Assembly (NCBI GenBank): GCA_964372875.1 | Contig: CAYJTB010000002.1 | Coordinates: 21,576 to 85,575, forward strand | Reading direction: 5' to 3' | Length of the DNA stretch: 64,000 bases | Source of the DNA: an uncultured bacterium | GTDB lineage: Bacteria > Omnitrophota > Omnitrophia > Omnitrophales > JACQLI01 | Shown here: positions 1 through 64,000 of the stretch, piece by piece | Layout of the letters: each line of letters opens with the position of its first letter | Numbering within the stretch: the first letter of the stretch is position 1 | Made by a program: the position numbers and the translations under genes | The notes under the pieces: generated by a model | Seen by the model: only the letters and a program-made list of their open reading frames with translations | Told to the model about the DNA's origin: nothing | The model's database searches: none

Positions 1-557
1 ATTCCGTCACAGATGCCACCATCGGGTACATCACTCGTTACGCGCCGTCCGTTCGTGAAAATGGCGGTCTTTACACCCACGCCGGCAATTGGGCAATTCA
101 AGCGGAGGCCATTCGCCGCGACGGCGACAAGGCCTACCAACTCTACAAGAGTTTCAGCCCGATCCTCCGCGGGCTCGATCCGGATCACTATTTCACGGAA
201 CCTTATGTGACATCCGGAAACGTGGACGGACCGGACTCCCCGCATTTCGGTCGCGGTGGTTGGAGCTGGTACACAGGATCCGCACAATGGTATTTCACTG
301 TGGTGATGAATTGGATCCTGGGTGTCCGCGCCACCAAAGAAGGTTTACTGATTGATCCGGTTATCCCAAAAAGCTGGCCGGGTTTTAGCGTGAAAAGAAA
401 ATTCAGAAATGCTATCTACCAAATCGAAGTTAAGAATCCTAAAGGGGTCAGTGAAGGCGTTAAAGAAGTCCGCGTTGACGGAAAAGTCCATGCTTCAAAC
501 GTTCTTCCTGCTTTTGGAGATGGCAAGACCCACCGGGTCGAAGTTACACTGGGTTAA
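1..557 (+). CDS. Partial CDS, truncated at the window edge: C-terminal domain of a GH94-family glycoside phosphorylase (cellobiose / beta-1,2-glucan phosphorylase or cyclic-glucan-synthase type)
   Basis: Frame +3 reads ...ENGGLYTHAGNWAIQAE...EPYVTSGNVDGPDSPHFGRGGWSWYTGSAQWYF..., the typical GH94 catalytic C-terminus. Stop at 555-557. Confidence 0.6.
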   Translation, partial: SVTDATIGYITRYAPSVRENGGLYTHAGNWAIQAEAIRRDGDKAYQLYKSFSPILRGLDPDHYFTEPYVTSGNVDGPDSPHFGRGGWSWYTGSAQWYFTVVMNWILGVRATKEGLLIDPVIPKSWPGFSVKRKFRNAIYQIEVKNPKGVSEGVKEVRVDGKVHASNVLPAFGDGKTHRVEVTLG

Positions 558-2577
558 AACCCACTGGATTTTTCTCTCGCTGATCGGTCTATTCGCTTCG
601 TGTGCTCCCAGCACCCAGATTTTGGCCCCTCGCGAGACCAACGCTCTGTCTCCTTACAAGGAAATCCCCAAAGATAAAAGCTTGAGAGTGGTGCCGTCGA
701 TGTTGTTGATCGATGATTTTAATACCGGAGACGGAAAAAATCGTTTCGGTTCTCCTTGGAAAAGTGAAGGATTACGGCCCGCCGAATTTAAAATCGATTA
801 TCCCATGCAAGACGCGCGCCGTGGAAGGAGGGGAAAATCTCTTCTTCTTGAAGCGGTCCTCTATCCGCGCAAAAAAGGCATGGTTAAAAGTTCCCTAAAG
901 GGTCTTGATGTCAGTCAGGGCAAGGGTCTCGTATTCAAATGCCGGATAAAAACCAAAGAGAACAAACCCTTCGACGGCAAACTCCAATTAGCACTCAAAG
1001 ATCTACGAGGCAGCTCACAAACCGTTGATTTTACAGCCCCTTGCCTTCCCGACCCCGAATCGGATCCCGATAATTGGAGAGAAGTAATAATTCCCCGAGG
1101 TCTTCTGGCATCCTTAGATTGGAATCTTTTGGATGAGATTAGTTTTATTGTGAGCGCCTCAGAGACGACTTCCTTAAAAGCCCGGATCTGGATCGATGAA
1201 ATCACTTTTTTTGGCCCCGAGGAAATAGTTTTTTATTCCCAAAAAGATAATCTGGCGGGGTTTCCAACTTCCGTTGACGCAACCGCGCGGGCCAAAGCGC
1301 TTCTTGCAGAGCCTGACGATCAGAAGTTCCTTTTAGAAGTTGCGCGAGACACTTGGAAATACTTCGTCAATGCCTTGGACCGGAAAACGCATTTGCCCGT
1401 GGATCATATCCGGGTGGGTAAGCCCAACGACGTAGGTTCTTATACCACCCCGACCAACCTCGCCCTTTATTTCCTGGCCTGCGTTTCCGCAAGCGAATTG
1501 GGCATCATCTCCAAAAAAGAGGCCCGGCATCGGGCATTAGAAACTCTCCGGACCCTTAAAGAAATGAAGAGGTGGAAAGGTTTTCACTACAATTTCTACC
1601 AAACGCACTCCCTCATCGTATCGCGGCCCTATATTTCTGTAGTCGACCTTGGCTGGTTCACCGCTTCTTGGATTGTCTTGAGACAGGTTTTTTCGGAAGA
1701 CGCAGAAATTAAAGCACTCGCCAATCAGTTTTTGAAAGACGCCAAGTATCAGGAATTTTATGACTCCACCTTGGGGCAATTAAGACTTGGCTTCGACGAA
1801 GCAACAGGAAAGTATTCAGCCTTCCATTATGGACTGATTTCAACAGAGGCCCGGCTTGCGAGCTTTATAGGAATAGGAAAAGGTGATTTGCCCCTGGGGC
1901 ACTGGTGGTCCATTTACCGCGCGCCGCCCATAGATTGGGAATGGCAAATGCAAGTCCCTGAAGGCAAAAAAGTGAATATCGGAGGCTACCCTATTTTTTT
2001 AGGATTTTATAAATATGACCACATGAAGTTTATTCCTAGTTGGGGAGGGTCAGTTTTTGAATTTTTGATGCCGCCTCTTGTGATGAAAGAAAAAGAGCTG
2101 GCACCAAAATCATTTGGCATGAATAACCGGATCGCCACGCAAGTACATATTGATTATGCTATTAACCGCAAGGGTTATCCGATTTGGGGGATATCCCCAG
2201 CCTCGACCTCGAGTGGCCGGCTTTGGAAATACGGTGAATATGGCGTAAAAATACTAGGGGTTAAGGGCTACAAAGACGAAGGGATCATTGCCCCTTATGC
2301 CACCTTTTTGGCCCTGGAAACCCTACCCGAGGAGGCTATCCATAATATGCGCCGAATGCTCGAGCTTTACCCTGTCTATGGGGAGTATGGGTATTATGAC
2401 TCCGTGAATGTGAAAAATAATCATATCAACTCCCAGTATCTAGTCTTAGATCAAGGCATGATCCTAGTTGCTATCGCCAATTATCTCAGAAAAGGAGTTA
2501 TTAAAGAGTATTTTCACCGGGATGAAATTGCTAAGAAAGCGGCACCGCTTTTGGCACAAGAAGAATGGTTTAAATAG
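520..2577 (+). CDS. Lipoprotein with an (alpha/alpha)6-barrel glycoside-hydrolase-like domain (DUF3131/GH144-like; beta-1,2-glucanase-like?)
   Basis: I chose ATG 520 because the 409-519 extension overlaps the GH94 CDS in another frame. Signal peptide with lipobox, MARPTGSKLHWVKTHWIFLSLIGLFAS-C. Long ORF rich in W/Y motifs (HYNFYQTHS, GHWWSIY, YKYDHMKF). Family assignment is from memory only. Confidence 0.45.
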   Translation: MARPTGSKLHWVKTHWIFLSLIGLFASCAPSTQILAPRETNALSPYKEIPKDKSLRVVPSMLLIDDFNTGDGKNRFGSPWKSEGLRPAEFKIDYPMQDARRGRRGKSLLLEAVLYPRKKGMVKSSLKGLDVSQGKGLVFKCRIKTKENKPFDGKLQLALKDLRGSSQTVDFTAPCLPDPESDPDNWREVIIPRGLLASLDWNLLDEISFIVSASETTSLKARIWIDEITFFGPEEIVFYSQKDNLAGFPTSVDATARAKALLAEPDDQKFLLEVARDTWKYFVNALDRKTHLPVDHIRVGKPNDVGSYTTPTNLALYFLACVSASELGIISKKEARHRALETLRTLKEMKRWKGFHYNFYQTHSLIVSRPYISVVDLGWFTASWIVLRQVFSEDAEIKALANQFLKDAKYQEFYDSTLGQLRLGFDEATGKYSAFHYGLISTEARLASFIGIGKGDLPLGHWWSIYRAPPIDWEWQMQVPEGKKVNIGGYPIFLGFYKYDHMKFIPSWGGSVFEFLMPPLVMKEKELAPKSFGMNNRIATQVHIDYAINRKGYPIWGISPASTSSGRLWKYGEYGVKILGVKGYKDEGIIAPYATFLALETLPEEAIHNMRRMLELYPVYGEYGYYDSVNVKNNHINSQYLVLDQGMILVAIANYLRKGVIKEYFHRDEIAKKAAPLLAQEEWFK

Positions 2578-2702
2578 AGTCTTTTTATCCTTTTTTAAAG
2601 ACATAAAATTTCCCTTCACAAACCCCGTTTTATTACATACAATGAAGCCCGAGTTGTACATCAATAAAAGATTCTGCATGAGTTCGAAAGGAGCTAATTC
2701 AA

Positions 2703-3317
2703 ATGAAAGCGCAACAAATCCTTATCGCTTTAGCAGGTATGACACTCATTTCAACGACCCCTCTTTTAGCTGTTGAGGAAGCAGCCTCCGCAGGTGGCGG
2801 CAGCCAATTAGTACTCGCAGATTTTGACAGCGGTGACAAGCCTAACAATATCGGCGGAGACTTTGGTTCATGGGATAAAGACCCCAACGATGAAACCCAA
2901 TTTTCCCAAATGGCATTCGAAGGTGATGATGCTGCGGGAAATGCATCCGGTTATTCCATTCGGCTTGATTATGATGTCGACAGCCCCAATCCAGCCTACA
3001 ATGGTTTTTGGATGAAGTTAAACGGCGAAGACGCAACTCCCTACAATACGGTAAGTTTCTATCTCCGTGGAGATAAGGAAAAAGGATTCACCAAACGGAT
3101 CAAAGTTGAAATGAAAGATATGTCCAACCAGCCCTCGCCTTACATCGTTACCGGGATTACGGACCAGTGGCAGAAAATTTCTGTCCCCTTTGAAAAATTC
3201 CGCAAGGTCAAAGACTGGACCGCCATGAACGAATTCGTCGTGGTTTTTGACGACATCAACTCGAATCCCAAGGCCGGAACGATCTTTATCGATCAGATCA
3301 CGTTTGAAAAGCAGTAA
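2703..3317 (+). CDS. Secreted carbohydrate-binding-module-like protein (CIA30/CBM11-like beta-sandwich)
   Basis: SD aaaggag upstream. Signal peptide MKAQQILIALAGMTLISTTPLLAVEEA. C-terminal ...VVVFDDINSNPKAGTIFIDQITFEK, typical of the CIA30/CBM family. Confidence 0.45.
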   Translation: MKAQQILIALAGMTLISTTPLLAVEEAASAGGGSQLVLADFDSGDKPNNIGGDFGSWDKDPNDETQFSQMAFEGDDAAGNASGYSIRLDYDVDSPNPAYNGFWMKLNGEDATPYNTVSFYLRGDKEKGFTKRIKVEMKDMSNQPSPYIVTGITDQWQKISVPFEKFRKVKDWTAMNEFVVVFDDINSNPKAGTIFIDQITFEKQ

Positions 3318-3348
3318 GCTTTAAATAGCTTTGCACTGACGCACAACA

Positions 3349-4599
3349 ATGGATGCCCTAGCCCGGAGTAGCAGCTCAGCCATGCTAAAACAAGTCCTGC
3401 TCAAAGACCGTATCCTTACGGATAAGGAAAGAAAGAATCTGGCCATTTTGGAAGTCGTCCGGAAAAATGGCCCGATTTCCCGCACCGACATTTCCAAAGC
3501 GACCGAACTTAACATTGTGACGGTCTCCAATTACATCAATCACTACATCAAAAAAGGTTTGGTGATTGAAGGCGAACTTGACGAATCAACCGGCGGACGC
3601 AAACCCGTCTTAGTGGAACTCAATCCTAAGGCGGGTTACATTGTGGGTGTGGGTCTTAACATGCTCTCAATGGTGGGAATTATGGTCGATCTCGAGATTA
3701 ACGTATTAAAAGAAACGAAACGCGAGCGGGTTCCTGAGAATTCCGAGACCGTGATTCAGAAAATGGTGGATCTTGCAGAGGAGATCATCAGCGCCTCCGA
3801 TATCGACCGGTCAAAAATTGCGGGAGTCGGTGTCGGTGTTCCCGGCATTATTGACGAACGCGGCAGGACCATTCGTTGGCCCCAAAGCTTGGGCGACAAA
3901 GATGTTTCCATCTGCCTTTCCATTAAAGATACCTTCGAGAAAAAACTCAACATCCCAACGATCGTAGAAAATGATGCCAACTCCGCAGTGCTGGGCGAAA
4001 AATGGCTCGGTCTTGACCGCGAAGTCCGCCACATGATTTATATGTTTTCAGGCGTCGGCGTCGGTATTCTGATCAACGGCGAAATCTACCGAGGAGCAAC
4101 GGGTGCGGCCGGAGAACTCGGGGTTGCAAGTTTGAAGGAAAGTAAAGAAGAGGCCTTTGTGATTGCACCTCAACTCGGCCGTTGGGAAATGGATTTGGGG
4201 ATGGTCCGGGAAGCCCGCGAACGTCTGGAAAAAGGTGAAAAATCAGCACTTCGCGATATGGTAGAAGGCAATCTCCATAAACTTGGATTTAAAGAGTTGA
4301 TAAGAGGCGTGAAGGAAAAAGACCCCCTCACGCTTAAGATCGTCGAAGAAGGCGCAGTGCTCCTTGGAAGAAAAGTTGCTTTTCTTGTGAATCTTCTCAA
4401 TCCAGAAATTGTGGTCATCGGTGGAGGTGTAGAAGATTGCGGGGCCGGCTTTTTGGAGGCTTTAAAAAATACCGTCAAGGAATGGGCAGTGGAAGAGGCC
4501 TCAACCCGCGTCAGCATCATTCCCTCTGCCTTCGGCGAAAATGCTGTGGCCCTCGGGGCTGTTGGAATCGTAGCCCGGGAAATTTTCGCCCAGATTTAA
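3349..4599 (+). CDS. ROK-family transcriptional regulator / sugar kinase (NagC/XylR type)
   Basis: N-terminal wHTH (NGPISRTDISKATELNIVTVSNYI). ROK kinase core (GVGVGVPGIIDERG, GGGVEDCGAGFLE). Confidence 0.8.
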   Translation: MDALARSSSSAMLKQVLLKDRILTDKERKNLAILEVVRKNGPISRTDISKATELNIVTVSNYINHYIKKGLVIEGELDESTGGRKPVLVELNPKAGYIVGVGLNMLSMVGIMVDLEINVLKETKRERVPENSETVIQKMVDLAEEIISASDIDRSKIAGVGVGVPGIIDERGRTIRWPQSLGDKDVSICLSIKDTFEKKLNIPTIVENDANSAVLGEKWLGLDREVRHMIYMFSGVGVGILINGEIYRGATGAAGELGVASLKESKEEAFVIAPQLGRWEMDLGMVREARERLEKGEKSALRDMVEGNLHKLGFKELIRGVKEKDPLTLKIVEEGAVLLGRKVAFLVNLLNPEIVVIGGGVEDCGAGFLEALKNTVKEWAVEEASTRVSIIPSAFGENAVALGAVGIVAREIFAQI

Positions 4600-4612
4600 C
4601 CCTCAACTTACT

Positions 4613-5347
4613 TTGAGAGCCAGCTTTCTCGAGCATCTGGAAGAGCTGCGCTGGCGACTTATCGCATCGATCGCCGCCATTGTCGGTTTTTCCATGGCGG
4701 CGTATTTTTTTTCCGGCCAAATCCTCGAATTTTTTCTCTCACCCCTTAAGGCTTCCGGCGGCTACACTCTTTATTTTCACTCACCTTACGAAGCCTTCCT
4801 CACGCGCTTAAAAGTCTCTCTTCTGACAGGTGTCCTTGCCGCAAGCCCCGTGCTTTTTACCGAGCTATGGCTTTTTGTGGCCCCCGGTCTTCACCGCAGC
4901 GAAAAGAAGAAAATTTTTATTTTGATTTTAAGTTCAGTCATCCTATTTTTTGCAGGTGTGGTTTTTGCTTTTATGTTCCTTATGCCCTTTGGTCTTAATT
5001 TCTTTTTAGGTTTTCAGACGGATACCCTCCGGCCGCTTTTAGGCGTCACGCCTTATTTTTCGTTTTTGGTGGGGATGATCATAGCTTGTGGAATTTTTTT
5101 CGACCTTCCGATTATCGTACTCGGCTTAGTTGCTGCCGGTGTATTGAATGTAGAGCAGTTGAAAAAGGCCCGTAAATGGGTCATCGTCTTTTTCTTTTTA
5201 GCCTCCGCCATGATTACGCCTACCACCGATCCTGTGACACAAATCCTTTTAACGGTGCCTTTGATTTTATTTTACGAAATCTGCATCTTAATCGGCGGCC
5301 GGATGAGGAAGAAAGATAAGCATGAAAATCCTCTACGCAGGAGATAG
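4613..5347 (+). CDS. tatC: Twin-arginine translocase subunit TatC
   Basis: TTG start. FLEHLEELRWRLIASIAAIVGFSMAAYFF...; polytopic membrane protein of TatC length with the TatC N-terminal signature. Confidence 0.75.
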   Translation: MRASFLEHLEELRWRLIASIAAIVGFSMAAYFFSGQILEFFLSPLKASGGYTLYFHSPYEAFLTRLKVSLLTGVLAASPVLFTELWLFVAPGLHRSEKKKIFILILSSVILFFAGVVFAFMFLMPFGLNFFLGFQTDTLRPLLGVTPYFSFLVGMIIACGIFFDLPIIVLGLVAAGVLNVEQLKKARKWVIVFFFLASAMITPTTDPVTQILLTVPLILFYEICILIGGRMRKKDKHENPLRRR

Positions 5348-6068
5348 CCCCGCAGGCGGACCCGCGAATTACCTTTTAGGGATTCTTAGAGCGCTCAAAG
5401 CCGATTTTTTGCATCTGGGCCCCTCCGAAATTCTGGCGCCTCATATTCTTTCACGCCGTTTCGACACAATCATTCTAAGCGATTTCTCAGCCCAAAACGT
5501 CCCACAAACGTCCCAAAAAATCATTCGCGAACAACATTTATCCGGCGCCGGATTAATCATGGTGGGAGGCTGGGGATCTTTCTCAGGGCCTTTCGGCGGG
5601 TGGCGGGGAAGCGCGATTGAAAAAATCCTTCCGGTGTCTTGTCTGGCACGAGATGACCGCACCAATTTTCCGGGCGGCGCTTTGATGACTCTGAAGGCAA
5701 AACACAGCATGTTTAATAAAATCGATTTCAAAAATCCGCCTGTCATCTGTGGTCTTAATGAAATCCGCCCGAAAAAAGAGGCCCTCACGCTTTTAAGCGC
5801 AAGAAAAGTTCAAATAAAAAAAGGCGGCTGCAATCCTCAAATTGCTCTGGATCAAAAAGAATACCCCTTGCTTGTGATTGGAAGAAATCAACACCAAAGA
5901 GTCGCCGCTCTCACCACAGACCTTGCCCCGCATTGGTGCGGAGGATTAGTTGATTGGGGAGGGAAGCGTTTGAAGCTTCGCGTAAATTCCAAAATCCAAA
6001 TTGAAGTAGGAGACTTTTACGTGAAGTTTGTTTCCGGTCTCATCCGTTGGCTCGCCAAACAAGAATAG
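5322..6068 (+). CDS. Class-I glutamine-amidotransferase-like (DUF1355/ThuA-like) protein
   Basis: MKILYAGDSPAGGPANYLL...LIMVGGWGSF. Overlaps the tatC stop. Family call is tentative. Confidence 0.35.
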   Translation: MKILYAGDSPAGGPANYLLGILRALKADFLHLGPSEILAPHILSRRFDTIILSDFSAQNVPQTSQKIIREQHLSGAGLIMVGGWGSFSGPFGGWRGSAIEKILPVSCLARDDRTNFPGGALMTLKAKHSMFNKIDFKNPPVICGLNEIRPKKEALTLLSARKVQIKKGGCNPQIALDQKEYPLLVIGRNQHQRVAALTTDLAPHWCGGLVDWGGKRLKLRVNSKIQIEVGDFYVKFVSGLIRWLAKQE

Positions 6069-6104
6069 AAAAAATTTACGCGAAGAGGAAGCCCTGAAAT
6101 CCGA

Positions 6105-9100
6105 TTAAGCAGCGATGGCCATCTGTTTTGCGGCCTCGAAGACCTTCCAGATCGCTTCCACTAAGGCAAAAGCCGAGCTCTTTATTTTGAAACGGGATCC
6201 GTTGATCTCAAAGAGATCTTGTTTTTGTGAAAGGCTCAGAACATCTTGAGCAAGTTTGGTGGAAGCACCTGACATAATGACAAGATAAGCAGCGCGTTTA
6301 GCTTCTGGAATAGAATAGGTCACAGAACGCAGACTTTTTCCAAAGTCTTCGCCAAATTCAGCGATCTTATCAGACAGGTTTTCCGGAAGGCTCAAGACAA
6401 AATAACGTCCAAGAAACGTTTGAAATTTAACCTCACCTTCAGGAAAATATTGCTTGTGCGCTTCATGGGCTGCCTTCAAGACTTCCTTTCGTAAACCGAT
6501 CCAATCGGGCGCGTAAACAAGATTTGCCCGGCCATCGGGGACAAGCTTTGTAAGTTCATCCATTTGTTTTGTGAGTTCGTCCTGATCTTGCTGATTCTTC
6601 ACCGCCTCCGGGGTTACAAAAATACTCACTCTGGCTTTCTTATTTTCGACGAGGGGAACAATAAGGCCTCGAAGCTCTGAAGTGCTTGGAACATAATCTA
6701 AAGTCGCCACATGCACTCCGGGTTGATTCGCTCCTTTTGCCAACAATGTAAAAATGCGAGCGATTTCACTATTAAATTGAATACTCTCTGTTTCCGGTCT
6801 CTCACTTTGTTTGGAAAATTCAATTAAAGCTGGAAGAATTTCTTCATCGTCAGGACTAAAGACCCACCGCATTTGTTTGGCGATTTCCAAGATAGCCCGA
6901 ACGACCGTCTTTGGATCCATCTTAGGGTTAGAATAGGGACGATGTTTTACAGCCCTTTCCATCAAAGAGAGGGTGAGAACCTCAGTTTTGGGGGAAATTC
7001 TCATTTCCGAGCGGCCGGCTTCAGTGTCCGGCGGAGTCGGAGGCACTTGAGGAGGCTGGCGGAATAAATTCTCAAGGCTCGCCCGGTCCTGCTCTTTCAA
7101 AAGGTGAAGCGCAAAAATTCGCCCGGCAAGGGTTTCAATAAGTTCTTCCATGGCCGGCGTGAGCGGTTGCGATTTCACCCGAAACATCTTTATGTATTCA
7201 GAAGGAAGCGGAACATTATTCGCAATATCTGCAAAAGATTTGTTATCCGTTAATACAGCCACCGGGTTTTCCTTTTCATACTTACCTCCCTGAACATTTT
7301 GGAAGTAAAACTTTCGGGCGTCTTCAGGGGTGAGTTCACCTTTCAAACGGAGAAGCTTTTCAATGAGCTCAGTTCGTGGCTCAAGCGTCGTAAGAAAATC
7401 AATGAGATCTTTATAATTCCTGTCAAACCTTGCCAGCGGTTCGGTAAGACTCCAAACCTCGCTGCGCATTTCGGAGCGGTTCGGATTTTCGCCTTGACCG
7501 GGAAGGCCCTTCTCCAAAAGGTTGCGGATAAACAGAGCCGTGCTAAAAAGAAAATGTTTGGCTTCTTCATTAGGAACATCTTCCTTTTGGCTCGCTGTAT
7601 TTAAGGCGCTTGCGTAGCGCATGAGTTCGCTGCTAAAACGCGCAAGAACGCTTTGAGGATCTTTGTATTCCGGATTCGTTTCGGGATGAGTGAAGGAATA
7701 GGTTAGAGTCGATTCCCCCCCCGCCGTTTTTTCGGATTCGATCAAAGTGACTTCATTCTTATCGGGTTCAACCGTTAAATTCCAGTAAAACCCGTGCCCT
7801 TCTTCCAATTCCACGCTGTTGGACACCACGATTTTTCCGCCTTCCCCTTTATCAGACGGCAGTTGTTGCAATTGGATTTTATATTCAACGCCGTTCGCCG
7901 CCGTGAGTTGGGTTTCGTAAATATTTTTGGTATGAGTAGGCGCAATTAAAGGTATGCGCTCTGAGGTAGAAATGACTTTATGATAATAGGGAGAGGAAAT
8001 CAGTTGAGAGGGGATAGATTGGGCTTCGCCCTTAGAAGAATACAGGAGCGTCTCGGCGGGTTTTTCCGGGTTAGGTCCCAATACAAGGTAAAGCTCCGTT
8101 TCCAATTGAGTCTTGGCACCCTCGGGCACGGTGATCTCAACCTGCCCCTCTTCCGTGACCTTTTGAAGCGTCTCGACTAAATGTAAAATTCGGCCCACCA
8201 AGACATCGCCTTTTTCCGCTTTAAACAAAATGTCCTGAGGCCGAACCTCTTTTTCTGAAAAGGGCGACAGTTTGACTCGGTTGAGAAGCATTTTGACTTC
8301 ATAGCCAAAGCCGCTGGATTGTTCAGAAATGCTTTTGATTAACTCTTCACGATGGGCCAGCTCCCACAATTTGGAGAGGTATTGCTTTAATTCTTCATCA
8401 CTGGCCCGCGCCTCGGAACGGAAGTTGCGGGAGTCTGTGTGAGGATCATACATAGGTTCAAGGGCCCGACGGATGGGGTCAAAGACGAAAAAATGTTCCA
8501 GATGAAGACTGGGTTTATGGATCCCGGCATAGGCGTCCTTAACACGTGACGGTGAAAATACTATTTCCACGGCGCCAGCTATCGCGAGGATATTGCTGTA
8601 ATCTCCCGATCGAAACCAACGAATCAGCTCGTCTTTCGTGGGAGGAAATTCGAGCCTCCGATCTTCCAACGTCTTTTTCCATTCGTCAGGAAGATTTTCT
8701 TTCTTATACTGTGAAGCCATTTTTGAAAGAGTCTCCAAATCTCTTTCGTCAATCAGCCCATCCAAAACAGGATCGGCGATAAAACGTGGCGGTTTTCTCG
8801 GTTCGCGAATCTCGTAGAGCCTCCATTTCATACCGGTCGGTGAAAACTCGAGCACAAACCGCTTTAATTGTTCTTCCAGGCCCGCTTGATTTTCCGGAGA
8901 ATCTTCAGCCTGAAAAAGAAGATGATCGGGAGTCCACCGGTTTACCTTGTAGCCGCCGCCTCTAAAATATTCGGTTTCTGTTGCCTTGAGGTAGTCAAAC
9001 GCCGCCATTTTTTCTACGGGAAGCAGCTCCTTGATCCGATTTTGGAGGGCTTTAATAGCATCGCCGACGCTCATTCCTTTGCGCGCTTCGGGATCATCTG

Positions 9101-12100
9101 ATTCAAACAAGCCCGCGGGCGTAAGAAGCTTAGGAGTAGAATTCGCGACTTTGGCGGCGAAGTTGCCTTGGGGGTCAACTAATTTTTTCCTAAGAAGCGG
9201 TTGAGAAAAATCACCGGCATTCCTCAACCCTTCGATCGGGAGTTTGAGATCAAGATAGATGGGATAACGGGTCGAATCCACGATAAGAAACCGGTTCTGC
9301 CAGCCTAAGTTTGCGCGTTCTTTTAAGGAAACGATGCTGAAATTGTTAGAAATTGCCTGCTCCATGGTCGTTGTGGTGTGTCCGCCGATGGCGAAATCCA
9401 CTCCGTTTTTTTCTACATAATCAGCAATCGCACGTTCGGAGTAATCGCGGCTCCAAAGCGTTTCGAGAAGAGGGTTTGTTTGGCGCTGTTCTTTCTGCGA
9501 TCTTGGAATTCGCGTAAGGTCTCTTACTTCGGGCGTGAAGAAATTAATAACGTCTTTCAAGCTTTGAATGTTGTGAACGGCTCCCGCATGAGCTAACAGA
9601 ATTTTAGTCCGGTCATCTTCAGAATGAATTTTTAAAACAACGGGAGAGGCCTGTATGTAGTTCTTAAAACCTTCGAGGGCTTCTTCGGAAAATGGTTTTC
9701 CTTCCCCGAACACCTCTTTTTCAAAAAATGAATTTTGGGTTGTAAGACGCTTTTGTTGCCAGATAGCAAGCCCTCCCATTTCGTGAGGGAGATGAGCATA
9801 GTCATGATTGCCGGGAAGATAATGCACCTGAACAGGGAAACGGCGCTTCAACGCCAAAATTTGCAGCAAGGTTGTGAAGGAATCCGCATAAGCCTTGGGA
9901 TCTTCGAAGAGTTCGCTTCGATGAGTATGAATCGCATCGCCCGTAATCACAAGATGAGCGTTTTTATCTTTGCGGAGCGCCCGTTCGATATCGACTTCTT
10001 TTAAAATTGCCGCCAGATTTTCATAAGCGCCGTGAAGATCGCCGATCACAATCAGCCGGTCCGCGTTTTTAATTTCTACCAAAGCGCCCGGTTTTCCGTG
10101 ATCATCGAGCCACCGGACGCTGCGCTCCCGATTATTGATCTCTTCTCCCTGAGAGTGAAGCGGGTACGCATCAAGTGCCGTCACCGCCCGCGCGAAAAAT
10201 TTTTCCGCACCCTCTTTCATAAAGAATTCGTACATTTGTTCTTTATCCAAAACCGCGTCCTGCTTCGCTCGCACCTCGGCCCTCGCCCGCTCAGGCGAGG
10301 ACGGAGGAGTACCCGAATCCAACCGATTTGGGCGCACCTCGGCTCTTGCACCGGATTCTCTGAATTTTTCGGTTTCTAAAGTGAGGGATTGACCGTTCCC
10401 AGTTTGTGGATAATGACGGGCGGATTCAAGGACATTGATTTTCGAAGGACGGCTTACGATTCCGAAGTGCGTCTCGAGTTCTCCAAGGAGGCGGAAGATA
10501 ACTTCGTCTTCTTGAATGCTTGGGCTATAAGATCTCTGCTTCATGAAGTTCAGAGCTCGTTTGATCGTTCGAGTGTCGTAATTCTGAACGACGTATTGAA
10601 CGACCTCATTATCTTTACTGCGCACCTCGGCCCTCGCCCGCTCAGGCGAGGACGGAGGAGTACCCGAATCCAACCGATTCGGGTGCACCTCGGACCTTCG
10701 ACTCGGCTCCGTCCCGAGCGTAGTCGAGGGGCTCAGGTCAAAAACACTCGGCCCTGAGCGAAGCCCTTCGGACTGAGTCGAACGGGCCTCGGAGCGGGAT
10801 TGTAAGCTGGCGGGAATGGGATCGAGATCCGTTTGCTTAAGTTCTTGAATTTCTAAAGATTCATGATTCGGTGTAATTTCTCGCTCCCAAAGGATCAGAA
10901 CGCCCGGGGCTTTTAATCTTTCCCAAATCATTCTCGCTCTTTCCTTGATGGTCTCCGAAGTCCAGTGTTCTCCCATCCAGGTGTTTCTCCAAAAGAAGAT
11001 ATGAGAAGGCGCAATAAATTCTGGATGAGCGGGAAGATCAAACAGATTTCCGTAAATTCCTTTGAATTCAACATCGATTCGGGAACGGTCCGTTTTGGGT
11101 AATTCAAGAAGCCGGTCTTTGATTACTTGTTCAAGCTCCAGAAGCGCTTCTACACTTTGGTTTACCACCTGTAAAACGAGATGGATTTTTTGTCCCTTGC
11201 CTTTTAGGGTTTTTAGTTCAGCGATCACCGTTTCGACGGTCTCCATCAATTCATCCCCTTGCTTACCCGGTCCCAACGTCGTCACGACCATCCCACGCGT
11301 ACCCGCTTCCACTAAAGAATGAACGGCCGAACGCAAAGCTCTTTGCTCGTTCTCTTCTAGAGGAAAATTCGAATCCGAGATGGCTTGTCCTTGATCCAAT
11401 CCTGTTTGAACCAAACGACGAATCTCTTGTTCGTCTAAGTCGGTGTAAGGCAGGAAAAAATCTACGATTTTACCCGGCTTCCATAATTCAGGCCGGAAAG
11501 TCCCGCGCCGCATTTCCAATTGCTGCGCCACAATTTTTTCCAAACGTTCTCTTTTCGTGTCACTCCGCACCTCGGCCCTCGCCCGCTCAGGCGAGGACGG
11601 AGGAGTACCCGAATCCAACCGATTCGGGTGCACCTCGGACCTTCGACGCGGCTCCGTCCCGAGCGTAGTCGAGGGGCTCAGGTCAAAAACACTCGGCCCT
11701 AAGCGAAGCCCTTTGGGCTGAGTCGAACGGGCCTCGGAGCGGGGGGCCGTTATTTTATCTTTAATAATATTATGGTTGACTTTTAATAAATCATTTGTTA
11801 CCCTTTCCCCGTTCTGAAATGCTAAGGTATGATGAAAGGAGAACAAGCCTGAGGTGAAAATATTCTGGACTCCAAAACGGTTGGAGGCGATGTCAAAAAC
11901 TTCTTTAACGCTGTTCCAGGCATTTTTGGTGGCAGCAGTAGTTGGTGGCGTGTTAGGCAAAATTCCGAATGCCTGGCTCAAGTTGTTTTTTCTGTCGGCG
12001 ACGTTTAGCTTTTTGGTATTAGGAATTATAGTGGCCGATTGGCCTTTAATGAAAAAAGAGGAGGCCTGAAATGTTTGCTCTGATCTTTGCTTTGGTTCTG

Positions 12101-15100
12101 ATATTTGTAATTGCTGCTTGGATTGGAATCGAGCAGTACCGCCTGAAACACCGGCGTCATTAATCGTTTCCGCATTTCGCATCTCGGCCCTCGCCCGCTC
12201 AGGCGAGGACGGAGGAGTACCCGAATCCAACCGATTCGGGCGCACCTCGGAACGGGGGCCTTGGTTATCTTCAAACCCGCCGGCGATCTTCAAATCCTGA
12301 AGGCGATCATCAAGCCGCTCCACGGCGTAGTCAAGCCCCTGGAGAAGGTGGGCTTCCTTTTCCGGATCATTTTGCATGGAATTTTTTAAATCGGCGATCA
12401 GGGATTTGGCTTCACCGGCTTCACGGAAAATGGTTTCGACAATCTCCGGACTCACTCTCTGACCCGTATTATTGTGATGCTTCAACGCCTCCATCAGATT
12501 TCCGCGCAGCTTAATCAAGCTTTGATCCAGCAAACGGCGCAATTCCTCAGGCGTCTCGCCTCCTCCCTCAAGGGGCTCCGGAGTCGGTTGCGCCCGCACC
12601 TCAGCGCGGGGCAGCGCTAGAAACGTAGTTTTATTTAAATCAAATTTTTCTTGACTATAAAATATATCCTTGTTAAACTCTCCTTTAATGAAAGATCGAA
12701 CACGACGGCTTGAGTCTGGTAAAATGCTACTGGACGTCTCAAAGTATTTCTCGACAGTTACGGGCATCGGAAGCCTGGCGGGCGGTTCCGTGAATTGGCG
12801 GTTAGCCGCTGTAGGTCTATTCATGGCGTTCGTATCTTGGTTTGTCGGATTTGTGACAATTCCTAAAGATGAGGAAACCAAATGACTAATTTTGAAATCA
12901 CGGCCATTGGCATCGGGATATTCGCCCTGGCGGTGGGCCTGACGGTCTACCTCACCGAGCGCTGGGACTCGATGCGCCATAACTCCCGTAAGCCCAAACA
13001 CGCCTAATTTAACATCCCCGCTGTTTTTCTCACTCCGCACCTCGGCTCTCGCCCGCTCAGGCGAGGACGGAGGAGTCTCCGGCCGGTCAGCCGGAGGCAC
13101 CTCGGCTCTCGAGTCGGCGCGGGTGCGTTCCTGCCAACTCAAAATGATTTTTTGGATTTCTGGATGAAGTCGAAACGCCGCTGATCGAAACATTTCGAGC
13201 GGAGGCGCCTCCGACAATTGTAATTTTGAGTCGATTCCCTCTTTCCCCTGAGACTCTATCGATCTTTGGAACTCCGATAAAAAATAAAATGCGTAAATCC
13301 GCTGAGTAAGATTGTCTAACCCCGAGGCCCAGGCCCGAAAGTTGCCAAGGCCGAGCTGTATTTCCTTTTCAAGAATCCGGATAGGATCGCCCTGCGCCTT
13401 TAAAATTTCCTCATACCTTCCTTCGAACAATGCCCTTAGGCCCTGTGCGTCGCGCCCTTTCGCGGCACGTAAACTCGATTGAAAACGCTTGGGAAGAAAC
13501 AATCCTTTTTCCTTCCCCCACTTGATGGCTTCTTCCTGTCGCGATGTTTCATAAAATTCATTTGCCATAAGGATGGCAACAAAGCGTAGAATTTGTTCGT
13601 CATATTTTGATAAGAACCGGTTTACCGAGTCCCGGGGCCAAAAAGGTTGCGGGTTTCCCTCAAAAAGGGAAGCGGCCTCATTTCGGATGATGGGAATTCC
13701 TTCCTTCAATAGTTCCTTGTGTTCCGGATCACTCCACTTGAAAGCGGCACCCCCCCAAGCTTCACGGATGATGTCGGAGGCAAAGCCTAGAAAAAAATAA
13801 TCCAGAGAATCAAGATTTTGAATGGCATTCCATCTCCAATAAAGATGCGCATCATTGATGCGTATCGTCATGGTTCCTGATGGGTCATCTTTTTTCTTTG
13901 CGTAAATCATTCCTTGTCTTGCCAGTTCAGCAGGCAGCGGCTCCGCTTTCTTGACCGCTTCCTTATAGTTCTTGAGAACCTCGGGATGCGGGTATCCTTG
14001 TTCAATCAACCAATCAATCGTTGCCGAAATGGCTTGTTTGATACTTTCCAGATTGGGATCAACTTTGAAACGCAATTGTTTTGGCAATTTTGCCGGTGTG
14101 CTTTGGGTGGATGAAATACCTTTGAGGTCTCCGACGATTTTTACAATTTTTTCGAGTTGATCATTCGTCAGTCCTAGAATTCCCTTTTGATTTTTTATTT
14201 TTTCTTCAAGGATTCGCCGCAGCTCCTGCACGGTCAATGTTTCACTTCTGTAAAGAAGCCTCAAGCGATCTTCGTTTAAACGGTCATGAAATTTTTGTGG
14301 AATACCGCTCTTGGCTTTGATGTTATCCCTCAGCATCTCGAGCTTCCTTTTTTCGTCCGTTCCGTGAGAATCTGCCCGCATCTCGGCCCTCGCCCGCTCA
14401 GGCGAGGGCGGAGGAGTACCCGAATCCAACCGATTCGGGTGCACCTCGGACCTTCGACTCGGCTCCGTCCCGAGCGTAGTCGAGGGGCTCAGGTCAAAAA
14501 CACTCGGCCCTGAGCGAAGCCCTTCGGACTGAGTCGAACGGGCCTCGGAGCGTGAAGTTTGATTTTTATTATAATATTTATTGATATAAAATGAAACTCC
14601 TGCTAGACTCCCCAGCGCATAAGGAGCTCTATTCATGAAAGAAATCTTTTCACCCGATCGGCGGGAAGTTGCAGCACGAACGTTATTCGATACCTGGAAG
14701 CTATCCGTCCCCGCCGCTGTAGCAGGAGGGTTCTTCCTCCAATTCAATATTTTTGTTAAAATCGCATTTGTGGTAGGGCTTTTAGCCGGATTTGCCTTGG
14801 CATTTTTTATGTTCCCTCCGGAATCAAGGGGAAAAGGAGGTTGAGATGTTAGTTGCTGTGAGTATTTTATTGGTGTTGGTTCCCGCCGTCCTTCTTGCAG
14901 GAATGTATTTAGAACAGTACCTGAGGAAGCGTCGTCACCTACATTAGAAAGGAGCGGCTGAGATGGACGTTGCTTTGATTTCGATATTTGGGATCCTTGT
15001 AGTGATAGGGACGTGGTTTGGGATTGAGAAGTACCAGGAACGCCGGAAGAGACACCTTCATTAAACCTTCCGGTATTCTTCTCACTCCGCGCCTCGGAGC

Positions 15101-18100
15101 GGTTGGCACCTCGTGCTAGTTGGTCGGCTTTTTGAATTTTCTTTTTCAAGAGATTAAGGTTAGGAATCGCCTTTTCACTCGCGATCTTGTCTAAAGTTTC
15201 AAGAGCAAGTTTAGAAAAGCCATCTTCGGCAAGTTTTTCAAATGCGTCTTGACTTTGTGCCTGTTCTATTAAACCCTTCTTAAATTGTTCAACGATGTAA
15301 ATTGAAAAATCTTCAACCCCTTTTCTACGAAAGTTCGGAATCAACAAAGATTTCTTCGTCTCATCAAGAACGAAAAAATTGGAACTCCATTTCCTAATAA
15401 ATCGGATATGTGACGAATTGATAAATCTTCCGGTTTGTGGGTCTTTTCGGAAAAGATCTATCAAATATTCTTTCAATTTTGCGCCATTCTTCTCTTCTAT
15501 TATCGCCTCAAACAAAGCGTGATTTTTCCCAGCATCCTTCTCCGGATCCCCTAAATAACTAGCATCTTCAAACTCTTTTTGTAACGATGGAAAAATTTTC
15601 TTGAGCAGTAGCAGCTCTTCCTCAAACCTCTTCTTCAATCCTTTGGATTGGATAATGGGCAATGGAAGCTTCCGAAATGCTTCTATTTTTTCATCCCCCA
15701 TGCCGTAGGGATTTATATCTATCGAATTCCGAATAGCGTGAAGAGCCTGAACATTTTCGGGAATATCTAAATTCAATTTCTGAATCGCTTCCACAAAAGC
15801 AACGTCTTTAGTTCTTTCGCTCGCCCGCACCTCGGCCCTCGCCCGCTCAGGCGAGGACGGAGGAGTACCCGAATCCAACCGATTCGGGTGCACCTCGGAC
15901 CCTCGACGATCAGAAGTTAGAAGTCGGGAGTCAGATATCAGATTTGCCTCCGAGCGGGAAAACACTATTTCCTTATTCGTCAAAAATATATTGACTTTTA
16001 AGGAATATGGATATACACTCATTGCCGCAAAAGGAGAGTAAGTTTTGTTTACACCGCTTCGAAGATTTGAATATGGTAGGATGCTGTTGGCATTGATCCC
16101 CGTGCTTGTGGGCTCGGCAGTGGTAAGCCGTGTGTTTACAGAAGCACCGCCGTTCTTTAGAATAGGGGTGGTATTGCTGATATTAGTCATAAGCGTGCTT
16201 GGCTTTATTATTTTACCCGCATCAATGGAAACTAAAGAAGGGAGGCGTTGAAATGATAGATACCGCGACGGCAGCTCTTCTGGGTGTTTTTTTAATGTTG
16301 ATTGTGATGATGTCTTGGTTTGGGATCGAGAAATATCTGGAGCGGCGGAAGAAGACTCATTGATAACACCCGGCAGCTCAAAATCAGCGAGAATTTCTTT
16401 TTGAGTCGTCGGAGCGGAGCGGGCGTCTAGGACAGGCGTCTCAACCGTGATGGTTCCAAACGGGATCACGATCGGCGCGCCGTAGATATTACGAAGTGGT
16501 TTGTTTTCCACATTGTCCCACACGATAGCTTTCTCGCCCGTGCGGCTTAAAATAAGAACAAATCTTCGGTCAGAGGCGTAACTACTTTGATTGATAGCAC
16601 GAATAATTCGTGACGCCGCCATCCTCTCATCTTTTGCTGTCTCAATAATTGCCTGAAGAACACTTTTAATTTCTTGAATAATGATTTTGGGCCGGACGTT
16701 TTGATCACGCGTTGTCATCCGCATCCGGATGGCATTGGAGATTTCTTTGATCGCAGGCTCGAGGTAGTTTACATCAAACGAGGTTTTCTTTTCGCCGAGA
16801 AGAGACGAGATGTAATCTTGAGACGAAGTTTTTTCTGTGATGCGCGGAGAGAGGATCGTGTAAGAAATTCCTTTTTTTCGGAAGGCGCGCGAGAGTCCGT
16901 CGGCGTGGAAACCGCCGGTGATGAGGACGGTGACGCCGTTCTCCCTCATCTTGCTCTTCTCCTCCCGAGGGGGAGAAGAGACAGTTGAGGGGGGATTTAA
17001 TATTTTTTCCACCATCACATCTTCACGTTTTTTGGCAAGTTGGTAGAAACGCATTGCCTGTTGGTAAAGATATTCAATCGCCCGGATGTTCGCAGGAATG
17101 ATTTGAGACGGACCCAAGTTTGTTTTGTCATGAAGAGATTGCATATCAATAAGGTAACGGACAAGCGGGCGGTCGATCGTTTCAGCTTGCTGGATTTTGA
17201 CGTAATCTTTGGGCGTAAGTTCCAAGTCAAAGAGCCGCTCGAAAAGTCCGCCGCGCTGGGCAAGCCCGACCAGTTTTAATTCTTCCGGTTGGGCAGCAAC
17301 GGCTTGGATTAGATTTTGAAAGAGCCGCTCGATTTCACCAAAAAGCCGTTCCGCATCGAGTTCGCTTTGTAAAACAGCCGCCTCCAAATAATGTGTGAAG
17401 TAGGGATAGTGATCAAAAGAAAATCCCTTATCGACTGTGGAGACTACAAGGTATTCCGCCAAATAACGCGGCAGATCATTTTTATTAAAACCAGGATCGT
17501 AGACCATTCCCGTTTGGTAAGGGGAGAACGAGAGGTTTTCAAAGGCGTGGACAAGAACGGGATGAACCCCGATTTCTTTTAAGTCAGCGATTAATTTTTG
17601 ACGGTCCGTTTGAATTCGTTCAGGATCAAGGCCCGACTCCGCCTCCTGAAGCCTCAAGAGCCTGATCATCTGCGGCCAGTCTTTTTGGCTCTCAAAGTTT
17701 CTAAGATCCACGCCCAGAATTTGTTTGGTTCTTCGCTCGAGTTCAAAGGCATAAGAGAGAAGTTCCATCTGGCCGGCCTCAAAAGATTCATTCGTTCGGA
17801 GCAGTGTTCTCGTATGAGGCGTTAGCAGATGAGTTCCAAGCCGGTCGAGTTCGCCGTCCAGTCCTTTGGTGAAAGTATTCGTTTCATTTTGCCGGCTCAT
17901 TACAATTTGAAAACTCTCTAGGTTATCCCGGTAAAGATCAGGATCTTCAATTCCGTAGGCGGGGATTTTTTCCTGTGATTCAATGAGGAAAAGTTCCGCT
18001 CCCGTCAGTTCGCCCTTTTCAACAAGCTTTTGGGCAACCTCCACGTTCAACTGGTTTTGATCAAAAAATTTGAAGTAGTCGGGGTTGAGTTTTTCGCCGG

Positions 18101-18431
18101 CGCCTTCAATGAATAAAGCGCGAACGCCGTATTTCTCGTCCAGAAATTTTAGAAGGGCAAAAATCTTTTTCTGTGTCTCGGCGTGTGCGTGAACCGATTG
18201 GATATGAATGAGAGGAATATTTTCTGTTTTTGTGTCGGGAAGAAATGCTTCTTTAATCGAAGCAAGCTCCTGGGGAATTCCGAGGGGCATCAAAGACAAG
18301 GGAAGATTTTCTATGCCGCCTTCGGCCTTCGCGGGTGGAACGAGGATGGACGATGCAATGACACACATCGCGACCAAGAGAGATATAAACTTTTTATAAG
18401 TCTTCATTAATGTCATAAATCTAATTTTCAA
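6105..18431 (-). CDS. Giant 4108-aa secreted multidomain protein. N-terminal TraB/GumN(Tiki)-like domain, at least five unknown middle domains, C-terminal calcineurin-like metallophosphatase. Seven in-frame copies of a near-identical repeat linker
   Basis: Stop-free for 12,327 nt. Signal peptide MKTYKKFISLLVAMCVIASSILVPPAKA. HIQSVHAH...ITGGFHADGL (TraB/GumN-like). IVIGDLHG...ITGDAIHTHRS...LPGNHDYAH (metallophosphatase motifs I-III). Repeats encode RSEARSTQSEGLRSGPSVFDLSPSTTLGTEPSRRSEVHPNRLDSGTPPSSPERARAEVR. Confidence 0.7.
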   Translation of the reverse strand: MKIRFMTLMKTYKKFISLLVAMCVIASSILVPPAKAEGGIENLPLSLMPLGIPQELASIKEAFLPDTKTENIPLIHIQSVHAHAETQKKIFALLKFLDEKYGVRALFIEGAGEKLNPDYFKFFDQNQLNVEVAQKLVEKGELTGAELFLIESQEKIPAYGIEDPDLYRDNLESFQIVMSRQNETNTFTKGLDGELDRLGTHLLTPHTRTLLRTNESFEAGQMELLSYAFELERRTKQILGVDLRNFESQKDWPQMIRLLRLQEAESGLDPERIQTDRQKLIADLKEIGVHPVLVHAFENLSFSPYQTGMVYDPGFNKNDLPRYLAEYLVVSTVDKGFSFDHYPYFTHYLEAAVLQSELDAERLFGEIERLFQNLIQAVAAQPEELKLVGLAQRGGLFERLFDLELTPKDYVKIQQAETIDRPLVRYLIDMQSLHDKTNLGPSQIIPANIRAIEYLYQQAMRFYQLAKKREDVMVEKILNPPSTVSSPPREEKSKMRENGVTVLITGGFHADGLSRAFRKKGISYTILSPRITEKTSSQDYISSLLGEKKTSFDVNYLEPAIKEISNAIRMRMTTRDQNVRPKIIIQEIKSVLQAIIETAKDERMAASRIIRAINQSSYASDRRFVLILSRTGEKAIVWDNVENKPLRNIYGAPIVIPFGTITVETPVLDARSAPTTQKEILADFELPGVINESSSAAPDISRSQTKTSSQSTLKKHPEELPSRYLSFQRLPSLVSIDAGKIIKPSTLMTNISNTTPILKNGGASVNTRLTTAEPTSTGINANSILPYSNLRSGVNKTYSPFAAMSVYPYSLKVNIFLTNKEIVFSRSEANLISDSRLLTSDRRGSEVHPNRLDSGTPPSSPERARAEVRASERTKDVAFVEAIQKLNLDIPENVQALHAIRNSIDINPYGMGDEKIEAFRKLPLPIIQSKGLKKRFEEELLLLKKIFPSLQKEFEDASYLGDPEKDAGKNHALFEAIIEEKNGAKLKEYLIDLFRKDPQTGRFINSSHIRFIRKWSSNFFVLDETKKSLLIPNFRRKGVEDFSIYIVEQFKKGLIEQAQSQDAFEKLAEDGFSKLALETLDKIASEKAIPNLNLLKKKIQKADQLARGANRSEARSEKNTGRFNEGVSSGVPGTSQSQTTSLSLQGSQISKSKQRPSQPLLSNVGDDASSGTVLNTFLQEGRREPTPIKYSQQLTSQPPFPLDSGGNIKNAKANPAKSPTTNAILTKILNWRKNPPATAAGTDSFQVSNNVRAATSRRSGEKISFMNRAPYALGSLAGVSFYINKYYNKNQTSRSEARSTQSEGLRSGPSVFDLSPSTTLGTEPSRRSEVHPNRLDSGTPPPSPERARAEMRADSHGTDEKRKLEMLRDNIKAKSGIPQKFHDRLNEDRLRLLYRSETLTVQELRRILEEKIKNQKGILGLTNDQLEKIVKIVGDLKGISSTQSTPAKLPKQLRFKVDPNLESIKQAISATIDWLIEQGYPHPEVLKNYKEAVKKAEPLPAELARQGMIYAKKKDDPSGTMTIRINDAHLYWRWNAIQNLDSLDYFFLGFASDIIREAWGGAAFKWSDPEHKELLKEGIPIIRNEAASLFEGNPQPFWPRDSVNRFLSKYDEQILRFVAILMANEFYETSRQEEAIKWGKEKGLFLPKRFQSSLRAAKGRDAQGLRALFEGRYEEILKAQGDPIRILEKEIQLGLGNFRAWASGLDNLTQRIYAFYFLSEFQRSIESQGKEGIDSKLQLSEAPPLEMFRSAAFRLHPEIQKIILSWQERTRADSRAEVPPADRPETPPSSPERARAEVRSEKNSGDVKLGVFGLTGVMAHRVPALGEVDRQAHRQGEYPDANGRDFKISHLVSSSLGIVTNPTNQDTNAMNRPTAANRQFTEPPARLPMPVTVEKYFETSSSILPDSSRRVRSFIKGEFNKDIFYSQEKFDLNKTTFLALPRAEVRAQPTPEPLEGGGETPEELRRLLDQSLIKLRGNLMEALKHHNNTGQRVSPEIVETIFREAGEAKSLIADLKNSMQNDPEKEAHLLQGLDYAVERLDDRLQDLKIAGGFEDNQGPRSEVRPNRLDSGTPPSSPERARAEMRNAETINDAGVSGGTARFQSKQQLQISEPKQRSEQTFQASSFFIKGQSATIIPNTKKLNVADRKNNLSQAFGILPNTPPTTAATKNAWNSVKEVFDIASNRFGVQNIFTSGLFSFHHTLAFQNGERVTNDLLKVNHNIIKDKITAPRSEARSTQPKGLRLGPSVFDLSPSTTLGTEPRRRSEVHPNRLDSGTPPSSPERARAEVRSDTKRERLEKIVAQQLEMRRGTFRPELWKPGKIVDFFLPYTDLDEQEIRRLVQTGLDQGQAISDSNFPLEENEQRALRSAVHSLVEAGTRGMVVTTLGPGKQGDELMETVETVIAELKTLKGKGQKIHLVLQVVNQSVEALLELEQVIKDRLLELPKTDRSRIDVEFKGIYGNLFDLPAHPEFIAPSHIFFWRNTWMGEHWTSETIKERARMIWERLKAPGVLILWEREITPNHESLEIQELKQTDLDPIPASLQSRSEARSTQSEGLRSGPSVFDLSPSTTLGTEPSRRSEVHPNRLDSGTPPSSPERARAEVRSKDNEVVQYVVQNYDTRTIKRALNFMKQRSYSPSIQEDEVIFRLLGELETHFGIVSRPSKINVLESARHYPQTGNGQSLTLETEKFRESGARAEVRPNRLDSGTPPSSPERARAEVRAKQDAVLDKEQMYEFFMKEGAEKFFARAVTALDAYPLHSQGEEINNRERSVRWLDDHGKPGALVEIKNADRLIVIGDLHGAYENLAAILKEVDIERALRKDKNAHLVITGDAIHTHRSELFEDPKAYADSFTTLLQILALKRRFPVQVHYLPGNHDYAHLPHEMGGLAIWQQKRLTTQNSFFEKEVFGEGKPFSEEALEGFKNYIQASPVVLKIHSEDDRTKILLAHAGAVHNIQSLKDVINFFTPEVRDLTRIPRSQKEQRQTNPLLETLWSRDYSERAIADYVEKNGVDFAIGGHTTTTMEQAISNNFSIVSLKERANLGWQNRFLIVDSTRYPIYLDLKLPIEGLRNAGDFSQPLLRKKLVDPQGNFAAKVANSTPKLLTPAGLFESDDPEARKGMSVGDAIKALQNRIKELLPVEKMAAFDYLKATETEYFRGGGYKVNRWTPDHLLFQAEDSPENQAGLEEQLKRFVLEFSPTGMKWRLYEIREPRKPPRFIADPVLDGLIDERDLETLSKMASQYKKENLPDEWKKTLEDRRLEFPPTKDELIRWFRSGDYSNILAIAGAVEIVFSPSRVKDAYAGIHKPSLHLEHFFVFDPIRRALEPMYDPHTDSRNFRSEARASDEELKQYLSKLWELAHREELIKSISEQSSGFGYEVKMLLNRVKLSPFSEKEVRPQDILFKAEKGDVLVGRILHLVETLQKVTEEGQVEITVPEGAKTQLETELYLVLGPNPEKPAETLLYSSKGEAQSIPSQLISSPYYHKVISTSERIPLIAPTHTKNIYETQLTAANGVEYKIQLQQLPSDKGEGGKIVVSNSVELEEGHGFYWNLTVEPDKNEVTLIESEKTAGGESTLTYSFTHPETNPEYKDPQSVLARFSSELMRYASALNTASQKEDVPNEEAKHFLFSTALFIRNLLEKGLPGQGENPNRSEMRSEVWSLTEPLARFDRNYKDLIDFLTTLEPRTELIEKLLRLKGELTPEDARKFYFQNVQGGKYEKENPVAVLTDNKSFADIANNVPLPSEYIKMFRVKSQPLTPAMEELIETLAGRIFALHLLKEQDRASLENLFRQPPQVPPTPPDTEAGRSEMRISPKTEVLTLSLMERAVKHRPYSNPKMDPKTVVRAILEIAKQMRWVFSPDDEEILPALIEFSKQSERPETESIQFNSEIARIFTLLAKGANQPGVHVATLDYVPSTSELRGLIVPLVENKKARVSIFVTPEAVKNQQDQDELTKQMDELTKLVPDGRANLVYAPDWIGLRKEVLKAAHEAHKQYFPEGEVKFQTFLGRYFVLSLPENLSDKIAEFGEDFGKSLRSVTYSIPEAKRAAYLVIMSGASTKLAQDVLSLSQKQDLFEINGSRFKIKSSAFALVEAIWKVFEAAKQMAIAA
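9450..10110 (-). other. Calcineurin-like metallophosphoesterase domain of the giant protein, approximate bounds
   Basis: GDLHG at about 10031-10045 (- strand). GDxxxxH and GNHD motifs in order, GNHDYAH at about 9795-9815. Confidence 0.6.
10268..10350. repeat. Repeat copy R1 (short form), in-frame inside the giant CDS
   Basis: + strand core cacctcggccctcgcccgctcaggcgaggacggaggagtacccgaatccaaccgatt. Contains hairpins cctcgcc-cgctca-ggcgagg and cccgaatc-caacc-gattcggg. Confidence 0.85.
10621..10798. repeat. Repeat copy R2 (long form, about 178 bp)
   Basis: Core plus tail ...cgggtgcacctcggaccttcgactcggctccgtcccgagcgtagtcgaggggctcaggtcaaaaacactcggccctgagcgaagcccttcggactgagtcgaacgggcctcggagcg. 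Near-identical to R3 and R6. Confidence 0.85.
11565..11743. repeat. Repeat copy R3 (long form), immediately upstream (+ strand sense) of cassette 1
   Basis: About 98% identical to R2/R6 by eye. Directly abuts the AT-rich promoter region of cassette 1. Confidence 0.85.
11854..12069 (+). CDS. Cassette 1 gene A: small (71 aa) two-helix membrane protein, antisense-nested in the giant CDS
   Basis: GTG start with SD aaggag 12 nt upstream. Charged N-terminus, two hydrophobic helices (LVAAVVGGVLG / FFLSATFSFLVLGIIVA), charged C-terminus. The TGA stop sits immediately upstream of the ATG of gene B. Confidence 0.6.
   Translation: MKIFWTPKRLEAMSKTSLTLFQAFLVAAVVGGVLGKIPNAWLKLFFLSATFSFLVLGIIVADWPLMKKEEA
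12071..12163 (+). CDS. Cassette 1 gene B: 30-aa single-helix peptide with a W-I-G-I-E-Q-Y + basic tail
   Basis: MFALIFALVLIFVIAAWIGIEQYRLKHRRH. Translationally coupled (tgaaATG). Paralogous to the peptides at 14963 and 16253. Confidence 0.55.
   Translation: MFALIFALVLIFVIAAWIGIEQYRLKHRRH
12176..12256. repeat. Repeat copy R4 (short form), immediately downstream of cassette 1
   Basis: cgcatctcggccctcgcccgctcaggcgaggacggaggagtacccgaatccaaccgattcgggcgcacctcgg. Confidence 0.85.
12670..12885 (+). CDS. Cassette 2 gene A: small two-helix membrane protein; the true start may be the internal ATG near 12687
   Basis: Paralog of 11854/14635/16045 (…TGIGSLAGGSVNWRLAAVGLFMAFVSWFVGFV…KDEETK). The upstream TTGACT-N17-TAAACT promoter-like motif overlaps the annotated start, so a shorter or leaderless form is likely. 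Confidence 0.5.
   Translation: MLNSPLMKDRTRRLESGKMLLDVSKYFSTVTGIGSLAGGSVNWRLAAVGLFMAFVSWFVGFVTIPKDEETK
12882..13007 (+). CDS. Cassette 2 gene B: 41-aa single-helix peptide with a basic tail (diverged paralog)
   Basis: MTNFEITAIGIGIFALAVGLTVYLTERWDSMRHNSRKPKHA. ATGA start/stop overlap with gene A. Confidence 0.45.
   Translation: MTNFEITAIGIGIFALAVGLTVYLTERWDSMRHNSRKPKHA
13034..13120. repeat. Repeat copy R5 (diverged variant), downstream of cassette 2
   Basis: ccgcacctcggctctcgcccgctcaggcgaggacggaggagtctccggccggtcagccggaggcacctcgg. First hairpin intact, second replaced. Confidence 0.7.
14376..14552. repeat. Repeat copy R6 (long form), immediately upstream of cassette 3
   Basis: Near-identical to R2 and R3 over about 175 bp. 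Confidence 0.85.
14635..14844 (+). CDS. Cassette 3 gene A: small (69 aa) two-helix membrane protein
   Basis: SD aaggag 8 nt upstream of ATG. TTGATA-N17-TAGACT promoter-like motif at 14581-14609. …AAVAGGFFLQFNIFVKIAFVVGLLAGFALAFFMF…. Confidence 0.6.
   Translation: MKEIFSPDRREVAARTLFDTWKLSVPAAVAGGFFLQFNIFVKIAFVVGLLAGFALAFFMFPPESRGKGG
14846..14947 (+). CDS. Cassette 3 gene B1: 33-aa single-helix peptide
   Basis: MLVAVSILLVLVPAVLLAGMYLEQYLRKRRHLH. Coupled (tgagATG). Confidence 0.5.
   Translation: MLVAVSILLVLVPAVLLAGMYLEQYLRKRRHLH
14963..15064 (+). CDS. Cassette 3 gene B2: 33-aa single-helix peptide, tandem duplicate
   Basis: MDVALISIFGILVVIGTWFGIEKYQERRKRHLH. Own SD aaaggag 8 nt upstream. Confidence 0.5.
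   Translation: MDVALISIFGILVVIGTWFGIEKYQERRKRHLH
15825..15910. repeat. Repeat copy R7 (short form), upstream of cassette 4
   Basis: ccgcacctcggccctcgcccgctcaggcgaggacggaggagtacccgaatccaaccgattcgggtgcacctcggaccctcgacg. Confidence 0.85.
15991..16019 (+). promoter_or_regulatory. Sigma70-like promoter of cassette 4 (TTGACT-N17-TACACT)
   Basis: Seen directly in the sequence. Equivalent motifs precede cassettes 1 (TTGACT 11776), 2 (TTGACT 12650) and 3 (TTGATA 14581). Confidence 0.45.
16045..16251 (+). CDS. Cassette 4 gene A: small (68 aa) two-helix membrane protein
   Basis: TTG start with SD aaaggagag. TTGACT-N17-TACACT at 15991-16019. …LLALIPVLVGSAVVSRVF…IGVVLLILVISVLGFIIL…. Confidence 0.6.
   Translation: MFTPLRRFEYGRMLLALIPVLVGSAVVSRVFTEAPPFFRIGVVLLILVISVLGFIILPASMETKEGRR
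16253..16363 (+). CDS. Cassette 4 gene B: 36-aa single-helix peptide with a WFGIEKY + basic tail
   Basis: MIDTATAALLGVFLMLIVMMSWFGIEKYLERRKKTH. SD gaagggagg. Coupled (tgaaATG). Confidence 0.55.
   Translation: MIDTATAALLGVFLMLIVMMSWFGIEKYLERRKKTH
16880..18250 (-). other. TraB/GumN/PrgY (Tiki-like) domain of the giant protein, approximate bounds
   Basis: N-proximal LIHIQSVHAH and distal VLITGGFHADGL resemble the paired GxxH/HxxH motifs of the TraB/Tiki family. Called from memory. Confidence 0.4.
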
Positions 18432-18507
18432 TCTATGTTAGGTGATTGTTCCTCCTAGAGATGGAAGCTCCTAAAATATACCCCGTGAACAGGCAGGCGT
18501 CAAACGA

Positions 18508-18536
18508 AGCGCCCGCTTGACGGGATTTAAATAAAT
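18508..18536 (+). promoter_or_regulatory. Sigma70-like promoter for the cysC operon (TTGACG-N17-TATAGT, with TGn extended -10)
   Basis: ttgacg ggatttaaataaatgtg tatagt, 68 nt upstream of the cysC GTG start, which is preceded by aaggaggag. Lies in the divergent region shared with the giant gene. Confidence 0.5.
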
Positions 18537-18603
18537 GTGTATAGTCTTAAGTCTTTTTATAACAAGGAGATAAGCTATTAAAACCGAAGGAGGAGTTAAA
18601 GAA

Positions 18604-19158
18604 GTGGGCAATAAGAAATATACCCTGCAAAGGGGGGTTACGATTTGGTTCACCGGTCTTCCTAGTTCAGGCAAATCCACGGTCGCCCGGATCTTGGAAC
18701 GCAATTTTCGCCAATGGGGTCTCAAATGTGAACTTTTAGATGGCGATGTGATCCGTACCAACCTCAGCAAAGGTCTGGGATTTTCCCGTGAAGACCGTGA
18801 CGCCAACATTAAACGCATCGGTTTTGTGGCGCACCTTTTGACCCGTAATGACGTCATTGCGATGGGTGCTGCGATTTCACCTTTCCGCGAAGCGCGGGAT
18901 TACAATCGCAAACTCATCGGCAATTTCGTCGAAGTGTTTGTGAAATGCTCTGTTGATGAATGTGAGAAACGCGATGTGAAGGGACTTTTTAAGAAAGCCC
19001 GCGCGGGAGAAATCAAAGGTTTTACCGGCGTGGATGATCCTTACGAAGAGCCGCTTCACCCGGAACTTATCTTAGAGACGGAAAAACAATCGGCTGAAGA
19101 GTCGGCGGATATCGTCGTGAAAAAATTGGAAGAGTTAGGATATTTGAAGGCTCAATGA
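18604..19158 (+). CDS. cysC: Adenylylsulfate kinase
   Basis: Walker A GLPSSGKSTVARILE. APS-kinase length and motifs (DGDVIR, FVSPF-like AISPFR). Confidence 0.85.
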   Translation: MGNKKYTLQRGVTIWFTGLPSSGKSTVARILERNFRQWGLKCELLDGDVIRTNLSKGLGFSREDRDANIKRIGFVAHLLTRNDVIAMGAAISPFREARDYNRKLIGNFVEVFVKCSVDECEKRDVKGLFKKARAGEIKGFTGVDDPYEEPLHPELILETEKQSAEESADIVVKKLEELGYLKAQ

Positions 19159-20000
19159 ATCAGGTCGATCTTCACATGCACACCACGCATTCCGACGGCA
19201 CTTTTCTGCCCCGGGATCTTGTGAAGCACGCGAAGGAGCGGGGACTCAAATGCATTTCCGTGACCGATCACGATACCATGTCGAGTTATGAGGAATGCCT
19301 TGATGAGTCAAAAAAGTTAGGGATCGAACTGATTCCAGGAATTGAAATCAGTGCCGATTTTGAGCCGGGGACCCTTCATATTCTTGGGTATTTTCTGGAT
19401 CCCGAGCAGCCGGAGCTAAAGAAAACGCTCCTCGATATTCAAAAAGCACGGCTTGAACGAAATCCTCAGATCATCAAGAAATTAAATAACATCGGAATTG
19501 ATATCACGCTGGAAGAAGTGATTGCTGAATCGGGCGGAAAACAAGTCGGGCGTCCGCATTTCGCGCGGGTACTTTTGAAAAGAGGCTTCATCAAAAACAT
19601 GGAAGAGGCCTTCCGAAAATATTTGGCCAAAGGAAAACCGGGGTACGTGGATAAACGCAGACTTTCTTCTAAAGACGCCATCCAGAGTATTCATCAAGCA
19701 GGCGGGATTGCATCCATCGCGCACCCTAAACAGATGAAACTCCAAGAGCCCGAACTTTCTAAAGAATTCGAGCGGCTCGTGGATGAGGGATTGGGTGGTA
19801 TCGAGGCGTACAATAGTTGCCAAAGCGCTGCCGAAGCCAAGATCTACAAGCAAATCGCAAAACGTTTTAATCTCATCGTTACAGGCGGTAGTGATTTTCA
19901 TGGCGCCAACAAACCCGACGTGCAGTTAGGAAGTTTTGGCGCAGACCTGGACTACAAAGTGATTGAAGACATGAAAAAGTTTGTATGGGTGAAGAAATGA
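19155..20000 (+). CDS. PHP-family metal-dependent phosphoesterase; candidate 3'-phosphoadenosine-5'-phosphate (pAp) phosphatase
   Basis: VDLHMHTTHSDGT...SVTDHD, PHP histidine motifs. ATGA overlap with cysC. The pAp assignment rests on operon context only. Confidence 0.65.
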   Translation: MNQVDLHMHTTHSDGTFLPRDLVKHAKERGLKCISVTDHDTMSSYEECLDESKKLGIELIPGIEISADFEPGTLHILGYFLDPEQPELKKTLLDIQKARLERNPQIIKKLNNIGIDITLEEVIAESGGKQVGRPHFARVLLKRGFIKNMEEAFRKYLAKGKPGYVDKRRLSSKDAIQSIHQAGGIASIAHPKQMKLQEPELSKEFERLVDEGLGGIEAYNSCQSAAEAKIYKQIAKRFNLIVTGGSDFHGANKPDVQLGSFGADLDYKVIEDMKKFVWVKK

Positions 20001-20024
20001 CCGTCATGACGAATTTGAGGAGCA

Positions 20025-20804
20025 ATGGTGTTGGCAGAACACACGCTTGATCTCGCAAAATTAAATCAGGAGTTCGAAAAGAAAAAGCCGGAAGAGATTA
20101 TTGCTTGGGCGATCAAAGCATTCCCCGGCAAAATCGCAATGACCTCTTCTTTTGGTCCGGAGTCCGGCGTTTTGCTTCATATGGCAAGCCAGATCGATCC
20201 GGGCGTACCCGTTCTTTTCTTAGAAACCGGTTACCATTTTCAGGAAACCATCGTTTATAAAGAAGAGCTCGTAAAACTTTTGGGTCTGACGCGTCTCGTG
20301 GATCTAAAGGCTGAGCCCAAGAGAAAAGCGGAAGTCGTAAAACAATACGAAGGCGTTCCCTACGAAAAAAATCCGGACCTCTGCTGCCAAATCAATAAGG
20401 TCGAGCCCATGGACTTGGCGATGAAAGATTTCGACGCGTGGATGAGCGGTATTCGCCGGCACCAAACGGATTTCAGAAAATCGATTCGCGTTTTTGAAGA
20501 GTACAGGAAACCCGAAACGGGAAACCATCTCTACAAAATTAGCCCCTTAGCCAATTTCACCAGCCGGGAAATGTGGTGGTATCTGAAAGAACACAATATT
20601 CCCAAACACCCTCTCTATGACAAAGGCTATCTCAGTGTCGGCTGCTGGCCCTGCACGCGCCCCGTTCAACCGGGCGATGATGAACGCTCAGGCCGGTGGG
20701 CCGGAAAAACAAAAACAGAATGCGGTATTCACACTTTTTTAGAGATAAAAGAAGAAGAGAAAAAGGAAAAGAAAGACGGAATCAATTATTCGGGTGGAAT
20801 ATAA
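20025..20804 (+). CDS. cysH: Phosphoadenosine-phosphosulfate / adenylylsulfate reductase, thioredoxin-dependent, Fe-S type
   Basis: PAPS-reductase fold. Cys pairs DLCCQINK and SVGCWPCT typical of [4Fe-4S] APS reductases. C-terminal KTECGIH. Confidence 0.8.
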   Translation: MVLAEHTLDLAKLNQEFEKKKPEEIIAWAIKAFPGKIAMTSSFGPESGVLLHMASQIDPGVPVLFLETGYHFQETIVYKEELVKLLGLTRLVDLKAEPKRKAEVVKQYEGVPYEKNPDLCCQINKVEPMDLAMKDFDAWMSGIRRHQTDFRKSIRVFEEYRKPETGNHLYKISPLANFTSREMWWYLKEHNIPKHPLYDKGYLSVGCWPCTRPVQPGDDERSGRWAGKTKTECGIHTFLEIKEEEKKEKKDGINYSGGI

Positions 20805-20828
20805 AATGAAGGAGAATGATTACATCTA

Positions 20829-22001
20829 ATGATACAGCCCCACGGCGGTAAACTCATCAATCGTGAACTTTCTGGAAACGAAAAAGAAGAGGCCAAGAAA
20901 AAAGTCACAACCCTCAAGACACTTACACTCGCACCCTGCGAAGTTTCAGACCTTGAGATGCTTGCAACAGGTGCTCTGAGTCCCTTAGAAGGATTTATGG
21001 GCCAGGCGGATTTTAATTCCGTTCTGGAAAAAATGCACCTGGCAACGGGGCCTGTGTGGACACTCCCCGTCGTAAAATCCATCTCCGCCGAAGACAAAAA
21101 CAATTTGAAAGCAGGCGAAGAGGTTGCGCTTCAAGATGAAAAAGGCGAAGCACTTGCGATTTTAAAAATCGGCGAGATTTTTCCTTATGATAAAACCAAA
21201 CATGCCCAAAAGGCCTACGGGACTTTAGAAGAAACGCACCCCGGAGTTGCGCGCGTAATGAGCGCCGGAGGATTTTTAGTTTCAGGAAAAATTTCTCTTT
21301 TCCAACGGCCCAAATACACGGATTTTCTCCAATATCGCCTTGATCCCGCAGAGACCAGAAAAACTTTTGAATCACGCGGATGGAAAACCGTGGTGGCTTT
21401 TCAAACGCGCAATCCCATTCACCGGGCCCATGAATACATTCAGAAATGCGCACTGGAAATTGTGGATGGTTTGATGATTCATCCCTTGGTGGGTGCCACC
21501 AAGGGCGACGATGTCCCGGCCGCTGTCCGGATGCGTTGTTACGAAGTCCTCATTGAAAAATATTACCAAAAATCTCGTGTCCTTCTTTCGGTTTTTCCCG
21601 CGGCCATGCGTTATGCGGGCCCCAAAGAGGCGATCTTTCACGCGATTGTGAGAAAAAATTACGGCTGCACGCATTTTATTGTGGGCCGCGACCACGCCGG
21701 AGTTTCAAGACCCGACGGAAAAGGTTTTTATGGTCCCTTCGATGCCCAGAAAATTTTTGATGAATTCAAACCGGGCGAGATCGGTGTGACGCCCTTTTTC
21801 TTCGAAAATTCTTTCTATTGCCGCGCCTGCAAATCCATGGCCACGGAAAAAATTTGTCCGCACGATGCCTCGGGACGCGTCTTTTTAAGCGGGACCAAAG
21901 TCCGCGAGATGCTCCTCAAAGGAGAAATTCCACCGGAAGAGTTTTCACGGCCCGAGGTTGCGCGCGTTTTGCTCGAAGCTTACCAAACCAAGGAGAATTG
22001 A
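20829..22001 (+). CDS. sat: Sulfate adenylyltransferase (ATP sulfurylase)
   Basis: QTRNPIHRAHE and GRDHAG motifs. Confidence 0.85.
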   Translation: MIQPHGGKLINRELSGNEKEEAKKKVTTLKTLTLAPCEVSDLEMLATGALSPLEGFMGQADFNSVLEKMHLATGPVWTLPVVKSISAEDKNNLKAGEEVALQDEKGEALAILKIGEIFPYDKTKHAQKAYGTLEETHPGVARVMSAGGFLVSGKISLFQRPKYTDFLQYRLDPAETRKTFESRGWKTVVAFQTRNPIHRAHEYIQKCALEIVDGLMIHPLVGATKGDDVPAAVRMRCYEVLIEKYYQKSRVLLSVFPAAMRYAGPKEAIFHAIVRKNYGCTHFIVGRDHAGVSRPDGKGFYGPFDAQKIFDEFKPGEIGVTPFFFENSFYCRACKSMATEKICPHDASGRVFLSGTKVREMLLKGEIPPEEFSRPEVARVLLEAYQTKEN

Positions 22002-22976
22002 TTGTCCGCACCCCAAAGGACAAAACCTGTTCTTGCTGAAGAAGCCATCGGCCTCATCGGCAACACGCCGCTCGTAAAACTTAAAAGAATGGTGAAGCCG
22101 GGCTCCGCCCAAATTTTTGCCAAAATTGAATCGATGAATCCCGGCGGAAGTGTGAAGGACCGGATTTGTCTCAGCATGATTCGTGATGCGGAAGAAAAAG
22201 GCCTCCTCAAAAAAGATTCTGTGATCATTGAAGCCACGAGTGGAAACACAGGAATCGGCCTTGCCCTTATTTCTGCGGTGAGGGGCTACAAACTGATTCT
22301 TACGATGCCCGACTCCATGAGTTATGAAAGGCAATATCTTCTAAGAAGATTTGGGGCCGAGCTTGTTCTTACTCCGGCACTTGAAGGAATGAAAGGGGCC
22401 GTTGAAAAAGCCGAAGAGCTTTCAAAGAAATACAAAAATACTTTTACACCGCAACAGTTTAGTAACCCTGCAAACCCCAAAGTTCACCGCGAGACCACCG
22501 CGGAAGAAATTTGGGAAGCGCTGGACGGAAAATTCGATGCGTTTGTGGCGGGCGTCGGCACCGGAGGAACCATCACCGGATGCGGCGAGGTCTTTAAACA
22601 AAGAAATCCAAAAATTAAAATTATTGCAGTAGAACCTAAGCGTTCGCCCGTTCTTTCAGGCGGTGAGCCTGGGTATCACCGGATCCAAGGAATTGGCGCG
22701 GGTTTTGTACCTGAGGTCTTGAACCGGCGCATCATCGATCAAATTTATCAAGCAGACGATGAAGCCTCTTGGGACATGTCACTTACCTTGGCAAAAGAAG
22801 AGGGATTGTTGGTGGGCGTCTCTTCCGGCGCGGCCTGTGTTGTGGCGCTGCAAGTGGCCAGTGAACTGGGAACTGGAAAAAGTGTGGTAGTTATTTTTCC
22901 TGACACCGGCGAGCGTTACCTTACTTCTGCCGAAGAATTCACACCGCGCGAGAGCGGCGCAAAACGCACTTCATGA
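22002..22976 (+). CDS. cysK: Cysteine synthase A (O-acetylserine sulfhydrylase)
   Basis: PLP-lysine region KIESMNPGGSVKDR. TSGNTGIGLA. Confidence 0.85.
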   Translation: MSAPQRTKPVLAEEAIGLIGNTPLVKLKRMVKPGSAQIFAKIESMNPGGSVKDRICLSMIRDAEEKGLLKKDSVIIEATSGNTGIGLALISAVRGYKLILTMPDSMSYERQYLLRRFGAELVLTPALEGMKGAVEKAEELSKKYKNTFTPQQFSNPANPKVHRETTAEEIWEALDGKFDAFVAGVGTGGTITGCGEVFKQRNPKIKIIAVEPKRSPVLSGGEPGYHRIQGIGAGFVPEVLNRRIIDQIYQADDEASWDMSLTLAKEEGLLVGVSSGAACVVALQVASELGTGKSVVVIFPDTGERYLTSAEEFTPRESGAKRTS

Positions 22977-22980
22977 AGCG

Positions 22981-24255
22981 ATGTCATACGTTAAGGGATT
23001 AAAATGCAGAGAGTGCAGCCGTCTTTATCCTAAAGAAGCGATCTATGTTTGCGAATACTGTTTCGGATCGCTCGAAGTTGATTACGATTATGACGCCATC
23101 AAAAAAGTCCTGAGCCGTAAAAAAATTTCTGACGGCCCTCGAAGCCTTTGGCGGTATCGCGAACTCCTTCCCATTGACGGCGACCCAACCGTAGGACTTT
23201 GGTCGGGCTTCACGCCTTTTTTCCGCGCGAAAAATCTGGCAAAGCGTCTGGGCGTTGACGAGCTCTACATTAAAGATGATTCGTCGAGCCATCCCACCTG
23301 GTCTTTTAAAGACCGCGTTGTCTCGATTGCACTTTCCAAGGCGCGCGAACTGGGTTTTGATACAGTCTCCTGCGCTTCCACCGGAAATCTTGCCCACGCT
23401 GTTGCGGCCCACGCGGCCCAAGCCGGATTCAAATGTTATATTTTTATTCCCTCGGATCTTGAACTCGCAAAAATTGTCGGCACGCTTGTTTGCGGTCCCA
23501 CACTCGTGGCGGTCCAAGGAAATTATGATGATGTGAACCGGCTATGCGCTGAAATCGCCGCCCGGTACAAATGGGCGTTTGTGAATATCAATATCCGTCC
23601 TTATTATGCGGAAGGATCCAAGACCTTCGGTTATGAGATCGCAGAACAGCTCGGCTGGCGAACACCTGACCACGTGGTGATTCCGGCAGCAAGCGGCTCG
23701 CTTCTGACAAAAATCTGGAAGGCCTTTAAGGAATTTGAAAAACTGGGGCTTCTTGAAAATTCCGTGAAGACACGTCTTCATTGCGCCCAACCGGACGGAT
23801 GTTCTCCTATCGCCAAGGCCATCTTGGAAAAATCCGAGGTGATCCGTCCTGAAAAACCCAACACGATTGCCAAATCTCTTGCGATCGGAAATCCCGCGGA
23901 CGGTTATTATGCCCGTGATGCCGTGCTACAATCGGGCGGTACCGCCGCACGTGTGAGTGATGATGAGATTCGCGAAGGGATTAAACTTTTGGCCGAGACC
24001 GAAGGTGTTTTTACAGAGACAGCGGGCGGCGTTACGGTTGCCGCAGCGAAAAAATTAATCAACGAAGGAAAAATCAACCGGAAGGAATCGATCGTTCTTG
24101 CCATCACAGGAAACGGTCTCAAGACCCAAGAGGCGATCCAAAAATCCGTGGGTTCACCCCTAGCGATCGAGGCCCACCTTTCTTCATTTGAAGAGCGCGT
24201 GATGGGAAAGTATAATGAGCAGCGTCGCGTCATTGCGAAGGAGCGAAGCGACTGA
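22981..24255 (+). CDS. Threonine-synthase-family PLP enzyme with an N-terminal Cys4 zinc ribbon
   Basis: KCRECSRLYPKEAIYVCEYCFG (CxxC...CxxC). PLP fold-II motifs (SFKDR, ASTGN). Directly followed by a ThiS-like gene. Confidence 0.65.
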   Translation: MSYVKGLKCRECSRLYPKEAIYVCEYCFGSLEVDYDYDAIKKVLSRKKISDGPRSLWRYRELLPIDGDPTVGLWSGFTPFFRAKNLAKRLGVDELYIKDDSSSHPTWSFKDRVVSIALSKARELGFDTVSCASTGNLAHAVAAHAAQAGFKCYIFIPSDLELAKIVGTLVCGPTLVAVQGNYDDVNRLCAEIAARYKWAFVNINIRPYYAEGSKTFGYEIAEQLGWRTPDHVVIPAASGSLLTKIWKAFKEFEKLGLLENSVKTRLHCAQPDGCSPIAKAILEKSEVIRPEKPNTIAKSLAIGNPADGYYARDAVLQSGGTAARVSDDEIREGIKLLAETEGVFTETAGGVTVAAAKKLINEGKINRKESIVLAITGNGLKTQEAIQKSVGSPLAIEAHLSSFEERVMGKYNEQRRVIAKERSD

Positions 24256-24322
24256 AGCAATCTCTTGTTGATTGCTTCGTTGGCTAACGCCTCCTCGCAA
24301 TGACTAATAAGGAGGATTCATC

Positions 24323-24607
24323 ATGCCTGTTAAAGTAAGAATTCCAACGCCCCTTCAAAAATTGACGGCCGATCAAGCGGAAGTCGATATTACTGCCAAA
24401 ACGGTGAAAGAACTTTTAGATGCATTAGAAAAGAAATATCCCGGCATCAAAGGAAGACTTTGTGACGAATCGGGCCGCGTGCGCCGGTTTGTAAACATTT
24501 ATCTCAACGAAGAAGACATCCGGTTCCTCAACCAAGAATCCACGGCACTTAAAGAGGGCGACGAGGTTTCCATCGTTCCTGCCATTGCCGGCGGAAAAAC
24601 TCTCTAA
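24323..24607 (+). CDS. MoaD/ThiS-family sulfur-carrier protein; C-terminal Gly-Gly followed by a 3-residue extension (…AIAGG-KTL)
   Basis: Beta-grasp-sized (94 aa). Ends [15 protein letters not shown] aaggagg upstream. Confidence 0.55.
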
Positions 24608-24854
24608 GATCACCGTGGCAAAAAAAGCGCTTCACCTTATCTTTCCGCAAAATCTCATCCAAGAGCCCATCATGTTCCTGGTGGCTCGCGACAACAATTT
24701 AGTCCTCAGCATTCGACGCGCGAAGATCACAGCGACCGCTGGAGAAGCGACCATCGAACTTGAAGGAAAAGAGAGCGATTTGGTCCAGGCCGAGCGCGTT
24801 TTCAAAGAAAAAGGGGTTCAGGTGAAAAGTGTTTTAGGGGACACGGTGGAATGA
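24585..24854 (+). CDS. Small NIL-domain-like protein (tentative)
   Basis: ...[49 protein letters not shown] resembles the MetN C-terminal NIL domain pattern. Start uncertain; overlaps the ThiS-like stop. Confidence 0.3.
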
Positions 24855-25855
24855 AAAAAGCCGAGATCCAATCTTTAAAAGAAAAAGTTTTAGCGGGCGG
24901 TGAAATTTCTTTTGAGCAGGCTGTGGAACTTATTCAATTAAACAGCCAGGAAGAAATCCAATCCCTTTTAGAATCGGCCGACGAAATCACGCGACGGTTT
25001 AATTCCAACGAACCCGGCCTCTGTTCGCTTCTAAATGCCAAGAGTTATTTGTGCGGCGAGGACTGCGGGTTTTGCGCCCAATCCGTTCGCTTTGACACCT
25101 CGGCAGACCGGTACGGCCTGATGCATCCCGAAAAAGTTGTGGAGGCCGCAAAACGGGCGGAAAAAAATGGTGCGCAGAATTTCTGCATCGTTACAAGCGG
25201 CGCGGCACCGGGTGAAGAAGAGTTTGAAAAAATTATCGAAATTTTAAAAAAGTTATCTGAGGAATCAAAATTAAACCTTGATGCCTCGTTAGGGTTTATC
25301 ACCGAAGAACAGGCCCGGCGATTAAAAGAAGCGGGCCTCCGGCGTTTTAATCACAATCTTCAAAGCTCCCGCGAGTTTTACCCGAATATTGTTTCTACCC
25401 ATAGTTATGACACACGCATTCAAACCATTCGCGCGCTGGTCCAAGGCGGACTGGAGCTTTGTTCGGGTGGAATCCTCGGAATGGGAGAAACGCACGAAGA
25501 CCGTGTGAAGCTCGCTTTCGAATTAAAACAACACACTCCGCATTGCATCCCAGTCAACGTACTCAATCCCCGGCCCGGCACTCCGCTTGAAAACCAACCC
25601 AAGCCCGACCCGCGTGAGATTTTAAAAACCATTGCTGTCTTTCGCTTCGTCCATCCGCGCGCCAATATCAAATTAGCCGGCGGGCGTGAAATCAATCTCA
25701 CTGCGGAGGAGCAAGTCTTGGCACTGAAAGGCGGTGCCAACGGCCTCATCATGGGAGGCTACCTCACCACCGAAGGCAATCCGGTGCGGGAAGATTTTCG
25801 AATGCTGGAGGAAGCGGGCTACCAAGTTCCACAGCATGAAGCCCGTCCTTCTTAA
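24851..25855 (+). CDS. bioB: Biotin synthase
   Basis: Radical-SAM CGEDCGFC. BioB-like NFCIVTSG and C-terminal motifs. Confidence 0.85.
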   Translation: MKKAEIQSLKEKVLAGGEISFEQAVELIQLNSQEEIQSLLESADEITRRFNSNEPGLCSLLNAKSYLCGEDCGFCAQSVRFDTSADRYGLMHPEKVVEAAKRAEKNGAQNFCIVTSGAAPGEEEFEKIIEILKKLSEESKLNLDASLGFITEEQARRLKEAGLRRFNHNLQSSREFYPNIVSTHSYDTRIQTIRALVQGGLELCSGGILGMGETHEDRVKLAFELKQHTPHCIPVNVLNPRPGTPLENQPKPDPREILKTIAVFRFVHPRANIKLAGGREINLTAEEQVLALKGGANGLIMGGYLTTEGNPVREDFRMLEEAGYQVPQHEARPS

Positions 25856-25857
25856 GT

Positions 25858-26577
25858 TTGCTTGATCAAAAAAATATCCTCATTACCGGCGGCACCAGCG
25901 CGTTAGGAAGCGCCTTCGTCCGAAAGGCCGTTGGGGCGCACGGCCGCGTTTTTTTCACCTACCATCAGCATGAAACGCTCGCTTCCGAACTCCGCGCACT
26001 AGGCGCAGAAGGTTTTAAACTAGACCTCGCCTCTACCCCACAAATCGATGTCTTCCAAAAAGAATTCAGGGCCAAGGTCAAAATCCTTCATGTCTTAATC
26101 CACAATGCTGCGGCCACGAAAGATGCTACTGTACAAAATATGAGTGACGCCCAGTGGGATGAAGTGATGAACGTCAATCTCAAGGCACCCTATCTTTTAA
26201 CAAAAAAACTTTTGTCTCCGCTTTTTAAGGCTGATCCCGCGAAGATCTTTTTTATGATCAGCCGGGGCGCTCTTCAAGGAATCTTTGGCGCTGCTAATTA
26301 TGCGGCTTCTAAGGCAGGCCTTGTAGCGCTTACCAAATCACTGGCCCAAGAACTGGGGCGGAAAAATATTTTGGTCAATTCCGTGAACCCGGGCTTCATG
26401 AAATCGCGCATGACCGAGCCTCTCCCGCCGGAAGTTTTTGAAAAAAATATCAAAGAAAGCGTGTTGGGAAAAATCTCTAACCCCGACGAAGTCGCCGATT
26501 TTCTAATTTACCTTTCCAGTAACCACATGACCCAAGTGAGCGGCCAAATCTTCCACTTCGAGTCCCGCAAGATATGA
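25858..26577 (+). CDS. Short-chain dehydrogenase/reductase (FabG-like 3-oxoacyl-ACP reductase)
   Basis: ITGGTSALGSAF (Rossmann). NAA...YAASKAG catalytic triad region. Confidence 0.75.
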   Translation: MLDQKNILITGGTSALGSAFVRKAVGAHGRVFFTYHQHETLASELRALGAEGFKLDLASTPQIDVFQKEFRAKVKILHVLIHNAAATKDATVQNMSDAQWDEVMNVNLKAPYLLTKKLLSPLFKADPAKIFFMISRGALQGIFGAANYAASKAGLVALTKSLAQELGRKNILVNSVNPGFMKSRMTEPLPPEVFEKNIKESVLGKISNPDEVADFLIYLSSNHMTQVSGQIFHFESRKI

Positions 26578-27172
26578 AGCGCGCAGAATCTCCGCCTCCG
26601 TGGGATGCTCGGTCATCAGTAAAATCTTTATCCGCTGCAGGCACGAGTCTCGTCGCCACTCGGCGGGAATCCCCCCAAGCTCCTTCGGCGCTCAATGGCT
26701 CCAGCTTTTGGAAAAGACTAAGGCTGCTTCGCCGGGGGTCCCTCGCGGTTCCGGCCTCAGAAGGCCAGCCCGCGCTTCCCCCCCGGACGAATCAGCCGAG
26801 TTTTTCCGAAAAGCCTCCGCTATTCGCGCCCTCCGGACTTGGGGAGATTCCCGAACGTATCACGGTTGCATTAGAAGCAGAATCTCCGAAACTGAGGCGG
26901 CGTAGGGGCCGTACGAGAAAAATTCGGAATCAATTTTTCTCGAGGCCCCACGAGCGGAGGACGACTCCTTGTCCGCTGACTTACCCCTCATTCATGGTTG
27001 CATCTTCCCAGAATACGTTTGCTTCCAAACCGGCCGCGTTCATTTGGCAAAATAACTTTTATGTTTTCTCATCTGTTCAATTGTCGTCCGAGCGTCCGCC
27101 GAAGGAGGAGATTCTGCTATCAAAGCATGTCGGTTGCGGAGGAGTCTCCGAAACGGCAAGGGGAGTTTGCTT

Positions 27173-28375
27173 GTGAATCGACGAGTTGTGATTACAGGAA
27201 TGGGGGCGGTGACGCCGGCAGGGGTGGGGATTGAGGCATTTCGAAAATCACTGCGGGAGGGCCGGTCGGGATGCGGACCCTTAACATGTTTTGACCTCAC
27301 AGGATTCAAAGTCAAAAATGCTTTCGAGATAAAAAATTTCACACCCCTTCACGGAACCCGTCTCTTGGATCCTTTTATTCAATACGCACTTTGGGCTACC
27401 AATGAAGCGGCTCAGATGGCGCAATTTGATTCTTCATCCATGGATCCTTACCGAATGGGAATTGTGGTCAGTTCCAGCAAGGGAGGGCTTCACTCTTTTG
27501 ACGCGTTTCGCCAGAGGCTTGAACGAAATCCCAGCGTCATCCTTGGCGCGCGCGTTTACTCCAACACGGTTCCGAATTTTGCCGCCCAGTGGATTGCCAG
27601 AAAATGGAAAATATCAGGACCCGCCAAATGTTATGTGACAGCTTGCGCAACGGGTACGACCTCCATTATAGAAGGCGCCCGGATGGTTCAGGAAGACCTG
27701 GTCGATTATGTTTTTGCAGGTGCAGGCGATGCCTCACTTGTTCCTTTTCTTGTGGCAGGGTATGAGCAAATGGGAGTTCTTTCACCCGAGGGAATGTACC
27801 CCTTTGACCAAAGGCGGAAAGGTTTTCTTTTAGGAGAAGGCGCGGGTGTGGTACTCCTCGAAACCCTCGAAAGCGCCGAAGCGCGCGGCGCAAAAATTTA
27901 CGGCGAGATCGCAGGCTTTGCTTACGGAAATGATTGTTACAGTCCGGTGGCCTTTGATCCCAAAGGAGATTCACTCGCCCGAACACTCAAAAAACTTTGT
28001 GATGTTTTAAAAATAAACCCTGAGGAAATCGATTATTTAAACCTTCACGGTACCGGAACCATCGATGGCGATCTTTACGAAACGAATCAAATCAAACGGG
28101 CGTTTGGAAAAAAAGCTTATGAAATTCCTACTAGCTCCACGAAGTCGATCACAGGACACATGCTTGGCGCATCCGGGGCTGTTGAAATCATCGCGTGTTG
28201 TATCGCCATGGAAGAAGGTTTTGTTCCGCCTACCGCCAATTTAGAAAAACCGGATCCCCAATGCGATTTGGATTACACACCGCTCAGGGCACGCAAGCAA
28301 AAAATCCAAACGGCGATTTCTCATTCCATGGGTTTCGGCGGACATATCGCAGCCGTTGCTCTTAGGAAAACATAA
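27173..28375 (+). CDS. Beta-ketoacyl-ACP synthase I/II family (FabF/FabB-like)
   Basis: I chose GTG 27173 as the start, with SD aaggggag; NRRVVITGMGAVTPAGVG. Active-site Cys region (ACATGT) and His-His motifs (HGTGT, GHMLGASG). Confidence 0.8.
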   Translation: MNRRVVITGMGAVTPAGVGIEAFRKSLREGRSGCGPLTCFDLTGFKVKNAFEIKNFTPLHGTRLLDPFIQYALWATNEAAQMAQFDSSSMDPYRMGIVVSSSKGGLHSFDAFRQRLERNPSVILGARVYSNTVPNFAAQWIARKWKISGPAKCYVTACATGTTSIIEGARMVQEDLVDYVFAGAGDASLVPFLVAGYEQMGVLSPEGMYPFDQRRKGFLLGEGAGVVLLETLESAEARGAKIYGEIAGFAYGNDCYSPVAFDPKGDSLARTLKKLCDVLKINPEEIDYLNLHGTGTIDGDLYETNQIKRAFGKKAYEIPTSSTKSITGHMLGASGAVEIIACCIAMEEGFVPPTANLEKPDPQCDLDYTPLRARKQKIQTAISHSMGFGGHIAAVALRKT

Positions 28376-29518
28376 ATGGAAAGCCTCCTTACCACAGAAT
28401 TAAAAGAAATTCGCTTGAAGGGACTCTACCGGAAATTAAAAACGCTTTCTCCCGGCCAAGGCGCCCATGCCGTTTGGCGAGGAAGAGATCTCCTTTTATT
28501 TTGCGGAAATGATTATTTGGGTTTAAGCCGGCACCCTCGTGTTATTCAAGCCGCCCAGGAAACCCTTGAAAAATATGGCATTGGCGCCGGTGCCGCTCGT
28601 TTGATCTCCGGCACAAGCGATTTGCACAGCCAATTGGAAGAGGAACTCGCCCGCTTCAAATCAAAAGAGCGAGCGCTCCTTTTCGGTTCAGGTTATCTGA
28701 CCAATCTTGGAGTCTTGAGTGCCGTTGCCGGAAAAGAAGATCTCATTGTGATGGATAAACTTTGCCACGCCTCACTCATTGACGGGGCCAGACTCTCCGG
28801 CGCCATCATCCGAGTGTTTCCTCACAGAGACTATTCAAAGTGTAAGGAGATTTTAGAAAAAAGCCCCGAGTTTCGCAGGAAAATTCTTGTCTCCGACACT
28901 ATTTTTAGTATGGAGGGTGACCAAGCAGATTTAGAAGAACTTATTCAGATCAAAAATAAGTATAAGTGCCTTCTTGTGGTTGATGATGCGCATGGCGTAG
29001 GAGTCTTCGGCCCGACGGGCAGAGGACTCACCGAGGGAAAAGAAAAAGAAATCGACGTCATTGTGGGGACGCTTTCAAAGGCCTTCGGAGTTTTTGGGGG
29101 TTTTGCCGCAGCCTCTCGAACCCTCGTCGAATATTTCATTAATTTCTCGAGGTCTTTTATTTTTGCGACCGCACCGCCGCCGCTCGTCGCGGCCGCTGGT
29201 TTAGAGGCGCTTCATCTCATTCAAGAGGATCCATCTCTGCGTCAGAAGCTTTGGCGCAATATAGAACAAGTAAAAAAATTTCTCAAACCCCGGAATTTTT
29301 CATTTGAAAAAGCATCGCCTATTTTTCCAATTGTTTTAGGAGATGAGAAAAAAGCCGTAGAAGTTTCAGAGACACTTTTGGAACATGGAATCCTCATCCC
29401 CCCCATTCGGTACCCTTCCGTTCCAAGAGGTAAAGCAAGGCTGCGATTAACGTTAAGCGTCTCCCACACGGAAGAAGATTTGGAACAACTCTTCGAAGTA
29501 CTCCATAAAGTTTTATGA
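28376..29518 (+). CDS. bioF: 8-amino-7-oxononanoate synthase
   Basis: Alpha-oxoamine synthase PLP enzyme (GTLSKAFG). Position in the bio operon. Confidence 0.8.
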   Translation: MESLLTTELKEIRLKGLYRKLKTLSPGQGAHAVWRGRDLLLFCGNDYLGLSRHPRVIQAAQETLEKYGIGAGAARLISGTSDLHSQLEEELARFKSKERALLFGSGYLTNLGVLSAVAGKEDLIVMDKLCHASLIDGARLSGAIIRVFPHRDYSKCKEILEKSPEFRRKILVSDTIFSMEGDQADLEELIQIKNKYKCLLVVDDAHGVGVFGPTGRGLTEGKEKEIDVIVGTLSKAFGVFGGFAAASRTLVEYFINFSRSFIFATAPPPLVAAAGLEALHLIQEDPSLRQKLWRNIEQVKKFLKPRNFSFEKASPIFPIVLGDEKKAVEVSETLLEHGILIPPIRYPSVPRGKARLRLTLSVSHTEEDLEQLFEVLHKVL

Positions 29519-30870
29519 GAACAAGACACCTCAAGCAACTCGACAAGAAATATATTTGGCATCCCTTTACGCAAATGGCGGATTGGCAAAAAGAAGACGT
29601 CCTGATTATTGATCGGGCCAAAGGAAATTATTTGATTGATACAAAAGGCAAACGCTATTTGGACGGTGTATCCTCTCTTTGGTGCAACGTTCACGGGCAC
29701 CGGGTAAAAGAAATCGACCACGCCATCAAAAAACAATTGGAAAAAGTAGCACACAGCACTTTTCTCGGGCTTTCCAATGTCCCGGCCATTGAACTCGCCG
29801 AAAAATTAATTTTGATTGCACCGAAAGGACTCACACGGGTTTTTTATTCGGACTCGGGGTCCGAGGCCATGGAAATTGCTCTCAAGATGGCTTACCAATA
29901 TTGGCAGCAAAAAGGAAAAAAGAAGAAGACAAGGTTTCTACGCTTAAGCAATGCTTATCATGGAGACACATTGGGTGCGGTGAGTGTGGGAGGGATCGAA
30001 CTCTTTCATCAAACTTATCGCCCGCTTCTTTTTAAAACCTTCGAGGCGCCGAGTCCCTATGTTTACCGCTGGCCCGCGAAAGGCCGCACAGGGTCGCGCG
30101 AAGAAGTGATGGAAGAGTCTCTAGCCGCACTCGAATCTATCCTGAAAAAACATTCTTCAGAAATCGCCGCACTGGTGATGGAGCCTTTGATACAGGGAGC
30201 GGCCGGCATGATCGATCAACCGAGGGGTTATATTTCAGGAGCGCGAAAACTGACCTTGAGGTACAATACCCTCTTGATTTTTGACGAAGTAGCCACAGGA
30301 TTTGGTCGTACAGGACGGATGTTTGCGTCAGATCACGAAAGGGTGACTCCGGACATTATGGCCGTTGCCAAAGGGCTCACAGGAGGTTATCTCCCACTTG
30401 CGGCAACTCTAACCAAGGAAAACGTTTACAAGGAATTTCTTGGCGACTACTCCGAATTCAAAACTTTCTTTCACGGCCACACTTATACGGCCAATCCGCT
30501 TGCTTGCCGGGCGGCCCTCGCCAACCTCAAAATTTTCCGCACGAAAAAAACGCTTGAGAAATTGCAGGATAAGATCGATCTCTTAAGGAACAGATTGAGT
30601 AGCTTTTCAAATCTCGAACACGTCGGAGACATTCGCCAAACAGGCTTTATGGCCGGAATCGAACTCGTAGAAGATCGCGCTACAAAAAAATCATATCCTG
30701 CGGAACAAAAAATAGGCATCCGTGTGACCCGCGAAGCGCGCAGACGCGGGGTGATTTTACGGCCCTTAGGAAATGTCATCGCCCTCATGCCGCCTCTTGC
30801 GATTACAACCAAGGAACTTCATCAATTGCTAGACGTTACCTGCGAATCCATTAAAACGGTAACCCAATGA
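29515..30870 (+). CDS. bioA: Adenosylmethionine-8-amino-7-oxononanoate aminotransferase
   Basis: Class-III aminotransferase (DEVATGFGRTG, KGLTGGYLP). Confidence 0.85.
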   Translation: MRTRHLKQLDKKYIWHPFTQMADWQKEDVLIIDRAKGNYLIDTKGKRYLDGVSSLWCNVHGHRVKEIDHAIKKQLEKVAHSTFLGLSNVPAIELAEKLILIAPKGLTRVFYSDSGSEAMEIALKMAYQYWQQKGKKKKTRFLRLSNAYHGDTLGAVSVGGIELFHQTYRPLLFKTFEAPSPYVYRWPAKGRTGSREEVMEESLAALESILKKHSSEIAALVMEPLIQGAAGMIDQPRGYISGARKLTLRYNTLLIFDEVATGFGRTGRMFASDHERVTPDIMAVAKGLTGGYLPLAATLTKENVYKEFLGDYSEFKTFFHGHTYTANPLACRAALANLKIFRTKKTLEKLQDKIDLLRNRLSSFSNLEHVGDIRQTGFMAGIELVEDRATKKSYPAEQKIGIRVTREARRRGVILRPLGNVIALMPPLAITTKELHQLLDVTCESIKTVTQ

Positions 30871-31598
30871 AAAAAGCCGCCGGAATTTTTATTATAGGAA
30901 CGGACACAGGCGTCGGAAAAACCGTGGTGGCCGCAGGACTTGCCCTTGTCTTGAAGGAACGCGGCATGCGGGTCGGTGTGATGAAACCCGTAGCGACCGG
31001 ATGTTTTGGAGAGGGGAAGCGGCTTATTTCAGGAGATGCGGTTTATTTATTAGAAGCCGCTGAAAACGAGCGCCCTTATCTTGCCAATCCGCTTCGTTTT
31101 AGAAATCTGCTGGCCCCCAGCGTTGCCAGCGTCATTGAAAAAAAAGAAGTGCCGATTGAAAAAATCTTGAAGGCCTACCGGGAGCTGCAGCGTCATTATG
31201 ATTTTATTATTGTCGAAGGAATCGGCGGACTTTTAGTTCCGCTCACAAAAGATTATTTTGTGGCCAATCTCATTCACGAATTTGGTCTTCCTTTGATGGT
31301 GGTTGCCCGGGGGGGGCTCGGAACTATTAATCACACGCTTCTTACAATAGATGCAGCAATCATTCGGGGGTTTGAAATCCGGGGTATCATTTTTAACCGG
31401 ATGCCGCGTGTCAATTTCTCCATAGCGGAGATCACGAATCCTAAAGTGATCCACGACATCACAGGCATTCCCGTGCTCGGGACGTTGCCGGAACTGGATG
31501 ATGTGGACGTAGAAACCTGCCGCTTTGGGAATCTCAAAGAAGTCTTCCGCGAACGGATTGATCTGGACCAGCTTTTCCGGTTCGAGACCATTTCTTAG
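30867..31598 (+). CDS. bioD: Dethiobiotin synthetase
   Basis: GTDTGVGKT P-loop. BioD length. Confidence 0.85.
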   Translation: MKKAAGIFIIGTDTGVGKTVVAAGLALVLKERGMRVGVMKPVATGCFGEGKRLISGDAVYLLEAAENERPYLANPLRFRNLLAPSVASVIEKKEVPIEKILKAYRELQRHYDFIIVEGIGGLLVPLTKDYFVANLIHEFGLPLMVVARGGLGTINHTLLTIDAAIIRGFEIRGIIFNRMPRVNFSIAEITNPKVIHDITGIPVLGTLPELDDVDVETCRFGNLKEVFRERIDLDQLFRFETIS

Positions 31599-31676
31599 AC
31601 CGGCCCCAGAAGCCCAGGTTTAAAGGGCTTCATTCCTTCTTCAATCTTTGATAGAATCTCTCCAAATTTCCCACCT

Positions 31677-32762
31677 ATGAAACCAGTGCTTAGGAATCAA
31701 AAAATCCTTGTCGCAATGTCCGGGGGAGTGGACTCGAGTGTGGCGGCCGCTTTGCTTGTGGAGGCGGGCCATGAAGTCGCCGGGGCCACCATTAGGACAT
31801 GGGCGAGCAGCACGTGTGTGGACCGGAACACGCGCTCCTGCTGTGGTCTGACCGGAGTCGAGGATGCGCGAAGCGTGGCCGAGCGGATCGGCATCCGTTA
31901 TTGGGTTTTTAATTTTGAAGAAGAGTTTAAACGCCACGTCGTCGATTATTTCGCCAGCGAATATTTCAAAGGCCGAACCCCCAACCCCTGTATTGCCTGT
32001 AATGAACATATCAAGTTTCGCCTTTTCTTAAAACGCGCCCGCCAACTCGGTTTTGACGCCATCGCCACAGGCCATTATGCGAAGCTCCAAGAAGATCACG
32101 CGGGCAATTGTTATATCGAAGAAGGTGCAGATCCCGCCAAAGATCAATCTTATGTTCTTTTTCCTCTCGATCAAGATGTCTTAACGAATCTTTATCTGCC
32201 GCTGGGAGGTTATCAAAAATCGGAAATCCGTCAGAAGGCGCGCGATCTGGGTCTCAGTGCTGTGATGGAAAAACCGGATTCCCAGGAGATTTGTTTTATC
32301 CCAAGCAATAACCACGGGATTTTTTTACAAAAAGAATTCGATGCCCCTCAACAGGAAGGCGTCATCCGGACAAGAGAAGGAAAGATCCTTGGAAAACACA
32401 CGGGTTATTATCAATATACAAGAGGCCAGCGCCGGGGCCTTGGTGTTGCCTTTACTGAAAAACTTTATGTCCTCGAAACGATCCCCGAAACCAACGAAGT
32501 GATTGTCGGGACCAAAGACGAAGTGCTGGATGTGGAGTTTTGCGTTGCGCGGGTCAATTGGTTTTTAAGGCCTCAAGAAAAAAATTTCAAGGCCCTTGTG
32601 AAAATCCGGTCTCAGCATGTGAAGGCCCCTGCTCAAATCGAGATTCTGAAAGATCAGGAAGTCCGGGTCCATTTTGAAGAGCCCCAAGAAGCCGTCACAG
32701 CAGGTCAGGCCGCCGTTTTTTATGACGGCACCAAAGTTTTAGGTGGCGGGTGGATTGCGTAG
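31677..32762 (+). CDS. mnmA: tRNA-specific 2-thiouridylase
   Basis: PP-loop ILVAMSGGVDSSVAA. MnmA Cys and C-terminal domains. Confidence 0.85.
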   Translation: MKPVLRNQKILVAMSGGVDSSVAAALLVEAGHEVAGATIRTWASSTCVDRNTRSCCGLTGVEDARSVAERIGIRYWVFNFEEEFKRHVVDYFASEYFKGRTPNPCIACNEHIKFRLFLKRARQLGFDAIATGHYAKLQEDHAGNCYIEEGADPAKDQSYVLFPLDQDVLTNLYLPLGGYQKSEIRQKARDLGLSAVMEKPDSQEICFIPSNNHGIFLQKEFDAPQQEGVIRTREGKILGKHTGYYQYTRGQRRGLGVAFTEKLYVLETIPETNEVIVGTKDEVLDVEFCVARVNWFLRPQEKNFKALVKIRSQHVKAPAQIEILKDQEVRVHFEEPQEAVTAGQAAVFYDGTKVLGGGWIA

Positions 32763-33640
32763 ACAAACTCCAGCTTCTTAGGGAGGTCACACTCTCCTAT
32801 AAGAAAGTTCTCGTGGCCTTTTCGGGCGGCGCGGATTCTGCTTTCGTTTTAAAAATTGCCCGCGATGTCCTGGGAAAAGAAAATGTCCTTGGCGTGATTG
32901 CCAAAAGCCCTTCACTTCCCGCGGCTGAACTCGAAGCCGCCAAAAAAATTGCCGAGGAAATTGATGCCCCGCTTCAAGTGATAGAAACGAATGAGCTCGA
33001 AAATTCTTCCTACACCTCCAACTCCATTAACCGCTGTTACTTTTGCAAAACCGAACTTTATTCCCACATGATTCCCTTAGCCCAAAAATTGGGATACCCC
33101 TTTATTTTGAATGGCACGAATCAAGATGACTTAGGGGATTGGCGCCCCGGCCTTAAGGCCGCTGCCGAATACGAAATTAAAAGTCCGTTGGTCGAAGCTG
33201 GTTTTACTAAATCAGAAATCCGCGAGACCTCTCAGTCGCTCGGGCTTTCCACTTGGTCCAAGCCCCAGGCCGCTTGTCTTTCCAGCCGCATTCCTTTTGG
33301 GACTTCGATTACGCCGGAAAGACTCAGCCAAGTCGAAGTCGGAGAAAGCATCCTTAAAGAGCTTGGATTTGAAATCGTGCGCCTTCGCTGGCTCCAAGAA
33401 ACAGCGGTGATTGAAGTCGGCTCTGACGAAACCGGAACTTTTTTTCAAAACCAACACGTGCGCGAAGAATCTCTAGCGAGACTCAAAGCCCTTGGCTTTC
33501 AAAGGATTCAACTTGATCTTCTTGGCTACCGCTCCGGCCGTTTCAATCCAGCGAAATCTTTCTCGCGACCTCTCTTGCCTTCGCCGGACGCTCAGGCGAC
33601 AATCGAGAATACAGAATCAAAACTGGAATATTCCAAATGA
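32750..33640 (+). CDS. PP-loop ATP pyrophosphatase, LarE-like / TIGR00268-family adenine-nucleotide alpha-hydrolase
   Basis: KKVLVAFSGGADSAFVL. Cys-containing C-terminal half. Confidence 0.6.
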   Translation: MDCVDKLQLLREVTLSYKKVLVAFSGGADSAFVLKIARDVLGKENVLGVIAKSPSLPAAELEAAKKIAEEIDAPLQVIETNELENSSYTSNSINRCYFCKTELYSHMIPLAQKLGYPFILNGTNQDDLGDWRPGLKAAAEYEIKSPLVEAGFTKSEIRETSQSLGLSTWSKPQAACLSSRIPFGTSITPERLSQVEVGESILKELGFEIVRLRWLQETAVIEVGSDETGTFFQNQHVREESLARLKALGFQRIQLDLLGYRSGRFNPAKSFSRPLLPSPDAQATIENTESKLEYSK

Positions 33641-33998
33641 GGCGAGAGAACGAGAAAGCAAAACTTATTTGTGAAGATGCAGAATCCAAGATTAAAACGG
33701 ATAAGGTGTCGCCTTCGTTCGATGGACCTGGCGAAAAATCTTTTCCGGATTTTTCGCCGACGGTCCAACGCCGACTCCGGCTAATGAGAGGTCGCTTAAA
33801 AAATGGTTTCTCTTGCGGAAGGACACGGCCTGGGCGCGCTCGGAAGGCCGAGCGGGCATGGACTGGCCACCCAATCACTGTCTCTTATTTCTCTTATGGC
33901 CAGGAGCGAGGCCGGACGCGCGGGCGAAACACGCCTCGCTGAGGCGTGTTGAGCGGCGAACGGGACGTTGTACTTCCGCTTGTGGAACTAATCCTGTC

Positions 33999-35270
33999 AT
34001 GAAAGCACTCAAAGGCGGAATTAAGCTTGAAGGAAAAAAAGAGGCGACGACGATGCCATGGACGATCGCAAAGCCTTGGGCATCCAAACGCGTCCGGATT
34101 CCGCTTTGCGGATCCGCTCCGGTAAGTCTTCGCTCCCTTGTTAAAGAAGGCGAGCGAGTTCTGCGGGGTCAAAAAATCGCGGAACCCGAGGATGAAAACT
34201 CTACCGCGGCGCATGCTTCCCTGTCCGGAAAAGTAAATCAGATCGCATCTTTCCCGCACCCCCTTTTTGAAAATTTCGAAGCCATTGAAATTTTATCTGA
34301 CGGAAAAGATGAACCTGCCCAAGGAGTAGGACAAGAGCGCGCGGGATGGGAATCCCTGGAACCGCGTAACATCGTAGGAATTCTCCGTGACTTGGGAGTC
34401 ATCTCGCTTCTTCCCGCCCTTTCTCACCCTATCGACACTCTTATTATCAACGGCTGCGAATCCGAGCCGTATCTTACGTCAGAATATTGTCTGATGATGA
34501 GTCATCCTTCGGAAATCTTAAAGGGCGCGGAAATTTTAAGACGCGCTTTAGGGGCCCAAGATGTGATCTTGGCCGTGGAGGATAATAAAGAAGACGCCGC
34601 GGAACTATTCAAAAGCAAAATTTTTTTGGCCCGCTCCAACGTGCGGGTAAAGATGCCGCCTGCGCGTTATCCCCAAGGCAATGAAAAAATTCTCATCCGT
34701 GAAATTTTGGGAAGAAGAATTCATCACGGAGATCACCCGGCAAAATCCGGAGTGGTTGTTTTTGATATCGCAACCGCCCACGCCGCGTTTGAAGCCGTCG
34801 TGTTGCAAAAACCATTTTATGAAACGGTGGTCACGATCGGCGGCGAGTGTGTCGCCCAGCCGAAGAATTTTTGGCTTCGCGCGGGGACCTTGGTGGAAGA
34901 TGCGATCAAGCACTCCAAAGGTTTCCTAAGAAAACCGGCCAAGACGATTCTGGGAGGGCCGATGAGCGGTACTGAACTTTTAACGTTGGATGTTCCCGTC
35001 CTTAAAAGATCGGCCGCGATTCTGGGTCTTCCGCCTGAAGTGGCGAAACCGGAATCGATCGAGCCTTGCATCCGCTGCGGGCTCTGTGTGGATAATTGCC
35101 CGGCTTATATTTCTCCCGTGATGATTACACTGGCCGCCGAAAAAGATCTTTTCGATGTCGCCCAAGAGTATGATGCCCGCCTTTGTATTGAATGCGGAAA
35201 CTGCTCCTACGTTTGTCCCTCCAAACGTCCGATGGTGGAACTGATTCAATACGCGAATGCCAATTCCTAA
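33999..35270 (+). CDS. rnfC: Rnf-type electron-transport complex subunit C
   Basis: I chose ATG 33999 because the 62 upstream codons look spurious. GGIKLEG...VLRGQ N-terminus. Two [4Fe-4S] motifs, CIRCGLCVDNCP and CIECGNCSYVCP. Confidence 0.7.
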   Translation: MKALKGGIKLEGKKEATTMPWTIAKPWASKRVRIPLCGSAPVSLRSLVKEGERVLRGQKIAEPEDENSTAAHASLSGKVNQIASFPHPLFENFEAIEILSDGKDEPAQGVGQERAGWESLEPRNIVGILRDLGVISLLPALSHPIDTLIINGCESEPYLTSEYCLMMSHPSEILKGAEILRRALGAQDVILAVEDNKEDAAELFKSKIFLARSNVRVKMPPARYPQGNEKILIREILGRRIHHGDHPAKSGVVVFDIATAHAAFEAVVLQKPFYETVVTIGGECVAQPKNFWLRAGTLVEDAIKHSKGFLRKPAKTILGGPMSGTELLTLDVPVLKRSAAILGLPPEVAKPESIEPCIRCGLCVDNCPAYISPVMITLAAEKDLFDVAQEYDARLCIECGNCSYVCPSKRPMVELIQYANANS

Positions 35271-36090
35271 AGGCAAAGCGCCTCATATCCGGTCGAGCAA
35301 TTCTGTCCCTCGGATCATGTGGACTTTTATCCTTGCCCTTTTTCCCCTGGTCTTCGTGTTTTTGTGGACTGAAAAATTTGACGCGTTCCGCACGCTTGCC
35401 ATCTCTTCCGCCTCGGGTCTTTTAAGTGAAATGGGAATGCAGAAAATTTTAAGAAAGCGCGTGAGTCTTTACGATGGAAGCGCTCTTCTCGCTTCACTTC
35501 TCTTTGCTTTATTTATCCCTGTGCATTTAGCGTCCTGGCAGGTTGCCCTGGGCGCGGCCTTTGGAATGATCTTTGGAAAACAAATTTTTGGAGGCCTTGG
35601 CCAGAATCCGTTTCATCCCGCGGTCGTTGGCTGCGCGTTTATTTTCGTAGCCTTTGCACAGTCCTTAAATTTTGGAATTCCTTTAATAGGCGTCGAATCC
35701 TACAGTTTGATCACAGCAACAGCCCTTGGAGGACTTGTTCTGCTTTTTTCTAAAATTATCCGCTGGGAAGCGCCTCTTCTTTATTTAACAGGTTATGTTC
35801 TCTTTTCTCTCGCTTTAGGCAACCCCGGCGGCAATTTTGATTGGCTGCTTCTTATCGCCGCATTTTTTCTGGTGACCGATCCGGTCACAACCCCGCTTAC
35901 CCGGATGGGGCAACAATGGTTTGCCTTGGGGGCCGGGATTTTAAGCGCGCTTTTTTCAAAGCCTCTTCCTTTCTTTCAAGGAATCATCTACGCCATTTTG
36001 TGGATGAATGCCTTAAACCCTTGGTTTGACCAGCTCTTTCGTCCCGCCGGTACGCGAAAAGTTTACGGATTCAACCTCGCCCCGAAATGA
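35257..36090 (+). CDS. rnfD: RnfD/NqrB-family membrane subunit
   Basis: Polytopic. NPFHPAVVGCAF matches the RnfD NPAL-VG-R region. Confidence 0.6.
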   Translation: MPIPKGKAPHIRSSNSVPRIMWTFILALFPLVFVFLWTEKFDAFRTLAISSASGLLSEMGMQKILRKRVSLYDGSALLASLLFALFIPVHLASWQVALGAAFGMIFGKQIFGGLGQNPFHPAVVGCAFIFVAFAQSLNFGIPLIGVESYSLITATALGGLVLLFSKIIRWEAPLLYLTGYVLFSLALGNPGGNFDWLLLIAAFFLVTDPVTTPLTRMGQQWFALGAGILSALFSKPLPFFQGIIYAILWMNALNPWFDQLFRPAGTRKVYGFNLAPK

Positions 36091-36575
36091 ATTCTCTTTT
36101 CCTTCGCGCCCTTCTGGCGTCTTTGCCCGTCCTCGGATTTACCCTCCAAATGGAAAACGGATTTATTTATGCGGTCGTCGGTTCTGCAATATTTCTTTTA
36201 GCCGGTTTAGGATTTTTCCTGATTCAGGCGGTCCTGCACCGGTCCATCGAGCGTTTAGGATATTTCTTTCTTCTTTTAGTGTTTGTTGTCATCGCAGAAA
36301 AGTTTTTTTCCGTTTCCATTCTTCTTTTGGCAAGTGTGCTTATCCTGAGTCCGCCGGACCTTTTCAAAAAAAGGAAGAACAAGAAACCTATCCTCACCAA
36401 AATTATTTTTACTTCGTTTTTCTTTTTTATGATCCTCGCTTTTCACGGTGCGTTGGCCGAATGCCTGGGTGTGCGGGCCGGGATTTTATTTTTCCAGCAT
36501 CCTAGCGGCAGTTATTTTTTGGCGGGACTCACGCTCACCGTCTTATCCAAAAAAAGGAATCGAAATAATGATTGA
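36087..36575 (+). CDS. RnfE/RnfA-family-like membrane subunit (degenerate, tentative)
   Basis: Polytopic, 162 aa, sits in the Rnf gene order. Weak resemblance only. Confidence 0.35.
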   Translation: MNSLFLRALLASLPVLGFTLQMENGFIYAVVGSAIFLLAGLGFFLIQAVLHRSIERLGYFFLLLVFVVIAEKFFSVSILLLASVLILSPPDLFKKRKNKKPILTKIIFTSFFFFMILAFHGALAECLGVRAGILFFQHPSGSYFLAGLTLTVLSKKRNRNND

Positions 36576-37104
36576 GTGGCTTTATTTGCTTCTTGGCTTT
36601 TCAAGCCTTTTCGCTCTTCAAAAAGGCCAGGCGCGGACCGCCGACGCAGGCAGGCTTGCAAAATTTTATCTCCGGCTTTTTGGAGCTGTCGCGGTGCTTG
36701 TCGTCATTCATAATATTTGTAACATTTTTGCGTGGAGTCCCAGCGGGTATCAAGAATTGGGAACGGCCAGCATTTTTCTTTGGGCGATCCTTCTGGACTG
36801 GGCGGTTAATGGAATAAAGAAAAAAGAAGAAGGCAGGGGAGAAGCCGCTCTTGCGATCAGCCGGTTTGCCCTGGCGCTCTTTGCCTTCTCTGCCTGGACC
36901 TTAGAAGATGGCGCTATCCCAGCTTCCACGATGAGGTTCTTTTTGGGCTTGTCCCTGCCCCTTGTGACCGGGTTTTTAGAATGGGTATTAATAGGTTTAT
37001 GGAATAGGCTTAGGCTTTCAGACGTGCCTGAAAGGGTTCAAGGTAATCCCGCGCTCTTTTGGATCGCCATGATTCTTGTGCTCGGAATTTGTAAATTGGG
37101 ATAA
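36568..37104 (+). CDS. RnfA/RnfE-family membrane subunit
   Basis: C-terminal RLRLSDVPERVQGNPALFWIAMILVLGI matches the RnfA ...[24 protein letters not shown] region. ATGATTGA overlap with the previous gene. Confidence 0.55.
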   Translation: MIEWLYLLLGFSSLFALQKGQARTADAGRLAKFYLRLFGAVAVLVVIHNICNIFAWSPSGYQELGTASIFLWAILLDWAVNGIKKKEEGRGEAALAISRFALALFAFSAWTLEDGAIPASTMRFFLGLSLPLVTGFLEWVLIGLWNRLRLSDVPERVQGNPALFWIAMILVLGICKLG

Positions 37105-37146
37105 ATCGGCTACACTTTCATAGGAAATGATCGCAAGAGATAAAAC

Positions 37147-38226
37147 ATGATTAATTTACTCATTCAAGCAGCCCTCGAAAAAGGCGCCTCAGACCTTCAC
37201 CTCTCGGTGGGCCGCGGACCCACTTACCGTATTCATGGCGACCTCATTTCCTTTGACCCCAAACCTTTAACTCCCCAAGACCTGGAAACGATGACTCGTG
37301 AAATCACCACCGAAGAACATCGAAAAAAAATTGCTGAGGTAGGAGGTGTAGATTTTGGGTTCTCTTTCAACGAGCAAGCACGGATTCGTGCGTCGGTTTT
37401 TAAAGAAAAGGGAAATTTTGGAATCGCACTGCGCCCATTGCCCAACCGTTTTTTTAAATTCGAAGAGATTGGACTGTCAGAAAAAGTTATCGAGCTTTTG
37501 AACCGGCCTCGCGGCATGATCCTTGTCACAGGTCCGACGGGTTCCGGAAAAACGACCACCTTGGCGTCCATGCTCAATTACATCAATGAAAACCTCCCCA
37601 AACATATTATTACGGTTGAGGATCCAATCGAATTCATGCACCCTCACAAAAAAGCCTTGATTACGCAGCGTGAAGTGGGCGAGGACGTCTCTGATTTTTC
37701 TGAAGCCGTGGTCAAGGCCCTTCGCCAGGATCCGGACGTTATTCTTATCGGTGAAATGCGCGATCTTGCAACGATGGAATCCGCCATTCGTGCAGCAGAA
37801 ACCGGACACCTGGTTTTTGCGACCTTGCACACGACAGGCGCGGCCAGAACCGTCGACCGTATTATTGATGTCTTTCCATCGCACCAACAGGCACAAGTTC
37901 GCGTTCAGCTTTCTGCAACCCTTATTGCCGTTGTCTCGCAGACCCTCTTGCCTAAAGCGGACGGAAAAGGCCGTGTGGGCGCCTTCGAAATCATGATTGC
38001 AACACCCGCTATCCGGAATCTGATCCGGGAAGGAAAGACTTATCAGATTACCTCTGAGATCCAGACCGGGGCCCGGTACGGAATGAAACTCTTGGATGAT
38101 CACTTACGCGAGCTTTATGAAGCCAATCTCGTCTCTTTTGATTCTGCTATGCAGGCCGCTTACGAACCTAAAGAACTCTCCGAGAAAATTGTTCGGACCG
38201 TAGGTGCGGGCAAGGCGAAAAAATAA
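37147..38226 (+). CDS. pilT: Type IV pilus retraction ATPase
   Basis: Walker A GPTGSGKTTT. PilT N-terminus MINLLIQAALEKGASDLHL. AIRNLIREGK motif. Confidence 0.85.
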   Translation: MINLLIQAALEKGASDLHLSVGRGPTYRIHGDLISFDPKPLTPQDLETMTREITTEEHRKKIAEVGGVDFGFSFNEQARIRASVFKEKGNFGIALRPLPNRFFKFEEIGLSEKVIELLNRPRGMILVTGPTGSGKTTTLASMLNYINENLPKHIITVEDPIEFMHPHKKALITQREVGEDVSDFSEAVVKALRQDPDVILIGEMRDLATMESAIRAAETGHLVFATLHTTGAARTVDRIIDVFPSHQQAQVRVQLSATLIAVVSQTLLPKADGKGRVGAFEIMIATPAIRNLIREGKTYQITSEIQTGARYGMKLLDDHLRELYEANLVSFDSAMQAAYEPKELSEKIVRTVGAGKAKK

Positions 38227-38425
38227 GGCAAAGACAGCCTCGGATTTTGAGGTTGCAAGGGGCGAAAGTTTTAGTTATCATAGCGCAGCCTCAGGGATTA
38301 AAGGTTACGCGTGGGACTACCCCTTCCAATCTCCTCCCAGGCTCCGAATCTTAAATAATAGAGTAAATTGTAAGCGAGTAAAAACGTTCTTTCTGGCTAT
38401 TGACTCACCTTAAGCATGAAACCCT

Positions 38426-41110
38426 ATGTCTAAACGTCTGTTTCTCATTGACGGACATTCTTTTTGTTACCGGGCGTTTTACGCCATTAGGTCTCTTTCA
38501 ACGTCGCGCGGCGAGGCCACAAATGCCATTTATGGATTTGTGACCATGCTGAGAAAGCTCGTGAATGAAGAGAAACCGGATTACCTTGCAATCTGTTTTG
38601 ACCGTAAGGAACCCACGTTTCGTCATGAGCGGTACAAAGAGTACAAAGCGCACCGCAAACCCATGCCCGATGACCTCATCGAACAGATGCCGGCCATTAA
38701 GGAACTGGTGACCGAGGCCTACCGGATTTGCCTTTTTGAGATGCCGGGTTATGAGGCGGACGATCTCATCGGGACCATTGCGCGGCGGGCGGAAAAAGAA
38801 GGCTTTGAGGTTTTTATTGTCACAGGCGACAAAGATGCGCTGCAGCTGGTGGATGACAAAATCAGAATTTATAACACTCACAAAGAGGGACTCATTTACG
38901 ACTCAAAAAAAGTCATGGAACGATTTGAAGGTTTAGGCCCAGAAAAAGTGGTAGAGGTGATGGCGCTTATGGGAGATTCCTCCGACAATATCCCGGGCGT
39001 TCCGGGCATTGGAGAAAAAACCGCCATTCGTCTCATTCAAGAATACGGCTCCGTCGACAGTCTCTATAAAAATATTAATGGTTTGAAATTAAAAGCCTTG
39101 GTTCAAACACTGCGTGAGAATGAACAAATCGCCCGGCTCTCCAAAGACCTGGCGCAAATTGACGTTCAAGTTCCTCTTGAAATCCATTGGGATGACCTTC
39201 GAATGAAGCCTGCGGACGAAGAAAAACTCGGCCAGCTTTTCAAGCGTTACGAATTCCGCACTCTTTTAAAAGAGCTCACTCCTACCGGTGAGGAAAAAAG
39301 CGCCGCGCGGTGTTACCAATCGATTACCCATGAGAAAGACCTAACCGCTTTGGTGAAGGATCTAGAGAAAGTGGATTTTTTTAGCTTTGACACTGAAACG
39401 ACGTCAGCCGATCCCATGCGGGCCTGTCTGGTGGGGATGAGTTTTTCATGGAAGCATTACAAGGCGGCTTATATTCCTACTTCCTCAGACCGGCACAAAG
39501 GCCCGGGCATTCCCGAAAAGCGCGCGTTGGAGATCGTCAAACCCCTTTTAGAAAATCCAAAATACAAAAAAGCCGGGCAAAACATTAAATATGATTCCAT
39601 CGTCATGCGCCGTCACGGGGTTCATTTGCAGGGAATTTGTTTTGATACGATGATCGCCAGTTACCTCGCCAACCCCATTAAGCTCAACCACAATCTCGAT
39701 GACATCTCTTTTGAATTTCTCCATGTCAAAAAAATTACCACGAAATCGCTTCTTGAAGGCGAAGGCAAAACCAAACTTCAATCCATGGATCTAGTCGCAC
39801 TGGAAAAAATCAGCGAATACGCCTGTGAAGATGCGGACTGCGTTTACCGGCTGATTCCCATCTTAAAAGATAAATTGGCGGCGCTGGAGCTGACGGAATT
39901 TTACGAGACCCTCGAACTTCCTCTCTCTGAAGTCCTGGCCCAAATGGAAATGAACGGTGTCAAAATTGACCTTAAGTTTCTGGCCAAACTTTCCGAAAAG
40001 ATGGCAGGCGATCTTGAACGTCTTACCCGCGACATTTACCGCGGAGCGGGTGAAGAATTTAACATCAATTCCACCAAACAGCTCGCCGAAATCCTTTTCG
40101 TTAAATTGAAATTTCCCGTGATCAGACGAACCAAAACAGGTTTTTCCACCGATGTCAGCGTGCTCGAAAAGCTCGCGGAAAGTTATCCGCTTCCGAAGCT
40201 GCTTCTTGAATACCGCGAGAAGGCAAAACTCAAATCCACTTATTTTGACGCGCTGCCCGAGATGGTGAATCCCGAGACCGGTTTAATCCATACTTCTTAT
40301 CACCAGACCGTCACTGCCACAGGCAGGCTTTCAAGTTCTGAGCCCAATCTTCAAAATATTCCGATTAAAACCGAAACCGGCCGCGAGATCAGGAAGGCCT
40401 TTGTCGCACGCGCCAAAGACCGCAAGATCCTTTCTGCCGATTATTCACAGATTGAGCTCCGGATCCTGGCGCACCTGTCTGAAGATGAAAATTTGATCCA
40501 GGCCTTTTTGGAAGACCGCGACATTCATAGTTTTACAGCCACCCTTCTTTACGGCCTCGAAGAAAAAGATGTGACGTATGAAATGCGCAATGCCTCAAAG
40601 ACCATTAATTTCAGCATCATTTATGGAAAAACAGCCTTTGGTCTATCGCAAGATCTTGGGATTTCGGTCTCAGAAGCTGATGATTTTATCAAAGCCTATT
40701 TCCTTCGTTATCCGGGAGTCTCAGAATACCTAGAAGCTCAAAAAGAAAAAGCGCGTAAAGACGGATACCTCACCACTTTTCTAGGCCGGCGTTCTTATTT
40801 TCCTGAGATCGGAGCAAAAAATATGCAGCTTCGGGCGATGGCGGAGCGCGCAGCGATCAACGCGCCTATTCAAGGGGCGGCCGCCGATTTGATCAAACTC
40901 GCCATGATCTCGGTTCATAAAGAGCTCGAACGCCAAGAGCTCAAGAGTTTGATGATCATGCAAGTCCACGACGAACTTGTCTTTGATATTTTGAATTCCG
41001 AAGAAGCGGCCATAAAAAAACTTATTATCCGGGAAATGGAATCGGCCGGTAAACTCCGGGTTCCCTTAAAGGTTAAGGTTAATGTCAGTGAAACGTGGTT
41101 CAGGGAATAA
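38426..41110 (+). CDS. polA: DNA polymerase I
   Basis: 5' nuclease N-terminus, 3'-5' exo DTE motif (FDTETT), polymerase motifs A/B/C (DYSQIELR, RRSAKTINFSIIYG, VHDE). Confidence 0.9.
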   Translation: MSKRLFLIDGHSFCYRAFYAIRSLSTSRGEATNAIYGFVTMLRKLVNEEKPDYLAICFDRKEPTFRHERYKEYKAHRKPMPDDLIEQMPAIKELVTEAYRICLFEMPGYEADDLIGTIARRAEKEGFEVFIVTGDKDALQLVDDKIRIYNTHKEGLIYDSKKVMERFEGLGPEKVVEVMALMGDSSDNIPGVPGIGEKTAIRLIQEYGSVDSLYKNINGLKLKALVQTLRENEQIARLSKDLAQIDVQVPLEIHWDDLRMKPADEEKLGQLFKRYEFRTLLKELTPTGEEKSAARCYQSITHEKDLTALVKDLEKVDFFSFDTETTSADPMRACLVGMSFSWKHYKAAYIPTSSDRHKGPGIPEKRALEIVKPLLENPKYKKAGQNIKYDSIVMRRHGVHLQGICFDTMIASYLANPIKLNHNLDDISFEFLHVKKITTKSLLEGEGKTKLQSMDLVALEKISEYACEDADCVYRLIPILKDKLAALELTEFYETLELPLSEVLAQMEMNGVKIDLKFLAKLSEKMAGDLERLTRDIYRGAGEEFNINSTKQLAEILFVKLKFPVIRRTKTGFSTDVSVLEKLAESYPLPKLLLEYREKAKLKSTYFDALPEMVNPETGLIHTSYHQTVTATGRLSSSEPNLQNIPIKTETGREIRKAFVARAKDRKILSADYSQIELRILAHLSEDENLIQAFLEDRDIHSFTATLLYGLEEKDVTYEMRNASKTINFSIIYGKTAFGLSQDLGISVSEADDFIKAYFLRYPGVSEYLEAQKEKARKDGYLTTFLGRRSYFPEIGAKNMQLRAMAERAAINAPIQGAAADLIKLAMISVHKELERQELKSLMIMQVHDELVFDILNSEEAAIKKLIIREMESAGKLRVPLKVKVNVSETWFRE

Positions 41111-41708
41111 AAAAAAGAGGCCGCTTCGGGTGGGACTTACCGGCAGTTTTGGAGCCGGCAAGAGCACCGTGGCGGGACTTTTTAAAAAAAACGGGGCGCA
41201 TGTGATCAGCGCCGACCGGCTGGCTCATGAAGTGTTCCATAAAACCAATCCGGTTTCTAGAAAGATCCGGTCGCTTTTTCCGGAAATCAAAGGAAGTTTG
41301 ACCCGGGCCAAGGTCGCCCAAATCATTTTTCAAGATCCCTCGAGGCGTTTAGTTCTCGAGTCCGTCATTCATCCTTATGTTTTTCAGCGCATCGAAGAGG
41401 ATCTGGCGAAAAAAAGAAAAGGGATTTCACTGATGGAAATCCCGCTGCTTTTTGAAACAGGTTTTGACCGCCGGTGCGACAAAACGATTGTCGTCAAAGC
41501 CCCGCGCGAAAAAGTATTGAAGCGTCTCCGGGCGAAAGGTTTCGGAAAAAGCGAGATCGAAAAACGCCGGCTTGCCCAAATGAGCGATCAGGAAAAAAAC
41601 AGACGGGCGGATTATCTCATTGATAATTCGAATGGCCTCGAAAAAACCAAAGAACAAGTTAAGACAATTTGGAGTGAACTTTTAAATATTCAGAAAGGAG
41701 CCAATTGA
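41082..41708 (+). CDS. coaE: Dephospho-CoA kinase
   Basis: GLTGSFGAGKST P-loop. About 200 aa. Confidence 0.8.
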   Translation: MSVKRGSGNKKKRPLRVGLTGSFGAGKSTVAGLFKKNGAHVISADRLAHEVFHKTNPVSRKIRSLFPEIKGSLTRAKVAQIIFQDPSRRLVLESVIHPYVFQRIEEDLAKKRKGISLMEIPLLFETGFDRRCDKTIVVKAPREKVLKRLRAKGFGKSEIEKRRLAQMSDQEKNRRADYLIDNSNGLEKTKEQVKTIWSELLNIQKGAN

Positions 41709-41714
41709 AAAACA

Positions 41715-43136
41715 ATGGCTAGAGAAAGAGAAAGAGAACGAGAAAGAACAAGTAACCCAGCAGGAAGAAGAACCAACGATGTCCCCAAACCGGTTTCGGT
41801 GGAAGAGACGGAGTCCCGGCCCCCGATCCAAAGACAGGAGCCGCCGCCTACTACTTTTACGCGGCCCGATGGAGACAGGGGGCTTGATGTTGCCAGCCTC
41901 AAGAAGATGAAGATCAATGATCTTCATGACTTGGCGAGGAAATTCAAAGTCGAGCTTCCCACCGGCATCAAAAAACAGGATTTGATTTTTAAAATCTTGG
42001 AGGCGAAGGCCAAAGAATCCGGGCTCATGTATGGGGAAGGCGTCCTTGAAATCCTCCAAGACGGATTTGGATTCCTGCGCTCTCCCAATTACAATTATCT
42101 TCCTTCGCCGGATGATATTTATTGCAGCCCAAGCCAAATCCGGAAATTTAATTTAAGAACCGGTGACACGATAAGCGGACAAATTCGCTCCCCTAAAGAG
42201 GGCGAGCGTTATTTTGCGCTGCTGAAAGTGGAAGCGGTCAATTATGAGGATCCCGAAGCCATCAGGGACAAGATTCCTTTTGATAACCTGACGCCTCTTT
42301 ACCCGGAAGAAAAAATTCGTCTGGAAACTGCGCCCAACGAAATTTCGATGCGGGTTATGGATCTTCTGACACCCATCGGAAAAGGGCAACGCGGATTGAT
42401 TGTAGCCGCACCTTACAGCGGCAAGACAGTCCTCCTGCAAAAAATCGCCAATAGTGTTACGCAAAATCATCCGGAGGTTTATCTGATCGTCCTTTTGATC
42501 GATGAGCGTCCGGAAGAAGTGACAGACATGCAGCGTTCGGTGAAAGGCGAAGTCATTTCTTCCACCTTTGACGAACCGGCTGAGCGGCATGTGCAGGTGG
42601 CGGAGATCGTTTTGGAGAAAGCGAAGCGGCTGGTGGAACACAAACGCGACGTCTTGATCCTTCTTGATTCGATCACACGTCTTGCGCGGGCGTACAACAC
42701 GGTCGTGCCGCATTCAGGAAAGATTCTCTCAGGCGGTATCGATTCCAACGCGCTCCACAAGCCCAAGCGTTTCTTCGGTTCCGCAAGAAACGTCGAAGAG
42801 GGCGGAAGCCTTACGATCATTGCGACAGCTTTGGTCGACACGGGTTCGCGCATGGACGATGTCATCTTTGAAGAATTCAAAGGAACCGGCAACATGGAAC
42901 TTCAGCTCGACCGGAACCTTTTCCAGCGGAGAATTTATCCCGCCATCGATGTCAAAAAATCCAACACTAGAAAAGAGGAGCTTCTGCTTCCCTCGGATGA
43001 ACTTCAACGGGTTTGGATCCTCCGGAAAGTTCTCAATGAACTGAATCCGACCGAGGCGATGGAACTTTTGGTGAACCGTTTGGCAAAAACCAAAAGCAAC
43101 AGCGAATTTCTCTCTAACATGAATAAAATGGAGTAA
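41715..43136 (+). CDS. rho: Transcription termination factor Rho, with a low-complexity (RE)n N-terminal extension
   Basis: RNA-binding and RecA-like ATPase domains (APYSGKT Walker A). N-terminal [12 protein letters not shown]. Confidence 0.9.
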
Positions 43137-43372
43137 TGAAAATGAAAGAAGGAATACACCCCAGCTACGGACCCTCGGTGGTCCAATGCGCTTGCGGCAA
43201 CATGATCGAGACGCGCGGTACGAAATCCCGCGTGTCGGTGGATATCTGTTCCAGCTGCCATCCGTTTTATACGGGCCAACAAAAGCTCGTGGATACGGCA
43301 GGACGCATTGACCGGTTTCAGAAAAAGTATGCGGGAAAGGTTACTTCCGGCAAAAAGAGCAGTAAGAAGTAA
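43136..43372 (+). CDS. rpmE: 50S ribosomal protein L31
   Basis: MKEGIHPSY...CxC...CxxCHPFYTG zinc ribbon. Confidence 0.85.
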
Positions 43373-43392
43373 ACCCGGAGTAAAACCCTTTT

Positions 43393-44481
43393 GTGCTCCC
43401 CCGGCTCCGTCTCGAAAAAATTCTGAAAAGGTCCGAGGAAATTGAAAACCTCTTGGGCCAGATTGAAATCGCCCGAGATCCTTCCAAAACTCAGACGCTT
43501 TCTAAAGAACTGGCCGGGCTTTTGATCGTCCTCAAACCTTTCAAAGAATTTTTGAAGATTGAAAAAGAAGCCGCGGAGATCGAGTCTTTTTTAAAAGAGG
43601 CGGGCCACGAAGCCGAGCTGAAACGTCTCTATGAAGAAGAGAAAACAAAACTTCTTCAAACAAAAGATCAGTTAGAACGCGACATAGAAGACCAGATCCT
43701 GCGGGAAGATGACCCCGATGCCGCTAGAAACGCGATCGTAGAAATCAGGGCGGGTACCGGGGGCGAGGAGGCCGCACTTTTTGCGAGCGATCTTTTTAGG
43801 ATGTACAGCCGTTACGCCCAAGACCGCGGTTTAAAAGTGGAAGTGATGGATACGAGCCTTGCGGGCAAAGGTGGTTTTAAAGAAATTATTTTTGGAGTTT
43901 CAGGTCCGGATGCCTATCGCCGGTTTAAATATGAAAGCGGGATCCACCGCGTGCAGCGCGTTCCGGAGACTGAGGCAAGCGGAAGGATTCATACCTCGGC
44001 CGTCACGGTGGCGGTACTTCCTGAGGCGGAAGAGGTGGATGTAGCGATCCAGCCTACAGAAGTTAGGATTGAGACCTTTAGGTCTTCAGGCCCGGGCGGA
44101 CAGCACGTCAATAAGACCGATTCCGCGGTCCGGCTCATTCATATTCCGAGCGGGCTTGTGGTCAGTTGTCAGGACGAAAAGTCGCAGTATAAAAATAAGA
44201 CCAAGGCCTTCCGGATTTTAAGAACGCGGCTTCTGGAATTGAAGCGCAAGGAGCAAGACGAAAAAATCCGGGCTGCCCGCAGAAAGCAAGTGGGCTCAGG
44301 CGACCGCTCCGGAAAAATACGAACTTATAACTTTCATGATAGCCGGGTGAGTGACCACCGGGTAGGTTTGACTTTGCATAACCTCGATGATATTTTAAAC
44401 GGAAATTTGGAAGAATTATTCCAAGCTTTGGAAAAAAAAGAAAGGACTCGGCGCCTCGCCGGGGAAAACGATGGCGAGTAA
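43393..44481 (+). CDS. prfA: Peptide chain release factor 1
   Basis: GGQ motif SGPGGQHVNKTDSAVRL. RF1-type tripeptide region. Confidence 0.9.
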   Translation: MLPRLRLEKILKRSEEIENLLGQIEIARDPSKTQTLSKELAGLLIVLKPFKEFLKIEKEAAEIESFLKEAGHEAELKRLYEEEKTKLLQTKDQLERDIEDQILREDDPDAARNAIVEIRAGTGGEEAALFASDLFRMYSRYAQDRGLKVEVMDTSLAGKGGFKEIIFGVSGPDAYRRFKYESGIHRVQRVPETEASGRIHTSAVTVAVLPEAEEVDVAIQPTEVRIETFRSSGPGGQHVNKTDSAVRLIHIPSGLVVSCQDEKSQYKNKTKAFRILRTRLLELKRKEQDEKIRAARRKQVGSGDRSGKIRTYNFHDSRVSDHRVGLTLHNLDDILNGNLEELFQALEKKERTRRLAGENDGE

Positions 44482-45340
44482 CGTTTTAGTGCACGCTAAG
44501 GATCTTCGGTCGTCTGTCGAGTGGGGGCAAAAAGAGCTTTCATTTTTAAGCCCTGAAGAGGCCCAAGAAGAATGCGAAATTATTTTCTCAACACTCTTGG
44601 GTGTTTCCCGATCAGGAATTTATTTCGAGACAGATTTTAATCAGGAGCTCTGCCAAGAATTTTCTCGTTTGGTCAGGAACCGAAAACATAGAATTCCTCT
44701 CGCTTATCTTCTTAAGCGAGCCCCTTTTTGGGAAGACGAGCTTGAGGCGGAAGAAGGGGTTCTGATTCCAAGGCCCGAGACAGAGATTTTGATCGGGGCC
44801 TTTACTCAATTGTCCGGTTTTTCTAGCAAGGATTCATTCCGGTTTTTGGATTTAGGATCAGGTTCCGGGAATATTGCGGTTACGATTGCGAAATTGTTTC
44901 CCGGGTCCAAGGGCGTGGGTTCGGATATTTCGGCCCCAGCGATTTCACTTGGACAGAGAAATGCCGAGCGTCTTGGGGTCAGCAATCGGCTTGAATGGAT
45001 TCAAGCAGATGGCCTCAGTTTTTTTAGTGATAAAAAATTTGACGTTATTTTTTCCAATCCTCCTTATATAAAGACAAAGGATTGTAAGCGTCTTCAACCG
45101 GAAGTTTGCAAAGAGCCCGGGCTTGCCCTGGACGGCGGAGAAGACGGGCTTCATTTTTACCGGATGATTTTTCAAAATCTTCGTTGCCTTAAACCCAACG
45201 GAAGTCTTTGGGTTGAAATGGGCTGGGACCAAAGCAAGGCCGTGCAATCTTTTTTTAAAGGAAATTTTCAACAAGTGAATGTTTTCAAAGATTTTAATCA
45301 GATCGACCGGATTGTCGGCGGATTAGGATTGAATGGATAA
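44471..45340 (+). CDS. prmC: Release-factor glutamine N5-methyltransferase (HemK/PrmC)
   Basis: SAM-binding motif DLGSGSGNIA. NPPY motif. Overlaps prfA. Confidence 0.8.
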   Translation: MASNVLVHAKDLRSSVEWGQKELSFLSPEEAQEECEIIFSTLLGVSRSGIYFETDFNQELCQEFSRLVRNRKHRIPLAYLLKRAPFWEDELEAEEGVLIPRPETEILIGAFTQLSGFSSKDSFRFLDLGSGSGNIAVTIAKLFPGSKGVGSDISAPAISLGQRNAERLGVSNRLEWIQADGLSFFSDKKFDVIFSNPPYIKTKDCKRLQPEVCKEPGLALDGGEDGLHFYRMIFQNLRCLKPNGSLWVEMGWDQSKAVQSFFKGNFQQVNVFKDFNQIDRIVGGLGLNG

Positions 45341-46598
45341 GCTCGTTATCCACGGCGGCCGAAGGCTGAAAGGCGAAGTCGAGGTTTCGGGGGCTAAGAA
45401 CTCAGCGCTTCCTATTATGGCGGCAGCACTTCTGAGCGATGAAGAATCCATTTTGGAAAATGTCCCGTATCTTCGGGACATCTCTACCATGATGAAGCTT
45501 CTTCATTCTTTGGGGGCCAAGGTTCACTATGAAGCAGGAACTTTGGTGATTAAGCCCGGGAAAAATCTAAGACCCGTTGCTCCTTATAAATTAGTCAGTA
45601 CGATGCGTGCCTCCGTTTGTGTGTTGGGTCCTTTGCTTGCACGGCTTGGATATGCGGAAGTTTCACTTCCCGGAGGGTGCGTGATTGGGCCCCGGCCTAT
45701 TGATCTTCATTTAAAAGGCCTCCGCGGCCTGGGCGCTCAAATTGATATCGAACATGGTTACGTGAAAGCGCGGGCAAAGCGGAAACTTCGCGGAAACGAA
45801 ATTTTTCTGGGAGGATCTTTTGGCTCCTCCGTTCTTGCTACGGGAAATGTGATGATGGCGGCCACGCTTACTTCAGGGACGACGGTCATTGAAAATGCAG
45901 CCTGCGAGCCCGAAGTAGTGGATCTTGCAGCGTGCCTCAAAAAAATGGGGGCAAAGATTCACGGTGAAGGATCCCCGCGCGTCCAAATTGAAGGCGTGAA
46001 ACATCTGAGAGGAATGCGGCATCAAGTCATCCCGGACCGTATCGAGACAGGGACTTATATGGTAGCGGCTGCGATCACAGGCGGTGATGTTCTTGTGAAG
46101 AAGGCAATCCCCGAACATCAAAATGCTTTGATGGATAAACTCCTCCAAAGCGGGGTCAAAATAGAAAGAAAAGGAAATGGGATCCACATCAAGCGGAATG
46201 GAAAACTCCAACCCGTGGACCTCGCGACGCATCCTTATCCTGGATTTCCGACAGATCTGCAGGCCCAGATCATGGCTTTGATGACGGTGGCCCCGGGGAT
46301 CAGTGTCATCACAGAAAAAATTTATCCGGACCGGTTCATTCACGTCGCTGAACTGAATCGTATGGGATCGCGGATTTTTCTTGAGGGCAATAGCGCGATT
46401 GTCCACGGGGTAAAACAATTGAGCGGGGCGCCCGTCACGGCATCCGATTTGCGGGCAAGCGCAGCACTTCTTTTGGCGGGTCTGGTGGCGGAAGGAAAAA
46501 CCGAGGTCCACCGTGTGTATCACTTAGACCGCGGGTATGAACAAATCGAAGAGAAATTTTCAAAACTAGGGGCTCGGGTAACCCGAGAGAAAGAATAA
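45333..46598 (+). CDS. murA: UDP-N-acetylglucosamine 1-carboxyvinyltransferase
   Basis: EPSP-synthase-like fold. MurA N-terminus MDKLVIHGGRRLKGEVEVSGAKNSALP. Active-site Cys region GGCVIG. Confidence 0.9.
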   Translation: MDKLVIHGGRRLKGEVEVSGAKNSALPIMAAALLSDEESILENVPYLRDISTMMKLLHSLGAKVHYEAGTLVIKPGKNLRPVAPYKLVSTMRASVCVLGPLLARLGYAEVSLPGGCVIGPRPIDLHLKGLRGLGAQIDIEHGYVKARAKRKLRGNEIFLGGSFGSSVLATGNVMMAATLTSGTTVIENAACEPEVVDLAACLKKMGAKIHGEGSPRVQIEGVKHLRGMRHQVIPDRIETGTYMVAAAITGGDVLVKKAIPEHQNALMDKLLQSGVKIERKGNGIHIKRNGKLQPVDLATHPYPGFPTDLQAQIMALMTVAPGISVITEKIYPDRFIHVAELNRMGSRIFLEGNSAIVHGVKQLSGAPVTASDLRASAALLLAGLVAEGKTEVHRVYHLDRGYEQIEEKFSKLGARVTREKE

Positions 46599-46613
46599 AG
46601 GGGAACAATCACC

Positions 46614-46859
46614 ATGAATGTAATACGACTGAAAAAAGTGGGAACAAAAAATTTAAAAAAGTGGCGCGTGATTGTGACTGATCGTACTGCGCCGCGTAAC
46701 GGACGCCTCTTGGAAGAGCTGGGCTCTTACAACTCACTTGTCAATCCGCCTGAAATCCGGATCCGGCTTGATCAATATGAGACCTGGGTGAAAAATGGCG
46801 CTAAACCAAGTGCCACGGTTGCGAATCTGGTTAAGGAACAGAAAAAATCGAAGGCATAA
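46614..46859 (+). CDS. rpsP: 30S ribosomal protein S16
   Basis: MNVIRLKKVGTKN...YxxVVxD pattern. Confidence 0.85.
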   Translation: MNVIRLKKVGTKNLKKWRVIVTDRTAPRNGRLLEELGSYNSLVNPPEIRIRLDQYETWVKNGAKPSATVANLVKEQKKSKA

Positions 46860-46870
46860 GCTGATTAAAA

Positions 46871-47584
46871 ATGCGCATCGATCTGGTTACGCTTTTTCCT
46901 GATTTTTTTGATTGGCCCTTTTCAAATTCTATTTTTAAACGGGCCCAGTCCGAGGGAAAAGTTGAATTTCACGTTCATAACCCCCGCGATTTTACGGACG
47001 ACCGGCACCAAACCGTGGATGAAAAACCCTTCGGCGGTGGCGCGGGGATGGTGATGAAACCCGAGCCTGTGTTCCGATGTGTGGAATCGATTCCCGGAAA
47101 GGGCTGGGTGATTCTCTTGACGCCCCGGGGGCGGCCCTTAACGCAGGACCTTGCGCAAAAGCTGTCAAAAAAGAAGCATTTGATTTTATTGTGCGGTCAT
47201 TATGAAGGGATCGATGAAAGGGTCTCTGAGGGCTTGGCCGACCAGGAAATTTCGATTGGTGATTTTATTATGATGGGTGGTGAGGCCCCGGCTTTATGTT
47301 TGATCGAAAGTGTGGTTCGTCTGGGGCCCGGAATTTTAGGAAACCCAGAGTCTATCAAAGAAGAAAGTTTTAGCGAAGCGGGCCTGGAATTTCCACAATA
47401 CACAAAACCCCGAAGTTTTCGGGGAATGAAAGTACCGGAGGTTCTTCTTTCCGGCAATCATCAAGCAATTGAAGGATGGAGAAAAATGGAAGCGCTGCGT
47501 CAAACTCAAAAAAACCGCCCGGATCTTTTGGCGGTTTCTCATAACGGACGCGGGCCTAAGAATGGAAAGAGGAAATCAAAATGA
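46871..47584 (+). CDS. trmD: tRNA (guanine37-N1)-methyltransferase
   Basis: MRIDLVTLFPDFF. SPOUT knot motifs. Confidence 0.85.
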   Translation: MRIDLVTLFPDFFDWPFSNSIFKRAQSEGKVEFHVHNPRDFTDDRHQTVDEKPFGGGAGMVMKPEPVFRCVESIPGKGWVILLTPRGRPLTQDLAQKLSKKKHLILLCGHYEGIDERVSEGLADQEISIGDFIMMGGEAPALCLIESVVRLGPGILGNPESIKEESFSEAGLEFPQYTKPRSFRGMKVPEVLLSGNHQAIEGWRKMEALRQTQKNRPDLLAVSHNGRGPKNGKRKSK

Positions 47585-47859
47585 ATCTCATAGAAAAAAC
47601 AGAAGCTCCTTTTATGAAAAAAGACTTACCCGCTTTTCGCATCGGGGATACCTTAAAAGTTTATTTCCGCGTGAAGGAAGGAGAAAAAACAAGAACCCAA
47701 CTTTTTGAGGGAACTTGTACGGCAAGGCGGGGACGCGGACTGGGCGTCACTTGCACTGTGGTCAAAGAGGCTTACGGAGACAAAGTGGAAAAGACTTTTC
47801 CTTTGCATTCTCCGACCGTTGAAAAAATCTTTGTTGTTCAAAGCAAAACGAAAAAATAA
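47581..47859 (+). CDS. rplS: 50S ribosomal protein L19
   Basis: ...FRIGDTLKVYFRVKEG...TQLFEG... L19 signature. The gene order rpsP-trmD-rplS has no rimM. Confidence 0.8.
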   Translation: MNLIEKTEAPFMKKDLPAFRIGDTLKVYFRVKEGEKTRTQLFEGTCTARRGRGLGVTCTVVKEAYGDKVEKTFPLHSPTVEKIFVVQSKTKK

Positions 47860-47865
47860 TCCGCC

Positions 47866-48504
47866 TTGTTGAAACTAGATCGCGAGCGATCGCTCTTTCG
47901 ATTTGACCAACGTTTTGAGAAGGAAACTGCGGAAGTCATTGCAGGAGTTGATGAGGTAGGCCGTGGGCCGTTGGCCGGCCCGGTGGTAGCCGCCGCGGTG
48001 ATTCTGAGAAAAAAAATCTCTCTCCCCGGGCTTAACGATTCCAAAAAAGTTTCTGCCGAGACACGAAAAGAACTTTTTTTTCAAATCATCAGGCAGGCAG
48101 TGATCGGCATCGGAGCGGTAAGCGAAACGATCATCGACCAAATTAATATTTTGCAAGCCACGCGAGTGGCCATGAGGCAGGCTGTCCTGGCACTTTCTAG
48201 AACTCCAACCCTTCTTCTTATTGATGGCCAAATCCGGCTTGACCTGCCCCTGAAACAAATCGCAATCATCCAAGGAGACGGCCAGTCTGCAGCCATTGCC
48301 GCCGCTTCCATCGTGGCAAAAGTTTATCGTGATTCTTTGATGGAATCTCTTGATCGAGATTATCCGGAATACGGGTTTGCCCAGCACAAGGGTTACCCCA
48401 CGCCGGAACATCTGGAAGTGCTCCGCAAAAAAGGCCCCGCCAAAATTCACCGCCGAACCTTCGCGCCGGTTCACAAGTGCCTGCAAAGCATTTCTTATGA
48501 GTGA
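47866..48504 (+). CDS. rnhB: Ribonuclease HII
   Basis: GVDEVGRGPLAGPVVAAAV (DEVGRG catalytic motif). Confidence 0.85.
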   Translation: MLKLDRERSLFRFDQRFEKETAEVIAGVDEVGRGPLAGPVVAAAVILRKKISLPGLNDSKKVSAETRKELFFQIIRQAVIGIGAVSETIIDQINILQATRVAMRQAVLALSRTPTLLLIDGQIRLDLPLKQIAIIQGDGQSAAIAAASIVAKVYRDSLMESLDRDYPEYGFAQHKGYPTPEHLEVLRKKGPAKIHRRTFAPVHKCLQSISYE

Positions 48505-48865
48505 TTTTCTTGGATTGGGCGGACGCGGGGAGGGTCTGGCCTGGGGTTTTTTGAAAAAACAAGGTTACAAGATCCTCGAAAAAAACTACCGCACCAAACT
48601 TGGCGAAATTGATGTGATCGCTTCAAAAAAGCGTACCCTCGTATTTATCGAAATCAAAACAAGACGCAATCATAATTTCGGCCTGCCTGAAGAGGCGATC
48701 GATTGGAAAAAACGCCGGAAAATGATCCGTGCGGCGGAAATTTATCTCCAGTCAAAACGGCTAGAGAATAAAGAGGCGAGATTTGATATTCTTGCCATCA
48801 CATGGAACGGCGAAGAAGAGCCGCATTTTAATCTCTTGGAAAACGCTTTCGAAATAGAGGCCTGA
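48497..48865 (+). CDS. yraN: YraN-family (UPF0102) endonuclease-like protein
   Basis: GEIDVIASKKRTLVFIEIKTRR core. Start taken at the internal ATG (MSDFLGL). Confidence 0.65.
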   Translation: MSDFLGLGGRGEGLAWGFLKKQGYKILEKNYRTKLGEIDVIASKKRTLVFIEIKTRRNHNFGLPEEAIDWKKRRKMIRAAEIYLQSKRLENKEARFDILAITWNGEEEPHFNLLENAFEIEA

Positions 48866-51192
48866 TGAATTTTTTTAATCCGCTCGATATCCGCAAAGGC
48901 GAGGGCAGAAAAGCCCTCCTCATGTTCCTTTATTTTTTTATCACCATCACGGTCCTCTATGTTTTGAAACCGGTAAGAAGTTCTTTATTCCTGGAAGAGC
49001 TGGGAAGCCAAAAGCTCCGCTATGTCTATTTAGGCGAGGGAGTTTTTCTCCTTTTTGTGACGTGGATTTATGTGCAGCTTGCCAAACGGGTGCAGCGGAA
49101 AACTTTTTTTACGGGCGTCCTGGCGATCTTTATCTCGAACTTAATTATATTCTGGTGGCTTTTTCATCTCAAGGTTCCTTACTTGAGTGCCTTCTTTTAT
49201 ATTTGGGTTGCGTGTTTTTCGATTGTAAGCGTCACACAATTTTGGACCCTTGCCAACGATATTTTTAATCCGCAAGAAGCGAAACGCCTCTTCGGTTTGA
49301 TCATCAGCGGCGGAAGTGCCGGGGGAGTGATCGGAGGTCTTTTAACTAACCGCGCCGTCCGTTGGGTTCACACCGAAGACTTGCTGCTTCTTTCCAGCGT
49401 TCTTTTATCAAGCTGCATTGTCCTGGTGGGATTTCTTTGGCAATACCTCCCGGAAGGGTCGCCGGGTTTTGGAAAAGAAAGGGCCACGATCGAAGTCCAA
49501 TCCACACGGAAGCTTTTTATGACCTCAAAATACCTTTGGATGCTTGCCGGCATTGTCATGTTCGCCAAAGTTGCGTCCACCGTCGTGGATAACCAATTCA
49601 ACGCAATTGTGGAACTTCACTTGGTAGGTAAGCAAGCCAAAACAGCCTTCTTCGGGGCCTTCAGCGCCGGGCTTAATGTGATTTCTTTCTTGATGCAAAT
49701 TTATGCGACGAGCATGTCGCTTCGCCTCTTGGGGATCGGAATTTCACTCGCCCTTCTTCCTGTGGGTTTGTCTGGAGCGTTTCTTTTCACGGTTCTTATC
49801 CCAGCTTTGGGGACCGCTACCTTCCTTAAAATTTTTGATGGAAGCATTAATTATTCCATTCAGCAGGCTTCCAAAGAAGTGCTCTACTTGCCGCTTTCCT
49901 CCAGTGTCCGCTACCGCGCCAAACCGGTGATCGACATGCTGATTTACCGCGTCTCAAAAAGTTTGGGGGGGCTTCTGATCATTATTTCCGCAACCCTTTT
50001 TGCGATTCCCAACGACCGGACCGGGATTTTGATTTTTTTCTTAGCGCCGTTTTGGCTTTTTTTGGTTTGGAAAATGAAATCGTCCTACCTTCATTTATTA
50101 CGTGAAAGGCTTTGGACGGACAAAGGCAAGGGCTCCATTTCAAAACCTCGCCGGGTCACGGAAGTGCTGAGTTTCCTTTACGATGAAAAAACCGTAGGTG
50201 AATTAAAGACTTTTTTGAAAGAAGAGTCGACCTTGGCCCGAAAGATGGCGGCCGCTGCATGCCTTCTTTATCACAGGGCAGGCAAGGATCTGGAGGCCAC
50301 CCGGAGACTGGTCAATGATATGATTCGCTGGGAAGCTCTGGAGACGCCTTCTAAGGATTCTGCCGAAAATGGCATGGGCCAAGAACGGGAATTCTTAGAT
50401 GAACTTCTCTTGCGGCAAGCCGAGAAGGAAGTTTCGAATCAACCAACTTCATTGTCGCAGGAGGATGCGCCTGCCGTTTTAAAAAGGCTCGAGACCCTTT
50501 TGGAAGATCCCAAGCAGGGGATGGGCATCAAACGCTCTGCGTGCGAATTTCTGGAACACCAGGCCGGCCAAAAAACAGCCGACGCCCTTTTTAAAATTCT
50601 CTCCCAAACCCAAGGTCATGCGCTCCGGTTTCTTTTAATCCAGACTCTTTCAAAGGTACAGGAACGCAATCCCTCGATTCGCTGGAACCAGGCGCTCGTT
50701 AAAAAAGAAATTTTCAGGGAAACCGAGCTTTATTTTAAAATCGGAAAACTCTCGAATTTTTATCAAGAAAGCCCCGTCAAAAAAGAAGAATTCTTGGAAG
50801 TAGCCCTCGGCGCACTCTCAGATGAAAGCCTTGAACGTTTGTTTCGCTGTTTCGGATTGCTCTATCCCGGAGAGGCGATGCGGATCATCTATGAGCGTCT
50901 TTTAGAACACCCTCATCCCGACGCTGTTCGCTCCCACGCCCTGGAGCTTTTGCATAACCTGGTGGGTCCAGAATTTTACGGGCTTTTGGAAAAACTCTTT
51001 GATCAAAAACCTTTGAGCAAGATTTCAGAGCAAGAGGCCGTCTCTATCCTTGAAGGAATGCTGAATTCTTCCGACAGGTGGCTTTCTCTTGTTGCAAGAT
51101 TTTTAGTGGGCGAGACAGACTTGAAAGGCCGATGGCCTAAATTGGGTGGTTCGGTTTCTGATTATTTGAAATTTGAATCTTTGGATGTTTAG
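48865..51192 (+). CDS. NTT/Tlc-family nucleotide (ATP/ADP-type) transporter fused to a C-terminal ~330-aa HEAT/ARM-like helical-repeat domain
   Basis: N-terminal 12-TM region with LKPVRSSLF and FWTLANDIFNPQEAKRLFGLI, matching Tlc FWQFANQI..EAKRFY..FG. The C-terminal part is an all-helical repeat (…LEHPHPDAVRSHALELLHNLVG…). Confidence 0.65.
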   Translation: MNFFNPLDIRKGEGRKALLMFLYFFITITVLYVLKPVRSSLFLEELGSQKLRYVYLGEGVFLLFVTWIYVQLAKRVQRKTFFTGVLAIFISNLIIFWWLFHLKVPYLSAFFYIWVACFSIVSVTQFWTLANDIFNPQEAKRLFGLIISGGSAGGVIGGLLTNRAVRWVHTEDLLLLSSVLLSSCIVLVGFLWQYLPEGSPGFGKERATIEVQSTRKLFMTSKYLWMLAGIVMFAKVASTVVDNQFNAIVELHLVGKQAKTAFFGAFSAGLNVISFLMQIYATSMSLRLLGIGISLALLPVGLSGAFLFTVLIPALGTATFLKIFDGSINYSIQQASKEVLYLPLSSSVRYRAKPVIDMLIYRVSKSLGGLLIIISATLFAIPNDRTGILIFFLAPFWLFLVWKMKSSYLHLLRERLWTDKGKGSISKPRRVTEVLSFLYDEKTVGELKTFLKEESTLARKMAAAACLLYHRAGKDLEATRRLVNDMIRWEALETPSKDSAENGMGQEREFLDELLLRQAEKEVSNQPTSLSQEDAPAVLKRLETLLEDPKQGMGIKRSACEFLEHQAGQKTADALFKILSQTQGHALRFLLIQTLSKVQERNPSIRWNQALVKKEIFRETELYFKIGKLSNFYQESPVKKEEFLEVALGALSDESLERLFRCFGLLYPGEAMRIIYERLLEHPHPDAVRSHALELLHNLVGPEFYGLLEKLFDQKPLSKISEQEAVSILEGMLNSSDRWLSLVARFLVGETDLKGRWPKLGGSVSDYLKFESLDV

Positions 51193-51202
51193 AAATTGAC
51201 CG

Positions 51203-51670
51203 ATGATTCTTTGGATCACCCTTCTGCTTTTTTTATTTTCGGGATGCAGCACTTCGAAGTCTAGCCCTCCTTTGGAGATACCTCTTGTTCCCTCCGCTTC
51301 CGTGGAGGAAAGCACTACCTTTGAAAAAGCCCTGGCCTCACCGCCCGCCTCTAAAGAAGTCGAAAGGGCGAGAATCGAGTATCTCCTTGAACGGATCGCC
51401 AAGTCTCCTTATAATTTCATTCGTAATGGAACTCAACATAGCGGAAAGCGCGCTGAAATTCATTTAAGATGGAAATATCTGCGCAATCAAAAAAAAGCTG
51501 CGGCCGCCGAACAATTTATCAACGACGTCGCCACCCGTTCAAAAATTTCCGGGGAGAAATATCTCGTGGTGCTTCCGGACAAACGCCGCATTCCTCTCCG
51601 GAATTTTTTAGTTCATGAACTCCATTCCTTTGATAAAAGCCTTGAAGAAAAACACCGCGAAAATCTTTAG
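51203..51670 (+). CDS. Lipoprotein of unknown function
   Basis: Lipobox LLLFLFSG-C. Confidence 0.5.
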   Translation: MILWITLLLFLFSGCSTSKSSPPLEIPLVPSASVEESTTFEKALASPPASKEVERARIEYLLERIAKSPYNFIRNGTQHSGKRAEIHLRWKYLRNQKKAAAAEQFINDVATRSKISGEKYLVVLPDKRRIPLRNFLVHELHSFDKSLEEKHRENL

Positions 51671-53006
51671 ACTTTTTTCTTCTTTGGCGATCTTTTTAGC
51701 CCTCGCCCTTTTTCCATCCTTTTCACTTTGGGCCCAAGAAGATTCTTATGACCGTTACGGCGCTGTCTGGCCCGAGGGCTCAGAATCTCCAAAATCAGCC
51801 GCAGGCATGCAAAATTTCAGGGATCGTTTTTTAACCTATCCCTTTGAAGTCATCAGATGGCCGTTCAATAAGACCCTTGTCTATGTGGAAGAAACTCACT
51901 TGAAAGACAAGGCGGATTGGATTTACGAACGCATGAAAGATTTCGGGATCACGCCCCGTGTCCACAAAGGAACCAGCGTTCGAGACGGGTTTGGCGGCGG
52001 TCTTAATCTGGAGTTTGTTAAATTTCTCCACTTAAAAGAATATTTTCCTGATCTGAGCGTTGAAGCTTCAGGGTTATGGACTGTTGATCCTATCGTTGCC
52101 TATGAACTTAAAGTAAGACAAGATAGAATCTTAGAATCAGGATTTTTTACGGGCGGGAATTTTAAATATGAAAACCGGGGAGATGAGCACTTTTATGGAA
52201 TGGGGCCTCATACGAGCCTGGGCGACGGCACCTCCTATAAATTGGAAAGAACCACTCTCGACGGCTTCTTGGGTTATGAGTTTTTAAATACCTGGAATGT
52301 CAAACAAACTTTTAGTTACCGCAACGTCAATATCTCGAACGGCCGAAAAGGGGGAAGGGGCGTCATTGATTCTATTTTTGTCGCAACAGGACGTCAGGAC
52401 ATTCCTGGCCTTGCGGGGGATCGGATCCTGAGTTGGGATATGAATCTTGAGCACGACAACCGCGATAGTAAAGATGCGCCCACCGAAGGAGGGTATGAAA
52501 GGTTACATTTTGGTGTCAATAAAGGAACAGAAAACAACACCGGTTATCTTAAATACCGCGCGGAAGCTGGACATTTCTTTAAATTATTTTCAGACCCTAG
52601 AGTCTTTGCTGTTCGTGGGTTAGCAGAACAAAATAATGGTTTTGGTGACCGCAATGTTCCTTTTTTCGAAATGGCGCGCCTGGGAGGCTACGGGGCCTAC
52701 CCCCGTTTCGGCGAGGCCCACCGCGGCTACATGCGCGACCGTTTTTATGACCAAGACCTTATTTTATTCAATATGGAATACCGGTGGGTCGCTTGGGAAT
52801 ACCGGAGCTGGACGATGGATTCGGTCCTTTTTTCTGACATCGGTCAGGTGTTTGACCGGTGGAGAGATTTTTCACTCGGTGATTTTCGAGTCTCTTATGG
52901 CATGGGATTCCGGCTTAATTTTGAAAAAACTCAGCTGATAGGTTTTGAAATTGCCCGGGCAAATGAAGGAATAGAACTTTATGTTACAACTAAAGCGCCG
53001 TTTTAA
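51615..53006 (+). CDS. Putative outer-membrane beta-barrel protein
   Basis: Signal peptide. Alternating aromatic beta-strand pattern. Terminal ...ELYVTTKAPF with C-terminal Phe. Confidence 0.45.
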   Translation: MNSIPLIKALKKNTAKIFRLFSSLAIFLALALFPSFSLWAQEDSYDRYGAVWPEGSESPKSAAGMQNFRDRFLTYPFEVIRWPFNKTLVYVEETHLKDKADWIYERMKDFGITPRVHKGTSVRDGFGGGLNLEFVKFLHLKEYFPDLSVEASGLWTVDPIVAYELKVRQDRILESGFFTGGNFKYENRGDEHFYGMGPHTSLGDGTSYKLERTTLDGFLGYEFLNTWNVKQTFSYRNVNISNGRKGGRGVIDSIFVATGRQDIPGLAGDRILSWDMNLEHDNRDSKDAPTEGGYERLHFGVNKGTENNTGYLKYRAEAGHFFKLFSDPRVFAVRGLAEQNNGFGDRNVPFFEMARLGGYGAYPRFGEAHRGYMRDRFYDQDLILFNMEYRWVAWEYRSWTMDSVLFSDIGQVFDRWRDFSLGDFRVSYGMGFRLNFEKTQLIGFEIARANEGIELYVTTKAPF

Positions 53007-54645
53007 GGTCTTCGGCCTTTTTATCTTGCTGGTTTTTTTGGCGACGGGTGTTTGTGCTGAGACCGCCTCAACAAAAACTTCTTATTCCAAAAGACAAGCC
53101 GGACTCTACCGTGATGTGTCAGACCAAAACATTTATTATGAAGGTATTCAATACCTTCGTCTGGATAGATTTTATCGCCTTCTTGGCCGGGAAAAACGTG
53201 CGTTGGACATTAATGTTTTCGATGAAGTTCCGGACTCAAATTTCTTCATCAATCGTCATGGCCGTTCCCGGATGTCTTTAGAGGAATTAAAAAAAGGCCC
53301 CGGGGTAACTGACGGTCCCGATACCTCGGGTCTTTGGACGATCACCAAAGGCAAATTTGACGGTATTACCCCCGGCTTTTTCATTGAGGATGCCAAAGGC
53401 GATAAGTATCTTTTGAAATTTGATCCTGTGGATTCGCTGGAGCTGGGAACGGGGGCAGAGGCCATCGCAAGCCGGTTTCTCTATGCCATGGGCTACAATA
53501 TTCCTCAATACACCATCGTTGAATTCAACAAGGATCAGCTCGCGATCAGCGAAGGGGCGAAGGTTTTTGACGAGACCGGTTTCCGGGTGCACCTCACCCC
53601 GGAAAAACTGGATCAGTTTTTGCTTTTTGTTCCTCAAACCAAAGACGGATCCTACCGTGCTTCAGCAAGCCGCATCATCAAGGGAGAAATTTTAGGTCCT
53701 ATGAAATTTCAAGGCAGGCGGGAAAAAGATCCGCAGGACCCCATCAATCACGAAGACCGGCGCGTGATTCGGGCTCTTCAAGTATTTAACGCATGGATCA
53801 ATAATAATGATGTGAGGGAAAGTAATTCTCTGGATGTCGTCCAGGAAAAGGACGGCAAGGAAGAAATTGTGCATTACCTTATCGATTTCAATTCAAGCCT
53901 TGGGGCTACTCCGCGGGGAGCTAAGTCTCCGCAATTCGGGCATGAACACATGCTGGATTACGGTGAAACGGCCAAAGCAGTTTTGACGCTCGGCCTTCGG
54001 GACAAGCCCTGGCAGAAACGTTGGGATGAAGCCAATAGAGAAGTAGCTTCGCCCGCCGTGGGTTATTTCGATAACAGCCACTTTGATCCTGGAAAATTCA
54101 AGACCCAACTTCCTTACTATGCCTTTAAAGATTTAACCCGAGCGGACGCCTTTTGGGCGGCCAAAATCATCATGAGTTTTACAAATGAAGAAATCCAGGA
54201 AATTGTTTCGCAGGGAAAATTTTCCGATCCAAAGACCGCGGAAGAAATCGTAAAAATTCTTATCCAGCGCCGGGATCTGATGGGCCGGTATTGGTTTTCA
54301 CAGGCAAACCCGTTTGATCATTTTGAACTTGCCCCATCCGGCGATTCCTACGAGCTCCATTTTGACAATCTGGCTGTCAAATACGGCTTTGTCGATGCTG
54401 GTAAAAGCCTTTACCGTTTTGAAGTCTTCGCCCCAAAAGGGAAAAAAGAAAAAAGAATCGCCAAAGAAGAAACGACCGAGCCCGTTTTTAAGATCAACTC
54501 ACATCTTTTCAGCGAGCATCCCTCCTTGGACGTTGCGATCAGAACCCGCAGGCCCGAGGCCAAAGAATGGAGTCCCTTTGTGCGTGTTCGGATTCGTAAC
54601 GATGCCGGGGGCCCGCAAATTGCCGGCATCGCTCACGAAGACTGA
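52981..54645 (+). CDS. Secreted protein of unknown function
   Basis: Signal peptide MLQLKRRFKVFGLFILLVFLATGVCAE. 554-aa ORF; no domain recognised. Confidence 0.4.
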   Translation: MLQLKRRFKVFGLFILLVFLATGVCAETASTKTSYSKRQAGLYRDVSDQNIYYEGIQYLRLDRFYRLLGREKRALDINVFDEVPDSNFFINRHGRSRMSLEELKKGPGVTDGPDTSGLWTITKGKFDGITPGFFIEDAKGDKYLLKFDPVDSLELGTGAEAIASRFLYAMGYNIPQYTIVEFNKDQLAISEGAKVFDETGFRVHLTPEKLDQFLLFVPQTKDGSYRASASRIIKGEILGPMKFQGRREKDPQDPINHEDRRVIRALQVFNAWINNNDVRESNSLDVVQEKDGKEEIVHYLIDFNSSLGATPRGAKSPQFGHEHMLDYGETAKAVLTLGLRDKPWQKRWDEANREVASPAVGYFDNSHFDPGKFKTQLPYYAFKDLTRADAFWAAKIIMSFTNEEIQEIVSQGKFSDPKTAEEIVKILIQRRDLMGRYWFSQANPFDHFELAPSGDSYELHFDNLAVKYGFVDAGKSLYRFEVFAPKGKKEKRIAKEETTEPVFKINSHLFSEHPSLDVAIRTRRPEAKEWSPFVRVRIRNDAGGPQIAGIAHED

Positions 54646-54658
54646 AAAACCGAGTTCT

Positions 54659-55558
54659 ATGTTTTCTATTCTAAACCGTATTGGTCAAACCCCTCTGGTT
54701 CGTCTCAAAAAAATTCTCCCTCAAGGAACACCCTCTTCCGTTGAAGTGTACGCGAAGGCGGAATTGTTTAATCCTGGCGGTTCGGTCAAGGACCGGGCTG
54801 CCTGGAAAATGATCCAACAAGGAGAGGCAAAAGGGGAGTTTCGAGCAGGTAAAATTCTTATCGATTCAACCTCCGGCAATACGGGGATTGCCTATGCATG
54901 GATCGGGGCAGCCAGGGGTTTTCCCGTTGAGCTCGTGGTTCCAAAGAATGTGAGCGAAGAACGCAAAAAAATTATGAGCGGATTCGGAGCGAAGATTATT
55001 TACTCAGATCCTTTATTGGGTTCTGACGGTGCGCGGGAACTCGTAGAAGAAATCATAAAAAAAGATTCGAGCAAATATTTTTTCCCGGATCAATACAGCA
55101 ACGCCTGTAATTGGAAGGCTCATTATGAAACCACGGGGCCGGAGATTTGGGAACAGACCCAAAGAAAGGTCACCCATTTTGTCGCGGGTCTTGGCACCAG
55201 CGGGACCATGATGGGGACCAGCCGGTTTCTTAAAGAAAAAAATCCCAAGGTTTTTGCCTTGGCCGTTCAGCCGGAATCTTTTCACGGCTTGGAAGGGCTT
55301 AAAAATATGGAGTCCGCCCTCCCGGTTCCTATTTATGAACCGAAGCGCCACGACGCAAAAATTACTGTAGAAACTGAACCCGCCTATGAACTCACACGCC
55401 GCCTTGCCCGGGAAGAAGGGTTATGGGTCGGACCTTCTTCGGGGGCAGCGCTTTTGGGCGTCTTCGAACTTCTCAAGACCGTCAAAGAAGGAGTGATCGT
55501 CGCTCTCTTTCCAGACGGAGGAGATACCTATTTGAGTACCCAGCTTTGGGAAGTCTAG
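54659..55558 (+). CDS. cysM: Cysteine synthase B-like (CysM-type; possibly sulfur-carrier-dependent)
   Basis: I chose the internal ATG 54659 because the upstream 115 codons are a low-complexity extension. KAELFNPGGSVKDR PLP-Lys. SGNTGIAYA. Confidence 0.75.
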   Translation: MFSILNRIGQTPLVRLKKILPQGTPSSVEVYAKAELFNPGGSVKDRAAWKMIQQGEAKGEFRAGKILIDSTSGNTGIAYAWIGAARGFPVELVVPKNVSEERKKIMSGFGAKIIYSDPLLGSDGARELVEEIIKKDSSKYFFPDQYSNACNWKAHYETTGPEIWEQTQRKVTHFVAGLGTSGTMMGTSRFLKEKNPKVFALAVQPESFHGLEGLKNMESALPVPIYEPKRHDAKITVETEPAYELTRRLAREEGLWVGPSSGAALLGVFELLKTVKEGVIVALFPDGGDTYLSTQLWEV

Positions 55559-56016
55559 TGAATGTGATTATTCCCTCCGAATATCTCCAAGAAATCCGCC
55601 TTCAGGCAGAAGCCGATTATCCTAACGAAACTTGCGGAATCTTGTTGAGTCCTAAAAATCAAAAAGACCAATTATCCGCTATTTTCCCCTGCCGCAATGT
55701 CCAAGATGAGTATCATGCCCAAGACCCCGTAAGCTTTCCTAGAACCGCTCGTACCGCCTACTTTATTGATCCCAAGGACCTTTTGAAAATCCAGAGGGCG
55801 GCCCGGGAAACAAATACTGAGATGCGGGTCATTTATCATTCCCATGTCGAGGCAGGGGCTTATTTTTCCGACGAGGACCAGCGGATTGCCATTTCAGAAG
55901 GCCGGCCCGCTTACCCCGGCGTTACTTACTTGGTGGTATCGGTGTGCGAAAAAAAGGTTCAAGAAACAGCCCTTTTTGACTGGGATGATCAATCAAAATC
56001 TTATAAAAAAATTTAA
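55558..56016 (+). CDS. JAMM/MPN+ metalloprotease (Mec+/CysO-peptidase-like)
   Basis: E...HSHVEAGAYFSDED fits E-x(n)-HxH-x(7)-S-x(2)-D. GTG start overlapping the cysM stop. Confidence 0.65.
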   Translation: MNVIIPSEYLQEIRLQAEADYPNETCGILLSPKNQKDQLSAIFPCRNVQDEYHAQDPVSFPRTARTAYFIDPKDLLKIQRAARETNTEMRVIYHSHVEAGAYFSDEDQRIAISEGRPAYPGVTYLVVSVCEKKVQETALFDWDDQSKSYKKI

Positions 56017-56056
56017 GATAAAACCGTCTTCGCCGATATAATGGAGTAATTATAAT

Positions 56057-57787
56057 ATGTCTCAATCTACCCGAACACTCTTTATAGGTTTTGTCGTTGG
56101 GTTCCTCTTTGGACTCGTACTCATCGGCGTCATCAGGCCTCGTGGCATTCGTCCCTCCGATCGAGTCATAGCTAAGTTTGGTGGTGTCGAGCTCAAAGAG
56201 AATGAACTCAGAGAACGAATTGCAGAGCAGCTTGCACCCGCTGAAAATGAAGAATATCGAAGTCTCCAGGCGGGCGCCCAAGATTGGATCAATACCGGGC
56301 TTTTAGAAAAGGAAGCCAAAGCCCGAGGCGTTGATATCAAAGAAATCTATAAAGATGTCTGGAACCGCGTGCATGTCGGCTATGAGGATATGCTGCAAGT
56401 CTATAAGCAAAACAAGGAAAGTTATGGCAATCAGCCCTTTGAGCAGGCAAGCGGTTTGATCGCCTCGCAGTTGCGTACCATCAAATATGGCGAAGCGAAG
56501 AAAGCTTATGTCCAAGAACTTCATAAAAAATATCACGCCGAGATTTTCTTAGAAAAACCAAAAATTCTTATCGAGGGTTCAGCCCTGCCAATCCAACTTA
56601 AAATAGGCGAATCGGCCGCGGTGCAGGTAGAGGGAGACAAGATTCAGCCGGAAGCCCCCTCGGTTAAAACAGGAGCCGCCCCCGAGGTTGGGGTCGGCGC
56701 AAAGGGTGCTCCTGCCAAGGGATCGCCTAGTGCGCCTATCAAGATGGTTGAATTTGCAGATTTTCACTGTCATTTTTGCAGAAAAGTTGCCGCGACTTTG
56801 GAAAAAGTTGTGCAAAATTATCCTGACAAGGTTCAGTTAATCTTTCGGCATTACCCTCTTTCGCCTTCTCCTGGGAGCGAGTCCTTTTTAACCCATGAGG
56901 CGTCCGCTTGCGCAAATGAGCAAGGTAAATTTTGGGAATTTTACGATGAAATTTATAAAACCGAATCTTCTCCAAAGCCTGATGATTTGGAAGGTCTGGC
57001 CTCCAACGTTGGTCTGGATATGGGAAAATATAAAGAATGCATGCAGAGCCACCGTTATCAAAGCGCTATTCAAAATGATATTGCCGCAGGAAAAGCAAAA
57101 GGGGTCCAAGGTACACCCACGATTTTTGTCAATGAGGAAACCGTCAACGGCGCTTATCCTTATGAATATTTTGTGGATCTAGTTAATAACATTCTCACCC
57201 CGGGAAAAGTTAAGCCCACCCAAAAACCTGCCCAGCCCTCACCGGCCGCGGAAGGCCCCGTTCAATTTAATAACGATGACTTAAAAGGCAGACCCAGCAT
57301 AGGACCTGACAATGCACCCATCACGATCGTAGAATTCAGCGATTTTCATTGTCCTTTCTGTAAACGCGTGGGCCCCACCTTGGAACAAGTCATGAAAAAC
57401 TACAAAGGCAAAGTCCGGAGGGTTTGGCGTCATTATCCTCTTCCCATGCATGCCGGAGCCGACCGCACCCATCAAGCCTCGGAATGCGCCCATGAACAAG
57501 GCAAATTCTGGCAATACCACGACAAAATTTTTGAGACCCAAGGTCCGAAGCATGACCAGTTACTTACGGAAATTTCGAAACAAGTAGGACTCGATCAAAA
57601 GAAATTTGAGAAATGTCTCTCCCAAGGCAAATACAAAAATCTTATTCAACAGGAAATTGCCGAAGGCAGCAAAGTGGGAGTCCGGGGTACGCCTACTCTT
57701 TTTGTCAACGGTCAAAGACTTCCCGGAGCCGTACCTTATGAAAGTTTCGACTCAATTATCAAGAGCGAATTAGCAAAAAAATCTTAA
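56057..57787 (+). CDS. Membrane-anchored protein with an N-terminal chaperone-like region and two DsbA-like thioredoxin domains
   Basis: N-terminal TM. Two CxxC motifs in DsbA context (DFHCHFCRK and DFHCPFCKR). Confidence 0.6.
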   Translation: MSQSTRTLFIGFVVGFLFGLVLIGVIRPRGIRPSDRVIAKFGGVELKENELRERIAEQLAPAENEEYRSLQAGAQDWINTGLLEKEAKARGVDIKEIYKDVWNRVHVGYEDMLQVYKQNKESYGNQPFEQASGLIASQLRTIKYGEAKKAYVQELHKKYHAEIFLEKPKILIEGSALPIQLKIGESAAVQVEGDKIQPEAPSVKTGAAPEVGVGAKGAPAKGSPSAPIKMVEFADFHCHFCRKVAATLEKVVQNYPDKVQLIFRHYPLSPSPGSESFLTHEASACANEQGKFWEFYDEIYKTESSPKPDDLEGLASNVGLDMGKYKECMQSHRYQSAIQNDIAAGKAKGVQGTPTIFVNEETVNGAYPYEYFVDLVNNILTPGKVKPTQKPAQPSPAAEGPVQFNNDDLKGRPSIGPDNAPITIVEFSDFHCPFCKRVGPTLEQVMKNYKGKVRRVWRHYPLPMHAGADRTHQASECAHEQGKFWQYHDKIFETQGPKHDQLLTEISKQVGLDQKKFEKCLSQGKYKNLIQQEIAEGSKVGVRGTPTLFVNGQRLPGAVPYESFDSIIKSELAKKS

Positions 57788-57825
57788 TCCTCTAACGAGA
57801 TTTCTCGTTCTATGAGGGCCTTGCA

Positions 57826-58335
57826 ATGAAGCAAATTGTCCAGCGGCTTCTAAGACTACTTCCCATCTTATTTATGTGTGCGGGGGTGAATGTTTACGCC
57901 GAGGAAATCGTTCAGCTCGAGATTATTTCCCAAACCGCGGGTTCTTTCACTGCAAACCAATCTTCCTTTACTTTAACGTTCCCTGATTTTAAAAAAAATG
58001 CGGTGACAAATTCTGTAAGCGTCGGTTATTCCATCCAGGGTAATGAGGTCTTACGTACGGATGACGTGGTGATGGCAAGACTTGACGCCTCCTTTGATAA
58101 TATTGCTTTTGAAGCCCTTTTTGCCTCTTATACTGCAAATGGCGGGGACGCTACCTTGGCTGCTTCACAATCCGATTTCATCGCCGTCGGCACCAACGAG
58201 GTAGGGATTGTCCGAAAAGAAGGCGGGCAAATGCTCGACGGAAGCTTTGTCGTTACCTATCGGGCCCAGGCCCTTGAAGATCAGCCTGCGGGAGAAGAAG
58301 TTAGGACCTTAACGGTAACTTTCGCGCCGACTTAA
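57826..58335 (+). CDS. Secreted beta-rich pilin-like subunit (SCPU/archaic chaperone-usher-like), paralog of 63338
   Basis: Signal peptide. SSFTLTFPDF...TLTVTFAPT C-terminus, aligning with 63338 SSFTLAFQDF...ILNITLTTI. Confidence 0.4.
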   Translation: MKQIVQRLLRLLPILFMCAGVNVYAEEIVQLEIISQTAGSFTANQSSFTLTFPDFKKNAVTNSVSVGYSIQGNEVLRTDDVVMARLDASFDNIAFEALFASYTANGGDATLAASQSDFIAVGTNEVGIVRKEGGQMLDGSFVVTYRAQALEDQPAGEEVRTLTVTFAPT

Positions 58336-58343
58336 AGAAAACG

Positions 58344-58871
58344 ATGATACAAAAAAAAGCATTTTTTCTTATGGGGATATTCGGTACCCTGCTTTTTCTT
58401 CCCCTCAATGGGTTGTGGGCGGATACCGAGATAAAGATTGTCAGAATTTTATTTGAAATCGAACCGGTGACCGCCATGAAAGTCGCTTCCGATACCGGCG
58501 TCAAGGCGGTTCAGTTGGGCCCCCTTTCTCCTCACGCGGAAGTGCCCGCTCAATCGCTTGAGGTCTCCATTTTGTCGAACATCCGTCAATCCTATCAAAT
58601 CTATCACCGCCTGGAGGAAGATGTCACGAATGCCAGGGGAACAAAATTTCCTCATGAAAAATTACTTTTTATGGTGGCAGGAGGAAAAGAAGGAGGGACG
58701 AGTGCGTTTTCCGGTTTGTCCAGCATCCCTTCGGGCGAGACTTTAATTTTCCGTTCAAAACCGGATGGCGGTTCGGATGTTTTTCGCATTTTATATTCGG
58801 TAGAAAATACGAAACTTTTCGAGGCGGGTCTCTACTATGGTAATATTTATCTCGATATTCGAACAGAATAA
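58344..58871 (+). CDS. Secreted SCPU-like subunit, paralog of 58837
   Basis: C-terminal ...SGETLIFRSKPDGGSDVFRILYSVE...EAGLYYGNIYLDIRTE. Confidence 0.4.
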   Translation: MIQKKAFFLMGIFGTLLFLPLNGLWADTEIKIVRILFEIEPVTAMKVASDTGVKAVQLGPLSPHAEVPAQSLEVSILSNIRQSYQIYHRLEEDVTNARGTKFPHEKLLFMVAGGKEGGTSAFSGLSSIPSGETLIFRSKPDGGSDVFRILYSVENTKLFEAGLYYGNIYLDIRTE

Positions 58872-59376
58872 GAAAATTTTAGCGTTGTCTTGGCTCCTCC
58901 TTTTAGGGGCTGGGTTTTTTGTCCCTAGGGCGTGGGCCGCGGATGAGATCAACCTTCAAGTTACCTTTATTGAAGGTGGAGATTCACTCGATTTTGGCCG
59001 ATTAAGAAATTTAGAAACTGACGGCACGCCTACCACCGAGGCGGCCACTCGTCAAGTGAGACTAAACATTGATCCTGTGGGGGGAAGCTTGAAGTCCTAT
59101 ATCGTTACTCAAATTGTCCAAGAAACTCCGGCCAATCAAGTCGGTACTCCCGTTCCGCTCGATACCGTTTTATATCGTGTTCAAGAAGAAGTTGGATCTG
59201 GAGTCGTAAGAGTCCCCAACCAAACTCCTTTGGTTTCCGGAGAGGAAGAAATTTATCGCTCCAGCCCCACGGGGGGATCCTCTCAACTCCTTGTAATCTA
59301 TGATCTTGCAGCATCTCCGCAGCAGGAAGCAGGCAGTTATTCGGGAAGCATTGCCTATAGGGTTTCTGCGGTATGA
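58837..59376 (+). CDS. Secreted SCPU-like subunit
   Basis: C-terminal ...SGEEEIYRSSPTGGSSQLLVIYDLA...EAGSYSGSIAYRVSAV, the G-x-Y-x-G/D-x-V/I-x-V ending typical of spore-coat-U/Csu pilins. Confidence 0.4.
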   Translation: MVIFISIFEQNKKILALSWLLLLGAGFFVPRAWAADEINLQVTFIEGGDSLDFGRLRNLETDGTPTTEAATRQVRLNIDPVGGSLKSYIVTQIVQETPANQVGTPVPLDTVLYRVQEEVGSGVVRVPNQTPLVSGEEEIYRSSPTGGSSQLLVIYDLAASPQQEAGSYSGSIAYRVSAV

Positions 59377-60227
59377 AGAAAATATTTCTTGTTATATTTT
59401 TTCTCTGCCTTGGAAGCTTGTCTCTTTTTGCTGAAGAGGCCGCTGCGCCCGCTAAAAAAGGATTCGGTGTTTCTATTTCACCTTCGCTGATTCGTCTGAC
59501 CGGTAAACCTGGGCAGGCCCAAAATGCTACGGTTCGGGTATTGAATAATGGAGTAAGCCCTACGCAAGTCATTACGGATATGAGCGATGTAGGCAACATG
59601 GTCGACAAAGAAGGAAGATTGACCCGCCAATTTCCCCCCGCAGGAACCACTCCATTTTCCTGCGCGAAGTGGACGCTTCTACGAGAAAATCAATTTATGC
59701 TCGGGCCCAAACAATTCAAAGATGTCACCTTTGTCATTTCTCCTCCCGCGGACAGTGTGGGAGGTTCGGCATGCGTTGTTTTTTTTAAAGGGATTCCTCC
59801 GCCCGAAGACAGTACAGGCGAGGCCGGCAAATACGCGCAGGCAACGATACAAATCCAACCGCGTCTCGGAGCCATGGTTTTTTATGAGATCGAAGGCACC
59901 GTCCGGCGGACCGCCAAACTCCTTGATATCAAATCCGATCCCCCCACCGCAGACACTCCTTTAAAAATTCACTATACTTTTAAGAACACGGGCAACACGG
60001 ATGTTCTGATCTCGGGCACGTTTTATATTTTGGATTCCAACAAAACTTTGGTCACCAAAGGAGATTTAAAAACCATCCGGATGTTTCCCGGCGATGAAGG
60101 CGCGAGCGAGACAGAGTCCACCGTCAGTTCCCTTTCATCCGGAAAATATCAATTGGTGGTAAGTTTTGAGTTGGGGCCCAATGTCCGGGAGGTGATTGTT
60201 AAGGAGCTTGAATTTTCAATTCCCTAG
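59373..60227 (+). CDS. Periplasmic protein, candidate pilus chaperone (tentative)
   Basis: Signal peptide. 284 aa, beta-rich, sits between subunit genes and the large OM protein. No motif verified. Confidence 0.3.
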   Translation: MKKIFLVIFFLCLGSLSLFAEEAAAPAKKGFGVSISPSLIRLTGKPGQAQNATVRVLNNGVSPTQVITDMSDVGNMVDKEGRLTRQFPPAGTTPFSCAKWTLLRENQFMLGPKQFKDVTFVISPPADSVGGSACVVFFKGIPPPEDSTGEAGKYAQATIQIQPRLGAMVFYEIEGTVRRTAKLLDIKSDPPTADTPLKIHYTFKNTGNTDVLISGTFYILDSNKTLVTKGDLKTIRMFPGDEGASETESTVSSLSSGKYQLVVSFELGPNVREVIVKELEFSIP

Positions 60228-63125
60228 GTGTCTTACCCCCGCTTAGGAAAATGGAAAAATGTTTTTTTCTGCCTTCTATTTGCCTTCGCGATTTCTAAAA
60301 CCTCTTCTGCTGAGACGTCGCCCTCAATCGAATTGGCAGTTCATTCCCCCGAAAATCTCGCGGTTCAGTCTTACAGTGTGGAAATAGGAAAGTCTCTTGC
60401 CCTTCCTGCCCGCAATCCATCGCGTTATTTAGTTTCTTCTCCCGAGGTGATTCGAATCACACAGGTGAGACCGGATGCCATTGATCTGGTCGGCCAGAAG
60501 TTGGGATCGACCCTCATCCTGGTGTGGGAAGAGACGGGGATCAGGAGTATTCAAATCACCGTAACGCGTGAGATGAAAGAAATAGAGAAAATACAGCAGA
60601 TCAAACAAGGGTCTTCCAAACTTTATCAGTCCCGGAAAAGCAGGTCCTTTAAGACAACCTACGAATCCGGCTATTCCATTCTCGAACAAGGCAAGATTTT
60701 AAACCGGGTCAGCGAGGTGCGTAAAATTTATAATCACGCCGTGAGCTTGAAGGGCAATACCCCCTTGGGTGATCTTGCGGGAAGCTTCTTCTATGAATAC
60801 CGCAAAGAACAAAGCATGAGAAAATCCGTGGCCCTTCCAAGAAACGCCTGGATAGGATTCTTTGATACGGATTTGCCCGGGAAAATTTTGGACCACTATG
60901 ACATGATCGGAGGAGAACAATATCTCAGTTTAAGTGAGTTTGGGTTTCCCGGCGCAAGATACTCGGGCTTTACCCTGTTACCTACAGAAAAAAGAGCAGA
61001 GAAGCCGGAAAAGGGACGTTTGGACTTGTCTTTTTTTGTCGGTCGCGAAGAGCGCGGCGCTTTTTTAGATAACCCCGCCAATACCAACCAGAGAGATATT
61101 AAACTCAATAACCGATTCACCGGTGAGAAGGTGGATTATCATCTATGGGAGCGCGGAAAAATTTCCCTGGGTACTTATCAAAAATGGGGCGGCCCCACCG
61201 CAGCCAATCAGGCGGAAAAAAATTACGACACAGGGTTTGATTTTGGCTTTCCTTATGTGCGTTTCAAAGGGCAAACGGGTTTGGACAACCGAAGACACAC
61301 GGCCATGCGGTACCACGCCCTATTTGAAAACAGCTGGACCCACACCGAGAATATTTTTCTGTACGTCGATCCAAATTACCGCACGATTACGGGAACCACA
61401 TTAGATCAGGGCCGCCGCGGCTGGCAGCTGCATTCAAGATTTCTCCCTTTGATGCCTTGGATAAAATCCGACGCCGTGGAATTAAAATTTGACGCCGACA
61501 TCACCCGGGATCTTTTGTCAGTCAATCCCAAACACCCGCACGATTACAACAAGTACTTTAAAGCGGGTGCGGGAACCCGCCTTCCTTTTAAATTAAAAAA
61601 TGAGGTGTCCTTTGAATATCGCAATCGTTTAGCGACTTCTTTCCCCTACACGCGCAAAAGAATCCACGAGCGGCTGAGTAGGGAAATCTCATTTAATTCG
61701 AGATGGATTAGACGCATGCGCCTTTACGGTCTTTCCACCCTTGAGCGTTATGGAGATGCGGAAAATACACCGGGTTTTAATGCCATCCGGTACGAAGTGG
61801 GCGGAGGAAATTACGTTTATTTGTTAGGAGGAATCTGGCTTTCCGGACAATATCTTTGGGACCGATTGGATGAGAAGGAAGCAAATCTGCATCCGGATAA
61901 AAGGACAAACCCCGGGCAGCTCACTTTAGCGGGAGGGGTCAATCATTCTTTCCGCAGGCTTCCTATCAGTGTGGGGACAAGCTTTCGCTACACCGATGAA
62001 AGGAAAACCATCCCCAAGCTTCACGACCCTTTCATTAATGAAGATCGATTTGAGGTGCGGGGTTCTGTCAATGTGAGGCTTCCTGATAACAGCACCTTTT
62101 ATGTCGAAACAAGGGCCACAAGAATAGAGTCTTTGGTGGGCAATCCCAAACGCATGGAGCTTACACTCGCCTTCGGGACACGTTTAAATTTTGATACCCA
62201 TTTTTATTTTCCCCAAAAGGCAACCATCGAAGGGTGCTTTTTTTTAGATAAGAATGCCAACGGACTCAAGGATGCCGAAGAAGAAGGCCTTCCGGGTATG
62301 GAAGTGGGAGTGGAAAGGGGGCCCAAAACCAAATCCGGCCACTTGGGTTTTTACCGGCTCAGACTTTGGGAAGGACTTGTTGTTTTTAAAGCTACTGACA
62401 AAATTCCCGAGGGATACTTCTTTACCACGCCTAGCGAACACGAACTTGAAATGTTGCCTAAAATGAAAACCCGCGTTGATTTCGGAATTGTTCCGCAAAC
62501 CCAAGTAAAAGGAAGGGCTTATGTGGATATCAATGAAAATTTTATTTTTGATAAAGACGATGTGCCAGTTCCAGCATTACAAGCGGTTCTTGATTCGGGG
62601 GAGTTTGCAGTGACTTCGTCGCAGGGACTTTATTCGATCCTTCAAATCAAACCGGGAGCTAACCGAATCCGTCTTTACATTCCTAGCATCCCCACAGGTT
62701 ACCGAACCATCACTCCGATTGAAGAGAAGTTTGAAGGCAAGCCCGGTGAACTTACGGTTTTTGATATCGTGATGACGATTGAGAGACACGTAGGCGGAAG
62801 CGTTTTTCTCGATACTAATAAAGATGGACGCCGGGCGCTGGATGAGCCGGGCATCGCTAATGTCTCGCTTTCTATCGACGCTCAAAAAGCAACAACGGAT
62901 AAGAGTGGAAAATACTCATTCAAAGACTTAAAGCCGGGGATAAAAAAGATAAGAATAGAAAAGTCGAGTTTAAGGTCGGATTACACCCCATCACTCGATA
63001 CGCTGGAGATTGAAATACCAGCAGGTTTCATAGCCCAAACCGACCTTAACTTTCCCGTCCAAGAAAAAGATGTACCCATGCCGGCATTGGAAGAGTCTCA
63101 AATTGACCCGCCAGGCACGAATTAA
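60228..63125 (+). CDS. Large secreted/outer-membrane protein, candidate usher-like, with three C-terminal SdrD-B/Cna-B-like repeats
   Basis: Signal peptide. C-terminal repeats FFLDKNANGLKDAEEEGLPGMEVGV, YVDINENFIFDKDDVPVPALQAV and VFLDTNKDGRRALDEPGIANVSL (DxNxDG-type). Confidence 0.35.
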   Translation: MSYPRLGKWKNVFFCLLFAFAISKTSSAETSPSIELAVHSPENLAVQSYSVEIGKSLALPARNPSRYLVSSPEVIRITQVRPDAIDLVGQKLGSTLILVWEETGIRSIQITVTREMKEIEKIQQIKQGSSKLYQSRKSRSFKTTYESGYSILEQGKILNRVSEVRKIYNHAVSLKGNTPLGDLAGSFFYEYRKEQSMRKSVALPRNAWIGFFDTDLPGKILDHYDMIGGEQYLSLSEFGFPGARYSGFTLLPTEKRAEKPEKGRLDLSFFVGREERGAFLDNPANTNQRDIKLNNRFTGEKVDYHLWERGKISLGTYQKWGGPTAANQAEKNYDTGFDFGFPYVRFKGQTGLDNRRHTAMRYHALFENSWTHTENIFLYVDPNYRTITGTTLDQGRRGWQLHSRFLPLMPWIKSDAVELKFDADITRDLLSVNPKHPHDYNKYFKAGAGTRLPFKLKNEVSFEYRNRLATSFPYTRKRIHERLSREISFNSRWIRRMRLYGLSTLERYGDAENTPGFNAIRYEVGGGNYVYLLGGIWLSGQYLWDRLDEKEANLHPDKRTNPGQLTLAGGVNHSFRRLPISVGTSFRYTDERKTIPKLHDPFINEDRFEVRGSVNVRLPDNSTFYVETRATRIESLVGNPKRMELTLAFGTRLNFDTHFYFPQKATIEGCFFLDKNANGLKDAEEEGLPGMEVGVERGPKTKSGHLGFYRLRLWEGLVVFKATDKIPEGYFFTTPSEHELEMLPKMKTRVDFGIVPQTQVKGRAYVDINENFIFDKDDVPVPALQAVLDSGEFAVTSSQGLYSILQIKPGANRIRLYIPSIPTGYRTITPIEEKFEGKPGELTVFDIVMTIERHVGGSVFLDTNKDGRRALDEPGIANVSLSIDAQKATTDKSGKYSFKDLKPGIKKIRIEKSSLRSDYTPSLDTLEIEIPAGFIAQTDLNFPVQEKDVPMPALEESQIDPPGTN

Positions 63126-63337
63126 GCTGTCCTTATTTCAAGACTAAAAAAAGTTTAATCCTTTACTCTTATTCTATAACCCAAAATGAAAACACAAGTT
63201 ACAGCATAGACGTTTTATTAAATACTATATAAATTTATTTACAAAGACTTGACAAAATGTTTTTTATTGGGTAAGGTTCTGACATTCATGGGAGCTAAGC
63301 CACATTCCCAGAAGAATCTAAAAAGGAGACAACTCAG

Positions 63338-63886
63338 ATGAAAACAACGTTGAAAAAAGTAAATGTAGTTGTACTAACCGTATTGTTAGGTTTAGGCACA
63401 GCTACTATGGGTTTTGCAGCTGATTGGGTAACCACCAACCACGCTGTGACAGTTCAAATTCCGGAAGTATTGTCGATTTCCGCCGATGCCTCAAGCTTTA
63501 CCCTCGCGTTTCAGGATTTTATAACCACAGGGGAAGAGTCTTGGGCGCAGACTGTGACGTATACAATGCAAAGCAACAACATGCGTCAAGCGGATGGATC
63601 ACCGGCAATCAATGCGAATCTGGATTTTGCGTATGATCGTTTGGATCTGAAGGCTCAAGTAGGAAACTATACGAAGACCTCAGGCAATACGGAACTCGCA
63701 GCCCAGCAAGCCGGATATGTGACCATCGGTACCGAAAACGTCACTTTGGCTAAAAAGACAAATTCGTTAGGAGATGGAAAATTGTTGAATGGTTCCATTC
63801 CCATTACGTATAAAGCCGTTGCCACAAGCGATGTCCCGTCGGGTGACCAGACTCACATCTTGAACATTACGTTAACTACGATCTAA
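63338..63886 (+). CDS. Secreted pilin-like subunit, paralog of 57826
   Basis: SD aaaggag. Signal peptide. TTGACA-N17 promoter-like motif at 63250. Confidence 0.45.
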   Translation: MKTTLKKVNVVVLTVLLGLGTATMGFAADWVTTNHAVTVQIPEVLSISADASSFTLAFQDFITTGEESWAQTVTYTMQSNNMRQADGSPAINANLDFAYDRLDLKAQVGNYTKTSGNTELAAQQAGYVTIGTENVTLAKKTNSLGDGKLLNGSIPITYKAVATSDVPSGDQTHILNITLTTI

Positions 63887-63913
63887 GCCAAGAATCAAAC
63901 TGGCTACAAATAA

Positions 63914-63952
63914 ACAGCCATCTCGCAGAGATAACGCGAGATGGCTGTTTTT
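63914..63952 (+). terminator. Rho-independent terminator
   Basis: acagccatctcgc-agagataac-gcgagatggctgt followed by ttttt. Confidence 0.6.
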
Positions 63953-64000
63953 ATACATAAAACCTCTCTTCTTAAGCCTCAAAAGCATCTTACTTACTAA

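Follow-up and report, generated by a model that had tools for sequence, protein, structure and literature searches.

Hairpin cassettes at the junction motifs of a giant Omnitrophota gene: in-frame inserts in a protein with candidate processing sites

How does a bacterial gene of more than 12 kb come to hold seven near-identical, hairpin-rich DNA repeats without a break in its reading frame, and what marks the places where they sit? The question is raised by one locus in a 64 kb stretch of Omnitrophota DNA, which was analysed as a whole and is called the window below. It was approached through the protein that the gene encodes, the short motif that separates the modules of this protein, and the repeats, referred to here as cassettes, that interrupt the motif.

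The giant gene and its family

Positions 6105..18431 form a single open frame of 4,108 codons on the minus strand; the first-pass annotation had held the 4108-codon stop-free frame to be real, which was confirmed. An identical protein of 4,103 aa is present in NCBI on a 96.7 kb contig, with its start placed at the ATG of codon 6. Since many of its modules have homologues in other proteins, the frame is coding. Its main features are as follows.

6105..18431, minus strand: giant ORF for a multi-module protein of an Omnitrophota-type family (open frame, NCBI match, module homologues)
18321..18416, minus strand: predicted N-terminal signal peptide or anchor, MTLMKTYKKFISLLVAMCVIASSILVPPAKA (Kyte-Doolittle scan and sequence)
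16782..18416, minus strand: conserved N-terminal domain, aa 6-550, with a Tiki/TraB/ChaN/EreA-like fold and a large helical insert (fold comparison, alignment)
9375..10058, minus strand: calcineurin-like metallophosphoesterase domain within module M9, aa 2792-3019 (Pfam)
6108..6998, minus strand: C-terminal module M12, aa 3812-4108 (homologue comparison)

The segment MTLMKTYKKFISLLVAMCVIASSILVPPAKA is the sole hydrophobic one identified by the Kyte-Doolittle scan, and Metallophos is the only Pfam domain of the protein. Homologues of M12 are also C-terminal in P0095, P0003, P0118 and P0004. Several modules rich in Ser, Thr, Asn, Gln, Pro and Gly were considered as possible junk or inserts, which was rejected, since homologues of M2 and M6 are found in further giant proteins. 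The GC content of the gene is 0.47. Judged from its sequence, the product of the window gene is a giant protein, either secreted or anchored by its N-terminus, and belongs to a very large, mostly Omnitrophota family.

Members of this family start with a signal peptide, followed by a domain of about 545 residues that possesses the Tiki/TraB/ChaN/EreA fold and a His-Glu-His set; 10,257 clusters have this domain conserved at their N-terminus. Its invariant residues are H76, E104, E157, Y162, R464, G501, G502 and H504, and the set H76, E104 and H504 is invariant in all 29 N-terminal domain sequences compared. E141 is conserved together with E157, and no Glu lies two residues before H76 (Q73 instead). 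An AF2 model of the domain has a pLDDT of 84.8 and the alpha/beta topology of the Tiki fold. The spacing of 28 residues between H76 and E104 matches that of the catalytic His and Glu in Bcr135 (His85/Glu113) and in RRSP (His3902/Glu3930, within a 2His/2Glu set), the latter being a MARTX effector and Tiki-fold endopeptidase (PMC6254334). The window domain has no match in a Pfam scan; PF04187 was matched weakly by 7 of the 29 members (best E = 0.0011). A sequence-profile search of the PDB returned no match, and fold comparison alone succeeded. The domain heads more than 10,000 protein clusters without a curated family model and is a candidate processing enzyme.

Homologues have in common only the N-terminal 12-17% of their length; beyond it their Pfam domains differ and modules are shuffled among proteins. 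These domains include PGM, PGI, adenylate kinase, glycosyltransferase and NUDIX. The named sources are mostly Omnitrophota/Omnitrophica MAGs, with two labelled Verrucomicrobiae and Elusimicrobiota. Independently assembled sequences in ENA, JGI, Logan and NCBI show the same architecture, with an N-terminal domain, motif-separated modules and cassettes. The genes that flank the window locus are syntenic with those of another family locus, L005, whose protein P0005 is thereby a positional orthologue. Apart from their cassettes, giant genes evolve by wholesale module turnover, even at this syntenic locus.

The junction motif R-[S/A]-E-x-R

The modules of the window protein are separated by a five-residue motif, R-[S/A]-E-x-R, which occurs at 17 strict and 20 relaxed sites. 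Five plain sites, free of any cassette, are listed here.

15087..15101, minus strand: RSEAR, aa 1111
12594..12608, minus strand: RAEVR, aa 1942
8406..8420, minus strand: RSEAR, aa 3338
7464..7478, minus strand: RSEMR, aa 3652
6999..7013, minus strand: RSEMR, aa 3807

These are the short sites that the first-pass annotation had noticed at domain junctions, and they exist as it described (RAEVR at 1942, RSEAR at 1111 and 3338, RSEMR at 3652 and 3807). Its interpretation of them as degenerate relics of repeated waves of insertion is contradicted by their nature as a family-wide peptide motif with synonymous codon variation, and by the presence of the motif in lineages without any cassette. The plain motifs are the native junction signal and the insertion target of the cassettes.

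Across 58 homologues the motif occurs 323 times, against 17.1 expected from residue shuffles, and a further 132 independent representatives at 50% identity contain 661 sites; at least one site is found in 90 of the 93 proteins longer than 1,200 aa among these representatives. The first site usually falls at aa 525-790, directly past the N-terminal domain, and the median spacing is 266 aa. No site lies within the Pfam domains of P0031 or P0033, and the homologous modules of P0002, P0109, P0087 and P0079 terminate at motifs.

The codons point to the level at which the motif is maintained. Arg is encoded by AGG, AGA or CGN, and the x position uses 12 different codons in L004, a relative that also carries cassettes. 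In one L004 cassette present in three copies, RAEIR differs only synonymously (ATT CGT, ATA CGA and ATC AGG). By this pattern of codons R-[S/A]-E-x-R is under peptide-level selection. Ser is hardly ever encoded by AGY, three of five genes favour GAG, and each gene is homogeneous in its choice of synonymous codons; such biases leave room for some constraint on DNA or RNA, or for shared descent of the sites. Motif DNA is restricted to the giant gene of the window, which holds 18 of its 20 near-matches. Other readings of the motif were also considered. An internal Shine-Dalgarno sequence with a start codon (GAG GTG/ATG/TTG) does not agree with the many lineages in which A, Q, S or T stands at x, and was rejected. 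The synonymous variation of Arg, x and Arg likewise led to the dismissal of a pure DNA site or excision footprint as the main explanation. A mini-hairpin within the motif of L005 (CGCGC...GUGCG) probably arises simply from the CGN codons with which the motif starts and ends, and is not general.

The motif is probably a proteolytic processing site of the polyprotein type; it could alternatively serve for docking, as a hinge or as an export signal. Its roughly 1,000 occurrences across some 190 family members provide concrete candidate cleavage sites and a rational way to split giant proteins into modules for structure prediction and expression.

Cassettes in the window and in relatives

Cassettes occur at seven places in the gene, with left ends at 10269, 10620, 11565, 12177, 13035, 14376 and 15825. 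Two units can be distinguished. Unit S is 63 nt long and forms two perfect stem-loops; unit L is 99 nt long, forms three stem-loops and is found only fused to S, in a composite (L+S) of 162 nt. The copies are numbered from the start of the gene.

15825..15956, minus strand: R1, decayed L plus S (RSEAN...GSEVH-PNRLDSGTPPSSPERA-RAEVR)
14376..14552, minus strand: R2, native RSE, L (99 nt), S (63 nt) and native MR; an S-to-P change extends hairpin b to 9 bp
13035..13109, minus strand: R3, variant short cassette, its left motif decayed to RAEVP
12177..12254, minus strand: R4, S only (RSE-VR-PNRLDSGTPPSSPERA-RAE-MR)
11565..11741, minus strand: R5, L+S composite with four amino-acid-changing substitutions in L relative to R6
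10620..10796, minus strand: R6, L+S composite with five stem-loops, the reference copy
10269..10346, minus strand: R7, S only; one synonymous change makes hairpin a weaker

An 84-nt core is 89-100% identical across six copies and the 182-nt long form 96-100% identical across three. Start-to-start spacings (351, 945, 612, 858, 1341 and 1449) are all multiples of 3, so that the seven copies share a single frame. Seven near-identical in-frame repeats had been reported by the first-pass annotation and are borne out, with one qualification: the long peptide that it ascribed to each copy is encoded by three copies and by the decayed R1, whereas R4 and R7 encode the short form (PNRLDSGTPPSSPERA between two motifs) and R3 a variant short one. 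The encoded spacer is 16-49 residues long.

The perfect stem-loops described earlier were also recovered. CCTCGCC/GGCGAGG is present in all seven copies, one of which has a mismatch just outside the stem, and CCCGAATC/GATTCGGG in six of the seven, one with a mismatch; the seventh, R3 at 13.0 kb, has another perfect hairpin, CTCCGGC/GCCGGAG, at that position. Neither cassette hairpin was found elsewhere in the 64 kb window, where zero would be expected by chance. RNA folding, which had been proposed as a check, gave -97 kcal/mol for the long form (R6), with z = -4.1 against shuffles. The gene contains 14 perfect hairpins of 7 bp or more, and 12 of them are found no farther than 75 nt from a junction motif, where 3.4 would be expected. 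An Rfam scan of the gene yielded nothing apart from a chance-level match to RAGATH-25.

S lies within a native motif, after the E codon and before the x codon. Its constant part runs from GTG CRC to AGG GCC GAG, with outside codons that vary by copy, and always follows ...[T/G]CC GAG of the native motif, so the insertion point is fixed. Because S opens with x-R codons and closes with R-[S/A]-E codons, the full motif is restored on both of its sides. A classical target-site duplication was rejected because the two flanking motif copies differ; the right or the left copy evolves under peptide constraint. S is stop-free in five of six frames, yet all seven copies occupy one frame, one strand and one type of site. 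At places where the window gene has a cassette, homologous modules of other proteins are delimited by a single plain motif. That the element is a palindromic insert acting at the nucleic-acid level and tolerated in frame, rather than an ordinary protein repeat, was the earlier reading. It is upheld by the GC content of the cassettes (0.65-0.70, against 0.47 for the gene) and further by the six substitutions noted between the spacer codons of the copies, all of which change the amino acid, by the single frame, strand and site, and by the presence or absence and the compensatory stem changes found in relatives.

Relatives of the window gene carry analogous cassettes. At sites of this type, L004 (N-terminal domain 31% identical) and L013 contain unrelated cassettes that have two hairpins and a length of 54-66 nt, with spacer peptides that differ. 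L012 and L004, which share 85-94% nucleotide identity, show clean presence or absence of a cassette at orthologous junctions, a comparison that concerns the lineage of this relative. Compensatory changes are found in 4 of 18 stem pairs of the relatives' cassettes, and 97.8% of cells are paired; the covariation proposed earlier as a check was accordingly seen in these analogous cassettes. In types B and C of L004 and in the first hairpin of L013, one stem arm consists of the codons of the motif itself. In the metagenome of L004, the cassette hairpin is confined to two contigs, both with giant genes. The syntenic L005 lacks junction hairpin cassettes and has RAEVR in plain form at 15 junctions; L006 and L007 are likewise without perfect junction hairpins. 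After correction for GC, the window, L004 and L005 all show more structure at junctions than expected. Repeated spacers are found in only 5 of 190 proteins, and the spacer peptide of the window is unique to the window protein among these 190 family members.

The hairpin core had only three chance matches, in unrelated taxa, in a collection of genome contigs. A first scan of metagenome contigs and two scans of viral contigs gave no match. The same hairpin arms upstream of cheR on a 1.2 kb contig (L008) are probably a chance palindrome.

Origin of the cassettes and known systems

We consider it on balance probable that the locus combines two things, a giant protein whose modules are parted by candidate processing sites and cassettes that spread by copy-and-paste at the nucleic-acid level and are specialised on the motif. 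The protein would consist of a signal peptide, the Tiki/TraB/ChaN/EreA-fold domain and a variable string of modules parted by R-[S/A]-E-x-R. If cut at the motif, it would qualify as a bacterial polyprotein, and the cutting enzyme may be the Tiki-like hydrolase at its own N-terminus, for which a protease role is presumed from the fold. S would be copied into a native motif between the E and x codons, and the motif thereby rebuilt on both sides. Cassettes may be tolerated because the spacer of 16-49 residues is a harmless linker, or because it is excised at both flanking motifs. Candidates for their mobility are an enzyme that recognises single-stranded DNA hairpins, template switching, and gene conversion via the microhomology of the motif. 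The cassettes illustrate how a small palindromic element might settle in coding sequence free of cost if it targets a linker or processing motif and restores it, and they serve as markers of very recent change in giant genes.

A stronger version may be put forward tentatively. Thousands of Omnitrophota giant proteins may be polyproteins that are cut at the motif after export by the Tiki-like hydrolase of their own N-terminus, and the two-hairpin mobile elements of 54-66 nt, possibly a class not previously described, may parasitise the codons of the cleavage site. Since the site is restored on either side of each element, the peptide of the element would be removed from the mature products. We regard this as possible and rather doubtful; if true, selfish DNA would here follow, at the level of protein, a strategy equivalent to that of introns or inteins.

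An unlikely reading, though one that retains some weight, is that the cassettes are structured RNA (or single-stranded DNA) selected by the host at junctions and spread among them by gene conversion. They might pause ribosomes for co-translational folding or export, stabilise or process the 12-kb mRNA, or act as recombination hot spots for module shuffling. Compensatory changes that preserve stems, the use of motif codons as a stem arm in L004 types B and C and in the first hairpin of L013, the invariable sense orientation at junctions only, and the excess of GC-corrected structure in the window, L004 and L005 are all what host selection would produce. Most family members, however, including L005, L006 and L007, have no perfect junction hairpins, and the rarity of repeated spacers (5 of 190 proteins) implies that cassettes are dispensable. 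Related strains differ in their presence or absence, and near-identical copies of foreign GC content (0.70 against 0.47) resemble recent spread.

An ordinary linker repeat, in which the peptide of 16-49 residues is functional and evolves in concert and the hairpins are incidental, would explain why every copy is in frame between modules and why the peptide resembles disordered linkers in its high content of Pro, Ser and Gly. It is improbable, as this peptide is confined to one protein among 190, as all six spacer-codon substitutions noted alter the amino acid, as the spacers of relatives are unrelated in peptide yet keep the two-hairpin layout and compensatory stems, and as the first hairpin of R3 was exchanged for a different hairpin and not for a similar peptide.

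Rickettsia palindromic elements (RPEs), with which the first-pass annotation had compared the repeats, are short palindromic repeats that lie in frame in protein-coding genes, are tolerated as an extra peptide and are near-identical within a genome. They are about 100-150 bp long, occur scattered across intergenic DNA and numerous unrelated genes, and are not known to have a peptide-coding target. The window cassettes resemble them in being palindromic, in frame and near-identical, and this part of the comparison stands. Dispersal of the RPE kind is not supported: all copies of the window lie in one gene, and in the metagenome of L004, the one relative examined for this, the cassette hairpin lies in giant genes alone. 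They also differ in being 63 nt long (162 nt for the composite) and always inside one five-codon motif that is regenerated on both sides. The cassettes are thus RPE-like in spirit but target-restricted. A generic, genome-wide element of the RPE type, inserted in waves that left the short motif sites as eroded relics, would suit the palindromic, in-frame, near-identical copies and the insertion-like presence or absence among relatives. It is very improbable in view of the family-wide conservation of the short sites with synonymous variation, including in cassette-free lineages, the lack of copies outside the giant gene in the 64 kb window, the confinement of motif DNA to that gene (18 of 20 near-matches) and of the L004 hairpin to two giant-gene contigs.

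That the ORF or its module order is a chimera joined across near-identical repeats is hardly credible: three long copies that are 96-100% identical over 182 nt could confuse the short-read assemblers used for a MAG, and re-ordering at cassettes would remain in frame, but every copy has unique flanks and private substitutions, the frame is open over 12.3 kb, the architecture recurs in independent ENA, JGI, Logan and NCBI assemblies, and the flanking genes are syntenic with the P0005 locus.

Other small elements offer further parallels to the cassettes. REP/BIME sequences with their RAYT transposases and the PATEs derived from IS200/IS605 are defined by stem-loops and lack terminal inverted repeats; they sit in fixed orientation beside a short specific target, with no classical target duplication. 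The cassettes are similar in the two different perfect hairpins of each S, a layout repeated in L004 and L013, and in their constant insertion point after ...CCGAG and single orientation. REPs are extragenic and often occur as inverted pairs, whereas all cassette copies are intragenic. Nor was a transposase or recombinase, Y1/HUH included, found among the 20 window ORFs scanned. Mobilisation by an enzyme of the REP/RAYT or IS200/IS605 type is speculative.

For the protein, MARTX toxins and viral polyproteins provide the model of a very long ORF with a conserved terminal region, interchangeable modules, processing sites at junctions and a protease within the chain; retroviral Gag adds small spacer peptides between two cleavage sites. 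The window family resembles these in its single ORF, its several modules that vary among relatives and its short conserved junction motif. Unlike MARTX, it has neither RTX repeats nor a cysteine protease domain, its candidate protease would be the N-terminal Tiki-like domain acting at presumed cleavage sites, and its modules resemble metabolic enzymes or enzymes of unknown type. Nearer in taxonomy are the Omnitrophota 'Archaeovorins', proteins of 30-147 thousand residues for which C39 or S8 peptidases have been proposed and post-translational cleavage is suspected, with cleavage points stated to be unknown (West-Roberts et al. 2023 preprint; 2026 complete-genome preprint). Neither preprint contains the Tiki-like N-terminal domain, the R[SA]ExR motif or junction hairpin cassettes. 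The window family belongs to the same phylum as the Archaeovorins and, like them, combines many unrelated enzyme domains in one very long chain that has a signal at its N-terminus. Tiling with multiple enzymes is a property of the homologues, while the window protein itself has Metallophos only; unlike Archaeovorins it comprises 4,108 residues with one hydrophobic segment in place of many transmembrane segments and has no C39/S8 peptidase or SecA-like domains.

Translational bypassing offers a last comparison: in T4 gene 60, and with the 'byps' of Magnusiomyces mitochondria, ORFs contain short inserts that include hairpins and have matching codons on either side. Those inserts hold stops or break the frame, and the ribosome must skip them. 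The cassettes all keep the frame and contain no stop, which makes bypassing unnecessary.

The giant gene and its N-terminal domain

The giant gene (6105..18431, minus strand) is a stop-free frame of 4,108 codons, as the first-pass annotation had described without stating the strand. The NCBI protein, of 4,103 amino acids and encoded on a 96.7 kb contig, is identical to the ORF product and starts at the ATG at codon 6. It has a single hydrophobic segment, an N-terminal signal or anchor, and one Pfam domain:

aa 2792-3019: metallophosphoesterase, the sole Pfam domain of the giant protein

The gene is the only minus-strand gene within a plus-strand block (1-6068 and 18604-22976). One flank carries a sulfate-assimilation set (APS kinase, PHP, PAPS reductase, ATP sulfurylase and PALP) and the other carries GATase1-like, TatC, ROK and DUF3131/glycoamylase genes. 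The locus of the homologous giant protein P0005 (L005) is syntenic, with the same set of flanking genes, which makes the two giant genes orthologous by position, with most of their modules exchanged. Despite this synteny, nothing is common to the two proteins beyond the N-terminal domain and two or three modules. At both loci TatC adjoins the giant gene.

Searching 5.8 billion proteins yielded 57 matches besides the query, 2,400-7,100 amino acids long, and those with a named source come mostly from Omnitrophota MAGs. They share with the query only the N-terminal ~545 residues, and the enzyme domains differ from one protein to the next. A profile of this N-terminal domain matched 10,257 clusters (at 50% identity), at the N-terminus every time. 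Alignment of 29 members showed H76, E104, E157, Y162, R464, G501, G502 and H504 to be invariant; seven of the 29 match PF04187 weakly, and the AF2 model has a pLDDT of 84.8. H76 and E104 are 28 residues apart, the spacing of the catalytic His-Glu pair of Bcr135 and RRSP (PMC6254334). This Tiki-like domain is predicted to be a live hydrolase. Two giant genes of the family, encoding P0015 and P0008 (3,744 and 5,668 aa), lie in tandem on one contig with a small PilZ-like gene between them, in agreement with the PilZ association of giant proteins noted by West-Roberts et al.

A conserved motif marks module junctions

A conserved peptide motif, R-[S/A]-E-x-R, marks the module junctions in this family of giant proteins. 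The pattern R[SA]E[AVMIL][RH] occurs at 20 sites in the query and at 7-23 in many homologues, and in most homologues the commonest 4-mer of the entire protein is part of R[SA]ExR. Residue x depends on the lineage, with RAEVR, RSEAR, RSELR, RSEQR or RSEMR preferred. The first-pass annotation took such short sites for degenerate relics of waves of repeat insertion; they are instead conserved across the family, 58 homologues containing 323 R[SA]ExR sites against 17.1 expected from residue shuffles. In 132 independent representatives 661 sites were counted, and 90 of the 93 proteins longer than 1,200 amino acids have at least one. As a rule the first site comes directly after the N-terminal domain, at aa 525-790, and the median spacing is 266 aa. 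In P0031 and P0033 every R[SA]ExR lies outside the Pfam domains, and the modules common to the window protein and P0002, P0109, P0087 and P0079 terminate at motifs.

Arg of the motif is coded by AGG, AGA or CGN, x by 12 different codons in L004 (the P0014 gene), and RAEIR shows only synonymous differences among three copies of one L004 cassette, which points to selection on the motif peptide. Ser is TCN at 45 of 46 sites. In the window, L004, L005, L006, L007 and L013, TCN was read at every motif Ser but one, even though AGY makes up 26-46% of Ser codons in their genes. GAG is strongly favoured over GAA at the motif in three of five genes. Synonymous codons of the motif are unusually uniform within a gene, for example CGC GCC GAG GTG CGG in L005 and CGC TCC GAA TTG CGG in L006. 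The TCN bias can arise from S/A toggling (TCN to GCN), and peptide selection does not fully explain these codon biases. Eighteen of the 20 near-matches to the motif DNA CCGAGGTGCG lie in the giant gene.

The motif would be a processing site, analogous to those of viral polyproteins and MARTX toxins, and our hypothesis is that the N-terminal Tiki-like domain may be the protease that cuts it. Two preprints on Omnitrophota multi-enzyme giant proteins suspect cleavage and state that the cleavage points are unknown; neither mentions the junction motif or the Tiki-like domain, and RSEVR, RAEVR, RSELR and RSEAR were not found in this sense in the literature searched.

Distant clades with the same N-terminal domain (P0049, P0056, P0024, P0046 and P0047) lack R[SA]ExR. 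Other short repeats take its place, spaced much as modules are: GARL[SAT] (20 and 13 copies) and [AS]SLG(G) (up to 10). They may be junction signals peculiar to each clade, varying in step with the N-terminal domain.

Four modules of the window protein are rich in Ser/Thr/Asn/Gln/Pro/Gly (39-54%) and look non-globular; three of them adjoin cassettes:

aa 701-827 (about 15951-16331, minus strand): Ser/Thr/Asn/Gln/Pro/Gly-rich module
aa 1116-1293 (about 14553-15086, minus strand): Ser/Thr/Asn/Gln/Pro/Gly-rich module
aa 1800-1941 (about 12609-13034, minus strand): Ser/Thr/Asn/Gln/Pro/Gly-rich module
aa 2086-2230 (about 11742-12176, minus strand): Ser/Thr/Asn/Gln/Pro/Gly-rich module

Modules M2 and M6 have counterparts in P0079, P0109 and P0087 (36-45% identical) and thus represent a conserved module type. 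The last module (6108-6998, aa 3812-4108) recurs at the C-terminus of P0095 (43% identical), P0003, P0118 and P0004, perhaps as a C-terminal cap conserved in this clade; its only family hint is a weak match to an Acg/Rv3131-type FMN-binding oxidoreductase model (E = 0.012).

Hairpin cassettes inside the junction motif

The seven repeats of the giant gene (R1-R7) are discrete hairpin cassettes situated inside the junction motif, which is regenerated around them. Repeat and stem-loop searches bore out the earlier description of seven near-identical, in-frame, hairpin-rich copies: an 84-nt core is present in six copies (89-100% identical) and a 182-nt long form in three (96-100% identical), the seventh copy being more divergent, and every start-to-start spacing in the assembled module order is a multiple of three. 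A long peptide had been assigned to each copy; three copies have it and one has it in decayed form, the others being without it. The stem-loop CCTCGCC-N6-GGCGAGG is found in all seven copies and CCCGAATC-N5-GATTCGGG in six, R3 having a different 7-bp hairpin in place of the latter, which comes first in the cassette. Neither of the two stem-loops occurs again in the 64 kb window, where none is expected by chance. For the long form the folding energy is -97 kcal/mol (z = -4.1 against shuffles). The gene contains 14 perfect hairpins of 7 bp or longer, and for 12 of them a junction motif is no more than 75 nt away (3.4 expected).

The short cassette S has a constant part of 63 nt (GTG CGC CCG AAT CGG TTG GAT TCG GGT ACT CCT CCG TCC TCG CCT GAG CGG GCG AGG GCC GAG). 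Copy-specific codons flank it, three in front (CGT TCC GAG, AGA GCC GAG and others) and two behind (GTG CGG, ATG CGA and others), so that S separates the E codon of a native motif from its x codon; S supplies 'xR ... R A E' and restores the full motif on both sides. In the long form S is preceded by a 99-nt cassette, L (GCC CGT ... AGG TCC GAG). All four L+S copies share a change of CGC to CAC, giving RSEVH, which indicates that the composite arose once and then spread as a unit. GC content is 0.70 in S, 0.65 in L and 0.47 in the gene. The six spacer-codon differences noted between copies all change the amino acid (including S-to-P, E-to-K, S-to-L and S-to-R in R5 and S-to-P in R2), and one lengthens a stem. 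S is free of stops in five of six frames while its copies all share one frame, strand and site type, which argues for targeting over mere survival of in-frame copies.

An antisense ORF of 122 aa (10389-10757, plus strand) that overlaps R6 and R7 is most likely no gene but a side effect of the GC-rich, palindromic nature of the cassettes.

Gain and loss of cassettes in relatives

Cassettes come and go between related strains, their stems conserved and their peptide not. P0014, whose N-terminal domain is 31% identical to that of the window protein, carries cassettes of three types between pairs of motifs; all three have two perfect 9-bp hairpins, and peptides unrelated to those of the window. 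In types B and C the motif's own codons form the 3' arm of the second hairpin. A further contig from the sample of P0014 (L012) contains the orthologue of this giant gene, at 85-94% nucleotide identity, and orthologous junctions of the two genes show clean presence or absence of a cassette.

Junctions filled in one gene and empty in its orthologue
P0014 aa 2105: filled, EVRAARLGLNDPQSLNPIGSRA; empty in L012, a single RSEIR, GAG ATT CGT matching the right-hand copy
P0014 aa 3175: filled, RPEINISGTPLRTRRSEL; empty in L012, a single RSEVR
L012 aa 1426: filled, a 42-aa composite; empty in P0014, a single RSEIR

In five B/C cassettes 97.8% of stem cells are paired (at most 49% in slid controls), and 4 of 18 stem pairs are changed on both sides. 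In a third lineage (L013, an NCBI MAG), 60-nt cassettes of the form RSE[QR...RSE]LR have two hairpins, with a compensatory A-T to G-C change and 5 of 15 spacer residues different. Close motif pairs occur in 40 of 190 proteins, with a peak at spacers of 15-17 residues; repeated spacers occur in only five of the 190, the window protein being the most extreme. Junction hairpins were absent from L005, L006 and L007, which have plain motifs.

Lying between two complete motifs, the cassettes would be tolerated, their peptide being a harmless or excised spacer. They would spread by a DNA-level mechanism; an enzyme of the IS200/IS605 or REP kind that recognises hairpins is one candidate, and template switching at palindromes and conversion through the microhomology of the motif are others. 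A host function of the hairpins, in pausing, mRNA stability or recombination, is also possible.

L012 lacks whole modules that P0014 has, about 1,170 residues (P0014 aa ~698-1880); as this difference is bounded by junction motifs, module gain and loss also occurs at the motif. At L004 28218-28271 (gene nt 18218-18271) there is a perfect palindrome with a 24-bp stem (CAAGGACTGAGGAGTCCTCAGCTC gatcg GAGCTGAGGACTCCTCAGTCCTTG), centred on RSELR, in frame and stop-free, as if part of a type-A cassette had been duplicated in inverted orientation. In a metagenome scan the type-A hairpin matched only the P0014 contig, L012 and one unrelated 1.2 kb contig. On the last (L008 1-45), a palindrome with a 19-bp stem, whose arms are those of the type-A hairpin, lies between genes directly upstream of cheR; it is the sole copy seen outside a giant gene and is probably a chance or convergent hairpin.

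Follow-up and report, generated by a model that had tools for sequence, protein, structure and literature searches.

In viral polyproteins and in the gingipains RgpA and Kgp of Porphyromonas, a protease contained in the chain itself recognises short, repeated sites (Arg/Lys in the gingipains) and, by cutting there, releases the downstream domains. In the MARTX toxins, a giant chain combines a conserved processing part with a strain-variable array of effectors, and its own protease domain cuts the inter-module regions, the modules being freed inside the target cell (PMC6315884). The giant genes of the Omnitrophota are an acknowledged puzzle: signal peptides are frequent in their products, and the idea that these are cleaved after translation has been raised in a general way. 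Published work asks whether they function as a single chain or are cut, and states that no cleavage points are known (10.1101/2023.11.21.568195). The published giants comprise at least 10,000-30,000 aa, and C39 and S8 peptidases have been proposed for them (10.64898/2026.06.07.730766; 10.1101/2023.11.21.568195); neither of these two reports speaks of cassettes, of boundary motifs or of a conserved TIKI-like domain at the N-terminus.

The gene analysed here resides in a 64-kb stretch of DNA, the whole of which is called the window, and codes for a protein, P0001, that consists of a predicted export signal, a TIKI-fold domain and about 13 unrelated modules (Table 1). Judged by their names, its relatives belong to the same phylum as the Omnitrophota giants of the 'multi-enzyme metabolic cluster' class (10.64898/2026.06.07.730766; West-Roberts 2023, 10.1101/2023.11.21.568195), and their Pfam content is of the same kind. 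The likeness to MARTX lies in the variable modules and defined junctions; a release of the modules would be a further parallel. However, the MARTX protease is an InsP6-activated C80 cysteine protease, whereas the candidate in P0001 is the N-terminal TIKI-fold domain, and a C80 domain was absent from the Pfam matches of P0001, of which Metallophos is the only one. MARTX toxins also have glycine-rich repeat arms and RTX repeats and are exported by type I secretion, in contrast to the junction units and the predicted N-terminal Sec-type signal of P0001, in whose gene TRF detected no protein-scale tandem arrays and only two short DNA arrays of about two copies. With repeat arms, RTX repeats and C80 domain all missing, P0001 is not a member of the MARTX family. 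Its own family further differs in having a defined pentapeptide as boundary, in a metabolic and regulatory instead of cytotoxic cargo, and in that the hosts would be prokaryotes. To viral polyproteins and gingipains there is no relation in sequence or fold, and cargo and scale are far larger and more variable in the P0001 family.

On the minus strand, positions 6105 to 18431 form one uninterrupted frame of 4,108 codons; the open frame noted in an earlier reading of these letters (hereafter the sequence-only reading) is real, and its strand, which had not been stated, is minus. The frame opens with a TTG at 18431, and an ATG at 18416 is the NCBI start of P0001 (4,103 aa). The latter is the true start, since the N-termini of orthologs read MxxLKxYxK.

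Table 1. Features of the giant gene and its upstream region, in window coordinates
Feature	Position	Strand	Basis or remark
Promoter-like site TTGACG-17-TATATT	18475..18503	-	Upstream of giant gene; 10/12, consensus match only
Giant CDS P0001	6105..18416	-	4,103 aa + stop; ATG fits orthologous N-termini
Sec-type signal-peptide-like or signal-anchor segment, MTLMKTYKK-FISLLVAMCVIASSILV-PPAKA/EG	18318..18416	-	Hydrophobicity, family conservation
TIKI/TraB/Ere-fold domain with large helical insert	16692..18272	-	Four candidate catalytic residues
Candidate catalytic His76	18189-18191	-	TIKI domain
Candidate catalytic Glu104	18105-18107	-	TIKI domain
Candidate catalytic Arg464	17025-17027	-	TIKI domain
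Candidate catalytic His504, in GGFH	16905-16907	-	TIKI domain
N-terminal tail (aa 581-689, conserved with P0002) and LC1 (aa 690-825)	15957..16691	-	
Junction 1, degenerate long unit RSEAN...RGSEVHPNRLDSGTPPSSPERARAEVR	15825..15956	-	Repeat and motif search
M1, 241 aa	15102..15824	-	Motif-bounded cassette in common with P0197, 42% identity
Bare motif RSEAR	15087..15101	-	
LC2, 178 aa	14553..15086	-	54% STNQGP
Junction, long repeat unit RSEAR...RSEVH...RAEMR	14376..14552	-	
M2, 423 aa	13107..14375	-	Homologous to parts of P0002 and P0007
Junction, partial repeat unit with RAEVR end	13035..13106	-	
LC3, 142 aa	12609..13034	-	
Bare motif RAEVR	12594..12608	-	
M3, 113 aa, helical	12255..12593	-	
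Junction, short repeat unit RSEVR-PNRLDSGTPPSSPERA-RAEMR	12177..12254	-	
LC4, 145 aa	11742..12176	-	
Junction, long repeat unit	11565..11741	-	
M4, 256 aa	10797..11564	-	
Junction, long repeat unit	10620..10796	-	
M5, 91 aa	10347..10619	-	
Junction, short repeat unit RAEVR-PNRLDSGTPPSSPERA-RAEVR	10269..10346	-	
M6, 616 aa, calcineurin-like metallophosphoesterase at 9375-10058	8421..10268	-	Metallophos
Bare motif RSEAR	8406..8420	-	
M7, 309 aa	7479..8405	-	Halves match motif-bounded segments of P0005 and P0002
Bare motif RSEMR	7464..7478	-	
M8, 150 aa	7014..7463	-	
Bare motif RSEMR	6999..7013	-	
M9, C-terminal, 297 aa, Rossmann-like alpha/beta	6108..6998	-	Conserved at extreme C-terminus of P0002-P0005

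P0001 has a single hydrophobic segment (residues 7-31), which ends in AKA/EG, and by hydrophobicity no second TM-like segment exists elsewhere in the protein; judged by eye and hydrophobicity, the segment would be the Sec signal peptide of the sequence-only reading or a signal anchor. In the structure model, the domain that follows has an alpha/beta fold with a central parallel beta-sheet and helices on both flanks, as is typical of the TIKI superfamily, and a helical insert of about 300 residues that RRSP and Tiki do not have. As in other members of the superfamily, a His-Glu pair comes after the first two core strands, with a spacing of 28 (His76-Glu104) equal to that of His3902-Glu3930 in RRSP and His85-Glu113 in Bcr135, and the C-terminal half contains a conserved Arg (Arg464) and a second His in a GxxH motif (Gly501-Gly502-Phe-His504). 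These residues sit at the C-terminal ends of core strands in the model, and His76, Glu104, Arg464 and Gly501-Gly502-x-His504 are kept by 58 of 58 relatives, so that the loss of catalytic residues upon alignment, which would have spoken against the earlier assignment, did not occur. Two residues before His76, at the position corresponding to RRSP Glu3900, the first acidic residue of the 2His/2Glu set, the clade of P0001 has Ser (HIQSVH) and the family consensus Asp (HIQDAH).

The assignment of this domain to TraB/GumN/PrgY holds at the level of the superfamily, based on structure and on weak Pfam matches in relatives, but not for TraB proper: the TraB HMM (PF01963) had no match at E<=1 in P0001 and never matched its relatives, and the domain is therefore to be filed under the TIKI superfamily. 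While no Pfam entry matched the N-terminal domain of P0001 itself, 7/29 relatives match PF04187 (ChaN, Tiki superfamily), albeit weakly (best E 1.6e-4). A HMMER profile of the domain found nothing among PDB sequences, RRSP and Tiki included, and its single sequence had no match in genome contigs. Superfamily membership is confirmed at the level of the predicted structure. However, fold and conserved residues do not prove a peptidase, as the fold includes esterases (Ere), the non-catalytic ChaN and PMT C1-C2. Proven peptidases of the superfamily are Tiki and the Ras/Rap1-specific endopeptidase RRSP; the latter is itself carried as cargo and cleaves a protein of the host, whereas the TIKI domain of P0001 leads the chain and would cut the chain itself.

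The pentapeptide R-[SA]-E-[AVM]-R is present in 17 copies in P0001 compared to 0.03 expected (500 shuffles, maximum 1), together with four near-copies (RSEAN and three times RSEVH), and is absent from the other 46 genes of the window (15,177 residues). Among 137 family members R-[SAT]-E-x-R is enriched 24-fold (886 vs. 37 expected); in most members no other recurrent k-mer ranks above this motif, and the first copy lies at a median of aa 648, directly behind the TIKI domain. The motif is flanked by small residues or Pro upstream and acidic residues downstream. It interrupts none of 16 Pfam enzyme units where about five would be expected (P = 0.0008), and in the relative P0033 HPr begins five residues past its last Arg. 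R1, E3 and R5 are fixed and positions 2 and 4 vary conservatively among proteins whose TIKI domains are less than 30% identical, and in the five genes compared synonymous codons, including CGN/AGR and TCN, differ at every motif position. In other lineages GARL[AS] (13-20 copies) or [AS]SLG (10 copies) takes the same positions; the motif class shifts with the lineage of the TIKI domain, the residues distinguishing the classes being confounded by phylogeny, and 23/112 long members have no recurrent motif. At the peptide level, the boundary motif characterises the family as a whole and keeps to enzyme borders. Codon usage at its sites is, however, more uniform than across the gene (CGC at 12/15 sites vs. 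21% gene-wide), so a DNA-level process acts on the junctions as well. A role of GAGGTG within the motif as internal Shine-Dalgarno or re-initiation signal was rejected, as RSELR, RSEQR and GARLA lack it and no consistent start codon follows.

The motif had been placed at every domain boundary, which is correct for most junctions but not for that between the TIKI tail and LC1 (about aa 690). Likewise, the five globular modules that had been recognised exist (241, 423, 113, 256 and 91 aa), but the list was incomplete, as there are besides them four modules of 136-178 aa rich in S/T/N/Q/G/P, and in the supposed single C-terminal region of about 1390 aa three bare motifs mark off four modules (616, 309, 150 and 297 aa). 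The low-complexity modules have no significant similarity to one another or to relatives, and they look unlike ordinary proteins. Profile comparison of the modules with Pfam, NCBIfam and PDB sequences, which the sequence-only reading had asked for, identified Metallophos but nothing for the other cargo modules. The predicted structure of M9 is a generic Rossmann-like fold and not that of a pore, anchor or translocator.

In P0001 the pentapeptide is often doubled around a repeated spacer of 16-44 residues. At the DNA level this corresponds to seven copies of a repeat of 61-182 nt, the best of which are 96-99% identical; the units of 84-182 nt have motif copies on their flanks and hairpins within (RNA fold z -2.7). 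All seven share a single ORF, strand and reading frame, on which grounds a randomly inserting MITE was rejected, and none was found in the other 51 kb of the window, in orthologs of P0001 or in public genome and metagenome collections. The long repeat is a gene-specific elaboration of the junctions, and the bare pentapeptide is the general signal. The Rickettsia palindromic elements are also short, hairpin-forming, near-identical DNA units that lie in frame within coding regions; they are dispersed over many genes and intergenic regions of a genome, whereas within the window all copies of the junction repeat lie in one gene, strand and frame and always at module junctions.

The TIKI domain defines 10,346 clusters at 50% identity, mostly giants of 2-7 kaa from Ca. 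Omnitrophota, and is their sole common region, always N-terminal at residues of about 30-600. The cargo of the relatives is highly variable and comprises, amongst others, glycogen synthase, starch synthase, GT1, phosphorylase, PGM, HPr, CsrA, sigma-70 region 4, response regulators, kinases and methyltransferases. At the syntenic locus, a positional ortholog of 6,005 aa with other cargo was found on at least 10 contigs. M1 and the cassette of P0197 are 42% identical, in contrast to 27% for the TIKI domains, and the block of similarity stops at the motifs; such alignments show the motif to bound exchanged cassettes. In four gene contexts compared, no conserved protease or secretion genes adjoin the family members.

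These comparisons suggest that self-cutting polyproteins of a type not yet described may be widespread in bacteria. Tentatively, and at a little less than an even chance, we regard P0001 as an exported, TIKI-processed modular polyprotein that is putatively self-cutting. A Sec-type N-terminal signal or signal anchor would move the chain across the cytoplasmic membrane, although this would demand that Sec pass more than 4,000 residues of cytoplasm-type domains. The first 550 residues or so would then fold into a hydrolase of the TIKI superfamily whose His-Glu / Arg / GxxH centre is intact, acting as a sequence-specific endopeptidase at or beside the pentapeptides that separate the unrelated cargo modules. 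As the first site lies just downstream of the domain, the latter would free itself first and thereafter liberate the modules as separate proteins. Since the relatives' cargo is of cytoplasm type and needs nucleotides or RNA polymerase, the freed modules would most plausibly act inside another cell, i.e., a host or prey of the ultra-small Omnitrophota, and not in the medium. The self-processing polyprotein or modular effector of the sequence-only reading is in this respect partly supported, every computational prerequisite having been passed. A 2A-like or intein-like self-cleaving module was rejected, as the translation and Pfam contain no such motifs or domains.

Alternatively, P0001 might be an uncleaved giant scaffold, exported or surface-tethered, with the pentapeptide as hinge, docking or modification site and the TIKI domain as, e.g., an esterase on the target envelope or a ligand-binding unit. 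This is unlikely though far from negligible, as a hinge does not need an invariant R..E..R, the motif is swapped wholesale between lineages (GARL, SLG) with its position kept, its first copy adjoins the conserved TIKI domain, the catalytic-type residues are invariant (58/58), and the cargo consists of independent whole enzymes. If the chain is cut, the protease could also be a housekeeping, periplasmic or host-cell enzyme and the TIKI domain could have a separate role: the motif evidence leaves the identity of the protease unspecified, and its di-arginine character would fit many trypsin-like or OmpT-like enzymes. However, among more than 10,000 proteins that otherwise vary, nothing but the TIKI domain stays constant; the motif class follows its lineage, and no conserved protease gene adjoins it in the four contexts compared, which makes a foreign protease distinctly improbable.

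A slimmer chance still is given to junctions that are mainly a matter of DNA, i.e., recombination sites or scars of in-frame cassette shuffling whose peptide is functionless and which were elaborated here by a small palindromic in-frame element. The higher identity of the M1/P0197 cassettes between their motifs, the different cargo of the positional ortholog, the uniform motif-site codons and the near-identical, motif-flanked hairpin units missing from orthologs would all fit. On the other hand, the constraint tracks the peptide across distant TIKI domains with varying synonymous codons, 7/7 units share one ORF, strand and frame, and the repeat is unmatched in public collections; a DNA-level role is in any case compatible with cleavage, and both may hold together. 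Hardly credible, finally, is an annotation artefact, be it that errors of sequencing or assembly joined several genes or that the gene is a pseudogene in decay. The four low-complexity modules, with almost no counterpart in relatives, might hint at this, but no stop codon interrupts the 12.3 kb of the gene, its architecture recurs in thousands of independent assemblies, and the ortholog occupies the syntenic locus on at least 10 contigs.

For the self-processing reading, the analysis supplies a candidate protease, i.e., a TIKI-fold domain unrecognised by Pfam, R-x-E-x-R, with its variants in other lineages, as a candidate site of cleavage, and over 10,000 family clusters for testing both, which renders the question directly testable. 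If confirmed, regularly built, protease-led polyproteins carrying metabolic cargo would count among bacterial strategies, TIKI-family peptidases would be extended to self-processing, and motif rules would allow 'dark' giant proteins to be divided into separately predictable and annotatable units. A bolder version, which we consider improbable, is that Omnitrophota and some neighbours make thousands of such exported polyproteins, in which a TIKI-fold protease leads interchangeable cassettes of cytoplasmic enzymes and regulators (glycogen synthase, phosphorylase, PGM, HPr, response regulators, CsrA, sigma-factor parts) that reach the inside of a prokaryotic host or prey and are cleaved at a pentapeptide peculiar to the lineage. 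If so, the parasite would equip its victim with a tailored set of metabolic and regulatory tools, in cellular analogy to viral polyproteins and auxiliary metabolic genes, and the system would evolve by in-frame cassette exchange via the junction motif.

With respect to the one module with a profile match, the calcineurin-like Ser/Thr phosphatase of the sequence-only reading is over-specific: a calcineurin-like metallophosphoesterase is present, but not demonstrably of Ser/Thr type. A PPP-type Ser/Thr protein phosphatase (GDxHG / GDxVDRG / GNHE) was rejected because GDAIHTHRS stands in place of GDxVDRG and DRG is missing; a search of PDB sequences gave no match, and NCBIfam only sub-threshold ones to various phosphoesterases. 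The Pfam match to Metallophos (PF00149; aa 2792-3019) has an E value of 3e-15 and a score of 61.7 bits compared to the curated cut-off of 21.5, and the metal-binding motifs GDLHG, GDAIH and GNHD can be read in the translation of M6.

The A1 profile, built on the core of the conserved N-terminal (TIKI) domain, was searched against 1.84 billion representative proteins and matched 10,346 clusters at E <= 1e-3, 7,325 of them also at E <= 1e-30, always with the domain at residues ~30-600 and in proteins of up to 7,248 aa. A whole-protein search with P0001, the giant protein encoded in the window, returned 57 relatives, all of them giants (2.4-7.1 kaa), with which only residues ~1-620 of P0001 are shared. 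Relatives with a named source are almost all Ca. Omnitrophota MAGs; P0018 and P0053 carry the submitter labels Verrucomicrobiae and Elusimicrobiota, so the family may reach beyond Omnitrophota. Near-tandem paralogs can occur within one genome. P0008 and P0015 (3,744 and 5,668 aa), both using ARSEAR-type motifs, lie nearly in tandem on a 287,398-bp ENA contig, with two small genes between them, one PilZ-like.

With respect to known structures, the N-terminal domain matches ChaN (score 8.9), 2rad, a "succinoglycan biosynthesis protein" (8.4), HopBA1 (8.3), a TraB family protein (8.3), EreC (7.8), PMT (6.8) and RRSP (6.5), the last being a site-specific endopeptidase with a 2His/2Glu centre plus Arg (PMC6254334). 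The same source compares four TIKI-superfamily structures, among them ChaN, HopBA1 and PMT; the fourth, Bcr135/3B55, was found here only as a weak Foldseek match. Invariant in the core alignment are His76, Glu104, Tyr162, Arg464, Gly501-Gly502-x-His504 and Pro524, and the His76-Glu104 spacing of 28 equals that in RRSP (3902 to 3930) and Bcr135 (85 to 113). Weak Pfam matches to PF04187 ("Tiki superfamily, ChaN") occur in 7 of 29 relatives, and the TraB family HMM is not matched by the domain; the TraB/Tiki assignment of the sequence-only reading is thus borne out at the level of the superfamily but not for the TraB family itself. At the position of RRSP Glu3900 most of the family has Asp (HIQDAH), the P0001 clade having HIQSVH. 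Four acidic residues in a helical insert (D237, E321, E352, E399) are conserved only in proteins using R-x-E-x-R; they would be suited to bind a di-arginine site, a correlation confounded by phylogeny.

The minus-strand gene is a single uninterrupted frame (4,108 codons), the first start codon being a TTG at 18431. As the orthologs begin with MxxLKxYxK, the ATG at 18416 is the likely start, giving 4,103 aa, in agreement with the NCBI call. The only hydrophobic segment (residues 7-31, lysines before, AKA/EG after) is read as a putative Sec-type signal peptide or signal anchor; it has no twin-arginine motif, no further TM-like stretch exists anywhere in P0001, and a signal-like N-terminus is general across the family. 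A Cys is kept within this segment in P0001-P0007 and P0010 (..VAMC.., ..VAVC.., ..VLAC..), not in a canonical lipobox, although lipidation may occur. Directly 5' on the same strand is a 128-aa ORF without Pfam match, which may not be a real gene, because its 3' end contains the promoter-like site of the giant gene.

Coordinates of features in the window and of the genes used for codon comparison
Feature	Coordinates	Strand	P0001 residues
Giant gene, open frame (codon comparison)	6105-18431	-	
Promoter-like TTGACG-17-TATATT, upstream of giant gene	18503-18475	-	
128-aa ORF	18471-18857	-	
Low-complexity module 1	15957-16364	-	690-825
Low-complexity module 2	14553-15086	-	1116-1293
Low-complexity module 3	12609-13034	-	1800-1941
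Low-complexity module 4	11742-12176	-	2086-2230
Terminator-like hairpin sites	10745-10765, 11695-11710, 14501-14521	-	
TatC and GATase1-like genes	4613-5347 and 5322-6068	+	
Same arrangement, P0005 locus	L001 27984-29476		
Sulfate-assimilation cluster	19155-24255	+	
40-nt direct repeat pair	61371-61410 and 61528-61567		
Relatives' genes, codon comparison	L001 10001-28018; L003 6001-24693; L004 6001-23469; L005 947-15781		

Behind the N-terminal domain, P0001 contains 17 copies of R-[SA]-E-[AVM]-R (0.03 in shuffles) and four near-copies, and none of the 46 other genes in the window (15,177 residues) contains this boundary motif. In the 137 family members of 1,800 aa or more, 886 copies of the wider form R-[SAT]-E-x-R stand against 37 expected, with at least three copies in 93 members; the median position of the first copy is residue 648, immediately behind the TIKI domain. 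By unbiased k-mer count, pieces of this motif are also the most recurrent 4-mers in most members. R1, E3 and R5 are fixed family-wide and positions 2 and 4 vary, the fourth residue tending to be protein-specific (RAEVR x15, RSELR x12, RSEQR x10, RSETR x10, RTELR x14); the flanks are small or Pro upstream and acidic downstream. Minority lineages use substitutes that likewise start right after the N-terminal domain, namely GARL[AST] (20 and 13 copies), [AS]SLG (10) and [GA]ARMS (5), while 23 of 112 long members have no recurrent motif.

The junctions delimit nine ordinary modules in P0001 (M1-M9; 241, 423, 113, 256, 91, 616, 309, 150 and 297 aa) and four of 136-178 aa with an S/T/N/Q/G/P content of 39-54%. 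Among the latter no mutual similarity is detectable, nor any to other sequences, and they are nearly unique to this gene, one similar stretch occurring in the relative P0005 (aa 948 onward, starting RAEVR-SEK...); two of them, like one P0005 segment, start R-SEKN[TS]G. Since each stays open for 136-178 codons, they are presumably under selection. M6 is the sole recognised module, a calcineurin-like metallophosphoesterase (aa 2792-3019, Pfam 61.7 bits). The Ser/Thr specificity proposed for it earlier is not established, because its second motif is GDAIHTHRS, as opposed to GDxVDRG of the PPP type, and NCBIfam and PDB sequences gave no significant match. M9, conserved at the extreme C-terminus across the P0001 clade, has a generic Rossmann-like fold and nothing more specific.

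In the relatives, recognisable cargo consists of whole cytoplasm-type proteins, each within a single motif-bounded segment: glycogen synthase (GT5 + GT1) and CheR in P0031, alpha-glucan phosphorylase and UDPGP in P0034, APH and HEAT repeats in P0003, CsrA and sigma-70 region 4 in P0002, and HPr in P0033, starting 5 residues past the motif's last Arg. The motif splits none of 16 enzyme units (~5 expected, P = 0.0008), and motifs are the start and stop points of homology blocks between members. Together with the motifs on either side of it, M1 aligns to a single motif-bounded segment of P0197 (42% identity), the TIKI domains of the two proteins being only 27% identical; therefore, cassettes move between distant members. 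P0005 (6,005 aa) is the positional ortholog of P0001, sharing its gene neighbourhood (APS kinase, PHP, PAPS reductase and ATP sulfurylase at one end, GATase1-like, TatC, ROK and glucoamylase at the other); apart from the TIKI domain, however, the two proteins have just a few C-terminal modules in common. In the window the TatC and GATase1-like genes lie immediately 3' of the giant gene, convergent with it, an arrangement kept at the P0005 locus. The sulfate-assimilation cluster, which encodes a PHP-domain protein, PAPS reductase, ATP sulfurylase and two PALP enzymes, is divergent from the giant gene; it shows synteny to the P0005 locus, where an APS kinase is also present.

Among thousands of otherwise unrelated giants, the only constants are the signal with a TIKI-fold domain whose catalytic-type centre is intact, and a short peptide at unit boundaries that starts right after this domain. 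The most economical reading is that the TIKI domain would be a sequence-specific endopeptidase cutting its own chain at the boundary motifs, to which we give slightly less than an even chance. The remainder is shared by a scaffold that stays uncut, processing by a different protease, a junction that matters at the DNA level only, and an artefact of annotation. With regard to a second protease, no protease or secretion genes are conserved beside the family genes in four gene contexts. Multi-enzyme giants of Omnitrophota have been catalogued among proteins of 10 kaa or more, and their cleavage has been suggested, with C39/S8 peptidases as the agents (10.64898/2026.06.07.730766; 10.1101/2023.11.21.568195). 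Neither of these sources nor the full-text literature searched mentions a TIKI-like leader domain, the boundary motif or the cassette structure.

Concerning a junction acting purely at the DNA level, the codons at motif sites were examined in five genes. Every motif position varies synonymously (CGN/AGR, four TCN codons, CTN/TTR), and the GAA/GAG ratio tracks gene-wide usage in two of the five; as R1, E3 and R5 nevertheless stay fixed across the family, selection acts on the peptide. Motif codons are, however, more uniform than gene-wide usage, even in members with TIKI domains less than 30% identical: CGC encodes the first Arg at 12 of 15 sites (21% gene-wide), TTG is over-used for Leu, CAG encodes Gln at 10 of 10 sites and TCC is favoured for Ser. 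A DNA-level process therefore appears superimposed on peptide selection, junction copying or conversion during cassette exchange being the simplest candidate; the uniformity also points to a nucleotide- or translation-level constraint as an alternative source.

If self-processing by the TIKI domain applies, its logic would be that of viral polyproteins. It would also resemble that of MARTX toxins, whose variable effector modules are set free by a protease that is conserved (PMC6315884); P0001 would be MARTX-like in this proposed working but lies outside that family, having no repeat arms, C80 domain or type I secretion layout. Because an export signal precedes the chain and cargo of these types depends on ATP, UTP, PEP or RNA polymerase, we infer that the modules would make sense, and might act, inside another cell. 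A host-dependent or predatory way of life has been proposed for Omnitrophota (PMC10066038), and in another symbiosis giant proteins are reported to pass from one bacterium to another (10.64898/2026.03.19.712371).

Five P0001 junctions are bare pentapeptides. Others carry a 61-182-nt unit, present in seven copies of up to 99% identity, all within the P0001 ORF and in one orientation, each flanked by two motif copies (RSE[AV][RH] ... RAE[VM]R). The 84-182-nt long unit is missing from all relatives, which have bare pentapeptides there, and from the public collections searched; it elaborates the junctions of this gene and is of recent origin, through conversion within the gene or through a small in-frame element that targets junctions. 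The repeat units contain two hairpins (RNA fold z-score -2.7). Each long unit has a weak terminator-like hairpin, then GUGUUUUU on the coding strand (peptide ...GLRSGPSVFDL...); counted over the region, terminator-like sites do not exceed the number expected from shuffles. Elsewhere in the window, the two members of the 40-nt direct repeat pair are 70% identical and 157 nt apart, which is probably due to chance or to a short intragenic duplication.

Follow-up and report, generated by a model that had tools for sequence, protein, structure and literature searches.

What do a threonine-synthase-fold enzyme, a small sulfur carrier and a NIL-domain protein do side by side at the tail end of a sulfate-assimilation operon? 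The question arises from three adjacent genes on the forward strand of Omnitrophota DNA (positions 22981-24854), lying within a 64-kb stretch that was analysed as a whole and is referred to below as the window. A preliminary description of the locus had placed a sulfur-carrier module at these positions, and domain profile matches located all three genes there. In the experimentally described MetM/MetO pathway, a ThrC homologue and a sulfur carrier make homocysteine in a thiocarboxylate-dependent manner (Hasebe 2024; bioRxiv 10.1101/2024.10.14.618325; PMC12172450), the reaction being the conversion of O-phosphohomoserine and MetO-thiocarboxylate to homocysteine (bioRxiv 10.1101/2024.10.14.618325). 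We estimate a probability of roughly 70% that the three genes form a homocysteine synthase module of this type with an extra, conserved NIL subunit.

Composition of the locus

The features of the operon, and of a gene pair lying farther downstream, are given by window position, strand and supporting match.

18517-18545, promoter-like site ahead of cysC (consensus match only)
18604-19158 (+), cysC (APS kinase), first gene of the operon (PF01583, 6e-61; NCBIfam adenylyl-sulfate kinase)
19155-20000 (+), PHP-family phosphatase, probably a 3',5'-bisphosphate nucleotidase removing PAP (PF02811; NCBIfam NF041577 at 234 bits, below its cut-off)
20025-20804 (+), cysH (PAPS/APS reductase) (PF01507, 4e-45; NF002537 above its cut-off)
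20829-22001 (+), sat (ATP sulfurylase) (PF01747 and PF14306; NF003166, 541 bits)
22002-22976 (+), cysK-type cysteine synthase (TIGR01139, 437 bits)
22981-24255 (+), MetM-like Zn-ribbon PLP enzyme of threonine-synthase fold, 424 aa (PF00291 PALP, 2e-70)
24253-24280 (+), hairpin in the 67-nt spacer between enzyme gene and carrier gene (RNA fold of 24240-24330)
24323-24607 (+), MetO/CysO-like sulfur carrier of ThiS/MoaD fold, 94 aa (PF02597, 1.6e-19)
24615-24854 (+), stand-alone NIL-domain protein, 79 aa, GTG start (PF09383, 33.5 bits)
54659-55558 (+), cysM-type cysteine synthase (PALP, 3e-65)
55558-56016 (+, start approximate), JAMM/Prok-JAB metalloprotease, Mec-like (PF14464, 3e-19; JAMM motif HSHVEAGAYFSDED)

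The three-gene arrangement recurs in Omnitrophota relatives and in many other phyla, and the juxtaposition is therefore not a matter of chance. The phosphatase gene likewise keeps its position in loci L001 and L003. The spacer hairpin is predicted to be stable (-28.5 kcal/mol, z = -2.4) and lacks a following T run, and the carrier gene is preceded by a strong Shine-Dalgarno sequence, AAGGAGG. Searches of the whole 64-kb window with Rfam at gathering thresholds returned no SAM or other riboswitch, and no sulfite reductase gene was seen within it.

The PLP enzyme and its carrier

By profile matches the PLP enzyme resembles a threonine synthase: it passes the curated models NF006050 (305.4 versus 303 bits) and TIGR00260 (299 versus 167 bits), its closest solved relatives are real ThrC enzymes (~5e-59) and its relatives carry the name 'threonine synthase' in their sources. 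Together with the fact that no other thrC gene is visible within the 64-kb window, and with the threonine-synthase activity of a cyanobacterial member in vitro (PMC12172450), these matches favour the reading that the enzyme is an ordinary threonine synthase and that ThiS and NIL serve something else, e.g. molybdopterin synthesis or tRNA thiolation. We consider this very unlikely, because a ThiS gene adjoins the gene for a clade enzyme in ~70 of 80 species-level genome loci across phyla, and because MetM is 'often misannotated' as threonine synthase according to GapMind (bioRxiv 10.1101/2024.10.14.618325). Evidently the two curated models fail to tell the ThiS-linked clade from ThrC. Profile assignment of the enzyme, which the preliminary description had suggested, hence returned a ThrC-fold protein that passes the NCBIfam thrC models yet belongs to a distinct, ThiS-linked clade.

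Within that clade, the window enzyme shares 57-73% identity with ThiS-linked homologues from 80 genomes and ~60% with the cyanobacterial homologues, while an actinobacterial sequence (P0308, a Micromonosporaceae representative) reaches 50-53% by two measures and has the clade motif. The alignment shows ribbon cysteines C9, C12, C24 and C27 to be invariant or nearly so across the clade and the PLP lysine, K110 in SFKDR, to be invariant. In total, 36 alignment columns set the clade apart from canonical ThrC. Its A-[SG]-G-S-L-x-T-K stands where four solved ThrC structures have a G-N-x-G-N loop, with A237 and G239 present in 85/85 clade sequences; the window enzyme itself reads A-S-G-S-L, STGNLA and NIRPYY, the counterparts in solved ThrC being G-N-x-G-N, STGNTS and SVNPYR. 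The G-N-x-G-N loop was found in the ThrC of B. subtilis, Aquifex, M. tuberculosis and Arabidopsis, and also in a second ThrC, ribbon-less and 363-366 aa long, that is encoded immediately downstream of the module in loci L011 and L012. Both the missing loop and this coexistence with a canonical ThrC argue against an ordinary threonine synthase. As judged from these alignments, the PLP enzyme is a non-canonical ThrC and a member of a ThiS-linked clade spread over many phyla.

Since MetM and ThrC share the substrate O-phosphohomoserine, a full threonine-synthase active site is a weak discriminator between them, and it is clade membership and synteny that decide the question. A cyanobacterial homologue with a metO-like neighbour has 51.6% identity to MetM (PMC12172450), and the proposed orthology of the window enzyme to S. 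albulus MetM rests on a two-step identity chain via the cyanobacterial homologues together with synteny. The cyanobacterial member showed threonine-synthase and deaminase activity in vitro and MetM activity was not clear there (PMC12172450), an observation that counts against the MetM assignment.

The carrier ends in AIAGG followed by KTL, so that the ThiS/MoaD-like protein with a post-GG extension that had been noticed at first is borne out; this tail is short and non-conserved. Among solved structures the carrier matches best to M. tuberculosis CysO (3DWG_C, 1.8e-18) and to the CysO of 4N6E, and ThiS genes adjoining cyanobacterial MetM-like genes encode proteins of 62-68% identity. With the moaD model TIGR01682 reaching 28 bits against a cut-off of 66, the carrier is, by profile, CysO-type and not MoaD proper, which again speaks against an ordinary threonine synthase accompanied by a molybdopterin or thiolation carrier.

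The position of the enzyme gene, between cysK and a CysO-like carrier within a cys operon, raises the alternative that the enzyme uses O-phosphoserine instead of O-phosphohomoserine, making the module a second CysM/CysO-like route to cysteine or another beta-substituted amino acid. Activity on O-phosphoserine is within the range of ThrC-fold enzymes. One ThrC homologue is cysteate synthase, whose model TIGR03844 gives a weak match here (84 bits versus a cut-off of 325). We nevertheless regard this substrate as quite unlikely: dedicated cysK and cysM genes already travel with the module and would make a third such enzyme redundant, elsewhere NIL domains are linked with methionine and homocysteine and not with cysteine, and the characterised family member turns O-phosphohomoserine into homocysteine (bioRxiv 10.1101/2024.10.14.618325). 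That the module is of the MetM/MetO type is, in our assessment, highly probable.

A cysM-JAMM pair had also been reported 31 kb away from the carrier, and it is present downstream at 54.7-56.0 kb, the GTG start of the JAMM gene overlapping the cysM stop codon. This distant pair can be matched to the module because the same pairs lie directly beside enzyme, ThiS and NIL genes in other phyla; window cysM has 50-58% identity to the cysM genes found beside JAB and the module in loci L013-L015, L020 and L042. It is closer to E. coli CysM (2BHS, 8e-66) than to M. tuberculosis CysM (2e-52). Among the 84 loci examined, homologous JAB genes adjoin the module in 14 and ThiF-family E1 genes in 15. Window cysK in turn has 59-63% identity to cysK genes next to E1-enzyme-ThiS-NIL in Nitrospirota, and in Nitrospirota and further phyla cysK keeps synteny with the module, often with a JAMM or E1 gene adjoining; this synteny suggests that the cysK-like enzyme may use the carrier and not compete with it. 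The earlier proposal of thiocarboxylate-dependent cysteine or homocysteine synthesis running parallel to CysK is therefore supported for the route by domains, clade and synteny, while 'parallel' is uncertain with cysK itself syntenic.

The preliminary description had further called for a ThiF/MoeB E1. Pfam searches of the larger open reading frames, inspection of 1-6 kb and a six-frame search with an HMM built from related E1 proteins found none within the 64-kb window, which counts against a MetM/MetO module.

The NIL protein and its linkage to the enzyme

The third gene had been read as a small NIL-like frame starting at TTG 24585 and overlapping thiS. Its domain and fold stood up and its start did not: given relatives of 79-80 aa, we set the start at GTG 24615, which removes the overlap. 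The profile match exceeds the PF09383 gathering score of 24, and an AlphaFold2 model (pLDDT 89.4) searched with Foldseek ranks MetN C2 domains first (TM 0.83, rmsd 1.2 Å), so that the fold check suggested initially returned a beta-alpha-beta-beta-alpha-beta fold of the MetN C2 type. A match to the MetN C2 profile (7e-8) agrees with the model. The protein consists of the NIL domain only and has no 4Fe-4S ferredoxin domain, and a DUF39-like neighbour is found neither in the genes called in L001-L004 nor in the neighbour families that recur. The label 'L-aspartate semialdehyde sulfurtransferase ferredoxin', carried by 80-aa NIL proteins in the sources, is unsupported by their domain content.

The best 120 matches listed in the NIL profile search were all close relatives, and family diversity was drawn from genome and metagenome scans. 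Across the family a conserved Cys is absent, and an N-I-R-x-A motif is otherwise strongly conserved, its consensus Asn aligning with N295 of MetN, where the substitution N295A abolishes L-Met binding (PMC6233128). This position is Ser in the window protein and a few relatives, and Asp in Phycisphaerae and one Nitrospiraceae locus (L017). The Ser of the window's own NIL counts against methionine sensing.

NIL genes follow the enzyme across wide phylogenetic distances. They lie beside the enzyme gene in 31 of 80 genomes, in Nitrospirota, Chloroflexota, Planctomycetota, Thermodesulfobacteriota, Methylomirabilota, Verrucomicrobiota, Elusimicrobiota and Sumerlaeota, and in all arrangements seen NIL comes directly after the enzyme or the carrier. 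A reciprocal metagenome scan seeded with NIL only found the enzyme directly upstream in 76 of 80 loci, and in 35 of the 36 with at least 1.5 kb of upstream sequence; the broad NIL alignment held no conserved stretch usable as a search pattern, so the pattern came from a narrower alignment and these counts are biased towards the Chloroflexota/Nitrospirota NIL subtype. A literature search found no description of a NIL domain together with a sulfur carrier or MoaD. Judging by gene neighbourhoods, NIL appears to be a widespread companion of the MetM/MetO route for which we found no description in the literature. About 37 cyanobacterial loci have the module without an adjoining NIL gene, which indicates that NIL is not essential to the chemistry; as an observation, these loci count against NIL as an essential part.

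In the window the ATG of bioB overlaps the NIL stop codon (ATGA at 24851), and the NIL-bioB order is kept in L001-L005, as might be expected if carrier and NIL delivered sulfur to biotin synthase. We give this reading next to no weight. The adjacency of bioB is confined to these Omnitrophota-type loci; outside Omnitrophota-like loci bioB is nearby in 0/26 genome loci with an enzyme-adjacent NIL, it is nearby in 0/80 NIL-seeded metagenome loci, and NIL tracks the ThrC-like gene instead. An association of NIL with bioB was rejected on the absence of bioB from all NIL loci of other phyla.

The closest form of linkage is seen in six independent ThiS-GG-linker-NIL fusions, in which NIL (PF09383, 52-60 bits) follows the GG and a JAB gene is nearby in 6/6. 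Such a fusion guarantees 1:1 synthesis of carrier and NIL, and is consistent with NIL being a stoichiometric adaptor or chaperone that docks or protects the ThiS C-terminus or thiocarboxylate and hands it to the enzyme, some lineages making a ThiS-NIL pro-protein split by JAMM and the rest of the module being unchanged. The constant position of NIL after enzyme or carrier, and the lack in the window protein of the Asn matching methionine-binding N295, would also fit. Against an adaptor, MetN C2, the one NIL domain with a characterised function, binds methionine and acts allosterically, conservation of the N-I-R-x-A motif is otherwise strong, cyanobacterial enzyme-carrier pairs run without NIL, and the family has no conserved Cys with which to handle sulfur. 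We consider the adaptor rather unlikely on balance. The role that we favour, tentatively, is that NIL partners the enzyme and senses methionine or homocysteine, as the modelled fold suggests.

Predicted pathway and comparison with known systems

Domain identities, clade membership, synteny, fusions and fold are observed here, and from them we infer substrates, chemistry, tail cleavage and a regulatory part for NIL. The carrier would be made as a GG-KTL pro-form and trimmed to its GG end by the JAMM protease at 55.6 kb, after which a ThiF/MoeZ-type E1, presumably encoded outside the window, would adenylate the GG terminus and lead to the thiocarboxylate, with reduced sulfur supplied by the Sat/CysC/CysH branch. 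The PLP enzyme would then eliminate phosphate from O-phosphohomoserine and add the carrier thiocarboxylate at C-gamma, and an S-to-N acyl shift with hydrolysis of the adduct would release homocysteine. The JAMM protease may thus serve both KTL trimming and hydrolysis of carrier adducts. The same carrier probably serves the cysM-like enzyme for cysteine, as CysO does in M. tuberculosis, and possibly also the adjacent cysK-like enzyme. NIL would sense a small ligand, whether methionine, homocysteine or something closely similar, and by binding to the enzyme, the carrier or both would restrict the share of O-phosphohomoserine that enters homocysteine as against threonine.

A more far-reaching version of this proposal, which we offer with greater reserve, is that in most non-cyanobacterial lineages NIL is an unrecognised third MetM/MetO subunit, a methionine/homocysteine sensor homologous to the MetN trans-inhibition domain, which would bind enzyme and/or carrier and set the split of O-phosphohomoserine between methionine and threonine; in some lineages it would be made as a ThiS-GG-NIL pro-protein split by JAMM. 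If true, this pro-protein would be a bacterial parallel to ubiquitin fusion precursors, and sensing of methionine/homocysteine would be common to the three known NIL contexts, MetN, MA1822 and the present one. Members of the enzyme clade occur very widely, among others in Omnitrophota, Nitrospirota, Chloroflexota, Planctomycetota and cyanobacteria, and are uniformly annotated 'threonine synthase'; recognition of the clade as MetM-type would change pathway reconstructions and auxotrophy predictions in many uncultured lineages, this Omnitrophota genome included. The reciprocal NIL linkage and the post-GG fusions provide a concrete hypothesis for NIL outside MetN and point to protein-level control where the threonine and methionine routes part at O-phosphohomoserine. 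The naturally occurring ThiS-NIL fusions also lend themselves to the study of how JAMM processes a ubiquitin-like pro-protein in bacteria.

The closest known system is MetM/MetO, which was reportedly described from Streptomyces albulus by Hasebe, Adachi, Maruyama and Hamano in Appl Environ Microbiol in 2024. In both cases a threonine-synthase homologue, annotated as threonine synthase, adjoins a ThiS/MoaD-type carrier, a Mec-like JAMM protease is encoded in the genome and the context is methionine/sulfur assimilation. GapMind lists the S. albulus steps as MetM/MetO with Mec and MoeZ, and the conserved NIL third member found here is not among the listed steps of the published pathway (bioRxiv 10.1101/2024.10.14.618325). 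The S. albulus metM gene has a SAM riboswitch (PMC12172450) whereas the window has none. The module also differs here in the post-GG tail of its carrier and in being embedded in a sat-cysC-cysH-cysK operon.

The cysteine pathway of M. tuberculosis consists of CysM, CysO, Mec+ and MoeZ, and we take structures 3DWG and 3DWM to belong to this CysM/CysO system. CysO is the best solved relative of the window carrier, translation of a cysM-type enzyme is coupled here to that of a JAMM protease, and in both a thiocarboxylate attacks, or would attack, a PLP-bound aminoacrylate-type intermediate to give an adduct that is then hydrolysed. The differences are that 31 kb separate the cysM-JAMM pair from the carrier, that window cysM is nearer to the E. 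coli enzyme, and that the enzyme neighbouring the carrier has a ThrC fold. To our knowledge no NIL protein is part of that system in M. tuberculosis.

The HcyS/HcyD/HcyF/MetY homocysteine pathway of Wolinella succinogenes (Krishnamoorthy and Begley 2011, as cited in PMC5764234) likewise leads from a protein thiocarboxylate to homocysteine, is linked to sulfate-assimilation genes, and has a carrier whose C-terminal extension is removed by a JAMM protease, as predicted here. Its condensing enzyme is MetY, an O-acetylhomoserine sulfhydrylase of fold type I and not of ThrC fold, its activated substrate is a different one, and it has no NIL protein.

For NIL itself, two comparisons apply. In MA1821/MA1822 of methanogens and Desulfovibrio (DUF39 plus NIL-ferredoxin), the NIL domain is genetically required for sulfide-incorporating homocysteine formation (PMC5764234), again tying NIL to a non-canonical homocysteine route; aspartate semialdehyde is the starting compound of that pathway, which does not pass through homoserine, and here there is neither a ferredoxin domain nor a DUF39 or COG2122 partner. 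The MetN C2 domain of the MetNI importer (3DHW, 3DHX, 3TUZ) has the same fold, and the N-I-x-x-A motif aligns with N295. The window NIL differs in being a stand-alone protein instead of the C-terminal domain of an ABC ATPase, in lacking a 4-residue loop of MetN and in having Ser at the N295 position, and it would partner a biosynthetic enzyme or a carrier instead of a transporter. Set beside these systems, the core enzyme-carrier pair is of a known pathway type, and the NIL gene is the less expected part.

The gene array around the module

The three-gene module and the cysM-JAMM pair claimed in the preliminary description are both present according to Pfam, NCBIfam and solved relatives, and the module sits in a long, co-directional plus-strand array running from cysC through bioB and further biotin genes:

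18604-19158 (+), cysC, array member
19155-20000 (+), PHP-family phosphatase, array member
20025-20804 (+), cysH, array member
20829-22001 (+), sat, array member
22002-22976 (+), cysK-type cysteine synthase, array member
22981-24255 (+), ThrC-like PLP enzyme, 424 aa; PF00291 2e-70; NCBIfam threonine-synthase models passed
24323-24607 (+), ThiS/MoaD protein, 94 aa; solved relatives are CysO
GTG start at 24615 (+), NIL-domain protein; PF09383, 33.5 bits against a cut-off of 24
directly 3' of the NIL gene (+), bioB and further biotin genes, array members
54659-55558 (+), cysM-type gene; stop codon overlaps the JAMM gene start
ending at 56016 (+), Prok-JAB/JAMM gene; start overlaps the cysM stop

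A NIL gene had been placed here from a TTG at 24585 that overlaps thiS; the gene stands, and since its relatives are 79-80 aa long and start MAKK..., its real start is the GTG just 3' of the thiS stop. Its own stop codon overlaps the bioB ATG. Within the 3' end of the ThrC-like gene lies a promoter-like site, TTGAAG-17-TATAAT (10/12 matches, a consensus match only), and the spacer 5' of thiS holds a stable hairpin (24253-24280; 24240-24330 fold dG -28.5 kcal/mol, z -2.4). Together these predicted elements (24188-24330, +) could uncouple carrier, NIL and bio expression from the upstream genes.

The biotin operon directly 3' of the module (bioB-SDR-KAS-bioF-bioA-bioD, 24851-31598, +) includes a FabG-like SDR (25858-26577) and a KAS I/II-like condensing enzyme (27134-28375), an arrangement kept in the Omnitrophota-type loci L001-L004; these two genes may provide a dedicated route of pimeloyl-thioester synthesis. 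The bio genes are followed, likewise in L003, by mnmA (tRNA 2-thiouridylase), another sulfur-transfer function within the array, and a 296-aa PP-loop ATPase with weak NAD_synthase/QueC matches (31677-33640, +). Further 3' are RnfC-like (Complex1_51K, RnfC_N and 4Fe-4S domains) and RnfD/NqrB-like genes (33813-36575, +), beside which small ORFs have no Pfam match. Upstream of cysC, a 4108-aa ORF (6105-18431, -) carries ~10 near-identical copies of the motif RSEVHPNRLDSGTPPSSPERARAEVR between unique segments; relatives have a giant gene at this same place, in L003 one of 4909 aa with weak CsrA and sigma-70 region 4 matches. The names borne by close homologues assign the organism to Candidatus Omnitrophota.

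The ThrC-like enzyme and canonical threonine synthase

The nearest solved relatives of the ThrC-like enzyme are true ThrC enzymes (~5e-59), and its relatives are named threonine synthase in databases. Its N-terminal segment of ~56 residues, outside the coverage of solved ThrC structures, holds C9, C12, C24 and C27, which are invariant or nearly so among relatives. Were this an ordinary ThrC, with ThiS an unrelated neighbour, synteny, paralogue coexistence and motif changes would all have to be set aside, and they speak against such a reading. A scan limited to a single genome for each species yielded 80 loci whose encoded proteins share 57-73% identity with the window enzyme (Nitrospirota, Chloroflexota, Planctomycetota, Thermodesulfobacteriota, Aquificota, cyanobacteria, Verrucomicrobiota, Acidobacteriota, Elusimicrobiota and others), and ORF and jackhmmer analysis found a ThiS gene adjoining the enzyme in ~70 of them. 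In two Nitrospirota loci (L011, L012), enzyme-ThiS-NIL stands immediately before another ThrC, 363-366 aa long and lacking the ribbon, so that two paralogues coexist. At 36 alignment columns, moreover, the clade shows conservation of at least 90% and departs from three canonical ThrC sequences. The canonical loop P-V-G-N-A-G-N-I-[ST]-A of B. subtilis, Aquifex and M. tuberculosis ThrC (G-N-L-G-N in Arabidopsis) has the clade counterpart P-x-A-[SG]-G-S-L-x-T-K, in which 85/85 sequences have A237 and G239; STGNTS is changed to STGNLA and SVNPYR to NIRPYY. As a lead only, we take the changed segments to be those that enclose the PLP phosphate and the substrate phosphate in the pocket of Thermus ThrC structures. 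Judged by ThiS synteny, ThrC coexistence and clade-specific residues, the PLP enzyme, whose assignment the preliminary description had marked for checking, is of the ThrC fold, yet of a separate clade linked to ThiS.

MetM of Streptomyces albulus is a ThrC homologue that converts O-phosphohomoserine to homocysteine with the thiocarboxylate of the MetO carrier, has Mec, a JAMM hydrolase, and MoeZ, an E1, as accessory enzymes, and according to GapMind (2026) carries the threonine synthase label in error ('often misannotated'). The clade pattern of the window enzyme fits this pathway. A Microcystis 'ThrC' with a metO-like neighbour gene has 51.6% identity to MetM (PMC12172450), and the window enzyme is ~60% identical to cyanobacterial members and 50-53% identical to an actinobacterial (Micromonosporaceae) representative with the same clade motifs. 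Through such intermediate homologues, orthology to S. albulus MetM is strongly suggested, though not proven. A cysteine synthase using O-phosphoserine, a less likely function with which the sequence is still compatible, would be redundant given two linked cysK/cysM genes.

Distant Zn-ribbon ThrC-like proteins (P0392, P0403, P0442, P0400, P0421, P0425, P0436 and P0445; 36-39% identical) carry C-terminal fusions, a PadR winged-helix domain in some and a LeuA allosteric (leucine-feedback) domain in others. These appear to be uncharacterised ThrC-fold enzymes that are regulated or themselves regulate, and regulatory-module recruitment thus seems a superfamily habit.

The sulfur carrier, its accessory genes and the NIL protein

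Among solved structures, the carrier comes closest to M. tuberculosis CysO (3DWG_C, 1.8e-18) and to the 4N6E CysO. The GG-KTL ending reported for it is indeed seen, and of the 71 orthologous carriers compared, 48 stop at the GG, with 1-8 further residues, not conserved, in the other 23; on sequence comparison, the post-GG tail is a family trait. In many cyanobacterial loci (L024/L026/L032/L043/L057/L060-L062/L064), the MetO-like gene downstream of the enzyme is accompanied by another, divergent ThiS/MoaD-like gene (84-92 aa) upstream of it; in L024, the one inspected, this second gene's product ends PPVSGG.

The module is often complete in related loci, ordered cysK, ThiF-family E1, enzyme, ThiS, NIL and, ~1 kb further, JAB in Nitrospiraceae, cysM-JAB-enzyme-ThiS-NIL in Caldimicrobium, and sat-JAB-cysK-enzyme-ThiS-NIL-bioB in the Omnitrophota relative L001; the E1, JAB, Rrf2 and TusA identities of recurrent neighbours are backed by Pfam. 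The window cysM is 50-58% identical to cysM genes adjoining JAB and the module elsewhere, which marks the remote cysM-JAMM pair as belonging to this system, though displaced, and upholds the proposed match of the JAMM gene to the module. The window cysK is 59-63% identical to module-linked cysK of Nitrospirota. A thiocarboxylate route parallel to CysK had been proposed; the route is supported, but the adjacent cysK may itself be a carrier user. No E1 is encoded within the 64-kb window; unless another part of the genome encodes one, the model fails. Two kinds of gene recur beside Thermodesulfobacteriota-type ThrC-like/ThiS-NIL modules (e.g. L013:5341-5805, L015:2766-3020): Rrf2-family regulators, at 4 loci, and TusA-like sulfurtransferases, at 3. 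They are candidates for transcriptional control and sulfur donor of the system, respectively.

The small ORF is NIL-like, as had been suggested, by both its PF09383 match and its AF2 model (pLDDT 89.4, beta-alpha-beta-beta-alpha-beta), whose best structural matches are C2/NIL domains of the methionine importer MetN (3TUZ, 3DHW, 3DHX; TM 0.83, rmsd 1.2 A). In the PDB, a profile of diverse family members matched MetN C2 domains (7e-8) and nothing else. The conserved Asn of the family (motif N-I-R-R-A) aligns with MetN N295, and N295A reduces L-methionine binding to undetectable levels (PMC6233128); the window protein and a few relatives have Ser at this position. No cysteine is conserved across the family, which makes persulfide relay or Fe-S chemistry less likely and sets it apart from the MA1822 NIL-ferredoxin. 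No NCBIfam model names the window protein, its relatives bear 'NIL domain-containing protein' or transferred names (MetN subunit; aspartate-semialdehyde sulfurtransferase ferredoxin), and within the literature searched no paper mentions NIL domains alongside either a sulfur carrier or MoaD.

NIL adjoins the enzyme or carrier in 31/80 genomes, spanning essentially all non-cyanobacterial phyla sampled (enzyme-ThiS-NIL or enzyme-NIL-ThiS), and in 0 of ~37 cyanobacterial loci. A reciprocal metagenome scan, seeded with the NIL peptide pattern [VIL]VTNIRRA[DE] alone and biased to one NIL subtype, gave 80 loci with a ThrC-like gene directly upstream in 76 (35/36 where at least 1.5 kb of upstream sequence was available), ThiS directly downstream in 52 and bioB in none. 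Only the Omnitrophota-type loci L001-L005 have bioB next to NIL, and this phyletic pattern speaks against the idea that carrier and NIL deliver sulfur to BioB. In six loci ThiS and NIL form single polypeptides of 171-190 aa, in which ThiS ending ...PAIAGG is joined by a linker of ~3-25 residues to NIL; Pfam finds both domains, and a JAB gene is near in 6/6. A Planctomycetales locus (L059:2139-2672) encodes a tandem NIL-NIL protein where a single NIL is expected.

Proposed pathway and comparison with MetM/MetO

From these identities, the fold, clade, synteny and fusions, we infer the following scheme. The JAMM protease would trim the carrier from GG-KTL to GG, and in fusion lineages would free ThiS from NIL. 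An unlinked E1 would then make the carrier thiocarboxylate out of assimilated sulfur, and the ThrC-fold enzyme would use it for gamma-replacement on O-phosphohomoserine, yielding homocysteine; cysM, and possibly cysK, may draw on the same carrier for cysteine. NIL may sense methionine or a related ligand and modulate the enzyme or carrier. The main alternative is that NIL acts as a stoichiometric adaptor or chaperone of the carrier, which the 1:1 ThiS-NIL fusions favour. A regulatory, ligand-sensing NIL is plausible because MetM and ThrC compete for O-phosphohomoserine and no riboswitch is found within the window, whereas S. albulus metM has one (PMC12172450).

The module core is most likely a new member of the pathway described in 2024; it offers no new chemistry and would represent a widely distributed, mis-annotated methionine route. 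What sets it apart is that a NIL partner is conserved, that this partner is in some loci fused to the carrier, and that the genes lie in separate places in the genome. The NIL partner goes beyond the MetM/MetO pathway as summarised in GapMind, and the module suggests a concrete, testable role for the NIL domain.
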